In this document: positions 1 through 32,000 of the stretch, piece by piece | Layout of the letters: every line of letters starts with the position of its first letter | Position numbering within the stretch: the first letter of the stretch is position 1 | Source: Candidatus Poseidoniaceae archaeon | GTDB lineage: Archaea > Thermoplasmatota > Poseidoniia > Poseidoniales > Poseidoniaceae | DNA: 32,000 nucleotides | NCBI GenBank assembly: GCA_943789275.1 | Contig: CALSTM010000001.1 | Coordinates: forward strand, 270,001-302,000 | Direction of reading: 5' to 3' | Position numbers and translations under genes: made by a program | Notes under the pieces: model-generated | Told to the model about the DNA's origin: nothing | What the model saw: the letters and a program-made list of their open reading frames with translations, nothing else | The model's database searches: none

Positions 1-60
1 ATTACCATCGACCAGTCTTGCTACAATGTTTGGATTACTTCGCCATTTAAAATTCGCCAT
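1..60 (-). CDS. First 20 codons of an unidentified CDS that runs off the left edge
   Basis: ATG at 58-60 (minus), 2 nt after the stop of the upstream 189-aa ORF. The frame stays open to position 1 (MANFKWRSNPNIVARLVDGN...). Too short for a family call. Confidence 0.3.
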   Translation of the reverse strand, partial: MANFKWRSNPNIVARLVDGN

Positions 61-62
61 TT

Positions 63-632
63 TCACACCTTCTTCTTTTGTCGTAGTCCATCAAGGACGG
101 TAGCACGAGCGCTAAAGAAGCCCCTCGAACTTGTCATCATTTGCTCGCATTGGCGGATGAGTGATTTGATCTCTTTTTCTTCTTTACCTGCAGAAAAAGC
201 GTGCTCCACACTGTTGGAGATGTTCACGCCTTTCGTCATCATTTCGATGACATCGTGGTCATGCTTAATCAGTTTCTTGAGAACTGAGATTGATGCTGAG
301 TTTTGTCCAGAAAAGAATGCATGAGACATTCCAGTAGGAGATTTGTCCACATCCTCGATGAGCTGGTCGATGCTGTTACAGCATGCTTTGGCAGCTTTAG
401 CAATGTCAATTTTCTTTTCTCGGAATGCGTTATCATGGACATTAAGTAAATGGTTTCGAGCACGTGTACCGCAACGCTGAATTTCTTCCCGAATGGCAAG
501 GTCAGCCGCCCGCCTTTTTCCCTTTGTATACCCCTCATATCCTGAAAGTACCATTTGAATACCCCTTACATAGGGGAGCACATCGAGCGGGGTGCCTACC
601 ATGTTGACCGTATTGTAATGGTACTGGCCCAC
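63..632 (-). CDS. Hypothetical soluble, predominantly helical protein (189 aa), family not recognised
   Basis: Clean 189-aa ORF with a charged, K/E/A-rich helical-looking composition and no TM segment or signal peptide. It is tightly followed by the next minus-strand ORF. I checked DUF47/PhoU-like and hemerythrin-like motifs by eye and could not support either. Confidence 0.5.
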   Translation of the reverse strand: MGQYHYNTVNMVGTPLDVLPYVRGIQMVLSGYEGYTKGKRRAADLAIREEIQRCGTRARNHLLNVHDNAFREKKIDIAKAAKACCNSIDQLIEDVDKSPTGMSHAFFSGQNSASISVLKKLIKHDHDVIEMMTKGVNISNSVEHAFSAGKEEKEIKSLIRQCEQMMTSSRGFFSARATVLDGLRQKKKV

Positions 633-674
633 TTATTATGCTATCCATGGGTTGCACCGGGTTCCCAAGCAACT

Positions 675-1310
675 TCACTCGTTTGAGTGGGTGATGTCGC
701 CCCACAACAGAACTCTGTCTGCAATTATTTCTGCTTCCTCTGGGTCATGGGTGACGTGGATGGCTGCGGTATTTTTCGTTCGGAGTATATCTCGTGTATC
801 CGTGGCAAGTTTTCTGCGAGTTCCTAAGTCAAGGGCTGAGAACGGTTCATCGAGAAGGAGCAGTTTTGGTTGGTTTAACAAAGCTCTCACCACGGTGATT
901 CGTTGTGCTTCACCACCCGAGAGATTCTCTATTTTCCGTGAGGAAAAACCTTCCAGACCGACCAGAGTGAGTTCATCGTGAATGATTCGCTGGCGTTCTT
1001 TACGCGATACTTTTTTGCCAAAACCCAATGCGATGTTTCCTTCAACATCGAGGTGGGGGTAGAGAATCGGTTTTTGAAACACATAGCCGATGGATTGACT
1101 CACATCTTCTGGATACAAGATTTGGCCGCTTTCGACCGATTCTAATCCCGCAATCATCCGCAGTAGGGTGGATTTCCCACAACCGCTGGGCCCGAGTAGG
1201 GCCACGATTTCTCCTGCGTGAACTTGGAAATGGAGACCAGTGAATACTTGAGTCGTTCCGAAACTTTTCGATAATTCTTCAACCTGAAGTATGCAGTTTT
1301 CCTTCATCAA
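675..1310 (-). CDS. thiQ: ABC transporter ATP-binding protein, short ThiQ-like form (thiamine/HMP-type importer)
   Basis: Walker A GPSGCGKST, ABC signature LSGGEAQR, Walker B LLLLDEPFSALD and an H-loop (HVTHD). At 211 aa it lacks the C-terminal regulatory domain of FbpC/PotA-type ATPases, as ThiQ does. ATGA start/stop overlap with the upstream permease. The substrate call rests on operon context with a ThiN-domain regulator. Confidence 0.8.
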   Translation of the reverse strand: MMKENCILQVEELSKSFGTTQVFTGLHFQVHAGEIVALLGPSGCGKSTLLRMIAGLESVESGQILYPEDVSQSIGYVFQKPILYPHLDVEGNIALGFGKKVSRKERQRIIHDELTLVGLEGFSSRKIENLSGGEAQRITVVRALLNQPKLLLLDEPFSALDLGTRRKLATDTRDILRTKNTAAIHVTHDPEEAEIIADRVLLWGDITHSNE

Positions 1311-3103
1311 AATCCACTCCTATCACTCGATTCGCGAAATCGCTCGGCGATGAGAAACAATCCAAAGGTGAGGCACATCAGCATCGTAGAAGCTGCCATT
1401 GCCGTTGGGTAAACGCTGGGATCAAACATTGGTCTGCCCATGAGTTGGTCAACGACAATGGACAATGTGTCCCACGATCCCGAACGAACCAGCAGCCATG
1501 ATGCACCAAACTCACCAAGTGAGAAGGCAAGGGTCAGGGAACCTGCTACGACAGCGGGACCACGTAGGAACATCAATGTTCCATGGTACCAGGTTTGAAT
1601 TGGAGTGAGGTTTAACAATCGACATTGTTCGGTGTACCTCGGGTCCAATGAACCGTAAGCGGGAAGCATCACGCGTACGACAAAAGGAACGGTGAGGAGG
1701 ACATGTGGATAAACAGGTAAGAAGAACCAATTAAACATCTCGGGATACCATCGCAACCCACCAAGCAGCACTCCCAGACCTACCATCAACGCTGATATGG
1801 CGAGCGGCAGCATGCAAAAGAGATCTAAACTACGAGCTGATTTCTTCCATCCAGCTGAATCAAGTTTGTGAATGGTCGATGCCAGTATCCATCCGAGCGG
1901 TAAGGCAATCAGGAGAGTTGCGATGGCATAACTGATTGAATTCAACATGGCTTCATTTGCTCCCATTGTTGACAGGTCTCCCGTCCAAGCATTTCTCCAG
2001 CCTTGGAGTGACCAGTCCGATTGAACGGTTCCATCGACCACTTTTCTGACTTGAAACGACGAAATGATGGTCGATAGAAACGGTAATGCCGTAAATGCAA
2101 GTGCAAGCAAGAGAGTGATTTTTGCTCGAAGCGTTGGACGACCATGGTGATTTCGTACCCCTTTTTCGCTGAGCAGAGAAAGACGGCGTGTAAACCGCTT
2201 TTGGAATGAAGCGGTGAGCAGCAAGGTGAGGAGAAGGATGAAAAATTGAATTAAGGCAACAGAATATATCAATTCACTTGAATCGACACGGTAACCCACA
2301 ATTCCCGCTGATGAACCGGCTTCTGCCATCAGCGACTCCAGTGTGTGGTTGTTTGGTGCGAGCCATTTCACCAATGCAAAAGATGTGAACGAAAAGAGGA
2401 AACTCAAGGCAGCAGCGCACATGACAGCAGGCCCCAATATCGGCATCCAAAGTGTTCGAATACGTACCCATTTCTTCTTCCCCGATGGGAGCACAGTCAG
2501 TTGTTCCTCCCAGGCAGGGTCGAGGGTGGAAAGTGTAGGTTCAATGAATCGAATCATGAGCGATAAATTGAACCACGCATGAGCGAGTATGAGTGCTAAA
2601 AAGTGACCTGGATGATCCCAGCCTGAGTGCTCAGCAATGTAGCCAACGACACCAGTTTCAAGCCGGAGGTCAATACCAATCCGTGAAAGCAATCCCCCAT
2701 CCCGTATTAGACTCAAAAAACCCATTGCAGCAACAATGGCAGGTGTTACGAACGGAACGGCGAGAAAAGCGCGAATAATTCGAACTCTGTTCCATCTGTA
2801 TCGACTCAAACTCCACGCGACAGGCAATCCAATCATGACGGTTAATGCAGCAGATGCGAGTGCTTCAATAAACGTGAAACGCAGAGCTTCTCCCGCTCCA
2901 TTTGCCGTGTTGAAACGAAGAATCGCCTCCCAAGCCGTCCATTGCGTGACCTGATTTAAGCGGTGAATGGCATAGACAAACGGCATCGAAACACCGAGGA
3001 GGAAAAGGACAACAGCGATTGACCGTAGACTTCTTTCGCTTACGATGGCCGAAGACTTTGAGTACACATTGTCAACCTCGATTACTGAGTGGCTTTTTGC
3101 CAT
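1307..3103 (-). CDS. thiP: ABC transporter permease, duplicated (two-module, ~12 TM) ThiP/FbpB-like
   Basis: The 598-aa polytopic protein has two copies of the ABC permease cytoplasmic-loop region (DPAWEEQLTVL...WMPILGPAV and DPRYTEQCRLL...LMFLRGPAV). This is the fused-dimer architecture typical of ThiP / ferric-iron family permeases. It overlaps the upstream binding-protein gene by 22 nt. Confidence 0.8.
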   Translation of the reverse strand: MAKSHSVIEVDNVYSKSSAIVSERSLRSIAVVLFLLGVSMPFVYAIHRLNQVTQWTAWEAILRFNTANGAGEALRFTFIEALASAALTVMIGLPVAWSLSRYRWNRVRIIRAFLAVPFVTPAIVAAMGFLSLIRDGGLLSRIGIDLRLETGVVGYIAEHSGWDHPGHFLALILAHAWFNLSLMIRFIEPTLSTLDPAWEEQLTVLPSGKKKWVRIRTLWMPILGPAVMCAAALSFLFSFTSFALVKWLAPNNHTLESLMAEAGSSAGIVGYRVDSSELIYSVALIQFFILLLTLLLTASFQKRFTRRLSLLSEKGVRNHHGRPTLRAKITLLLALAFTALPFLSTIISSFQVRKVVDGTVQSDWSLQGWRNAWTGDLSTMGANEAMLNSISYAIATLLIALPLGWILASTIHKLDSAGWKKSARSLDLFCMLPLAISALMVGLGVLLGGLRWYPEMFNWFFLPVYPHVLLTVPFVVRVMLPAYGSLDPRYTEQCRLLNLTPIQTWYHGTLMFLRGPAVVAGSLTLAFSLGEFGASWLLVRSGSWDTLSIVVDQLMGRPMFDPSVYPTAMAASTMLMCLTFGLFLIAERFRESSDRSGF

Positions 3104-4215
3104 TCAATCAACCATTCATCCATGTATTGTTCAATGATTTCGTTGGTGATGGTTGAGGTCGAGTTCACAACATCTGAATGGTAGAGGTAACCGTTCGTTT
3201 CCGGTAGATCGTTTCCTTCGATTACCGAATACATTGAGTTGTATACTGGCATGTTGATGTTGACTTCTGGTGAAGTGATGTATTGAATGAACAAGCGAGC
3301 AGCATCGACTTCAGCAGCACCGTGTATTACACCAGTGTACTCAACTTGGTGAAACGATGATTTTGGTAGTACGAGTGAGGTCGAGTGTGTGTAGTTCTCC
3401 GCAAAAAAGGCTTCAACTCCAGGAGAGTGACAGTAGGACACCGTCATGTATGCTCCACCGATGTAACCTTCCGTGTATTCTCCATAACCTCCTGTGTAAT
3501 AGGTCGTGTACGATTCAGTCCAACCTGATGTGAAGATTGCTCCGTTGTCTGCAATTGCCTTCCACCATGTGGACATGTTGCCTTGTTCAGCATTTGTTTC
3601 ATCCGTGAAATAGTCGTAAGTCGCTACTAAAAATGCTCGACCAGGAGATGAAGTGATAGGCGAGGGAATGGCTAATTTCCCGTTCCATTCAGGTTCAGTG
3701 AGGTCCCAAAGGCTTGTTGGAACTGAAATATTCGAGGCCAACAATGCATCTTCATCATAATTGAGACAGACATCGCCTTCATCGAACGGTAATGCCATCT
3801 CACCATCGTAGAAATCTCTCGATGATTGTGTCAAGTTTTCTGGTGTTGCGTTGTGTTCAATCAACAAGCAGTTTTCGAGAGCAGTTGGGAGGTACGTGTT
3901 GTCGAGACCCAACATGAGGTCTGCCTGTGGAGCCATTTGTGTCAGCATCATTTGATCCAAGATTCCACCGGCATCATCCGTTCGAATAACTTCAACTTGA
4001 ATACCCGTCTGATTGACGAACTGTTCGATAAGTTCATTAGAATAACCTTGGAAAATGTCGTAGGTTAATATTTTCAGTGTTCCATCAGATTCTCGCACCT
4101 GTACTTCTGAGGCGCAGGCGTTAACGCTCTCGAGTTCTGATAATTGTTCATCGCTGAGGCAGCCGCTTAGTGAGCTGAACAGCAGCAGTGTGAGGGTAAA
4201 TGCAATGGCTTTCAT
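3082..4215 (-). CDS. thiB: ABC transporter substrate-binding lipoprotein, ThiB/TbpA-family-like
   Basis: N-terminal signal with a lipobox (LLLFSSLSG-C). The 377-aa periplasmic-binding-protein-like sequence sits immediately upstream of the fused permease and short ATPase. An acidic, W/Y-rich mature domain is typical of marine SBPs. Confidence 0.7.
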   Translation of the reverse strand: MKAIAFTLTLLLFSSLSGCLSDEQLSELESVNACASEVQVRESDGTLKILTYDIFQGYSNELIEQFVNQTGIQVEVIRTDDAGGILDQMMLTQMAPQADLMLGLDNTYLPTALENCLLIEHNATPENLTQSSRDFYDGEMALPFDEGDVCLNYDEDALLASNISVPTSLWDLTEPEWNGKLAIPSPITSSPGRAFLVATYDYFTDETNAEQGNMSTWWKAIADNGAIFTSGWTESYTTYYTGGYGEYTEGYIGGAYMTVSYCHSPGVEAFFAENYTHSTSLVLPKSSFHQVEYTGVIHGAAEVDAARLFIQYITSPEVNINMPVYNSMYSVIEGNDLPETNGYLYHSDVVNSTSTITNEIIEQYMDEWLIEWQKATQ

Positions 4216-4217
4216 GG

Positions 4218-5078
4218 TCAGGCATCCTTGAGAATTGCGGTTAATTGGTGGGTGCGGTCTATCAATTCCAATGGGTTGTGTGCGACGATGTACATCGTTG
4301 GTTCCCAGCCAAAATCGCCTTCGTCAAGCAAGACATCAAATCGAGAGGTTCCTGGTTCAATTTTCGCTTTTGGTGCCAATGCGAATGAATATCCAAGTTG
4401 CTCACAGGCTTTTCGAACCGCAGCAGTATCGACGCTGTTGTGCTGAGTTGGTGGGCGGATATTCAGTACAGAAGTCTTGCTTGGCTCGGTGTTGTGGATG
4501 TCAATCAAGAGCTTGGCCAGATGCTTCGAGGCTCCAAAACTCGGGGTTTCATGGTGGCGAAGTACACCACCAACCATCGTAATTCTCCCCGGGAATGCTG
4601 CCACATCGTCAATTGAAGTTGCGCCAGCATTACACGAAGCAATGTTGAGCCCAACTGCGGGAATAGATTGCTCAATACGGCGTGCATCAAGTCGCCCTGC
4701 TGCCCATTCAAGCCGACGTAACAGTGCACGTTGCTCTTGTCCTGCGTCCAAATCTAATCCGGTAAGGGTTTTATCAAATCGAAGTGTATTGTTGCCGTTG
4801 AGTTGGAATTCGACGATTAGACGTTGTCGAAGGACATGACATCCTGGGCCGAGTGTTGACAATGCTTGTGATAATTCATTTCCCCATCCATCAATCGTTG
4901 CCTCATCTGCACTTGCATTGAGTCGAATCGGTGGCTTTTGCATTTGCCGTGAAATCGTGCTTTGAGTCGAACCGAGGACTTCAGCGATCTCAGTCTGCGA
5001 CCATCCATTGGTGCGAAGGTCCTTGGCTACGTGTTGCTGCAATCTGCCGATCCACTTGTCTCCTACTTGTCCGAGCAT
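4218..5078 (-). CDS. thiR: ThiR-like transcriptional regulator: N-terminal HTH + C-terminal ThiN (thiamine-phosphate synthase-like) domain
   Basis: HTH segment NGWSQTEIAEVLGSTQSTISRQM, followed by a ThiN-like domain (IPAVGLNIASC...VAAFPGRI...FGASKHLAKLL...VLNIR). Its stop lies 2 nt from the start of the binding-protein gene, so it is probably co-transcribed with the transporter. Confidence 0.7.
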   Translation of the reverse strand: MLGQVGDKWIGRLQQHVAKDLRTNGWSQTEIAEVLGSTQSTISRQMQKPPIRLNASADEATIDGWGNELSQALSTLGPGCHVLRQRLIVEFQLNGNNTLRFDKTLTGLDLDAGQEQRALLRRLEWAAGRLDARRIEQSIPAVGLNIASCNAGATSIDDVAAFPGRITMVGGVLRHHETPSFGASKHLAKLLIDIHNTEPSKTSVLNIRPPTQHNSVDTAAVRKACEQLGYSFALAPKAKIEPGTSRFDVLLDEGDFGWEPTMYIVAHNPLELIDRTHQLTAILKDA

Positions 5079-5122
5079 GTGTCGTGCTCAACACGTCTGT
5101 TATTCAATGTTGCTCAAATAAT

Positions 5123-5135
5123 ATGCATGATGCAT
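5123..5135. promoter_or_regulatory. Perfect 13-bp palindrome ATGCATgATGCAT abutting an A/T-rich TATA-like element, 45-57 nt upstream of the thiR start; candidate operator
   Basis: Read directly: ATGCAT (5123-5128), g (5129), ATGCAT (5130-5135). The flanking aaataatat (5116-5124) is TATA-like when read on the minus strand (atattattt). No binding data are available. Confidence 0.3.
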
Positions 5136-5387
5136 CCGCTTCCGCATGGCTTTTGAACTGTTTCGAGGCTAAACTGGGTGTTCACCATCGTGCGTAAAGG
5201 ATTTAGTGCCTTCAGCTGGAGGGGATTCATGACATACCCTTCTTCTTGTCTCTTTTTTTGGCTTTTGCATTCGAATACAGTAGAAAAACCAACCCAGTGG
5301 GTCGTTAATCAAGTTGCATATTTTTTCATTCGGACATCATAAAGTAGTGTTGATGCTTTACTTTTTGAGTATGTATTCCCCTTTTCA

Positions 5388-6854
5388 TTGCTTTCATTGA
5401 TGAACACTAAGAACCCCCCCTTGTTCGTAGAGACGATACCAATGGAGTTGGACGCATTCATCGGAGCCATTGCAGATCGAATCGTCGATTATCTTCACGC
5501 AGCAGACACTCCCGGCAAAGTGTCTCAACCGGTTCCGCATACCTCGCTTTCCAAAACGTCAGATCTCAAACTACCGATCGAAGGAAACGGCATGAATGCA
5601 GTTTTGGATGATATCGACGCATATCTTTTATCATGCGTGAAGACAAATCGTCCTGAATTCATGAATCCACTGTGGGGAGGCATCAATACCGCAGCCCTTG
5701 CGGGTGAGATTATTTCCACGCTTACCAACACCTCAATGTATACGTACGAACTTGCACCACTGGCGACTCTCATCGAACAGACACTCGTCACTCGCATGGG
5801 CGAACTTGTTGGTTTCATTGACGGGGCAGGTACGTTGACCACTGGAGGTTCGAATGGGAATATGCTGGGAATGCTTTGCGCTCGCCAAGTGATGGTCCCC
5901 ACCTCTACACAAACTGGAATTGATGGCCGTTCTCTTGTTGCATATGTGTCGAGTGAAGCGCACTACTCTGTTCTCATGGCTGCGAACGTCATCGGGATTG
6001 GGCACCAAAACATCATCAAAGTGGCTTGTGATTCCGATGGGTGCATGCAACCTGAGTCTCTTCAAGATGAAATCAACAGAACTCGCCGTGAAGGCCGTAC
6101 ACCGTTTTGTGTCGTTTCCACGGCTGGTACAACCGTTCGCGGTGCATTCGACCCAATCCGTCAAATTGGCGATATCGCTCACAGTGAGGGGCTTTGGCAT
6201 CATGTTGATGCGGCATGGGGTGGATGTTCACAATTTTCGGTTGAACATCGAGCACTCATGGACGGTGTAGAATTTGCCGATAGTGTGTGCTGGGACGCTC
6301 ACAAAATGATGGGTATTCCGCTCATATGCAGCGCCTTTTTAGTCAAAGACTCTGAAGTGCTGGCACGCGTCTGCGCACATGGAAATGTAGCCCATTACCT
6401 GTTCCACGAAGAATCACGTAACATCGATGCAGGAAGATACTCACTGCAGTGCGGCCGCCGTAATGATGCGCTCAAACTTTGGTTGGCATGGAGAGAATGC
6501 GGCGATGCTGGATGGGCTGCGCAAGTTGAAAGTTACATGGACCTCGCCGCCCACTTGGAATCGCTTGTCGAGGCCTACCCGCAGCTTGAGATGATGTCGT
6601 CTCGAATGTGGACGAACGTTTGCTTCCGTCTCAATCCCGAAGGATATGCGGGGGACATTAACGAGCTTAATTCAGAGGTCCGCAAACGGTTGATGCACAA
6701 CGGCAACTTCATGGTCAGCCGTTCAAACATTGGCGAGGATGTTATTTTCCGAGCCGTTATAGCGAATCCGAAGATTAACAACTCCTCTCTGGAACGATTA
6801 ACAGAAGAAATATGCTCCCTCGGTGACGAAGTTCTCCGAGGACTACCGAACTAA
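5388..6854 (+). CDS. Group II PLP-dependent decarboxylase (GAD65/CSAD/PanP-like; glutamate, cysteine-sulfinate or aspartate decarboxylase)
   Basis: PLP-lysine motif WDAHKMMGIPLICSAFLV (Lys codon 6303-6305) closely resembles the NPHKMMGVPLQCSALLV motif of animal GAD. Length (488 aa) and overall layout also fit. The ORF-track start at 5388 is TTG; the first ATG is at 5400, in frame. Confidence 0.8.
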   Translation: MLSLMNTKNPPLFVETIPMELDAFIGAIADRIVDYLHAADTPGKVSQPVPHTSLSKTSDLKLPIEGNGMNAVLDDIDAYLLSCVKTNRPEFMNPLWGGINTAALAGEIISTLTNTSMYTYELAPLATLIEQTLVTRMGELVGFIDGAGTLTTGGSNGNMLGMLCARQVMVPTSTQTGIDGRSLVAYVSSEAHYSVLMAANVIGIGHQNIIKVACDSDGCMQPESLQDEINRTRREGRTPFCVVSTAGTTVRGAFDPIRQIGDIAHSEGLWHHVDAAWGGCSQFSVEHRALMDGVEFADSVCWDAHKMMGIPLICSAFLVKDSEVLARVCAHGNVAHYLFHEESRNIDAGRYSLQCGRRNDALKLWLAWRECGDAGWAAQVESYMDLAAHLESLVEAYPQLEMMSSRMWTNVCFRLNPEGYAGDINELNSEVRKRLMHNGNFMVSRSNIGEDVIFRAVIANPKINNSSLERLTEEICSLGDEVLRGLPN

Positions 6855-6866
6855 GGAACGTGGCTT

Positions 6867-8555
6867 TTGCAAACGACCTTTTTTGAACCATGTGTTCGAA
6901 CTCTGCATATGGAGGAGTTGCCGCAGGCCTCAAGGTGGACACGCTTCTACCAAAGCGAGGTATTCCTCATCATCGCTTTCTTTGCTGGTTTACTGCTTTC
7001 AGTGATGGAACCGGTCTTCCGTTCGTTCTCGGGATACGATGTGAGCGATGCAATATGGCCATACGCATACCGTACGCTTCAATGGACCATGTTCCTACGC
7101 GGGAACCTGTTCCTCTTTTTGCTTGGAACCAGTGTGCTGATGTTCGCAACGTTCATCGTCTTGCAACGGCACATCAAAGGCCATCAAAATCCGCGGTGGG
7201 CAAACGGAATCGGATTGAGCCTACTCGGTCTTCTTACCGGCTTCATCGTGCTGTTCTTCGCGCTCGACATTTTCTATCTTCGAGGTGCCTTCCTTTTGCT
7301 ACCAACAGCCTATGGCTTCCTATTGATCGGGCTCCTGTTGATGGTCGGTGGAATCCCCCACATACCTCGAGAATCCTCGTTCGGTCGAATAAGCAAACAT
7401 GTTGTTCATATCGCTGGGGTTTTCTTCGCAGCATGGCTGGTCATGCCTGGGATTCCTGCACTGATTGGTATAGCCCCCTCACCCCCGGATGCACCCCTTT
7501 TAGGGTACGGTGCTGAACCGGGTCCGTTTGAAACGACGATGTCCATTCACCCTTACACGATGCCGGATGAAGTTCTTGAGATTCAAGATTCAACTGAAGC
7601 AGACATTGACTTCTCAATTTATCTCACTTTACCTCTGCTGCCTGAGGATATTGTTCTTGATTCGGTCCCTCTGGCCATTCTAACACACGGTTGGGGTTAT
7701 CCAACATACGAGGAGTATACCGATTGGATTGCCCATCTTTCCGCCAAAGGGATGGCTGTCGCTTTTATTCAATATCCATCGGACATCAGTCCCGTCATCC
7801 CAGATGGTTTTGAGGCCACAGATGTGGAGGGTGCATCGAATTGGCCGCACCACGCTTATCGTGCTCTTGCTTTCACAGCTGCGTTTGACGAAATCGAAAA
7901 CGTAGCGTTTGGCACTGAGCGCTCAGAGGTCGTCGATCAAGTTCTCGGTAATCATTCGATCGACCCATCGCATCTATGGATTGGAGGCCACAGTCTTGGA
8001 GGGGCTTATGTGTTCTTGAGTTTGTATGAATCCCTCGAACGTAACTGGGGGAATGAAACCCTTTTCCTTGATTTCGAATCCGCATGGACTCGCCCGAGCC
8101 ATCCAGAACTCCAACCAAACATGTCCCGACTTCCCGAATCAACAATCATCCATCTGGCACAGGGAGTCGATGACATGTCCGTTGACTCCTGCTACAGTGT
8201 GCATCACCAAGCAGTATTCTCAATGCTGCCGCAAGAACATGTTTTATTCATTGAACTGCAAAGTGATTTATACGGTTTCCCCCGGTTGGTTGGAACGCAT
8301 TATCTACCGACAAACTCTGTGCATGACACGCTCGCTGATTGGGGGATTTACCGACGCATCGATGCGCAAGCGGATTGGGTTGTTGCCCGCAGCCGCGGTG
8401 ATGTGTTTACTGAATCATGGGCTTACGAACATCTGCTGAATTCGCCAGTTCTCACCGATATGGGTAAATGGTCAGACGGTCAGGACGTTTTGCCACTTCT
8501 GATACATCATGAAGCATTGACCATGAGTCAAAAGTTTGCACATTGCCGAACCTAA
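6867..8555 (+). CDS. Fusion protein: N-terminal polytopic membrane domain (~6 TM) + C-terminal alpha/beta-hydrolase (serine hydrolase)
   Basis: Hydrophobic helices span roughly residues 30-200. The C-terminal domain has the nucleophile elbow G-H-S-L-G-G (7986-8000, Ser codon 7992-7994), preceded by an LAILTHGWG oxyanion-type strand. An alternative start is at the MEELPQ methionine (6909). Confidence 0.7.
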   Translation: MQTTFFEPCVRTLHMEELPQASRWTRFYQSEVFLIIAFFAGLLLSVMEPVFRSFSGYDVSDAIWPYAYRTLQWTMFLRGNLFLFLLGTSVLMFATFIVLQRHIKGHQNPRWANGIGLSLLGLLTGFIVLFFALDIFYLRGAFLLLPTAYGFLLIGLLLMVGGIPHIPRESSFGRISKHVVHIAGVFFAAWLVMPGIPALIGIAPSPPDAPLLGYGAEPGPFETTMSIHPYTMPDEVLEIQDSTEADIDFSIYLTLPLLPEDIVLDSVPLAILTHGWGYPTYEEYTDWIAHLSAKGMAVAFIQYPSDISPVIPDGFEATDVEGASNWPHHAYRALAFTAAFDEIENVAFGTERSEVVDQVLGNHSIDPSHLWIGGHSLGGAYVFLSLYESLERNWGNETLFLDFESAWTRPSHPELQPNMSRLPESTIIHLAQGVDDMSVDSCYSVHHQAVFSMLPQEHVLFIELQSDLYGFPRLVGTHYLPTNSVHDTLADWGIYRRIDAQADWVVARSRGDVFTESWAYEHLLNSPVLTDMGKWSDGQDVLPLLIHHEALTMSQKFAHCRT

Positions 8556-8608
8556 TTTTCATCACGGCCCTTGCTTGAGTTTAAGGAGCGGCTTTCCGTG
8601 CGTAATTC

Positions 8609-9727
8609 ATGAGCGATGCACCTCCGGTTCGAACTGCACTCTACGATGAACACATTGCCCTCAATGCCAATCTCGTGGACTTTCATGGATTTGAATTGCC
8701 AATTTGGTATTCGAGTATCAAAGAGGAACACCTCGCAACACGTGCATCGGCTGGACTTTTCGATGTATCTCACATGGGCTCATTCCGCTTCAGTGGAGAG
8801 AACGTGAAAGAGTGGTTGGAATCCCTAGCCACGCAGCGAGTGACATCAATACAAGCTCCTCGCTGCGCTTACACGCATTTTCTCGATGAAAACGGTCACC
8901 TTATTGATGACATGATTTTTGCAGTCGTTTCTGACAGTGAAATTCTAGGGGTACCAAATGCTTCAATGATTGGCGTCATGTGGGATTGGTTCACATCTCA
9001 TTTGCCAGACGATGGCTCAGTAGTGCTCGAAAACTTATCCGATGAAATGTCCATTATGGCACTTCAAGGGCCTGAAGCGAAAAAAATCTTGAGTACTGTT
9101 TTGGGAGATTCAAATCACGTCGGACGTTTCAAGTGGCAACGGATTGGTGAAAACCCTCTCGATATCGAAGGTTGGATTCAGGGAACTGGATACACCGGTG
9201 AAGCCGGATATGAAATCTTTGTACCAAACGACCAAGCTCCTCTCTTGTGGCGTCATCTTATCGAATCCGGTTCGATTCCAATCGGTTTGGGTGCACGTGA
9301 TACGCTTCGACTTGAGAAGGGATTCTTACTTTCGGGAGTCGATTTCTGTTGGCCTCCACTGTCCGAAGTGGACGATGCTTCCTTCCTTGCACGCGATTCT
9401 TGGGAAACCAATGTCCCGTTCGGATTGGATTTGGAGCACGAGTTTGTTGGTAAGCATCGAGTCATTAGTCACGATGTAGGGGACGCACGCTGGTGGGGCA
9501 TCCGCTATCTCGAAAAGGGTCCGTTACCGAGACCTGGAAAACAAGTGACAACCCTCGATGGGGCTCCACTTGGAATGCTCTCCTCCGGTGCTCCAGCGCC
9601 GAGCCTCGAGAACGTGGGGATTGGAATTGGATACCTTCAATCCGTCAATGAAGGTGACGAAGTCCTTATTGTAGCGAGTCCACGGAAATCGGTAAAGGCA
9701 GTCGTTGTCCGACCGCCTTTTGTTTGA
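8609..9727 (+). CDS. gcvT: Glycine cleavage system T protein (aminomethyltransferase)
   Basis: Canonical GcvT N-terminus (RTALYDEHIALNANLVDFHGFELPIWY...EEHLATRASAGLFDVSHMG) and length (372 aa). Confidence 0.92.
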   Translation: MSDAPPVRTALYDEHIALNANLVDFHGFELPIWYSSIKEEHLATRASAGLFDVSHMGSFRFSGENVKEWLESLATQRVTSIQAPRCAYTHFLDENGHLIDDMIFAVVSDSEILGVPNASMIGVMWDWFTSHLPDDGSVVLENLSDEMSIMALQGPEAKKILSTVLGDSNHVGRFKWQRIGENPLDIEGWIQGTGYTGEAGYEIFVPNDQAPLLWRHLIESGSIPIGLGARDTLRLEKGFLLSGVDFCWPPLSEVDDASFLARDSWETNVPFGLDLEHEFVGKHRVISHDVGDARWWGIRYLEKGPLPRPGKQVTTLDGAPLGMLSSGAPAPSLENVGIGIGYLQSVNEGDEVLIVASPRKSVKAVVVRPPFV

Positions 9728-9728
9728 G

Positions 9729-10865
9729 TCACAAAAACGGTTCCAATGCCGCAACAAATTTCAGCCGCTCCCGTTCAGAGCCGGTGTTCAACTGTACCTT
9801 TGTTGATTTCAATTTCTGGAGAGCTTTCGTCAATCCTTCAGTGTCCATCCACTTCACACCAATGCCAATGCCTTCGCTTTCTGCCACTTCACCCATTAGG
9901 CAATCGCTGTTGACTACGGATGGAACTCCAAATGCAGCTGCATCAAACATCTTGACTGGAATTGCGCCTTGCATGATGTTGCCACGGTCAGGACGATACA
10001 AGGCATACATGACATCGACTTCTTGAATCAATTCATAAAATTGTTCTGAATCAAATGCTCCGCTCATTTCAAATTGTATCTTGTGCTCCACTTGAGTTCG
10101 TTCAAGCAACTGGCGAACTTCCTCATGCGCCACTCCATCGCCGGCAATACGAATGCTCGGACGGTTTTCCTCTTTTATTGAAAGTACGCTCTGGAGGAGA
10201 TGTTGAAAGGGTTGTACCTCACGAACACGCCCCAAGTAACCAATGCACCATGGGCTCCTTGGTTTCGACTCTATGGTTCGGCTCACACTGGGCCGGTTCT
10301 CGATAACTGTTGATGCGTAGCCATGTTGCTCGAGGTATTCCCTGAATCCGGGATGAACTCCGTTTGTGCCAACCTTCCCACTGGAGGTAAGGATGTGATC
10401 TGCCATTGTAAGTCGTCGCAGCATTCGTTTCTCAAGCCGCTTTGAAATCCTTTTCCGAACCAGTGATTGAGGAGCTGGCATGAGTATCCAAGTGTGGTGT
10501 AAATCATGCATATCGAATATGAATGGAAGGGAGTGTTTCTTTTTCATCAAACAACCGATGCTGAGCGTGTCTGCATCATGGCAGTACACAACGTTTGGAG
10601 GTTCGTTTGCTAGGCTTCGCATCACTTGTTGAAGGAATTTCCTCAACCCGATAGCAGTCTTGATGAATCCTCCATAAGGGGTATTTCCCAAATGGTAACG
10701 CATAATGCGAACTCCATCAATCAACTCACTCATTGAAAATTCTTGTTGGCGGTCAAAAGCGTGGACGGTTACTTCGTGCCCTTCCTGCACCAGCCATCTT
10801 GCGTGTCGAATGACTCTTGGGTCTGGTGAACAAGCATTGGTGACCACCATTGCAATGCGCGCCAT
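9729..10865 (-). CDS. Glycosyltransferase, GT4 / group 1 family
   Basis: GT-B fold hallmarks: N-terminal MARIAMVVTNAC..DPRV..HARWL...GHEVTV, and a C-terminal E-x7-E-like region (VPSVVNSD...GEVAESEG). The longest ORF extends to 10916. I prefer the ATG at 10863-10865 because it gives the typical GT4 N-terminus. Confidence 0.8.
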   Translation of the reverse strand: MARIAMVVTNACSPDPRVIRHARWLVQEGHEVTVHAFDRQQEFSMSELIDGVRIMRYHLGNTPYGGFIKTAIGLRKFLQQVMRSLANEPPNVVYCHDADTLSIGCLMKKKHSLPFIFDMHDLHHTWILMPAPQSLVRKRISKRLEKRMLRRLTMADHILTSSGKVGTNGVHPGFREYLEQHGYASTVIENRPSVSRTIESKPRSPWCIGYLGRVREVQPFQHLLQSVLSIKEENRPSIRIAGDGVAHEEVRQLLERTQVEHKIQFEMSGAFDSEQFYELIQEVDVMYALYRPDRGNIMQGAIPVKMFDAAAFGVPSVVNSDCLMGEVAESEGIGIGVKWMDTEGLTKALQKLKSTKVQLNTGSERERLKFVAALEPFL

Positions 10866-10987
10866 GACACGACGATGCAACGACAGAACATGATGTATTC
10901 GGCGAGCGACATCCATCGTTCAGAAGAGCGACAATTAAGGGCGTCTCGCGCTTGGTTTAAGTCACACCCGAACGAGAGAGTGACGAT

Positions 10988-12364
10988 ATGGTAGACCAAT
11001 TACCGAACTTGGGCCGAGAAGCCGAAATGCTTGCTGCTATGGGCATGACCTCAATAGAGGAATTATTCGCTGATATTCCATCCGAAGTTCGGATGAAAGG
11101 CGACCTTCCACTTCCACCTCCACAGTCTGAAGAAGAGATACTTTCCGATGCTCGGCGATTGTTGGGCTCAAACGTTGCCCTTGGTGAGCGCGTTTCGTTC
11201 CTGGGCGCTGGACTTTACCGAAATTATGTCCCTGCTGCCGTTTTCCAATTGGTCACCCGAGGAGAATTCCTTACCGCTTACACTCCGTATCAACCTGAAG
11301 TGAGCCAAGGTATGCTGCAAGCCATGTGGGAGTTTCAAACGCTCATCTCTGAATTGGTTGGCTTACCGATTGCCAACCTTTCACTCTACGATGGCTCGAC
11401 TGCTGCTGCGGAAGCATTGACGTGCAGTGTTCGTGTTCACACCCGTAAGGCGACTCAGAAAGACACCGTCTACGTGTCGGAACTTACGCCACCTGACCGT
11501 CTCTCGGTCATGGAAAATTATTGTCAGGGCGCTGAAATCAAGATTAAACTACTGCGCCATCTCGACGACGGAACACTTGATATGGATTCTGTTTCAGATG
11601 CAATCGGTTCGTGTGGCGTTTACGTCGAACAACCGAATCCACTGGGACTTCTGGACGGCGGTGTAACTCAATTGAAAGAAATCCTTGGCGAACATACGGC
11701 ACTTATTGTCGGTGTTCAGCCTGTCTCGCTGGGCTTAGTTGAAGCTCCAGGGCACTACGGCGCAGACATTGTTGTCGGAGAAGGCCAACCTTTGGGCAGC
11801 CCGATTACCGGCGGTGGGCCAATCTACGGAATCTTCGCTTGCTCCAAACCGTACCTTCGGCTGATGCCTGGGCGCATCGTTGGCCGAAGCATCGACGTCG
11901 ATGGAAAAACTGCTTACTGCCTGACCCTCTCTACTCGTGAGCAACACATTCGACGACATAGAGCGACATCGAACATCTGTACAAACGAGACGCTTATTGC
12001 TCTCATGGGTGCAATGCATATGGCATTACTGGGGCCCGAAGGTCTCTATGACCTTGCTGTGCGAAACATGACTGCTTGCATCATGGGCAAACAAAAAATT
12101 GCCACGATTGACGGAATCAACATGCCTCACTCGAACGGTGAGCACTTCAACGAATTTGCGATTGAACTGCCTGGTTTAACAGAGGATTGCCTTGAGTACC
12201 TCGATTCCGTTGGAATCGTCGGCGGCTTTAATCTTGCATCATGGTACCCAAATCGCACGAATTGGATGCTAGTGACGTTTACAGACCAAACTCAAGTTCA
12301 TCACATCGACCTCTTGGTCAAGCATCTCTCTGAATGGACATCAACACTGGAGGTGGCAGCATGA
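10988..12364 (+). CDS. gcvPA: Glycine dehydrogenase (decarboxylating) subunit 1
   Basis: Typical GcvPA N-terminus (...EMLAAMGMTSIEELFADIP...). 458 aa. Paired with subunit 2 through an ATGA overlap. Confidence 0.92.
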   Translation: MVDQLPNLGREAEMLAAMGMTSIEELFADIPSEVRMKGDLPLPPPQSEEEILSDARRLLGSNVALGERVSFLGAGLYRNYVPAAVFQLVTRGEFLTAYTPYQPEVSQGMLQAMWEFQTLISELVGLPIANLSLYDGSTAAAEALTCSVRVHTRKATQKDTVYVSELTPPDRLSVMENYCQGAEIKIKLLRHLDDGTLDMDSVSDAIGSCGVYVEQPNPLGLLDGGVTQLKEILGEHTALIVGVQPVSLGLVEAPGHYGADIVVGEGQPLGSPITGGGPIYGIFACSKPYLRLMPGRIVGRSIDVDGKTAYCLTLSTREQHIRRHRATSNICTNETLIALMGAMHMALLGPEGLYDLAVRNMTACIMGKQKIATIDGINMPHSNGEHFNEFAIELPGLTEDCLEYLDSVGIVGGFNLASWYPNRTNWMLVTFTDQTQVHHIDLLVKHLSEWTSTLEVAA

Positions 12365-13860
12365 GTCATCTGTTTGAGCACAACGGTGCGAAAGGACAAG
12401 GATATTCGCAACCTGCTCCGGTTTTGCCTGCTTCAGAAATTTCCCTTCCTTCTGGATTGAGTCGAAAGGAACTTCCTCGATGGCCCCGGCTCTCTGAACC
12501 TGAAATGGTGCGCCATTACACATGGCTCTCGAAGAGGAACTTTGGTATCGATACTGGATTTTATCCTCTCGGTTCGTGTACAATGAAACACAATCCTCGT
12601 GTCAATGAAGTGATCGCTCAGATTCCTGGAATTGCAGACATCCATCCACATCAGCCCGAACATCACCTTCAGGGGCTATTGGCCATCTATTACGAGATGC
12701 AATACATGCTCGAGGTTTGTGCAGGAATGGACCAAGTGACTCTCCAACCTGTAGCCGGTGCTCAAGGTGAATTCACTGCAGTTCGTTGCATCCAAGAATA
12801 TTTCCGACTGCGTGGAGAAGACCAACGTACCAAGGTGATTGTCCCTGACTCTGCTCACGGAACCAATCCTGCCAGCGCCGCAATGTGCGGATTTGAGATT
12901 GTTGAAATCCCAAGCCGTGTCGATGGGCGAATTGATTTAGATGCTTTGCGGGCAGTGGCTGACGATACCATTGCAGTGATGATGATTACAAATCCAAATA
13001 CGCTTGGATTGTTTGAAGAAGACATTTTGGAAGCCTCAGCAATTATTCACGGTGTAGGTGGGCAAATGTACTACGATGGGGCAAATTTCAATGCCATATT
13101 GGGAATTACTTCTCCAGGCTTGATGGGCTTTGACGCAGTGCATTTCAATCTTCACAAAACCTTCAGCCAACCCCACGGTGGTGGCGGTCCTGGCTCCGGT
13201 CCAATTGGTGTCAAATCCCATCTTGCCGATTTCTTGCCGGGTCCACTGGTTGCTCAACGTGCCCCTGAGGGCGACGAGGTGGAAACCGCCATTGATGGCC
13301 ATTGGTATTCTTGGTTCCAACCGACTCACTCCATCGGTAAAGTTCAGCAATGGCACGGTAATGCGGGTGCAGTCATACGCTGCTGGGCGTACTATCGACG
13401 CTACGGTCGTGGCCTTCGCACAATGTCTGAGCATGCTGTACTCAACGCCAATTATCTGCGGCATGCCATCCACAAAGCAACCAAAGAAGCCGGTGTTGAT
13501 TCACTGGTTGTCGACGGTGCGGAAGCCAAGGTCGCCAAGCACGAATTCACACTTTCGCTTGCACCTGCTAAAGAAGCGCATGGAATTTCGGCTATGGATG
13601 TGGCCAAAGGCTTGCTCGATATGGGTTACATGGCACCAACTGTTTACTTCCCGCTGGTCGTACCAGAGTGTATGATGGTGGAGCCTACCGAAACTGAAAG
13701 TAAGGATACCCTCGATACCTTCGCTACCCACTTCGCTGAGGTTCTGCAAGTTGATGCAGAAACCCTCCATGCCGCACCGATTACTACGCCAGTTCGGCGT
13801 GTTGACGAAGTCTATGCCGCTCGTAACCTTTGTTTGCGTCATCCGTACGATGATGCGTAA
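12361..13860 (+). CDS. gcvPB: Glycine dehydrogenase (decarboxylating) subunit 2
   Basis: GcvPB-like throughout (GSCTMKHNP, PDSAHGTNPASA, NLHKTFSQPHGGGGPG with the PLP lysine). The ATG at 12361 overlaps the gcvPA stop (ATGA) and follows a GGAGGTGG Shine-Dalgarno-like site. The ORF-track start at 12334 is less likely. Confidence 0.92.
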   Translation: MSHLFEHNGAKGQGYSQPAPVLPASEISLPSGLSRKELPRWPRLSEPEMVRHYTWLSKRNFGIDTGFYPLGSCTMKHNPRVNEVIAQIPGIADIHPHQPEHHLQGLLAIYYEMQYMLEVCAGMDQVTLQPVAGAQGEFTAVRCIQEYFRLRGEDQRTKVIVPDSAHGTNPASAAMCGFEIVEIPSRVDGRIDLDALRAVADDTIAVMMITNPNTLGLFEEDILEASAIIHGVGGQMYYDGANFNAILGITSPGLMGFDAVHFNLHKTFSQPHGGGGPGSGPIGVKSHLADFLPGPLVAQRAPEGDEVETAIDGHWYSWFQPTHSIGKVQQWHGNAGAVIRCWAYYRRYGRGLRTMSEHAVLNANYLRHAIHKATKEAGVDSLVVDGAEAKVAKHEFTLSLAPAKEAHGISAMDVAKGLLDMGYMAPTVYFPLVVPECMMVEPTETESKDTLDTFATHFAEVLQVDAETLHAAPITTPVRRVDEVYAARNLCLRHPYDDA

Positions 13861-13895
13861 GAAATGCGTATATATCGCACCGAGGTAGCAAGGAC

Positions 13896-14564
13896 ATGGA
13901 TGTCCGTAAAATGCGCACATTTGGCTGGACCCGTGTCGAGCTAACTTCGCGTCCTTCACGGGTACTTTACCCGATTGCATGGGGCTTACTCCCTCTGGGC
14001 TTTATCTTCATGATGTGGTTGTTCGGTTCACTGCAGGAGTTCATCCCTTGGCTTGGTGCGGCGAGTATGTTGCTTATGCTCATGGGTGGATTAGCTGGCG
14101 TGTCGAGTCGATTCGGTACCCTGAACGCATCGAAAGTTGGTATAGGATTGGTCTCCATCTGCTTTGGTGTCATGGTTTGGGCACTTGTCGCACAAGAAAC
14201 GGTTTCCGTTGCTTTTGGTCTTGTATACTCTGGAATCTCGGTTTATGTTTTGGTCAAGGCACTCGATTTCATTTTCCGTGATTCAGGTTATGTTTTCGAA
14301 AGGGAATGGGATGCGAAGCAAAAACTACCCCGCCAATCTCTTCACGATTGGGACATCAAATCGACCCGTTTTTCTCAAACATGTATGGCGTTGAAACGTT
14401 TTAATGGCAATTGCTTTGTTCAAATGTATGGAGTTGTACGAGATGGCAAATCGTATTTACGTTTTGATCTGCTTGGATGCCAGTCGAAACTCGAGTTTAA
14501 AGCGTTGAACTTCGGTGTGGAATGGCCTGACTTCCAAGCAATAACTTTGGCAGAAGAAGAATGA
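13896..14564 (+). CDS. Hypothetical membrane protein (about 4 TM) with ~90-aa C-terminal soluble domain
   Basis: Four hydrophobic helices lie between residues ~25 and 125, followed by a charged domain. No recognisable family motif. Confidence 0.5.
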   Translation: MDVRKMRTFGWTRVELTSRPSRVLYPIAWGLLPLGFIFMMWLFGSLQEFIPWLGAASMLLMLMGGLAGVSSRFGTLNASKVGIGLVSICFGVMVWALVAQETVSVAFGLVYSGISVYVLVKALDFIFRDSGYVFEREWDAKQKLPRQSLHDWDIKSTRFSQTCMALKRFNGNCFVQMYGVVRDGKSYLRFDLLGCQSKLEFKALNFGVEWPDFQAITLAEEE

Positions 14565-14601
14565 TTTCGCCTTCTCGTTTTCTTCGATTTCAAGAGGCAT
14601 C

Positions 14602-15111
14602 TTGATGAACCACCCGCGCAGGGACAGACTCATGGATGTAACAATTCTACTCGGGTCCTCATCGGACATGCCAGTTGCCGAAAAATGTACGAAAATTCTT
14701 GAACACTTCAATGTGAGTTACCAGCTGAGAGTCGCCAGTGCACACCGTTCACCTCAGTTTGTTGAGCAAATCATTCACGATGCAGAGAAGGATGGATGCC
14801 AACTTTTCATCGCAATGGCAGGACTTGCGGCTGCACTTCCGGGTGCAGTGGCTGCCTTAACCACAAAGCCAGTCATTGGTGTTCCATGCGGTGGTCGAGT
14901 TCCTTTTGATTCCCTCCTTTCTATCGTCCAGTTGCCTCCAGGTGTTCCTGCTGCAACCGTTGGTGTAGACCGAGGTGATAACGCAGGTTACTTGGCAACC
15001 CAGATTTTGGCACTCAAAAATCCAGAGTATGCAGCAGCACTTAAGCAAAACAAACTCGACCAAGTCGAGAGAGTAAAGGCCCAAGACCGTGAGGTCAATG
15101 GGGGCGCTTGA
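14602..15111 (+). CDS. purE: N5-carboxyaminoimidazole ribonucleotide mutase (PurE, class I-like)
   Basis: ILLGSSSDMPV, VASAHRSP, FIAMAGLAAALPG, VIGVP and DSLLSIVQLPPGVP are all PurE motifs. An alternative start at 14632 (MDVTILLGS) fits the family N-terminus better. Confidence 0.88.
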   Translation: MMNHPRRDRLMDVTILLGSSSDMPVAEKCTKILEHFNVSYQLRVASAHRSPQFVEQIIHDAEKDGCQLFIAMAGLAAALPGAVAALTTKPVIGVPCGGRVPFDSLLSIVQLPPGVPAATVGVDRGDNAGYLATQILALKNPEYAAALKQNKLDQVERVKAQDREVNGGA

Positions 15112-15112
15112 G

Positions 15113-16063
15113 ATGTTTGATTCCAATGAATTCATCCAAGAATCCATTGAATCACTCAAATCTACAATTGATGATGTTGCTATCATTGCCTGCTCTGGCG
15201 GTGTTGATTCGACCGTGGCGGCAGTTATTGCCAACCAAGCGGTTGGTGGACTGCTGCACTGTGTCTATGTGGACACTGGATTCATGCGCAAGGGAGAGAC
15301 CGAAGAGATTGAAGCTCTTCTCGCTGCACAAGGAATCAAAAATCTAGTGACCGTCAAGGCCGCAGACCGCTATTTTGAGGCACTCAAGGGCGTAACTGAA
15401 CCTGAACAAAAAAGGAAAGTCATTGGAGAACTGTTCATTCGAATTTTTGAAGATGAACAGAAAAAGTGTGGCGCTAAATACCTTGTTCAAGGCACCATTG
15501 CACCGGACTGGATCGAATCCGGTGGTGGTGTTCGTGACACCATTAAGTCGCATCACAACGTTGGTGGACTTCCAGAAGATATGACGCTCACCGTCGTCGA
15601 GCCATTGCGTGATTTGTACAAAGACGAAGTTCGAGAATTGGCTCGCACTCTCAAGATCAATGTCGCAGAACGTCAACCTTTCCCAGGTCCTGGACTTGCA
15701 GTCCGTACGCTCGGTGATTTAACGCCTGAGCGTGTGGCTGTCGTTCGTGAAGCATGCGCAATTGTGGAGGAGGAGTTTGAGCGAGCAGCAGAAGCCGGAG
15801 AGATGGAGATTCCATGGCAATACTTCGCTGCATTACTCCCCGTCCGCAGCGTTGGTGTCCACGGTGATGTACGTGCTTACGGCGAAACAATTGTTGTTCG
15901 TGCAGTCCAATCCATGGATGGTATGTCCGCTCGTTATTCTGAGATTCCACATCACATTTTGCAGAAAATAAGCACCCGAATAACCAACACAGTGAAAGGT
16001 GCAGCAAACAGAGTTGTGTACGACATCACCCACAAGCCACCGGGCACAATCGAGTGGGAATGA
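15113..16063 (+). CDS. guaA: GMP synthase (glutamine-hydrolysing) subunit B, ATP-pyrophosphatase subunit (archaeal split form)
   Basis: PP-loop SGGVDS. The conserved C-terminal dimerisation region ends ...KPPGTIEWE, the canonical GuaA C-terminus. No GATase domain is fused. The ATG at 15113 lies 1 nt after the purE stop. Confidence 0.9.
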   Translation: MFDSNEFIQESIESLKSTIDDVAIIACSGGVDSTVAAVIANQAVGGLLHCVYVDTGFMRKGETEEIEALLAAQGIKNLVTVKAADRYFEALKGVTEPEQKRKVIGELFIRIFEDEQKKCGAKYLVQGTIAPDWIESGGGVRDTIKSHHNVGGLPEDMTLTVVEPLRDLYKDEVRELARTLKINVAERQPFPGPGLAVRTLGDLTPERVAVVREACAIVEEEFERAAEAGEMEIPWQYFAALLPVRSVGVHGDVRAYGETIVVRAVQSMDGMSARYSEIPHHILQKISTRITNTVKGAANRVVYDITHKPPGTIEWE

Positions 16064-16084
16064 CATTCGGAAAGTTGTATTTTA

Positions 16085-16157
16085 CGCCGATTGAGGGGTT
16101 CGAACCCTCGACCTTGGGATTAACAGTCCCACGCTCCACCAGCTAAGCTAAATCGGC
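16085..16157 (-). tRNA. tRNA-Asn (anticodon GTT), 73 nt, no encoded CCA, no intron
   Basis: Hand-folded cloverleaf: acceptor GCCGATT/AATCGGC, D-stem GCTT/GAGC, anticodon stem TGGGA/TCCCA with loop CTGTTAA, T-arm GAGGG-TTCGAAC-CCCTC, discriminator G. Confidence 0.9.
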
Positions 16158-16192
16158 ATCGTTGGCGAACCGCCTCCCCTTTATGACGGCTT

Positions 16193-17536
16193 CTATTGTT
16201 CAGACTCGTCGACGGTCCTGATGAGTCGCCGAAACGGTGCTGATTTTTGGTCGCTAATGCGCAGTGCATGGTTGAGTTTCGTGATGTGCTCCGAGCTTAA
16301 TGGCTCTTCATGATGGACTGTAATCCATTTGTCACCCGCAGTGATGGCTTCATTTTTCCGTGCAGTTAGGATAAATCCGACAGCATGCAGTATTTCGTCC
16401 TCCATTGAGAAGCGCCCTGCACCCAGCTCACGTGCAACCTCAGCAAGTGCCATCGCATCGATCGATTGTACAAAACCTGATTGTGAAGAAAGGAATTCTG
16501 TCGAGCGCTGAGACTTGGGGAGGACAGATTCGGGGTCAAGGGCAAGTTTGGTTGCAACTGCAATTTCAGTGCCTTGTTGTACGCACATTTTGACAAATGT
16601 TTCCAACGCTTGACCGTTATCGAGAACTCGGGCAATCCTGCTCTTTCCCTCTTCAAGCGTTGCTGTCTTTCCGGTGAGGTGCAATAATTGTCCGCCTTGG
16701 AGCATCACCAACTCTCGTGTGTCCCCCGAACCATGACCTTGGAGTACGAGTATACTCCCTGTAACTTCCAGAGCGTTACCAATATGCGTTCCAATCGGTT
16801 CGTTCATGTCTGTGACTTGAGCAATAGTTTTGATTCCCAGACCGTTGGCAGTACGAACCATTGATTCAGCCAATTGGACCGCATCATGTTCTGTTTTCAT
16901 AAATGCTGCTCGACCGCATTTGACATCAAGAACCAGTGCATTCAAGCCCTCAGCCGCCTTTTTAGAGACAATGGATGCGGTAATGAGCGGTATACTGTCC
17001 ACGGTATCCGTGACATCGCGTATTGCATAGAGCAGACCATCAGCGGGAGCGATTGAATCGTTTTGTGCTGCAATGCAACAGCCAACACTTTCAACAGTCT
17101 TGGACATTTTTTCGGGAGAAAGATTGCAATTGAACCCGGGAATGGATTCGAGCTTGTCAATGGTTCCTCCAGTATGACCCAAGCCGCGACCGGCAAGCAT
17201 CGGGACACGAACTCCACATGCGGCAAGAGCTGGAGCAAGTATGAGTGACATCTTGTCACCGACTCCACCTGTACTGTGCTTGTCGCAGACATTTGAATCA
17301 CCTCGCCAAGTGAGTACGGCTCCTGAATTCATCATTCCTGCGGTGAGGGCTGTCGTCTCTTCAACTGAAATGCCATGCGAATGAACACATTTCAACCAGA
17401 CTTCGATAAGTTCAACGGGTAGTGTACGTCGTGCGACTCCATCGATGAAAGCGTTTAAATCTCCAAGGACCATTTTCTCACCGCTACGAACAGCCTCGCA
17501 CATTCGCTGGATGAGTGTATGACTCATGTCGCTCAC
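16193..17536 (-). CDS. deoA: Thymidine / pyrimidine-nucleoside phosphorylase family protein
   Basis: The DKHSTGGVGDK motif and the glycosyltransferase family 3 layout. At 447 aa it matches bacterial-type TP/PyNP rather than the ~500-aa archaeal AMP phosphorylase with its extra N-terminal domain. The GTG at 17536 overlaps the upstream stop by 4 nt; the first ATG is at 17527. Confidence 0.85.
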   Translation of the reverse strand: MSDMSHTLIQRMCEAVRSGEKMVLGDLNAFIDGVARRTLPVELIEVWLKCVHSHGISVEETTALTAGMMNSGAVLTWRGDSNVCDKHSTGGVGDKMSLILAPALAACGVRVPMLAGRGLGHTGGTIDKLESIPGFNCNLSPEKMSKTVESVGCCIAAQNDSIAPADGLLYAIRDVTDTVDSIPLITASIVSKKAAEGLNALVLDVKCGRAAFMKTEHDAVQLAESMVRTANGLGIKTIAQVTDMNEPIGTHIGNALEVTGSILVLQGHGSGDTRELVMLQGGQLLHLTGKTATLEEGKSRIARVLDNGQALETFVKMCVQQGTEIAVATKLALDPESVLPKSQRSTEFLSSQSGFVQSIDAMALAEVARELGAGRFSMEDEILHAVGFILTARKNEAITAGDKWITVHHEEPLSSEHITKLNHALRISDQKSAPFRRLIRTVDESEQ

Positions 17537-18495
17537 TTCTCTTCTGCGAGGCCGATTTCAACGAGGCGTTGGTGGAGATAATCACCAGCCGTAATGGATT
17601 GGTAGTTGACTTCCCCTCCGGTCATTTCAACGAATTCGGGGCGAGGCGTGAGGTCAACTTCATTTCGGGGATGAACAAACATTGGCATTGAGAAACGCCG
17701 CTCACTTGAATTTTCAGGGTTGACGACTCGGTGTGTTGTTGATTTGAATAAGCCATTTGTCAAGTTTTGGAGCATGTCTCCAGAATCGACAATAATATTG
17801 CTCGCATCACCCTCAACTTGAATCCAACTTCCGTCGTGGTCCATGACTTCAAGCCCATCAGCAGTTGCGGTCACCAAAAGCGTGATGAAATTGATATCTT
17901 CATGTGCAGCGGAGCGTACGGCGCCTTTCGGGACGTCATCACCAAGTGGGGGATAGTGTATGATTCGCATGATTGTATTTCCATCTTCAGCCATTGAACC
18001 CAACCAATTCGAAGGCTTGTTGAGGTAAAGACTGCACGACTGCAGAAGGTTTTTCGAAAGAGATTCCATTTTCGTGTACAGCCCATCAATGACTGCTTTG
18101 AAACCAGTTACATGTTGGTCTGGCCATACATTGGGGACATAGGTCGGCGTTTTACCAGTGGTCGGGTGGCTACGTCCTGTCTGCCAGAATTCCTTGAGGT
18201 CAGGTGCAGGATTGTTCTTTGCATGTTCAATGCCAAAGGCAGTGTAGCCTCTTTGATGAGAAATTTCGGGTTGCAGGTATGAGCGCTTCACCTCGTCGTT
18301 AAGCGAGAAGAACTCGTCGCCTTGCTGATAGGAATCGTCGATGGATTCCATGGGTATTCCGTGGTTTTTCAAGGCAAAAAAGCCAATATCCTTCAGTGAG
18401 TCTCCAACTGCTTTGATGAAGCCGATTCGACGTTCTTCATCTTGGCTAAGGTAGTCTGCGTAGTCGACTACCGGGATACTGCGCATCCAATCCAC
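17533..18495 (-). CDS. 2-oxoglutarate/Fe(II)-dependent oxygenase (isopenicillin-N-synthase-like family)
   Basis: An N-terminal DIOX_N-like region, the facial triad H-x-D (AAHEDINFITLL) plus a distal His (TTHRV), and the 2OG-binding R-x-S (RRFSMPMF). 320 aa. Confidence 0.85.
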   Translation of the reverse strand: MDWMRSIPVVDYADYLSQDEERRIGFIKAVGDSLKDIGFFALKNHGIPMESIDDSYQQGDEFFSLNDEVKRSYLQPEISHQRGYTAFGIEHAKNNPAPDLKEFWQTGRSHPTTGKTPTYVPNVWPDQHVTGFKAVIDGLYTKMESLSKNLLQSCSLYLNKPSNWLGSMAEDGNTIMRIIHYPPLGDDVPKGAVRSAAHEDINFITLLVTATADGLEVMDHDGSWIQVEGDASNIIVDSGDMLQNLTNGLFKSTTHRVVNPENSSERRFSMPMFVHPRNEVDLTPRPEFVEMTGGEVNYQSITAGDYLHQRLVEIGLAEEK

Positions 18496-18496
18496 C

Positions 18497-19255
18497 TCAA
18501 TTCATGTTGGAACGAACCTTGGAAAGGAGTCTCAACATTTCCCAGTAAATCCAGATGACGGTAACGAGTAGCCCAAAAGCTCCCCACCATTCGCCGACCT
18601 TCGGGGTTTGCTGTTTAATTCCAGATTCGATAAAATTGAAATCGAGAATCAAATTGGCACTTGCAACACCAAGAATGAATACCGTGACAAGAATGCCAAT
18701 AGGTCCATTTGAGTGCAAGAACGGAATTTGGAGTGAGCCTGGAATCAAACTGAGGATGAAGGATGAGATGTACAACAAGAATACGCCGAGTGTGAGACTG
18801 ATGACAATTCGTTGAAACATTGGTGTTGCTTTGATGATTCGAGTCGCATACAAACCGTACATACCTCCAACGAGGCAGAGCGTACCGAGTCCGGCTTGGA
18901 ACACGATGCCTGAATACATACTCTCAAAATAAAGCGAAATACCACCAACAAATGCTCCTTCGAAAATGGCGTATGTCATCATGAGGGGTACTGGATTTTT
19001 TGGGCGCATGAAGATGAGTATCATTGCTGTAATAAATCCGCCAAGCATTCCGCCCATCCATGCCATAAATGCAATGCCAATGTCGATTGTCAGGGCAGCA
19101 TATACCACAATTGCTGCAATCAGAAGGGTAGTTCCGAACAGAATCCCAATCTTCTGCATTGCACCTTCATAGGACATTGATTCATAGCCCTCGATGTTGT
19201 TCCAAAAATTGTTTGAAAGGACAGGATTACTCGATGTGTAGGCCATAGTGCTCAT
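18497..19255 (-). CDS. Bax-inhibitor-1 / YccA-like integral membrane protein (BaxI_1-type)
   Basis: Seven predicted TM helices and an N-terminal SSNPVLS motif typical of the prokaryotic BI-1-like family. I chose the start at ATG 19253-19255 (MSTMAYTSSNPVL). The longer ORF to 19351 would overlap the preceding gene by 58 nt. Confidence 0.7.
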   Translation of the reverse strand: MSTMAYTSSNPVLSNNFWNNIEGYESMSYEGAMQKIGILFGTTLLIAAIVVYAALTIDIGIAFMAWMGGMLGGFITAMILIFMRPKNPVPLMMTYAIFEGAFVGGISLYFESMYSGIVFQAGLGTLCLVGGMYGLYATRIIKATPMFQRIVISLTLGVFLLYISSFILSLIPGSLQIPFLHSNGPIGILVTVFILGVASANLILDFNFIESGIKQQTPKVGEWWGAFGLLVTVIWIYWEMLRLLSKVRSNMN

Positions 19256-19293
19256 GCCAAGGACGAGTAGGTCCCTTGTCAATCTTGTGCTGT

Positions 19294-22200
19294 TCAAGAG
19301 TGTTCTTCGACTTGTTGTTGATAGTATGCGGCAAGTTGGTCCATTGGCCATCCCTGATCAAGATATTTTTGGATCGTCTCTTCAGACCATCCTGGGCAAC
19401 GAGCTAAATCTTCAGGTGACAGACCTGTACTCGCAGCCTCATCACCGCTTCCATCGAGGACAGGCATTTGCCAATTTCCATCGTCGATTTCACCGTTTGC
19501 TAATGCATCGAGATTTTGACTTTCGAGGGTGATGAGTTCCTTGATTTCTTCACCTTCCGATTCGATGTTTCGGAGGATGAGGAATGCGCCTGCGGCAAGG
19601 ACAAGACCTCCAAGCATGGCGACGAACATCATGGTCGTTCCAAGATTGGAACTGGTATCGGCACTTGGCGTGGCAATTGAGTTGCGCTGCTCTGTTGAGC
19701 ATCCATCGTCGCTTACCGGAACGTTTGCGGGTGTGTCGGGGCATTTGTCATCTCGATTGATGACTCCATCTCCATCGTCGTCGAGCAGTTCTGTATCAAT
19801 CACTGAGGTGTTGTCATTCGGAATGACGCCGGCCAAATCGCATCCGAGCGTTTCGGATTCGTTGACGCCATCACCGTCTGCATCGGCCAGCAGCAATGCG
19901 TCTGAAGGTGAGACATCTTCCACAGATGGGTCTAAAGCGGTTGCTTGAGCCCATGTGACTTCGATCATATCGGGGATACAATCTCCGTCGGTATCCGTAT
20001 TGGTAGCATGGCTTCCGAATGTGTATTCGAGGCTGTTGATGAGGCCATCGCCATCTGCATCGTGATCTCCTTCGAGGATATTGAAACTTGGAAGTGTTCG
20101 AGTCGTACGATTGAGGCCATTGGCTACTTCCCAGTAATCCGGCAACCCATCGTTATCGGTATCGGTCACATTGTCCGTTCGAATCCAATCTCTGTGCCAT
20201 CCGGCCATGAACGGAGCAGTCACTTCGCTGCTGGATAGGATTAACCCCATTTCACGGTTTCGTGTTGGTGCGGAATCTCCCCAGTTGATGGAGGAAATGA
20301 GTACATGTTCACCGTCGACAATGACACCTTTATTGTGAAGTTTTGACACTTCATCATCTTCGCTCATCACAATAGCGTTCACATCGTATCCTAATGAGGA
20401 ATTCCAGTCTTCATTGAAAGTGTCAATGACTTCTTGAATATCTTTGTCGAGGTACGCTCCGTTGAGGATAAGTCGGATACGAACATCCTGCTGTGCAGCA
20501 GCTTCTAAAGCGCTAACAATCGGATTATCTCCCCAACCCCAGCTCCATTCAACGTCGAGGTACTGAAGCGAGAGAAGAATTTCTTCATCGGCTTGTTCAA
20601 TCATCCAAACAATACCATCGACGCAGGTGTCAGGGCAAGTAATCAGTCGACCACTGACATCTGTAGTGATGTTGTCAGCAGCGGTTGCGTTGGTAATTGA
20701 TTTCAGTGCATCAAGTGACCATCCCGAAGGTGCAGAGTTTGCATTGACTTGCGTGATGTATGTTCGGCTGAGAGATTCATCGTATGAGATCTGTTCCAGT
20801 ACTTGCATGGCGAGGTCTGAGTTTTCAATGATGACTCCCCATTCTGAGTTTCCTCTGTCATCAGGTGCAGGTTGAGACGAACTCTTCCAGTTGCCCGAAC
20901 TCATCCATACACTCGTGTTATCTCGTACGGCCACTTTGCTGTGGATGTATGTGTATGGCTCGTCACTCTGTCCACCGAACCAGAGCGTTGTGATTCCAGC
21001 GGTAGCCAACAGACCTGCAACGCCAAGTTGGTTGTTCTTGTCGTAGTTGTTCCACCAGTACTCCGCAGTGTTGAGGACAACGGTGACGTCAACGCCGCGG
21101 TTATGGGCTTCAATGAGTGCCTGTACCAGGTTTGGTTGCTCGATTTGGTACAGGTGAACATGAAGTGTTTCAGATGCGCCGTCAATCCAGTTCAACAAGT
21201 CAACAAGTCCTTCTTGTGGGCCGATGAGTGGAGTGACTGTACTGATGCCACTGAATTCAGTTGGACCGCAGAATGTGCTGGCTCCAAGCCTGCCCCAGCG
21301 GTGTTGCCAATCCAATGCCAGGTCGGTATCAGGTAAGTTTCCACAACCATCTCCTCGATGGTAAACCAACAGGGAGATGCTGGAAACTGGTTCAACCAGA
21401 CTGATACCACTCCATCCTGCGATGTCAACTGGCCCGTTGCCATACACGAAGGTATCCGCAAGCATCCCTGACGGGGTCATGATGTGCACAGCGGCACCGG
21501 AATCGGGAAGTGTAAATCCAGATGGACTGAGTGCTTCATCAAAGCCAACTCCAACTCCATCTTCATAGACCGATAGCCCACTTGCGTCTGCTGCAAGAAG
21601 AACCGAACTGTTCGCAGGAATACTCACATCACCAATTTGGTAATTGGTAGCCTCGTTCGCTGAATTGACCATTGAGAGTGTCCAGCCGTTCATGTATGCG
21701 AGACTGTCGCCGATGTTGGTGATTTCAATGAATTCAGTGTTGGCTGAAATATCTGTAGAACCTTCTGGCATGAATCTGCTGAATACGATGTCATCGGCCT
21801 CTGCAAAGAGACTTGCATCAGGCTCTGCAGCGCCTGGTGTGGGCCACAAGAGTGTTTGCCAACCGGATTGGTCTTGGCTCGGGCCAACGGTTTGGCAATC
21901 GCTAACGATACTCCACTGAGCCATATCGACCACGGTCCCATCCGGATTTGAAAGCGTGAACTGGTCAGAAAGGCCAGAGAGAACATCATCGTCCATGAGG
22001 AGCACAGCCCGCTCTTGTGGGGCAAGAACCATGCTGCTTTGGTTCCACATTGATGTGCTGCGTAAGAAGCGCCGGTCTTCGCCAGCAGTATCGATTCGCC
22101 AACGGCTGATGTTGAGGTCTTGCGTTCCGTTGTTCATCACTTCAATCCAATCTTCAACAGGTGTGACGGAGTCATCGTTGCAGTAGGCGAGTGCTTCGGT

Positions 22201-24195
22201 AAGTACCAAGTCATTCGATTCTGAGTATGCCGCCCATACCGGATTCATTTCACCAGGTGTTGACCATGCGGATTGTATCCAATCGGTTCCGTTCGATGCG
22301 GCAGTGCCCATTGGTCCTGCACCAGCATGTGTGCTGTTCGGCGCGATGAGTGATTCACCTTCAACGGTCGATGACCAAGAGATGGTATCAACCATGTCAC
22401 CGTTTCCGTCAACCATAATGATTGTATCCGGGGTTGTGTGCTTCAGATAGAAACTGGTTGTACCGTTGAGTGCAATAAGGGCAACTTCACCAGGTTGAAT
22501 GACGGATGTTGATTGCAATGGCATGTTGAATTGATGCAGTGTCAGCGAACGGCCTGCTGCTTGGAACTTCCAACCTCCGACATCCAAAGCCATAGTACCG
22601 TTGTTGTAGATTTCAATCCACTCGCCGAGAGGCCATTGTTGTGAATCGCTTCCAACAGCATCGGGGAAGACCTCAGTAAATATGGCAACACCAGTGGAGG
22701 GTGCTTCAACTGGGTCCGGTTGACCGGGTGTCATCCACGTCGAAGGCACCCATGGGTCTGCAGCCAATTCTGCAGGTACGAGAGAGATGTTTTGGCCGTA
22801 ATGTGTGGCATACCAAGCGGAATCGACAACCGCACCGGTGTCATCTCGAAGCATAATTTGATTGTAGTAATCCCAAAGTTCAGTGTCCCCGGAGAACTGA
22901 ACGAGGCGACGCTCTCCGGCATCGATGGAAGTCGACCCTTGTGTTTGGTTGAACACCAAAGTTCCCGGGTCAAGAATCGTGACATTGCCCATCCCATCGA
23001 TGATTGACCAACCGTTGAGGTCAACGGTCGAAGTGCCTGTGTTCAGCAGTTCGATCCATTCGCCATCAGGGAAAGCAGAACCATCTGAACTGCTGTTGGA
23101 TAGAATTTCAGCAAATTCGATTGGCGACGGCGTGTTTGCGATGAGTTCGAAAGCGAGAGGGTTGCTTGAATTGAGGGTAGGATAGGCTGCATAGACCCAA
23201 AACGGAGAGGTTGATGATTCAACCATTGAGAATCCTGCTTCGGTATCGGTCCACGAAACCTGTTGGGCTTTGCTTCCATTTGGCCACAAGAGTGTAAGAG
23301 TTTCAACACCGTTGTTGAGGACGCCGGAGTTTCCTGAGCCGTTTACTGCAATGATTCGAGTCTCACCAGGTAGAATGATGTTTTCTGAAAGGGTCTGTGA
23401 GAAGCCGACCAAGTGCATTGCATTGAAATCGAGTTTGTTTCCAGCTGCATCTTCAATCGACCAACCGTTGAGGTCGATGTTGTTCGAGCCAGAGTTGAGC
23501 ACTTCAATCCATTCGCCACCCGGCCAAATTGCATTGTCCTCAGATGGCCAAGGGTTCGACATGACTTCATGGATGATGAGGTCCGAAGGAATGAGTGTTG
23601 GACCAGGTGTTGTGCTGCCACCAGAGTTGATACCACCAGGGGTTAGTCCGCTGGTTGCAGTCCAGTCTGCAGTTGGAGTACCGTTGACTTCTTCATAACT
23701 GACTCCGGAAGCAGCGCTTGACGACCAAGTGGCTTGGTCCAGTTGGGCCCCAGCATCGGTGTAAAGGGTAATGATGTCGTTCGTATTTGCGAAGTAAAAG
23801 GCCGAGGTTGGAAGTCCGTTACGTGCGACAACCATGTATTCATCAGGCTCGAGTTCCCAACTCGATGAGTTTGAAGCATCGTAGTCAACAATGCTTGCTG
23901 AATCAAAGTAGAGTGTTTTTGACGCCTTGTTCGTCAAGTACCAACCGAGCACATCCACTGTTGATGTTCCTGAGTTGTGAATCTCCATCCATTCCCCACC
24001 AGGCCATGTTGCGTTGTCAGCTCCGCTTGGATTTGGAAGTACTTCATTGAGGCAAATATCACCGCTGCAAGCAAGCGAACGTGCCGAGGTAGAATCGATG
24101 TTTTCAGTCTCATTAAGCGTTGACACACCCATCGGCAAAGTCGTCGAAAGTACCATCAAAGCAGCGAGGCAAAAGGAGCGGAGTACAAGATTCAT
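19294..24195 (-). CDS. Giant (1633 aa) surface-anchored protein: signal peptide, 6 lamin-tail domains, dual-HKD phospholipase-D-fold domain, TSP3 Ca-binding repeats, C-terminal TM, 91-aa cytoplasmic tail
   Basis: Signal peptide MNLVLRSFCLAALMVLSTTLPMG. There are six LTD cores (e.g. WPGGEWIEVLNSGSNNIDLNGWSI). HKD motifs are YIHSKVAVRD...SSGNW (His codon 20941-20943) and LHNKGVIVDG...SSINW (His codon 20335-20337). D-x-D-x-D-G loops follow, then the TM segment TTMMFVAMLGGLVLAAGAFLIL. A GGTGG SD-like site precedes the ATG, and there are many N-x-S/T sequons. Confidence 0.85.
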   Translation of the reverse strand: MNLVLRSFCLAALMVLSTTLPMGVSTLNETENIDSTSARSLACSGDICLNEVLPNPSGADNATWPGGEWMEIHNSGTSTVDVLGWYLTNKASKTLYFDSASIVDYDASNSSSWELEPDEYMVVARNGLPTSAFYFANTNDIITLYTDAGAQLDQATWSSSAASGVSYEEVNGTPTADWTATSGLTPGGINSGGSTTPGPTLIPSDLIIHEVMSNPWPSEDNAIWPGGEWIEVLNSGSNNIDLNGWSIEDAAGNKLDFNAMHLVGFSQTLSENIILPGETRIIAVNGSGNSGVLNNGVETLTLLWPNGSKAQQVSWTDTEAGFSMVESSTSPFWVYAAYPTLNSSNPLAFELIANTPSPIEFAEILSNSSSDGSAFPDGEWIELLNTGTSTVDLNGWSIIDGMGNVTILDPGTLVFNQTQGSTSIDAGERRLVQFSGDTELWDYYNQIMLRDDTGAVVDSAWYATHYGQNISLVPAELAADPWVPSTWMTPGQPDPVEAPSTGVAIFTEVFPDAVGSDSQQWPLGEWIEIYNNGTMALDVGGWKFQAAGRSLTLHQFNMPLQSTSVIQPGEVALIALNGTTSFYLKHTTPDTIIMVDGNGDMVDTISWSSTVEGESLIAPNSTHAGAGPMGTAASNGTDWIQSAWSTPGEMNPVWAAYSESNDLVLTEALAYCNDDSVTPVEDWIEVMNNGTQDLNISRWRIDTAGEDRRFLRSTSMWNQSSMVLAPQERAVLLMDDDVLSGLSDQFTLSNPDGTVVDMAQWSIVSDCQTVGPSQDQSGWQTLLWPTPGAAEPDASLFAEADDIVFSRFMPEGSTDISANTEFIEITNIGDSLAYMNGWTLSMVNSANEATNYQIGDVSIPANSSVLLAADASGLSVYEDGVGVGFDEALSPSGFTLPDSGAAVHIMTPSGMLADTFVYGNGPVDIAGWSGISLVEPVSSISLLVYHRGDGCGNLPDTDLALDWQHRWGRLGASTFCGPTEFSGISTVTPLIGPQEGLVDLLNWIDGASETLHVHLYQIEQPNLVQALIEAHNRGVDVTVVLNTAEYWWNNYDKNNQLGVAGLLATAGITTLWFGGQSDEPYTYIHSKVAVRDNTSVWMSSGNWKSSSQPAPDDRGNSEWGVIIENSDLAMQVLEQISYDESLSRTYITQVNANSAPSGWSLDALKSITNATAADNITTDVSGRLITCPDTCVDGIVWMIEQADEEILLSLQYLDVEWSWGWGDNPIVSALEAAAQQDVRIRLILNGAYLDKDIQEVIDTFNEDWNSSLGYDVNAIVMSEDDEVSKLHNKGVIVDGEHVLISSINWGDSAPTRNREMGLILSSSEVTAPFMAGWHRDWIRTDNVTDTDNDGLPDYWEVANGLNRTTRTLPSFNILEGDHDADGDGLINSLEYTFGSHATNTDTDGDCIPDMIEVTWAQATALDPSVEDVSPSDALLLADADGDGVNESETLGCDLAGVIPNDNTSVIDTELLDDDGDGVINRDDKCPDTPANVPVSDDGCSTEQRNSIATPSADTSSNLGTTMMFVAMLGGLVLAAGAFLILRNIESEGEEIKELITLESQNLDALANGEIDDGNWQMPVLDGSGDEAASTGLSPEDLARCPGWSEETIQKYLDQGWPMDQLAAYYQQQVEEHS
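19711..20175 (-). repeat. Thrombospondin type-3-like Asp-rich calcium-binding repeats (5 loops) forming a membrane-proximal stalk
   Basis: DTDNDGLPD, DADGDGLIN, DTDGDCIPD, DADGDGVNE and DDDGDGVINRDDKCPD, read from the translation (aa 1341-1495). Confidence 0.7.
20191..21243 (-). other. Phospholipase-D-superfamily catalytic region with two HKD motifs (aa ~985-1335 of the giant protein)
   Basis: H1085-S-K-x4-D and H1287-N-K-x4-D, each followed ~12 residues later by the (G/S)-x-N-W element that completes PLD/Nuc-type half-sites. Confidence 0.8.
21421..24060 (-). repeat. Array of six lamin-tail-domain (LTD) repeats, each ~120-125 aa, within the giant protein (aa ~46-925)
   Basis: Six recurrences of the [FW]P-x-GEWIE-[ILV]-x-N-x-G-x4-[DN]-[LVI]-x-GW core, at aa 64, 224, 375, 521, 680 (degenerate: VEDWIEVMNNG) and 820 (degenerate: TEFIEITNIG). 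Each is followed by a beta-rich segment ending in a W-x-(S/T) motif. Confidence 0.75.
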
Positions 24196-24275
24196 GGTGC
24201 CACCAACAGCCTGTGGGCTGAGTCTAAGGGCATATCACTTTCCCCTAAACATTCACGGAGTGATGGTTGTAAGGC

Positions 24276-25787
24276 TCAAAGGAAACCTGCGTTATCGACA
24301 AGGTTCTCGAACAGCAAATAGGTGATTGGAACAAGAATGACACCCATGGCGTGGCTTCGGCGTATTCCAAGACGTGGTGGGAGAAGTCCGAGCATGGTTC
24401 CGACGATGAGCACGGCAAGTCCGATGAACCCAGTACTCACAAAGACCAGTGCTGCAACGAATATGATGACGCTCATGATCATCTGTTGCAACGGAATTGC
24501 AGCGTGCAGTCGAAGCATACCTTTGCCAACGTATCGCATGATTGGCATTGCCATAAGACCAGCAGCCAATGTGATGGCGAGTAACCGGATGAAATCTGCA
24601 GTTGGCTCAGTGTTGCTCCATGTGTCAACAGGATACATGGCTTTGAGAGCCAGCGTTGCCCCGGAGCGTGAACGGCCGATGATGTAAAGGAAACCAAGAA
24701 CACAAACGGTGACGGCGGTGTTCACTGCCGAAAGGATGGCAATAATTTCCAAATCTTGTTTGGTTTGTGGACCTTCAACACCCTCATCGGATTCGGCTTT
24801 GGCGATTTCCAGGAGTTCGTCGTCAGAGAGTTCAGTTAATCGGCGAGTTTCCCAATCCATTCCAAATCCTTGTTTCCCTTGGAGTTTAGCTGCGACGTTG
24901 CGCCCACCCATCACGAGGACAGTTGCTTGTGATGCGGTCATTCCAGGCAATACACCCATCGATGCGCCTGCTACTCCGGACCAAAAGCAAGGAACCAAGA
25001 GAGGTCGTGCAGGAGGCAAGTCCCAGTTTTCTTTTTGAGGCGGCAGGTGTGAGGTTGTTGCATAGATGTCCAGCAAGTTCGCAATTCCGAACAATCCAGC
25101 AAGACTTGGTAGGAGAAGACTTGCACCTGGCATATCGATTGGAGAACGTCCGGGTAGAGCATGTGGGCCGATAATGGTCCAACCAAACAGGCCAGTCAAC
25201 AAGAAGAACGCTGTGGCTGAAAAGAAACCTGCAAATCTTGAATCTTCGCCCAGTCGCTTTCCAGTTGCCACTTGAATCCATTTCGGCCAGTCGAGTCGTG
25301 TCGTTTCCGTCATCAAAAGCAGTGCTGAGATGGTAAGGAGGATGAACGGAAGAAAGGTGCGAAGTTGAGAGTACCATCCGAGTTCTGGCCCGAATGCAAT
25401 TCTTGCGAGAACAATCAACGGCAAAGAAAGGAACAAACCGAGCTGCGAGCCACGTGCAGACCACGCTACACCACGCGCCGCATTACCTGACAAAAGCATG
25501 CGATGGCCGGGCAGTAAAGATAACGCCTGGTCCGCATCTGGTGCTCCCATAAGCGCTGAGGGAATATAATTCAAGAATGTGTGAACCGTACCTGTCGATA
25601 CAATGATTCCAGCAACGGCTGAAAGCGGGATTCCAAGGCTCAGCAGCCCCGGTGCCAAGGCAAGTAGGATAAGTGCGACATTGTTGACGTGGAAACCGGG
25701 GATGATTCCGGTAAGCGTCCCCATCGCAACACCCCCAAACAGAGCAGCGAGCATCCAACTCAGTTCGTACATGTAGGCATCAAGCAT
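24276..25787 (-). CDS. TctA-family (DUF112) tripartite-tricarboxylate-transporter-like large permease, stand-alone
   Basis: 503-aa polytopic protein with the family's G-x3-G-x2-PG-x-(G/H) N-terminal motif (GTLTGIIPGFHV), repeated later (GVLPGMTAS). An acidic cytoplasmic insert (ELSDDELLEIAKAESDEGVEG) separates the two halves. No TctB or TctC gene is adjacent. Confidence 0.7.
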   Translation of the reverse strand: MLDAYMYELSWMLAALFGGVAMGTLTGIIPGFHVNNVALILLALAPGLLSLGIPLSAVAGIIVSTGTVHTFLNYIPSALMGAPDADQALSLLPGHRMLLSGNAARGVAWSARGSQLGLFLSLPLIVLARIAFGPELGWYSQLRTFLPFILLTISALLLMTETTRLDWPKWIQVATGKRLGEDSRFAGFFSATAFFLLTGLFGWTIIGPHALPGRSPIDMPGASLLLPSLAGLFGIANLLDIYATTSHLPPQKENWDLPPARPLLVPCFWSGVAGASMGVLPGMTASQATVLVMGGRNVAAKLQGKQGFGMDWETRRLTELSDDELLEIAKAESDEGVEGPQTKQDLEIIAILSAVNTAVTVCVLGFLYIIGRSRSGATLALKAMYPVDTWSNTEPTADFIRLLAITLAAGLMAMPIMRYVGKGMLRLHAAIPLQQMIMSVIIFVAALVFVSTGFIGLAVLIVGTMLGLLPPRLGIRRSHAMGVILVPITYLLFENLVDNAGFL

Positions 25788-25799
25788 GAAACGTCCTCC

Positions 25800-27557
25800 C
25801 TAGTTTCCACTGTTTGGACCTGTGCCGTTTTCCACTTCCTCGCGGTCAGTGATTCCGTCACCGTCCGTATCTTCGGTGTTGGAATTGAAGCCTGCCGCAT
25901 CTTCATAACTGTCGGCAAGGCGGTCGCCATCATCGTCTTGCGCATCCGCTTCATCGAGGGAATAAACGATGGATAATTGGCTCGGATGTTCAATCTGACG
26001 AAGTCTACCCTCCCAAGTGAGCGATTGATTCTCATGGATTGAATCGGTTCCAATAGCGTTGAGTTGTACATTGAGTTTAATGGATTGGTCAGACCCCGGG
26101 CGTTCAAGGTACCATCCATCGTCCTTGAGTGCGGCTTTACCGTCGATAAGAACAAACTGGTTTTTGGAATAGCCCCATTGTGTTGCGCCATCGTCCCAAA
26201 GGAGGGTCGAAGGAGGTGGTGGATTCCCGGTGAGGTTGTAGGAGTTCACCATGAGGCGGATTCGCATGTCTTCATCGTCCCATGCTACGGTGACATCAGC
26301 AACAACGCCTTGACCAGATTCAATCCAGTCGGTACGGGGTCCGGGGAATGTCATGGCGATTGTCGTCTGTCCAAACGTGTAGGTTTGGCTGTCGACAAAG
26401 TAACCTTCAGTGTCCAAGGGTTCGAAAGCGTATTTCATGTAGGTGTTAATGGTGTAATGCATGTATGGGTTTTCAAGCATTGAGGCAGGGTCAGCAGACA
26501 GCATGGCCTGCATTGACATTGCAGACATAGGATTGACGAGGTTTTGTCCCATGCCTTGGTTTGCATCGATGCACCACGTGCTCCTGTCGTCGCTCCACAT
26601 TAATCGTCCTTCAGCATCAAAAATGGAGTTATTGTAACTTCCATCAGCAGCGTTCTCGATATCTTCAGTTGTTGGGATAACGCAGATGGTATTGCCGCTG
26701 GGTCCGACCAGATCCCATACGCCGTCTTCGATGTGCAACGTTCCTGCGAGGATGACCTTACTGCCGGATTGGTAGCTCCATGTTGCTTCTGTAGCCCAAT
26801 CGAGACGATTGACGGGGGGTACATGGCTTCCATCGATGAGAATATCTGGCCCTTGAGTATGAAGCGCCCATCGGAGGCTCGTTTCTTGATAGGATAGAAT
26901 TCCACTGACTTCAATCTTCGAATCAGATTCAATCCACTTGCCGGTTGCCGATTGAATGAGCAGTTGCATTTGGTGAGCAGCGTTTCCTGGGTGGTCGGTA
27001 ATGTATGCGGAAGTGTAGACGGCATCTGGGCTTACAGATTTACTGATGAAACCGTTGACCGTCACTATTTTGCCAAGATAATCTGAAGGAGCAACTGCGA
27101 TGTCTGACAGCGAGACTCTCTCGAGAGTTGGTAAATCTTTAGCTTCCCAATACAACGCACCAGAGCCTGTTGCCTGCATGAAGAATCGTCCGTTATAGTC
27201 GACAACATCACCCATGGCCGTCACATTCGTACCTATGGGGGGGATTGTCCCGGTTGAATACCATCGAACTTGGATCACTCCAGTCTCGTCTTCGATGACC
27301 AAGTCGACACGGTCTTCACCGCTGCCGTATCGGTCTTCAATCCACGAAATGACTTTTCCTTCAACCAATACCACTTCGTTCTTGTATTGCACGAGGTCTT
27401 CGATTTCGACCACTTGCGGTTCGCGAACCATAGCGTACCAGTTCAACGTAGCCACTAAGAATAACGAAAGAGCGAACATAACCCACAACTTTTGACCCCG
27501 TGTAGCCGGATTGTCATCGGTTATCTTGAGCATAATGTCCTTGAGAGCATCCGCCAT
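25800..27557 (-). CDS. N-terminally membrane-anchored extracellular protein with tandem OB-fold-like domains and a C-terminal TSP3-like Asp-rich tail
   Basis: Signal-anchor helix (LWVMFALSLFLVATLNWYAMV). At least two segments show an OB-fold-like strand pattern (VVLVEGKVISW...DLVIEDETGVIQVRW...GTNVTAMGDVVDYNGRF, and KIVTVNGFISK...AYITD...MQLLIQ...SKIEVSGILSY). The C-terminus is DDDGDRLAD...DTDGDGITD (25803-25955). The fold assignment is by eye only. Confidence 0.6.
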   Translation of the reverse strand: MADALKDIMLKITDDNPATRGQKLWVMFALSLFLVATLNWYAMVREPQVVEIEDLVQYKNEVVLVEGKVISWIEDRYGSGEDRVDLVIEDETGVIQVRWYSTGTIPPIGTNVTAMGDVVDYNGRFFMQATGSGALYWEAKDLPTLERVSLSDIAVAPSDYLGKIVTVNGFISKSVSPDAVYTSAYITDHPGNAAHQMQLLIQSATGKWIESDSKIEVSGILSYQETSLRWALHTQGPDILIDGSHVPPVNRLDWATEATWSYQSGSKVILAGTLHIEDGVWDLVGPSGNTICVIPTTEDIENAADGSYNNSIFDAEGRLMWSDDRSTWCIDANQGMGQNLVNPMSAMSMQAMLSADPASMLENPYMHYTINTYMKYAFEPLDTEGYFVDSQTYTFGQTTIAMTFPGPRTDWIESGQGVVADVTVAWDDEDMRIRLMVNSYNLTGNPPPPSTLLWDDGATQWGYSKNQFVLIDGKAALKDDGWYLERPGSDQSIKLNVQLNAIGTDSIHENQSLTWEGRLRQIEHPSQLSIVYSLDEADAQDDDGDRLADSYEDAAGFNSNTEDTDGDGITDREEVENGTGPNSGN

Positions 27558-27648
27558 ATTCGACTACACCAGTGCCCCGTGCTTAGGCATTGCCATGCTT
27601 CATTCTTATCCAGAAACCCACATTGTTCGCGATTTGAGCATGCGGGTT

Positions 27649-27656
27649 CTTTTTAA
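27649..27656 (+). promoter_or_regulatory. TATA-like box (CTTTTTAA) for the HD-domain gene; implies a leaderless or near-leaderless transcript starting near 27677
   Basis: An A/T-rich octamer overlaps the first in-frame ATG (27656). Three further ATGs lie at 27677, 27683 and 27689, at the distance expected for an archaeal TSS (~22-27 nt downstream of a TATA box). Confidence 0.3.
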
Positions 27657-27676
27657 TGGAAAAGCAGACCGGTCTT

Positions 27677-28984
27677 ATGGGGATGGCCATGCGAGACCGG
27701 GTGATTCGAGACGAAATTCACAAGGATATTTTCGTTCCTGCCGCTCACGCTAAAATAATTGACACCCGTGAATTCCAGCGTCTACGCTCGATTCAACAAC
27801 TGTCAACTTGTGAGTATGTTTTTCCTGCAGCCAACCACAATCGTTTTTCGCACTCTTTAGGGGCATACCACCTTGCTCGAACCCTTGTTGATTCGCTCAA
27901 CGATGTCCAGCCGGGTCTTGTTTCCGACGACGATGCAGAATTAATTCAACTTGCGGCTTTGTTGCACGATATTGGTCACCCACCTTTTTCACACCTTCTT
28001 GAATCACCGGAAGTTTTTGCAACATACCATTCGCATGAACACTGGGGCAGAGTTTTGCTTGAATCTGAAGACACTGAAGTAGGAATCGCTTTGCTCGAGG
28101 CACTCGGGCGTACTCGGCGCGACCGCCTTTTTGCCCTGCTTGACGGGGCGAAAGAGCACGAAGGTATCGCCATCCCGCCGTTCATGAAGGAAATAGTCTC
28201 CAGTCAACTTGACGTTGACCGCATGGATTACATGGTTCGTGACCAGGCAAATACCGGTGCGCAAATTGGTGGGTTTGATATTGCTCGAGTCATACGTGCA
28301 TTGCGAGTAAGTGATGACGGTCATTTTTTCGTGAAATCATGGGGACTTCCTGCGATTGAGGCCTACCTCGTGACTCGATACCATATGTACCATCAAGTCT
28401 ACTTCCATAAGGTCAACATGCTGACGCAGAATTACCTTGTCCGTATGCTCTCTCGTGCACGAGCATTGGCTCAAGAAGGTGAATTGACTCTCTCACCCTC
28501 TCTTGCGGATATGTTACTCAATTCGGATCTGGATGCCAAGGGCTATGCAGCGCTTAACGATGCACATGTCCGAGTTGCTTTACCGGATTGGGCCGAACAT
28601 GAAGATGCAACTTTATCTCACTATGCAATGCGTTTACTCTCACGCCGAGACTTCCATAAATCGTTGCGTATTGAAGGCTTGAGTACTGAAATGGTGACCG
28701 TTGTTTTACCTCGCTTACAGGCACTGGTTGCTGATGCTGGATTTGATCCGTCGATCGATGTCATCACCGCACGAATCTCGAAGCGTGGCTACATGCCGTA
28801 TGAGCAAGGCATTCTTCTGGAAGACGGGCGCGATGCTGCGGACCATTCACCGCTTGTTCGTTCGCTAACGCAACCAAACGAGAGGGCACTGATTTTTGTC
28901 CCTGATGCAATCCGTGACGAACTTGAACTCAGTGTTCGAGAATGGGTCAAACCTTCGCAATCCTCACTTGCCCAGTTTGAATGA
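27677..28984 (+). CDS. HD-domain phosphohydrolase, COG1078 / SAMHD1-like (putative dNTP triphosphohydrolase)
   Basis: The motifs FQRLRSIQQL, NRFSHSLGAYHLA, LLHDIGHPPFSH and LDVDRMDYMVRD are the hallmarks of the SAMHD1/EF1143-type HD family. The start is ambiguous (27656, 27677, 27683 or 27689). The family's usual N-terminus (x3-5-I-x-D-x-IH) favours the later ATGs. Confidence 0.85.
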   Translation: MGMAMRDRVIRDEIHKDIFVPAAHAKIIDTREFQRLRSIQQLSTCEYVFPAANHNRFSHSLGAYHLARTLVDSLNDVQPGLVSDDDAELIQLAALLHDIGHPPFSHLLESPEVFATYHSHEHWGRVLLESEDTEVGIALLEALGRTRRDRLFALLDGAKEHEGIAIPPFMKEIVSSQLDVDRMDYMVRDQANTGAQIGGFDIARVIRALRVSDDGHFFVKSWGLPAIEAYLVTRYHMYHQVYFHKVNMLTQNYLVRMLSRARALAQEGELTLSPSLADMLLNSDLDAKGYAALNDAHVRVALPDWAEHEDATLSHYAMRLLSRRDFHKSLRIEGLSTEMVTVVLPRLQALVADAGFDPSIDVITARISKRGYMPYEQGILLEDGRDAADHSPLVRSLTQPNERALIFVPDAIRDELELSVREWVKPSQSSLAQFE

Positions 28985-29027
28985 CACAGGGTTAAGTTCA
29001 TGGCTTGTGCTCTTTCCCTCGATGCAG

Positions 29028-29101
29028 GGGCCCGTAGCTTAGTTGGTTGGAGCACCCGGCTCATAACCGGGGGGTCAGGGGTTCAAGTCCCTTCGGGCCC
29101 A
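29028..29101 (+). tRNA. tRNA with anticodon CAT (elongator Met, or Ile2 if C34 is modified), 74 nt, no encoded CCA
   Basis: Hand-folded: acceptor GGGCCCG/CGGGCCC, D-stem GCTT/GAGC, anticodon stem CCCGG/CCGGG with loop CTCATAA, T-arm AGGGG-TTCAAGT-CCCTT, discriminator A. The G1:C72 pair argues against an archaeal initiator. Confidence 0.9.
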
Positions 29102-29110
29102 CTTTTTTAT
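29102..29110 (+). terminator. Oligo-T tract (cTTTTTTat) immediately after the tRNA; archaeal-type termination signal
   Basis: A T6 run at 29103-29108 directly follows the discriminator base. Confidence 0.4.
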
Positions 29111-29194
29111 TCCCGTTCGTTCGCCATTTTCTGAGCCATCACGGCGCAACGGTTATGAGGGTCTCATCACTGGGTAGGGCATAGGTGGAACCTG

Positions 29195-30127
29195 ATGTTT
29201 AAGCGGTCTCTTTTCTTGCTAGCCCTTTACCTCTGCTCAGTTTTGATTGTTGCAGTACCTGCTTCGGCACAGACGCCAACAGCAGCTGTGTCTCTTTCAT
29301 GCGCTCCAATTTCGATTAACATCGAAGTGAAGCCTGGTTCGACGTACAACGGTTTCACGACCTGTACTGCGAACAACCCAACAACCTATCAAGAGAAAAT
29401 CAGTATTCTGGTTACCAGTGATGGTCTTGCTACTGCTGCGCCTGGTGACATGTACATTGGTGCAAGTTCCGAGGTTGACTTCCAAGTCTCTGTTCGAGCA
29501 ACACCTTACATGGTGATGCAAAGCCGTACGCTTTCAGTTTCTGCTCAAGTGCAAGAAATCAACTCTTTGCCTCCGATCAACTCAGCATCGTCCCAGAACA
29601 ACATGATTGTCAACATCATGCAGTATTCATTGGTACAGGTCGAAGCGGTCGAACCTTTCGTTCAATTGATGCCGAAGAAAGACAAGAACTTCGAATTTAA
29701 GGTCTACAATCTTGGTAATCAAATAGATTTCATGAAGGTCGGTATCACTGAATCGAGCCGTGAGAACCTCGAAGAGGCAGGATTCACAATCAACTTGCCT
29801 GCTGTCAAGGTTCAAATTGACGCTATTCCAACGGCGACCAAGGTTCGTGTCATGGCTCGAACTCCAAAGACACAAGGATGGAGCGACGCATACCACGTTC
29901 TCGACTTCTTCGCAGAATCGGAATTCGCTTGTAACAACGGTGGGTGTATCCGTGAATCTCAAATGATTACAGTCTACGTTCGTGGTGTCTATCTCCCCGG
30001 TTTCGAAATAGTTCCCGCAATCTCGATGGTGGCATTGGCCGCAGCAGTTGCTGGCCGACGATTCATTGAAGACCGTGAAGAAGACGAAGAAAACGTCGTC
30101 TGGTACGAATCTGCCCCTGGCCTGTGA
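29195..30127 (+). CDS. Secreted envelope protein with two Ig/CARDB-like beta domains and a PGF-CTERM-like anchor plus acidic extension
   Basis: Signal peptide (LFLLALYLCSVLIVAVPASA-QT), an AGGTGG SD-like site upstream, beta-rich domains (e.g. FEFKVYNLGNQIDFMKV), and the C-terminus LPGFEIVPAISMVALAAAVAGRRF followed by IEDREEDEENVVWYESAPGL. Confidence 0.6.
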   Translation: MFKRSLFLLALYLCSVLIVAVPASAQTPTAAVSLSCAPISINIEVKPGSTYNGFTTCTANNPTTYQEKISILVTSDGLATAAPGDMYIGASSEVDFQVSVRATPYMVMQSRTLSVSAQVQEINSLPPINSASSQNNMIVNIMQYSLVQVEAVEPFVQLMPKKDKNFEFKVYNLGNQIDFMKVGITESSRENLEEAGFTINLPAVKVQIDAIPTATKVRVMARTPKTQGWSDAYHVLDFFAESEFACNNGGCIRESQMITVYVRGVYLPGFEIVPAISMVALAAAVAGRRFIEDREEDEENVVWYESAPGL

Positions 30128-30227
30128 CGGCACGAGAACAAACCTTCGACAATCCCGTCGAAGCATGCACTTGTAGGGGTCGCTTTGATAATCCCCTGCG
30201 TTAAACGACCTCATAACAGGGATTGCT

Positions 30228-31490
30228 ATGAGTGGATTACTTGACAAAGCCAACGCATCGAAAACCGAATCTGAACCAACACAAGTGACAGTTGTTGCTG
30301 AAAAGGTGACCATCGTTTCGCAGCAACCTACAGCACCAGCACTCTCCTCTGCAAGTTCAGGTGGGCCAGACACACCTCTCAAACTCACAATAGCAGGATG
30401 GATTACGATTTTCATCGGAGGCCTTCTTGCCCTACAAGGTGGCGGAATGGGTATTCTTGTCGTACTTGGTGTTCTGGTTGTAGGAACAGGTCTCCTCGTT
30501 CAGTCTGAACGAATGGCTGACCGAGAAATGAATACGGTCAAGCTTGGCATCTCAATTTTCATAGCAATCCTCGTTGCCGCTGGCCCGTATGCTGCTTTTT
30601 ACCTCGTGCCTGCCGACACCTCAATGGCACTCACGGAAATTAATTTGAACGAAGAATCGGATGAACTTACTTTTTATGTCCGTGGTTCCTTCGATTCTGC
30701 AACCGCATCGATAACGCTTGATGGTGAATCGTTGTGGTCAGACTCTTTGCAGTTAAACAACGATCGTGCGAAATTCAAAGTTCCTCTTACCGCCTTCTTT
30801 GCTGGCAACGCTCAAGATTATCGTCTTGCATCAATGAATGAATACATGATTGAAGTCTCTTCGGGTGATGGTCAATCGAAGACTGCTGAAGTTACACCGG
30901 CTCTTCTTAACCGCGAAGTGCTGAACTCTGGTGCTCGGATATCGGAGGTTCTTCGAACTCAAACCTCCGGCGGTGGAAGTCAAGCAACGACGACCACCAC
31001 TGTTGAAGGCGTGATTGTCGAATCCATAATGGGACTGTTTGGGCCAAGTGAAAGCGCTCAAGACAACGGAGAACATTCGATGACCAACCTCGCTCTCACA
31101 CCCGTTGCGTCTGATTACACCGTTCAACTTCGAGTTAAGAAAGGCAGTTCGACAGAATACAGTTCTCCGCTGATCGAAGTCAACGGTCTTGATGCAACAT
31201 GGACCAGTACCGTAGACGGCGCAAAAAGTGGAAAAACAAACGGATGGCTTGGCCTTCCAGGGACTGCAATGGACAACTGGGCAGGCGGTAGTGGTGCTAC
31301 AGAATTCCTCGACAAGGATTCATTCTATGACGGGGCAGGTTGCTATACATTTGAAATCGTCATCACCAACGTATTCTACGCAGGCATGAACGATGTCGAC
31401 TCTGATGCAACTGGAATTACTGTCAGCAGTAACTCTTGGGAACTCAACTTTGATGGCAATACCGAACAACGAGCCATGGAAGTTTGTTGA
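30228..31490 (+). CDS. Hypothetical membrane protein (3 N-terminal TM helices) with large extracellular beta-rich domain
   Basis: The 420-aa ORF has hydrophobic helices at about aa 55-125, followed by a T/S/G-rich linker (SGGGSQATTTTT) and a domain with no motif I recognise. Confidence 0.55.
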   Translation: MSGLLDKANASKTESEPTQVTVVAEKVTIVSQQPTAPALSSASSGGPDTPLKLTIAGWITIFIGGLLALQGGGMGILVVLGVLVVGTGLLVQSERMADREMNTVKLGISIFIAILVAAGPYAAFYLVPADTSMALTEINLNEESDELTFYVRGSFDSATASITLDGESLWSDSLQLNNDRAKFKVPLTAFFAGNAQDYRLASMNEYMIEVSSGDGQSKTAEVTPALLNREVLNSGARISEVLRTQTSGGGSQATTTTTVEGVIVESIMGLFGPSESAQDNGEHSMTNLALTPVASDYTVQLRVKKGSSTEYSSPLIEVNGLDATWTSTVDGAKSGKTNGWLGLPGTAMDNWAGGSGATEFLDKDSFYDGAGCYTFEIVITNVFYAGMNDVDSDATGITVSSNSWELNFDGNTEQRAMEVC

Positions 31491-31564
31491 ACAACTCAAC
31501 TTTGTTGAAGAAAGTGAATCACGAACAACGGATGTTTGTTGAAGCAGTAATGGTGAACGACATC

Positions 31565-32000
31565 TTAGTCCTCTACCTCTTCGTCTTCCTCCGCTTCTGA
31601 ATCGTTCTCAGTGTCTTGGACCTGTTCTGATTCATCAGCAAGAACGATGGATTCTGCAACATCACCATATGTGGTGTCTTTCGATGATGCACGTAGAGAA
31701 AACATTGCACTGGCAGCTAAAATCAGCACTGCAAGTATTCCATAGATGACAAGAGGTTGGTCTTCAGTTTCATCTCCGAAGTACCATCCAACTTCTTGTG
31801 AGTTGCCACCCTCTGTATTTGTTATGTCGTCGGAAATAGACTTCAACACATTCGGAATCAGTGCTCGACAATTCAGTACTTGTGCACCATCGGTGTTGGC
31901 CCACCAGGAGACTGGAAGTTCCTTTTCTTCACCAGGTGCGAGCGTAGTTGTCAATGAGGTCGTATCGGTCAAATTGTCCGCTACATAGCACCAGATGTTC
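31565..32000 (-). CDS. C-terminal part of a surface protein (CARDB-like domain, TM helix, highly acidic cytoplasmic tail); 5' end beyond the right edge
   Basis: The reading frame is open from 32000. The ORF-track M at 31972 is a TTG, and upstream codons continue without a stop (...NIWCYVADN). A CARDB-like pattern (LAPGEEKELPVSWWANTDGAQVLNCRA) is followed by a TM helix (LVIYGILAVLILAASAMFSL) and the tail ...DTENDSEAEEDEEVED. Confidence 0.6.
   Translation of the reverse strand, partial: NIWCYVADNLTDTTSLTTTLAPGEEKELPVSWWANTDGAQVLNCRALIPNVLKSISDDITNTEGGNSQEVGWYFGDETEDQPLVIYGILAVLILAASAMFSLRASSKDTTYGDVAESIVLADESEQVQDTENDSEAEEDEEVED

Follow-up and report, generated by a model that had tools for sequence, protein, structure and literature searches.

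Three adjacent genes of a Candidatus Poseidoniaceae archaeon, encoding a membrane-anchored OB-fold protein (the OB-anchor), a TctA-like permease, and a giant LTD-PLD surface protein, have in our estimate an even chance of forming a system for DNA capture, cleavage, and uptake, with thymidine salvage downstream. They lie in a 32,000-nucleotide stretch of DNA (the window), within a minus-strand run of six genes that the initial annotation had read as a single capture, hydrolysis, uptake, and salvage module. The upstream half of that proposal (OB-anchor, TctA, and PLD giant) is supported by the conservation of the OB+TctA pair, TctA fusions, genetics in Methanococcus maripaludis, and a nuclease-type PLD. 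Its salvage end stands in part, while the inclusion of the BI-1-like protein and the idea of a single six-gene operon were not supported. The six open reading frames, their order and domain assignments, the tRNA-Asn, and the divergent SAMHD1-like HD gene at the cluster's upstream end were all reproduced at the same coordinates (Table 1), as were the spacers along the cluster, recomputed as 12, 80, 38, 1, and -4 nt. The 38-nt gap arises from a later start of the BI-1-like gene, whose longest open reading frame extends to 19351 and whose Pfam match begins at residue 42.

Table 1. Features of the six-gene run and its flanks, in window positions
Feature	Position	Strand	Basis or comment
tRNA-Asn (GTT)	16084..16158	-	ARAGORN
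Thymidine phosphorylase (TP), DeoA type	16193..17536	-	NF004490, 441 bits vs cutoff 269; tblastn on L082-L096
2OG-Fe(II) oxygenase	17533..18495	-	DIOX_N + 2OG-FeII_Oxy; 4-nt overlap with TP start
BI-1-like membrane protein	18497..19255	-	Pfam BaxI_1, 2e-63
LTD-PLD giant, 1633 aa	19294..24195	-	Pfam, NCBIfam, hydropathy
Giant, C-terminal membrane anchor, residues 1523-1541	19573..19629	-	Kyte-Doolittle peak 2.49
Giant, PLD catalytic domain, residues 940-1345	20161..21378	-	two PLDc_2 (4e-34); alignment A4
Giant, array of six LTDs	21376..24078	-	Pfam LTD, 2.3e-72, six stretches
TctA-giant spacer, 80 nt	24196..24275	-	box ATATGCCCTTAGAC, possible internal promoter
TctA-like permease, 503 aa	24276..25787	-	Pfam PF01970, 2e-43
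OB-anchor, 585 aa	25800..27557	-	hydropathy, AF2 model + Foldseek, weak PF01336/DUF4131
OB-anchor, TSP3 tail (calcium-binding)	25803..25967	-	Pfam TSP3_bac, 2.5e-5
OB-anchor, ancestral module, residues 1-240	26838..27557	-	TM helix, invariant 'EP' motif, OB1, OB2
HD-domain protein, divergent	27656..28984	+	Pfam HD + HD_assoc_2; PDB relatives

No gene of the cluster is better conserved than that of the TctA-like permease, a protein with about 10-11 TM helices (tblastn identity of 79-99% among 80 species). TctA is a member of a secondary-transporter family. What does the permease work with? Window-wide Pfam scans detected neither TctB nor TctC, and the protein had been called an orphan; this was wrong, since it has a conserved partner in the OB-anchor. 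In seven of nine contexts sampled outside this order, a same-strand, single-TM OB gene lies directly upstream of a TctA homologue (L098, L099, L100, L102, L105, L106, and L107; TctA identity, 33-39%), and the OB+TctA pair is conserved across archaea. Fusions of TctA to SNase, with or without Excalibur, occur in three distant TctA clusters (P0360, P0362, and P0332) and link this family of permeases with extracellular nucleases, and P0297 is a TctA carrying an inserted OB fold. The AF2 model of the permease (pLDDT 88, pTM 0.87) yielded no solved structural relative.

The OB-anchor has a single N-terminal TM helix (residues 24-42 by hydropathy) and an ectodomain of repeated OB-like beta-barrels ending in a TSP3 tail, which is not present in the 528-aa deeper-lineage orthologue (sequences of L082, L090, and L091). 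Its ancestral module was defined by alignment with partners from five unrelated loci (A6). In a Pfam search, the window protein itself gave no OB match above threshold (PF01336, E = 0.21). The earlier OB-fold-like assignment is nevertheless upheld by its orthologues and partners, which match PF01336, in L098 and L105 above the family cutoff, and by an AF2 model of moderate confidence (mean pLDDT 67), for which Foldseek returned almost exclusively nucleic-acid binders with tandem OB folds (159 at E <= 1e-3). Residues 27-235 are colinear with the 218-aa L098 partner (E = 4e-7), and the OB-anchor profile matches the OB folds of XseA and RPA. DUF4131, which we take to be the TM+OB domain at the N terminus of ComEC, gives repeated sub-threshold matches: to the window protein, L082, L098, L102, and P0537. 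Acidity is extreme in the OB-anchor and in the giant (net charges of -54 and -184; pI about 4.1), which argues against simple electrostatic DNA binding. The window also encodes an ABC binding protein that is just as acidic.

A counterpart of this pair has been studied genetically. In M. maripaludis, MMJJ_13020 (OB, one TM) adjoins the TctA-like MMJJ_13030; each is essential for natural transformation, as is MMJJ_16440, a surface lipid-anchored thermonuclease, and a TctA-like gene of M. thermophilus is likewise essential (PMC10133366). The window shares with M. maripaludis an OB single-TM gene beside a PF01970 TctA-like gene without TctB or TctC, a likeness that rests on Pfam family and architecture, and both have a membrane-anchored extracellular nuclease, predicted here, as the third part. 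The differences are that the window's OB protein, at 585 aa, has extra repeats and a TSP3 tail compared with MMJJ_13020, and that its nuclease-type protein is a six-LTD PLD giant encoded beside the pair, whereas the SNase MMJJ_16440 is encoded elsewhere. That the TctA-like protein is itself the DNA transporter is a hypothesis from this one genetic study, and the requirement may be indirect.

How does such a system compare with the bacterial one? The logic of an OB fold, a membrane conduit, and a nuclease is that of ComEC, sub-threshold DUF4131 matches recur in the TM+OB module, and the TctA-SNase fusions mimic the channel-nuclease fusion of ComEC. ComEC combines an N-terminal OB/DUF4131 region with a competence channel and a metallo-beta-lactamase (MBL) nuclease and works with ComEA/EndA-type helpers. 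The window system has neither the competence domain (PF03772) nor the MBL domain, its membrane part is of the TctA family, and its parts are separate polypeptides; it is a putative analogue of ComEC from unrelated parts, not a member. With Salmonella TctABC it has the homologous large membrane subunit (PF01970) in common, but TctB and TctC are missing, an OB-fold protein with one TM helix is the partner, and relatives of the window's TctA are fused to nucleases.

The giant begins with a signal or TM segment (residues 3-21 by hydropathy), also bears TSP3 repeats, and extends past its C-terminal anchor into a cytoplasmic tail of some 92 aa. Its six-LTD architecture recurs in the deeper lineage, and all 17 aligned orthologues keep both HxK(x)4D...S-x-N motifs unchanged (A4). 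Against the PDB, the PLD profile matched Nuc at 1.9e-13, Zucchini at 2.4e-12, and NucT at 4e-10, with PLD1/2 above 0.01 and no Streptomyces PLD at E <= 1; in NCBIfam, the nearest families are DrmC and NucT, both below cutoff. As judged from these profiles, the PLD domain is of nuclease type; its predicted active site is complete. The same clade also holds a true phospholipase (SpPLD, 7e0m, 6.6e-9). Like Nuc (pKM101), NucT (Helicobacter pylori), and Zucchini/PLD6, the domain has HKD motifs and Nuc-sized halves, but the halves are fused in one chain where Nuc is a homodimer, and unlike all three it forms part of a 1633-aa surface protein that also bears LTD and TSP3 arrays and is anchored at its C terminus. 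One study implicates NucT in purine salvage and transformation (PMC5714352). Another relevant protein is Vibrio cholerae Xds (LTD + OB + EEP), a phosphodiesterase associated with the cell surface that breaks down DNA outside the cell (PMC6746945). Here, too, LTDs and OB folds are combined with a surface phosphodiesterase-type domain, although the catalytic domain is PLD rather than EEP, the LTDs number six against one in Xds, and the OB folds reside on a separate, permease-paired protein.

The case for salvage is mixed. TP stays attached to the core in a second lineage, and among characterized enzymes the oxygenase comes closest to fungal thymine dioxygenase (T7H; PDB 5c3p, 5.1e-33, full length), which ranks behind two uncharacterized proteins, 3oox and 3on7. 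The substrate of thymine dioxygenase is the product of TP. Mapping against PMC4787775 showed 9 of 12 key residues identical; the Fe triad, R190, Y194, R286, S288, F292, E122, Y324, and R328 of NcT7H are retained, while Tyr217 is replaced by Ile, N87 by Gln, and N294 by His. The TP-overlapping oxygenase recalls fungal thymidine salvage, in which thymine-7-hydroxylase is followed by isoorotate decarboxylase; no decarboxylase was seen within the window, and we know of no description of this pathway in archaea. The oxygenase occurs in the cluster only in Poseidoniaceae and is missing from that of the second lineage. The divergent HD protein is, by its best PDB relatives (2o6i, EF1143-type, 3e-47; SAMHD1, 1e-28), a predicted dNTP triphosphohydrolase of the EF1143/SAMHD1-like type, loosely linked to the cluster.

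Does the arrangement itself say that these genes work together? Short spacers carry no weight as evidence because coding sequence takes up about 96% of the window and short gaps are the genome norm (other co-directional gaps range from -31 to 100 nt); close spacing alone is no more than chance would give. Synteny among Poseidoniaceae is uninformative too, because flanking genes are equally syntenic: the order g12-g24, well beyond the cluster, is held in all 80 loci, and the full six-gene order in every locus long enough. A second, far more divergent lineage (L082-L096) keeps OB-anchor, TctA, giant, and TP (32%, 50%, 34%, and 47-50% identity) amid three nearby rearrangements. There, TP directly follows the giant, four genes are inserted upstream, the downstream genes differ, HD is 5.6 kb away, and no tRNA-Asn was found after TP; the cluster there also lacks the lineage-specific BI-1-like gene and the oxygenase. 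HD, tRNA-Met, and hyp310 also stay nearby, and residual synteny may be a source of the cohesion. No PLD gene adjoins TctA in the sampled contexts outside Poseidoniales. As for transcription, the box ATATGCCCTTAGAC precedes the ATG of the giant by about 40 nt and is kept in L002, L003, L009, L020, L022, L025, L027, and L037, and similar putative promoter boxes precede OB, GT4, GcvT, and tRNA-Met in the window. It is likely an internal promoter, and this genome probably has at least two units, OB-TctA and giant-BI-1-oxygenase-TP; the tRNA-Asn that closes the run is probably separate. In genus Poseidonia, the TctA-giant spacer is merely about 18-20 nt.

Could all six genes still be one operon-encoded module, with BI-1 and the oxygenase taking part and TctA importing small hydrolysis products? 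They are co-directional with gaps of at most 80 nt, BI-1 and the oxygenase are 1 nt apart, the oxygenase and TP overlap, and Poseidoniaceae retain the full order. Against these points stand the non-specific nature of family-level synteny, the probable promoter within the 80-nt spacer, and the deeper-lineage core that does without BI-1 and the oxygenase; nothing links BI-1 to nucleic acids or points to a role for it, and we regard this version as very improbable. Only slightly less doubtful is a role for the giant unrelated to DNA, as a phospholipase D that targets lipids or as an adhesin, acting on algal, bacterial, or vesicle membranes. This would fit the proposal that the group lives by degrading lipids and proteins. 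Function varies within the PLD superfamily and is ambiguous, LTD and TSP3 repeats are also borne by adhesins and by other hydrolases of the cell surface, Xds nuclease activity did not need its LTD (PMC6746945), and the Serratia phospholipase SpPLD is itself a match and has nuclease-like loops. Against this reading, all better-scoring solved relatives are nucleases, the phospholipases PLD1/2 and Streptomyces PLD score poorly or not at all, DrmC and NucT are the nearest NCBIfam families, and the giant adjoins a pair tied to DNA uptake.

A more serious contender, though in our view still unlikely, is a functional unit of the OB-anchor and TctA alone, a small-anion transporter in which the OB protein replaces TctB/TctC as a tethered binding and scaffold subunit. 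Its cargo would be carboxylates, nucleotides, or short oligonucleotides, not long DNA, and the giant, BI-1, oxygenase, and TP would be inherited neighbours in a compact, collinear genome. The family's secondary-transporter membership, the guess of carboxylate transport for TctA by Makarova et al. (PMC5898192), the order held far past the cluster, the dense coding, the box inside the spacer, and the TctA genes without an adjoining PLD gene outside Poseidoniales all suit it. It accounts poorly for the TctA-SNase fusions, for the need of M. maripaludis transformation for both genes, for the intact OB-TctA-giant-TP set beside three rearrangements, and for the giant that follows TctA so closely in genus Poseidonia.

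If the three core proteins do serve DNA capture and uptake, the OB array would keep DNA from outside the cell bound at the membrane, the PLD domain would cut it or degrade one strand, and the TctA-like protein, together with the OB protein's TM helix, would pass single-stranded DNA or oligonucleotides inward. TP would then free thymine and deoxyribose-1-phosphate from the DNA-derived thymidine, and in Poseidoniaceae the T7H-like oxygenase may oxidize the resulting thymine. Three neighbouring genes of an abundant marine archaeon fit the parts list for DNA uptake in methanogens, beside predicted thymidine-degrading enzymes.

What does the TctA-like permease of this cluster work with? The protein belongs to the TctA family (PF01970, 2e-43 in Pfam) and has about 10 to 11 hydrophobic helices, but its locus differs from that of the tripartite tricarboxylate transporter TctABC, which encodes TctB and TctC with TctA; neither was found among the open reading frames (ORFs) of the window or near TctA in the genomic loci of relatives (L001 to L109). 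The initial annotation called the permease an orphan, a description that has to be given up because a partner is present. The gene adjoining TctA on the same strand, across a 12-nt gap, encodes the OB-anchor with its one transmembrane (TM) helix. Among nine distant contexts, in which TctA homologues of 33 to 39% identity are carried by unrelated archaea, seven (L098, L099, L100, L102, L105, L106, and L107) have a single-TM OB gene directly upstream on the same strand; the spacing varies between an overlap of 8 nt and a gap of 141 nt. The upstream proteins begin with a single TM helix at the N terminus and continue with one or several OB folds; PF01336 scores above the Pfam cutoff in those of L098 and L105 and at about 1e-5 in those of L106 and L107. 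The other two contexts, L101 and the Methanomicrobia locus L103, have no upstream OB partner. The OB-fold protein and TctA very probably form a functional pair.

Positions of features in the window and, where a locus handle is given, in other genomes
Feature	Position	Strand	Basis or remark
tRNA-Asn	16084-16158	-	
Thymidine phosphorylase (TP), DeoA type	16193-17536	-	ORF; Pfam/NCBIfam
2OG-Fe(II) oxygenase	17533-18495	-	ORF; Pfam/NCBIfam
BI-1-like protein	18497-19255	-	ORF; Pfam/NCBIfam; later start taken
Giant (LTD + PLD), 1633 aa	19294-24195	-	ORF; Pfam/NCBIfam
Cytoplasmic tail of giant	19294-19572		residues 1542-1633
TctA-like permease	24276-25787	-	ORF; Pfam
Box ATATGCCCTTAGAC	24224-24238		
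OB-anchor, 585 aa, membrane-anchored	25800-27557	-	ORF
Box AATGCCTAAGCAC	27581-27595		
HD gene	27656-28984	divergent from cluster	
ABC/ThiN run	675-5078	-	
ABC solute-binding protein	3082-4215		
TctA fusion locus	L106:945-2936		
TctA fusion locus	L107:1889-4246		
TctA fusion locus	L108:10001-12358		
OB-TctA pair with pilus-like genes	L098:10077-17339		
Subtilase with SAP/HeH	L082:3659-5833		
Segment between tRNA-Asn and guaA	L020:19723-21334		also L042 and other Poseidonia loci

Every domain call of the initial annotation was reproduced by Pfam and NCBIfam except the OB-like one, for which the fold is nevertheless supported in other ways. (i) Residues 27 to 235 of the OB-anchor (TM, OB1, and OB2) are colinear with the entire 218-aa L098 partner (E = 4e-7). 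(ii) A Foldseek search with its AlphaFold model, a string of beta-barrels of moderate confidence (pLDDT 67) because the underlying alignment is shallow, gave 159 matches at E <= 1e-3, nearly all to tandem-OB nucleic acid binders, including HIN-200, RPA70, Teb1, TEBP, LEF-3, SSB, and archaeal RPA. (iii) A sequence profile of the TM+OB module matches the OB folds of XseA and RPA. Several OB partners also match, below threshold (13.8 to 21.2 bits versus a cutoff of 31.6), DUF4131, which we take to be the TM+OB module at the N terminus of ComEC, a likeness that is suggestive only. The locus otherwise differs from ComEC, as neither the ComEC competence domain (PF03772) nor the MBL nuclease domain had a Pfam match in the cluster.

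Homologues this distant were reached by some searches only. With the window TctA or OB-anchor as the protein query, relatives of at least 75% identity saturated the results and no distant homologues appeared, and a profile of TctA representatives of about 400 aa, aimed at the Methanococcus protein, returned DPANN homologues alone. The representative search did recover a Methanomicrobia homologue (P0386; 36% identity, E = 5.5e-30). A local hidden Markov model of the TM+OB module found none of the 150 TctA representatives, since the profile is built largely on Marine Group II sequences. In L098, the OB-TctA pair is followed within 1 to 7 kb by genes for thymidylate synthase and DHFR, and the same stretch carries type IV pilus-like assembly genes (two T2SSF and a PilB-like ATPase), a single case; methanogen transformation requires pili.

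The ectodomains of the cluster are very acidic, with a net charge of -54 for the OB-anchor and -184 for the giant and a pI of about 4.1. An ABC solute-binding protein of the window is equally acidic (pI 4.05), so strong acidity is shared by surface proteins here in general. TSP3 and Excalibur calcium-binding modules suggest that acidic ectodomains may bind through cation bridges. A separate minus-strand run encodes an ABC ATPase, a 598-aa protein with no Pfam match, a solute-binding protein, and a ThiN-type thiamine-phosphate synthase with a helix-turn-helix; it may be a locus for uptake of thiamine or a thiamine precursor.

What might such a pair do? In 2023, Fonseca et al. screened Methanococcus maripaludis for transformation-defective mutants (PMC10133366). 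The adjacent genes MMJJ_13020 (OB fold, single TM) and MMJJ_13030 (TctA-like, 11 TM) were each deleted in frame, either deletion abolished natural transformation, and both were complemented; deletion of MMJJ_16440, which encodes a lipid-anchored secreted thermonuclease, likewise abolished it (PMC10133366). Loss of the TctA-like gene also abolished transformation in Methanoculleus thermophilus, in which no clear MMJJ_13020 homologue was found (PMC10133366), consistent with the partnerless Methanomicrobia locus L103. The authors propose the TctA-like protein as the archaeal DNA transporter, the hypothesis of one study (PMC10133366); an earlier comparative study described this family (arCOG04469) as mostly stand-alone and guessed at carboxylate transport (PMC5898192). 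The window pair resembles the methanogen pair in family and architecture. Our literature search found nothing tying the cluster or a role in DNA uptake to Poseidoniales.

Domain fusions lead in the same direction. Three independent TctA fusion clusters, P0360 (785 aa), P0362 (713 aa), and P0332 (663 aa), each extend TctA with additional TM helices and then a staphylococcal-nuclease domain; an Excalibur calcium-binding domain is present in two of the three, and one cluster has 29 members across several contigs. An OB-fold gene lies upstream of both nuclease fusions whose context was examined (P0332 and P0360), and in another representative, P0297, an OB fold is inserted in a loop of TctA itself. 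By a domain-fusion argument, these proteins show the TctA permease family as a probable working partner of an OB fold and an extracellular nuclease. Additional nucleases near TctA were looked for in L098, L099, and L108, and none was found. The AlphaFold model of the window TctA is confident (pLDDT 88, pTM 0.87) and has no relative in the PDB by Foldseek at E <= 1e-3; with no solved relative, the fold is silent on whether a polymer could pass. Marine Group II TctA proteins also contain, at residues about 300 to 350, a poorly modeled cytoplasmic loop that is acidic and about 50 aa long.

The nuclease candidate of the window is the giant. Its two HxK(x)4D...S-x-N motifs, HSKVAVRD...SSGNW and HNKGVIVD...SSINW, show no variation among 17 orthologues drawn from the two lineages described below. 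Against solved structures, the window sequence matches Nuc (3e-5), Zucchini/PLD6, and NucT, and a profile of the orthologues matches Nuc (1.9e-13), Zucchini/PLD6 (2.4e-12), NucT (4.3e-10), and SpPLD (7e0m; 6.6e-9) ahead of PLD3/4 (about 1e-3) and PLD1/2 (>0.01), placing the domain nearer to the nuclease members of the family than to the lipid PLDs. NCBIfam likewise puts it nearest to DrmC and NucT, below cutoff. Judged from these comparisons, the domain is a candidate nuclease of the Nuc/NucT/Zucchini type. A lipid substrate is the alternative, and it is kept in play by SpPLD, a Serratia enzyme that is a genuine phospholipase with nuclease-like loops. The candidate nuclease would act outside the cell, as hydropathy predicts an N-terminal signal, a C-terminal TM anchor, and a tail of about 92 aa, an arrangement that holds the catalytic domain at the cell surface. 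NucT is itself implicated in purine salvage and natural transformation (PMC5714352). The surface-associated DNase Xds combines LTD, OB, and phosphodiesterase domains (PMC6746945), much like the parts found here; in contrast to the EEP catalytic domain of Xds/ExeM-type LTD-EEP nucleases, however, that of the giant is PLDc_2, and an EEP domain is absent. At the end of the giant's cytoplasmic tail stands a Trp/Tyr-rich motif, PGWSEETIQKYLDQGWPMDQLAAYYQQQ, which matches no family and might serve to dock a partner in the cytoplasm or the membrane.

How much of the neighborhood belongs together? All six minus-strand genes, their spacers (12, 80, 38, 1, and -4 nt), the tRNA-Asn, and the divergent HD gene, whose product has EF1143-type proteins and SAMHD1 as its best solved relatives, were found where the initial annotation had placed them. 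Short spacers are normal for this genome: the window is about 96% coding, other co-directional gaps run from -31 to 100 nt, plainly unrelated neighbors included, and tight spacing is therefore uninformative on its own. Synteny within Poseidoniaceae was also rejected as evidence for a module. A TctA scan of species-representative genomes gave 80 loci (79 to 99% identity), all labeled Poseidoniaceae, Poseidonia, or a related name (Marine Group II), with the order HD, OB, TctA, giant, BI-1, oxygenase, TP, guaA identical wherever the contig was long enough. The flanks (hyp222, purE, and guaA on one side; HD, tRNA-Met, hyp310, hyp420, and hyp135 on the other) are conserved equally, and genes g12 to g24, reaching well past the cluster, are just as collinear in these GTDB loci, so conservation at the family level is general collinearity. 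Within it, TctA is by far the most conserved cluster gene, at 79% identity or more, whereas the surface proteins diverge further (giant down to 48%, OB-anchor down to 52%). In L020 and other Poseidonia loci, an extra 1.5 to 2 kb between tRNA-Asn and guaA carries small ORFs, which include those for a 139-aa protein with an HNH-like Cys/His motif and for a Cys-rich protein of 177 aa. This segment may be a small element that was inserted next to the tRNA; the window lacks it and has a gap of 20 nt.

A deeper lineage is more discriminating. When representatives of clusters at 50% identity were searched exhaustively, a single full-length TctA relative exceeded 40% identity, P0241 (56%), after which identity is at most 39%. 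Metagenome contigs with P0241-like genes (L082 to L096), labeled 'Candidatus Thermoplasmatota archaeon' at NCBI, form a second lineage that we infer to be a sister family within Poseidoniales. Its order is OB (32% identity to the window), TctA (50%), giant (34%, with six LTDs and two PLDc_2 as in the window), and TP (47 to 50%); BI-1 and the oxygenase are missing from the cluster, a 5.6-kb insert of four genes separates HD from OB, and the genes downstream of TP differ, without tRNA-Asn or guaA. These contigs give moderate evidence for a putative four-gene core of OB, TctA, giant, and TP, with BI-1 and the oxygenase outside it, and the evidence is only moderate because HD, tRNA-Met, and hyp310 persist nearby. 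One gene of the insert, in L082, encodes a 724-aa subtilase (Peptidase_S8) with a C-terminal SAP/HeH, a motif of the DNA-binding type.

The six genes need not be a single transcription unit either, co-directional and tight though they are. About 40 nt 5' of the giant start, inside the 80-nt spacer, lies a box, ATATGCCCTTAGAC, kept in the window's clade, and a comparable one, AATGCCTAAGCAC, precedes the OB gene at a similar distance. Similar boxes precede GT4, GcvT, GcvP1, and tRNA-Met at like distance. The type, (G)CC(C)TTAG / CCTAAG / TTTAAG about 30 to 40 nt 5' of the start codons of genes that probably come first in their units, may serve here as the TATA-like promoter element; upstream regions were judged by eye, a bacterial sigma-70/terminator scan having been set aside because the host is an archaeon. 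The 12-, 1-, and -4-nt junctions are too tight to house a promoter. We infer two probable units in the window genome, OB-TctA and giant-BI-1-oxygenase-TP. In the genus Poseidonia, the TctA-giant gap is just 18 to 20 nt or so, and the whole cluster is possibly one unit.

The salvage end is uneven. TP exceeds curated equivalog cutoffs (NF004490, 441.3 versus 269 bits; TIGR02644, 431 versus 409 bits) and comes after the giant in each of the two lineages. The oxygenase gene shares 4 nt with the start of TP. Among solved structures, the oxygenase is closest to two uncharacterized proteins, 3oox and 3on7, and its best characterized relative is the Neurospora thymine dioxygenase (T7H, 5c3p; 5.1e-33, full length). 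Of the residues shown to matter in T7H (PMC4787775), it keeps the Fe triad, R190, Y194, R286, S288, F292, E122, Y324, and R328 (T7H numbering), with Y217 changed to Ile, N87 to Gln, and N294 to His. Most of those kept are common to the wider IPNS-like clade, which makes the likeness a lead rather than an assignment. A thymine-oxidizing reading is attractive because TP yields thymine, and thymine is a possible though not a favored substrate. TP and the oxygenase could then form an archaeal route from thymidine to thymine to oxidized pyrimidine; an isoorotate decarboxylase was not found within the window, and the oxygenase is missing from the cluster of the deeper lineage. Nothing was found to support the BI-1-like protein as a module member.

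The initial annotation read all six genes as a module for capture, hydrolysis, uptake, and salvage of extracellular nucleic acid. The OB-TctA pairing, the fusions, the nuclease-type PLD, and TP sustain part of that reading and sharpen it, and BI-1 is left without an assigned role. The core would comprise an OB-anchor, a TctA-like permease, and a putative PLD nuclease at the surface, by analogy a ComEC-like parts list drawn from different families, with TP and possibly a thymine-oxidizing enzyme attached; we regard the case for DNA uptake by this core as evenly balanced. More tentative, and in our view rather doubtful as a whole, is a joint reading in which OB anchor, TctA, and surface nuclease would be a general archaeal counterpart of ComEC, found as gene pairs or fusions from DPANN archaea to Poseidoniales. 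The Marine Group II version would be enlarged, with a six-LTD PLD nuclease, and would take up dissolved DNA that feeds the thymidine-to-thymine-to-oxidized-pyrimidine route.

To our knowledge, archaea lack ComEC, and the sole lead on archaeal DNA transport is one methanogen genetic screen. That lead gains independent comparative support from the OB/TctA pairing across distant archaeal lineages, from the permease-nuclease and permease-OB fusions, and from a nuclease-type gene beside the pair in Poseidoniales. If the joint reading is true, it would supply a testable parts list (natural variants from 80 species, a compact PLD domain and an OB ectodomain that both lend themselves to expression, and methanogen mutants that can be complemented), and the thymidine salvage pathway known from fungi would have its first archaeal version. 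Archaea that rank among the most abundant in the surface ocean would then be equipped to capture and consume dissolved DNA, a large store of organic phosphorus and nitrogen.

Follow-up and report, generated by a model that had tools for sequence, protein, structure and literature searches.

A lamin-tail-array protein with a PLD-fold domain from Poseidoniaceae, probably a surface-anchored nuclease for scavenging dissolved DNA

Lamin-tail domains (LTDs) recur on studied extracellular and surface nucleases of several folds: Hvo_1477 of Haloferax volcanii, a lipoprotein of the cell surface with an important part in extracellular DNA metabolism (PMC3929857), and Xds of Vibrio cholerae and ExeM of Shewanella oneidensis (PMC6746945, PMC6085458). 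Xds and ExeM each have a signal peptide and an LTD at the N terminus, together with an OB fold and a phosphodiesterase; both are cell-associated and serve the degradation of extracellular DNA (eDNA) and phosphate supply (PMC6746945, PMC6085458). LTDs are dispensable for the activity and localization of Xds, and loss of the LTD from ExeM merely slowed the enzyme in vitro (PMC6746945, PMC6085458), so that a DNA-binding role for LTDs is conjecture. Nucleases of the phospholipase D (PLD) superfamily form a second set of relevant systems. Nuc, from Salmonella plasmid pKM101 (PDB structure 1byr), and NucT of Helicobacter pylori (6ehi) are metal-independent, PLD3 and PLD4 (for example, 8q1x and 8v08) are lysosomal 5' exonucleases acting on ssDNA and ssRNA, and Zucchini/MitoPLD (4ggj), a membrane-anchored nuclease, was formerly regarded as a lipid hydrolase, an illustration of the family's substrate ambiguity.

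Few heterotrophs of the sunlit ocean are as abundant as the Marine Group II (MGII) archaea, which are uncultured and whose substrates have been inferred solely from genomes. In the sea, dissolved DNA is one of the major pools of organic phosphorus and nitrogen. The window analyzed here, 32,000 nucleotides of Poseidoniaceae DNA, encodes a large protein that joins an LTD array to a PLD catalytic domain, with the following parts.

19294..24195 (-): whole open reading frame, 1633 aa, with six LTDs, a dual-HKD PLD domain, a TSP3-like stalk, a transmembrane (TM) helix, and a tail (ORF call, Pfam, orthologues)
24121..24195 (-): signal-peptide-like N terminus, aa 1-25, with R6, a hydrophobic core, and PMGVS (hydropathy)
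23707..24060 (-): LTD1, aa 46-163 (Pfam and custom HMM)
23233..23586 (-): LTD2, aa 204-321 (Pfam and custom HMM)
22795..23124 (-): LTD3, aa 358-467 (Pfam and custom HMM)
22357..22686 (-): LTD4, aa 504-613 (Pfam and custom HMM)
21895..22212 (-): LTD5, aa 662-767 (Pfam and custom HMM)
21397..21792 (-): LTD6, aa 802-933 (homologue comparison and custom HMM)
20176..21273 (-): two-lobe PLD catalytic domain, aa 975-1340 (two PLDc_2 matches, AF2, Foldseek, similarity to Nuc, NucT, and Zucchini)
20887..20943 (-): HKD motif 1, HSKVAVRDNTSVWMSSGNW, aa 1085-1103 (motif scan and alignments)
20281..20337 (-): HKD motif 2, HNKGVIVDGEHVLISSINW, aa 1287-1305, followed by an invariant NRE (motif scan and alignments)
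19741..20163 (-): TSP3-like acidic Ca-loop stalk, aa 1345-1485, with four DxDxDG loops and one DTDGDC (motif scan, near-threshold profile)
19573..19635 (-): single TM helix, aa 1521-1541 (hydropathy)
19297..19572 (-): presumed cytoplasmic tail, 92 aa, with conserved PGW..E.I..YL.QGW...Q...YY (alignments)

An earlier sequence-only reading had outlined this layout, and our re-check of the reading frame gave exactly its coordinates, strand, and length (1633 aa). The six LTDs and the two-half-site PLD domain that it described were both recovered by profile scan: Pfam PF00932 matched in six stretches (E 2.3e-72; 240.7 bits vs a cutoff of 34.3) and PF13091 (PLDc_2) in two (E 4.2e-34). The LTD boundaries given above come from a custom HMM and not from the Pfam coordinates. 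Hydropathy over the whole protein found two hydrophobic segments only, the signal-like aa 2-27 and aa 1521-1541, in agreement with the single TM helix proposed before. From the n/h/c-region pattern alone we infer signal-peptide cleavage, and the protein would adopt a type-I, membrane-anchored, ecto-facing topology. Other details changed on inspection. The tail counts 92 aa rather than 91, and, of the five D-x-D-x-D-G loops, all within aa 1345-1480, four stood and the fifth proved to be DTDGDC. The TSP3_bac profile scored 20.7-24.3 bits vs a Pfam cutoff of 25, and PF18884 is precomputed for some orthologues; Ca binding by the stalk loops is plausible. The count of more than 20 N-x-S/T sequons was confirmed, with 27 found vs 17.6 +/- 3.7 in shuffled sequences; the mean in orthologues is 24.2, where about 17.2 would be expected, and conservation reaches 97-100% at seven sequons. 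This modest enrichment is compatible with glycosylation, which we consider plausible. The tail motif had no match in other genes of the window, in the genes of locus L001, in Pfam, or in the PDB.

The two HKD cores, HSKVAVRD...SSGNW from aa 1085 and HNKGVIVD...SSINW from aa 1287, have the canonical spacing HxK(x)4D(x)6GSxN. Across an alignment of 38 sequences (A1: the window lobe and 37 orthologues) and in distant homologues at 25-30% identity, the H, K, D, and N of each motif never vary, and the NRE motif is likewise invariant across orthologues and distant homologues. The AF2 model of the lobe is confident (pLDDT 90.7, pTM 0.91), and AlphaFold and Foldseek place the HKD residues in an assembled two-lobe PLD fold, where the previous reading had put them. 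The two HKD motifs and this predicted bilobal fold make the protein a member of the PLD superfamily. Enzymes of the superfamily cleave phosphodiesters via a phosphohistidine intermediate, and the substrate of a member is not readable from its sequence alone.

In Foldseek, the AF2 model of the lobe aligned over its full length, with probability 1.00, to PLD3/4, Streptomyces PLD, hPLD1/2, and F13. The best matches were the PLD3/PLD4 5' exonucleases (E about 4e-19, TM about 0.66, ~400 columns, 15-17% identity), and phospholipases (Streptomyces PLD, hPLD1/2, 7e0m) scored nearly as high. In the sequence/profile ranking against the PDB, Nuc came first (5.9e-13), followed by NucT (1e-8) and Zucchini (2.5e-8), with PLD1/2 at E about 0.9. 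From the PDB profile search and NCBIfam together, the lobe is nearer to the Nuc-like nucleases than it is to Cls or to PLDs that act on lipids. The top NCBIfam matches were DrmC (NF038319), which matched the second HKD half at 81 bits vs a cutoff of 133, and NucT, at best 40.1 bits vs 297, both far under cutoff. None of the NucT equivalog models NF010490-NF010493 was passed, and NucT orthology was rejected on that score. A DISARM/DrmC defense assignment was likewise rejected; the window contains no Drm genes.

LTDs are a near-constant partner of this PLD clade, detected in 81 of 149 representatives with the custom HMM and in 42 of 44 with Pfam. Their number varies from one to six among relatives, and the PLD lobe is constant. 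Nearly all distant homologues have an LTD directly before the PLD lobe, the position occupied here by LTD6, which is followed by a conserved DTDxxxDW linker. Judged from these homologues, LTD6 is the ancestral core partner and LTD1 to LTD5 are a lineage-specific expansion. The catalytic lobe and each LTD have a very low pI (about 4.0-4.2), an acidity that disfavors binding to DNA unless the two are bridged by divalent cations.

More than 120 full-length orthologues (47-87% identity) were found, and 267 GTDB species genomes encode relatives. The best 80 all belong to Poseidoniales save two contigs filed under bacterial names, and a locus search based on A1 returned essentially only Poseidoniales. 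On this distribution the gene is a core, strongly conserved gene of Poseidoniales, and across the homologues recovered the pairing of LTD and dual-HKD PLD is a module found widely in Euryarchaeota. The architecture, which the earlier reading did not recognize from any characterized protein, is not singular, and the literature searched yielded no characterized orthologue with an unrelated role. Searches for MGII or Poseidoniales with LTD, phospholipase, or nuclease, and for LTD with PLD, found no paper on the protein. Among relatives with 45% lobe identity is an LTD-PhoX alkaline phosphatase-LTD-PLD architecture, in which PhoX scores 102-109 bits vs a cutoff of 24. Other relatives carry PKD, CARDB, and cohesin modules.

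The gene lies in a cluster with the following partners.

25800..27557 (-): p585, with an N-terminal TM anchor, a beta-rich tandem OB-like ectodomain, and a C-terminal TSP3 repeat; cluster partner
24276..25787 (-): TctA-family membrane transporter; cluster partner
17533..18495 (-): 2OG-Fe(II) oxygenase (2OG), MGIIa partner; closest characterized solved relative is thymine dioxygenase
16193..17536 (-): thymidine/pyrimidine-nucleoside phosphorylase (ThyP), based on NF004490 and linkage

Among 80 Poseidoniaceae genomes, the gene order p585, TctA, LTD/PLD, BaxI, 2OG, ThyP is intact in every locus that is long enough. The MGIIb order runs p585-like, TctA, a 914-aa gene, LTD/PLD, and ThyP, with LTD/PLD and ThyP overlapping by 4 nt and with flanks entirely unlike those of MGIIa. 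The cluster of putative OB-fold protein, TctA, LTD/PLD, and ThyP is kept in both groups despite their differing flanks, and further lineages have LTD/PLD-2OG-ThyP or LTD/PLD-ThyP. Within the cluster, LTD/PLD evolves faster than its neighbors (identity 49-87% vs 79-99% for TctA).

ThyP passes the NF004490 thymidine phosphorylase equivalog (441 bits vs a cutoff of 269); assignment as an AMP phosphorylase of the archaeal DeoA type was rejected (179 vs 535 bits). The 2OG neighbor matches thymine dioxygenase, its best characterized PDB relative, at E 5e-33. Orthologues of p585 match the OB-fold family PF01336 at E 1e-5, with 25.7 bits vs a cutoff of 27, and a p585 model of low confidence (pLDDT 56.7; input alignment 76-94% identity) matched only tandem-OB DNA binders, such as HIN-200, RPA, and SSB. 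These fold matches are suggestive of an OB-type array. No nucleoside transporter or 5'-nucleotidase was recognizable in the cluster. One distant homologue adjoins a PHO4 phosphate transporter, PhoU, a YfbR-like HD_3 protein, and DeoC; the contexts of four others (L004, L005, L006, and L089) gave no functional signal.

We consider the protein to be probably a surface-anchored nuclease/phosphodiesterase that serves dissolved-DNA scavenging in Marine Group II (Poseidoniaceae). This supports the cell-surface phosphodiesterase proposed from sequence before and refines it, in that nucleic acid is favored over lipid as the substrate and the architecture is common. The preference for nucleic acid comes from the proximity to Nuc, NucT, and Zucchini, the linkage to ThyP and a putative OB protein, the PhoX fusions, and the literature on LTD-bearing nucleases. 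The relatives, gene neighbors, and domain fusions suggest a harvest of phosphate and nucleosides from dissolved DNA. In the mechanism that we propose, the C-terminal TM helix and the acidic, putatively Ca-binding TSP3-like stalk would hold the two-lobe HKD domain near the membrane, and the six Ig-like LTDs would reach outward and may aid in capturing and holding the polymer. Both HKD halves would form one active site and cleave phosphodiesters by phosphohistidine chemistry, as expected from the family, with dissolved or particle-bound extracellular DNA as the most likely target. The products would be handled and imported via the co-clustered genes: p585 is a candidate DNA-binding partner, the TctA-family transporter a candidate importer, and ThyP, together with the thymine-dioxygenase-like oxygenase in MGIIa, would process the products. 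The predicted outcome is a supply of phosphate and pyrimidine.

A wider proposal, which we advance tentatively and think somewhat more apt to be wrong than right, is that a four-gene core kept across Poseidoniales (anchored tandem-OB-like protein, TctA-type transporter, LTD-array/PLD ecto-nuclease, and ThyP) forms a new dissolved-DNA harvesting system in what are the most abundant archaea of the surface-ocean plankton. MGIIa would add the thymine-dioxygenase-like oxygenase and some MGIIb-type relatives an in-chain PhoX, and the LTDs would be salt-tolerant polymer-capture modules of a new class of PLD-fold surface nuclease.

A surface phospholipase D is an unlikely alternative. Such an enzyme would act on foreign glycerol-3-phosphate ester phospholipids of bacterial or algal membranes, vesicles, and detritus and spare the cell's own ether lipids; the choline, ethanolamine, and serine head groups would be taken up, and the LTDs would bind membranes. 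Marine Group II archaea are regarded as consumers of lipids and proteins, which counts for this possibility. The lobe also matches classical PLD folds in Foldseek at E about 1e-17 and the PF00614 PLDc active-site motif weakly in Pfam (22.1 bits), and some databases label the family "cardiolipin synthase-like" or "phospholipase." Membrane association of LTDs was proposed by Mans et al., as cited by later papers. By sequence, however, classical PLDs match at the level of chance, with nucleases far ahead, and a lipid-binding or interfacial domain is fused in none of 44 relatives. Lipid cleavage by a PLD frees no phosphate, and soluble phosphodiesters are a better fit to the fused PhoX, the linkage to ThyP and the putative OB protein, and the PHO4/DeoC neighborhood. 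Were the protein a phospholipase instead, the archaeon would be unusual in carrying on its surface an enzyme directed at bacterial or eukaryotic lipids.

Also improbable, in our view, is a broad ecto-phosphodiesterase that works upstream of phosphomonoesterases on organic phosphorus diesters other than DNA, such as RNA, cyclic nucleotides, oligonucleotides, glycerophosphodiesters, and polymers of the phosphoglycan or teichoic-acid-like kind. Phosphate acquisition in general would fit with the fused PhoX and with PHO4 and PhoU as neighbors, and Nuc-type enzymes as a family cleave RNA and DNA alike. The pairing with ThyP, the thymine-dioxygenase-like neighbor in MGIIa and one other lineage, and DeoC at one distant homologue point instead to deoxynucleoside catabolism specifically.

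We regard as very unlikely an envelope glycoprotein with a mainly structural or adhesive role (S-layer-like or an adhesin), whose Ig-like LTD array attaches to particles or cells and whose PLD domain is accessory or binding-only. The protein is large, very acidic, sequon-rich, TM-anchored, and faster-evolving than its neighbors, and the PKD, CARDB, and cohesin modules of relatives are typical of surface proteins; yet the invariance of every catalytic residue in both HKD motifs down to 25% identity argues for retained catalysis, and it is the LTD count that varies while the PLD lobe stays constant. A cardiolipin or phosphatidyl-transfer synthase remodeling the cell's own lipids from the outer face is barely credible: Cls enzymes also carry PLDc_2 and some sources annotate the family as "Cardiolipin synthase B," but we rejected that annotation on the ClsB NCBIfam score (10.6 vs a cutoff of 281 bits), the predicted signal peptide, LTD array, and ~180-aa stalk would put the active site in an extracellular position at a distance from the bilayer, and the protein lacks the N-terminal TM pair that Cls enzymes typically bear.

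If the cluster is a DNA-scavenging machine, it would assign MGII a specific part in the turnover of phosphorus and DNA in the sea. The theme of LTD-bearing nucleases is already known from Hvo_1477, Xds, and ExeM; our reading would add the PLD fold to the catalytic folds paired with LTDs and offer a clue to prokaryotic LTD function. It would also define an expressible target, aa 800-1345, for biochemistry.

Compared with the PLD-family nucleases, the protein has a combination of its own. Nuc and NucT, which of the solved structures lie closest to it in sequence, have the same HxK(x)4D(x)6(G/S)SxN geometry and are exported, as is predicted here, but they are single-HKD dimers of 155-180 aa without LTD, stalk, or TM helix, whereas two HKD halves are fused here in one chain with inserts. 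Zucchini/MitoPLD has a Nuc-like HKD half followed by NRE and differs in being a single-HKD dimer that is mitochondrial and eukaryotic. PLD3 and PLD4 have two HKD motifs in a single chain, as does this protein; they are glycosylated, membrane-anchored, and luminal or ecto-facing, traits that are plausible for it as well. They have a eukaryotic type-II anchor and no LTD/TSP3 region, and at only 15-17% identity the likeness is one of fold and not of subfamily membership. DrmC is a small cytoplasmic defense protein, and no DISARM genes lie near the gene described here.

Of the LTD-bearing nucleases, Hvo_1477 is archaeal like this protein, is anchored at the surface as this protein is predicted to be, and has a nuclease, a lamin-tail domain, and a proposed eDNA nutrient role (PMC3929857). 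It differs in its staphylococcal nuclease fold, its single LTD rather than six, and its lipobox anchor in place of a C-terminal TM helix, and it has no sequence relationship to the protein beyond the LTD. Xds and ExeM are bacterial, have a single LTD, carry the OB fold in the same chain, and use a Mg-dependent EEP domain rather than HKD/PLD. Their combination of LTD, OB fold, and nuclease would recur here across the gene cluster, with the putative OB fold, matched below threshold, in p585.

The open reading frame recognized in the sequence-only reading was recovered exactly in coordinates, strand, and length, and a Pfam scan found the six lamin-tail domains (LTDs; PF00932 x6, E 2.3e-72) and the two-half-site PLD domain (PF13091 PLDc_2 x2, E 4.2e-34) assigned to it there. 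The PLDc active-site match was weak (22.1 bits, cutoff 21.9), and TSP3_bac fell slightly under its cutoff. Both HKD motifs, located by direct inspection, keep the canonical HxK(x)4D(x)6(G/S)SxN spacing. The parts of this LTD/PLD protein are as follows:

19294-24195, minus strand: LTD/PLD open reading frame, 1633 aa
aa 46-163: LTD1
aa 204-321: LTD2
aa 358-467: LTD3
aa 504-613: LTD4
aa 662-767: LTD5
aa 802-933: LTD6
aa 1085: HKD motif 1, HSKVAVRD...SSGNW
aa 1287: HKD motif 2, HNKGVIVD...SSINW
19297-19572, minus strand: presumed cytoplasmic tail, 92 aa

The only hydrophobic segments are a signal-like N terminus and aa 1521-1541, in line with the single transmembrane (TM) helix proposed earlier; a tail does follow it, one residue longer than the 91 aa claimed. 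Five D-x-D-x-D-G loops had been counted, and within aa 1345-1480 four are DxDxDG while the fifth reads DTDGDC. More than 20 N-x-S/T sequons had been noted, and 27 are present, where shuffled sequences give 17.6 +/- 3.7; the mean in orthologues is 24.2 (expected 17.2), with seven sequons conserved at 97-100%. The composition of the protein is extremely acidic (D+E 14.4%, K+R 3.1%, pI about 4.05). In its tail lies a strongly conserved motif rich in Trp and Tyr, PGW..E.I..YL.QGW...Q...YY, with PVLDG upstream, which had no match in Pfam, the PDB, or other genes of the window or of the related locus L001. The tail may serve in anchoring, sorting, or signalling.

LTD and PLDc_2 occur together in every one of more than 120 full-length orthologues (47-87% identity, 1615-1655 aa), and the named ones are MAGs of Candidatus Poseidoniaceae, Poseidoniales, or "Euryarchaeota archaeon." Among the GTDB species genomes scanned, 267 hold a relative. 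The best 80 of these 267 loci, which include the original MG-II genome CM001443.1 and, as the closest, MAG SI072_bin89 (95% in the catalytic lobe, aa 975-1340), are all from Poseidoniales except two contigs under bacterial names. This distribution places the window in an MGIIa (Poseidoniaceae) archaeon and shows the gene to be conserved and part of the core, no oddity. The two contigs, L056 (CALDQY010000105.1, Rhodobiaceae bacterium) and L061 (CAXQWT010000029.1, Salipiger bermudensis), carry the complete archaeal cluster, and their bacterial filing is probably binning contamination in public assemblies. The LTD/PLD protein diverges faster than its neighbours (49-87% identity versus 79-99% for TctA), as is typical of exposed surface proteins.

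The gene belongs to a co-directional, tightly spaced block, p585, TctA, LTD/PLD, BaxI, 2OG, ThyP, which is intact in every sufficiently long locus from a set of 80 Poseidoniaceae genomes; the flanking GuaA is not fixed in place. Its neighbours in the window are as follows:

16193-17536, minus strand: ThyP, thymidine phosphorylase
17533-18495, minus strand: 2OG, 2OG-Fe(II) oxygenase, directly upstream of ThyP with a 4-nt overlap
18497-19351, minus strand: BaxI_1 (YccA-like), mechanical ORF, overlapping the LTD/PLD stop codon by 58 nt
24276-25787, minus strand: TctA, stand-alone transporter with neither TctB nor TctC nearby
25800-27557, minus strand: p585, 585 aa
27656-28984, plus strand: divergent HD + HD_assoc_2 protein flanking the MGIIa cluster, weakly dGTP-triphosphohydrolase-like

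In MGIIb, the other Marine Group II branch, the order is p585-like (33% identity), TctA (52%), a 914-aa gene, LTD/PLD, and ThyP, the last two overlapping by 4 nt, with flanks wholly unlike those of MGIIa. The cluster core outlasts general synteny. Further lineages retain LTD/PLD-2OG-ThyP in one case and AsnC | LTD/PLD-ThyP in another. The HD-domain gene is absent from MGIIb loci, BaxI stands between LTD/PLD and 2OG in MGIIa only, and the MGIIb insert (about 914 aa; L091 6171-8915) has only a faint CD36 match. Because the BaxI orthologue in L001 has 224 aa, the true BaxI start is probably Met33 or Met36.

ThyP clears the thymidine phosphorylase equivalog model (441 bits, cutoff 269), and an AMP phosphorylase identity was rejected. 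The best characterised solved relative of 2OG is thymine dioxygenase 5c3p (E 5e-33), although two functionally unassigned structural-genomics proteins rank above it. The pair suggests thymidine to thymine to uracil salvage in an archaeon, a route that to our knowledge has been described only in fungi. The "hypothetical" protein p585, kept beside TctA and LTD/PLD in MGIIa and MGIIb alike, combines a TM anchor at the N terminus, a beta-rich ectodomain, and a TSP3 repeat at the C terminus. Its orthologues reach OB-fold family PF01336 at E 1.1e-5 (25.7 bits, under the cutoff of 27) and, weakly and below threshold, DUF4131, which we take to be the ComEC N-terminal OB-like region. Modelling of p585 gave a poor result (pLDDT 56.7), matched mostly by tandem-OB DNA binders (HIN-200, RPA, Teb1, LEF-3, SSB); the ectodomain looks like a tandem OB-fold array. 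TctA, always upstream of LTD/PLD in Poseidoniales (directly in MGIIa, one gene apart in MGIIb), may import hydrolysis products. Elsewhere in the window, the sizeable ORFs at 6867-8555 (+), 1307-3103 (-), 29195-30127 (+), and 30228-31490 (+) have no Pfam match; the 598-aa one among them, flanked by genes for an ABC ATPase and a solute-binding protein, may be the permease.

An exhaustive search with the lobe returned 3472 cluster representatives, 981 of them at E<=1e-10. Our own HMM found LTDs in 81 of the best 149, and among 44 distant representatives of at least 640 aa, Pfam found PLDc_2 in all 44 and LTD in 42, with PKD, CARDB, Ig, and cohesin as the only other recurrent modules. The lobe-adjacent LTD of homologues, with its conserved DTDxxxDW linker, aligns to LTD6, which argues that LTD6 plus PLD formed the ancestral core and that LTD1-5 arose by expansion in Poseidoniaceae. 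Two LTDs are present in the MGIIb protein scanned, P0439 (Thalassarchaeaceae, 1015 aa). Relatives that carry a name come from Methanophagales and Methanosarcinales, and LTD-less ones from Methanomicrobiales. Five homologues, P0446 (L090 9001-13536), P0445, P0465, P0473, and P0477, read LTD, PhoX alkaline phosphatase, LTD, dual-HKD PLD. PhoX scores 102-109 bits (cutoff 24) in these relatives, which have 45% lobe identity and sit inside an MGIIb-type cluster with TctA and ThyP; the fusion would unite phosphodiesterase and phosphomonoesterase in one surface protein. A distant 2314-aa homologue, P0142 (locus L003, neighbourhood entries 5019-7619 and 2953-3750), adjoins a PHO4 transporter, PhoU_div, PhoU, a YfbR-like HD_3 protein, DeoC, and an alcohol dehydrogenase, which looks like a phosphate uptake and deoxynucleotide catabolism neighbourhood.

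We place moderate confidence in the best-supported reading, that dissolved DNA is scavenged by this protein as an ecto-nuclease or phosphodiesterase with a type-I anchor. Outward from the membrane would come the TM helix, Ca-loop stalk, catalytic lobe, and LTD6 to LTD1, an order suggesting that the polymer would be captured at the distal end and cleaved close to the membrane, near the transporter. Plausibly, p585 would bind DNA, TctA would import, and ThyP with the T7H-like oxygenase would salvage pyrimidines. The main weaknesses of this reading are that substrate is unpredictable within the PLD superfamily, that the LTD/PLD domains are very acidic, that the OB evidence is sub-threshold, and that the cluster has no recognisable nucleotidase or nucleoside transporter.

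AlphaFold modelled aa 960-1345 with confidence (pLDDT 90.7, pTM 0.91), and Foldseek aligned about 400 columns of the lobe to single-chain two-HKD enzymes, led by the lysosomal 5' exonucleases PLD3/PLD4 (E about 4e-19, TM about 0.66), with bacterial PLD 7e0m among them at rank 2, and then Streptomyces PLD, human PLD1/2, and vaccinia F13. From model and alignments, the lobe is predicted to be a complete, assembled PLD pseudo-dimer, a fold that alone cannot tell nuclease from lipase. Its sequence, unlike its fold, leans toward the nucleases: against all PDB chains, phmmer and a family profile ranked Nuc (5.9e-13), NucT (1e-8), and Zucchini (2.5e-8) first, with classical PLD1/2 at E about 0.9, and a phospholipase D against foreign lipids is unlikely. 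A general organic-phosphodiester hydrolase, with which the PhoX fusion would also be compatible, we consider similarly improbable. The H, K, D, and N of both HKD motifs, and the NRE motif after the second, are invariant in 116 orthologues and in homologues at 25-30% identity; a mostly structural or adhesive glycoprotein, as the sequons might suggest, is very doubtful. The best sub-threshold NCBIfam matches were DrmC and NucT, but every curated equivalog cutoff was missed (ClsB, 10.6 bits), and orthology to NucT, DrmC, or Cls was rejected; the protein is Nuc-like without being an orthologue of any of the three. A cardiolipin-synthase-type transferase is scarcely credible.

Dissolved-DNA scavenging would place the protein beside known LTD-bearing enzymes. 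The gene is not categorically new, since databases already list it, labelled for example "lamin tail domain-containing protein" or "cardiolipin synthase-like," and it is built from familiar domains; the conserved multi-gene cluster around it is previously undescribed, and its importance would rise if DNA harvesting by the cluster in MGII were demonstrated. We found no paper linking MGII to the LTD/PLD protein, or LTD to PLD. Nucleases that are secreted or displayed on the surface, with unrelated catalytic folds, repeatedly bear LTDs: ComA/Hlac_1867 joins a metallo-beta-lactamase to an LTD (PMC5118699), Xds and ExeM combine LTD, OB, and EEP and stay active after LTD deletion (PMC6746945, PMC6085458), the LTD of halophile DNase I-family enzymes has been proposed as a high-salt auxiliary DNA binder (PMC4486849), and Izemoplasma has a predicted nuclease with an LTD (PMC8289736). 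For this group of LTD-bearing surface nucleases, a PLD-fold catalytic module with a sixfold LTD array appears to be new.
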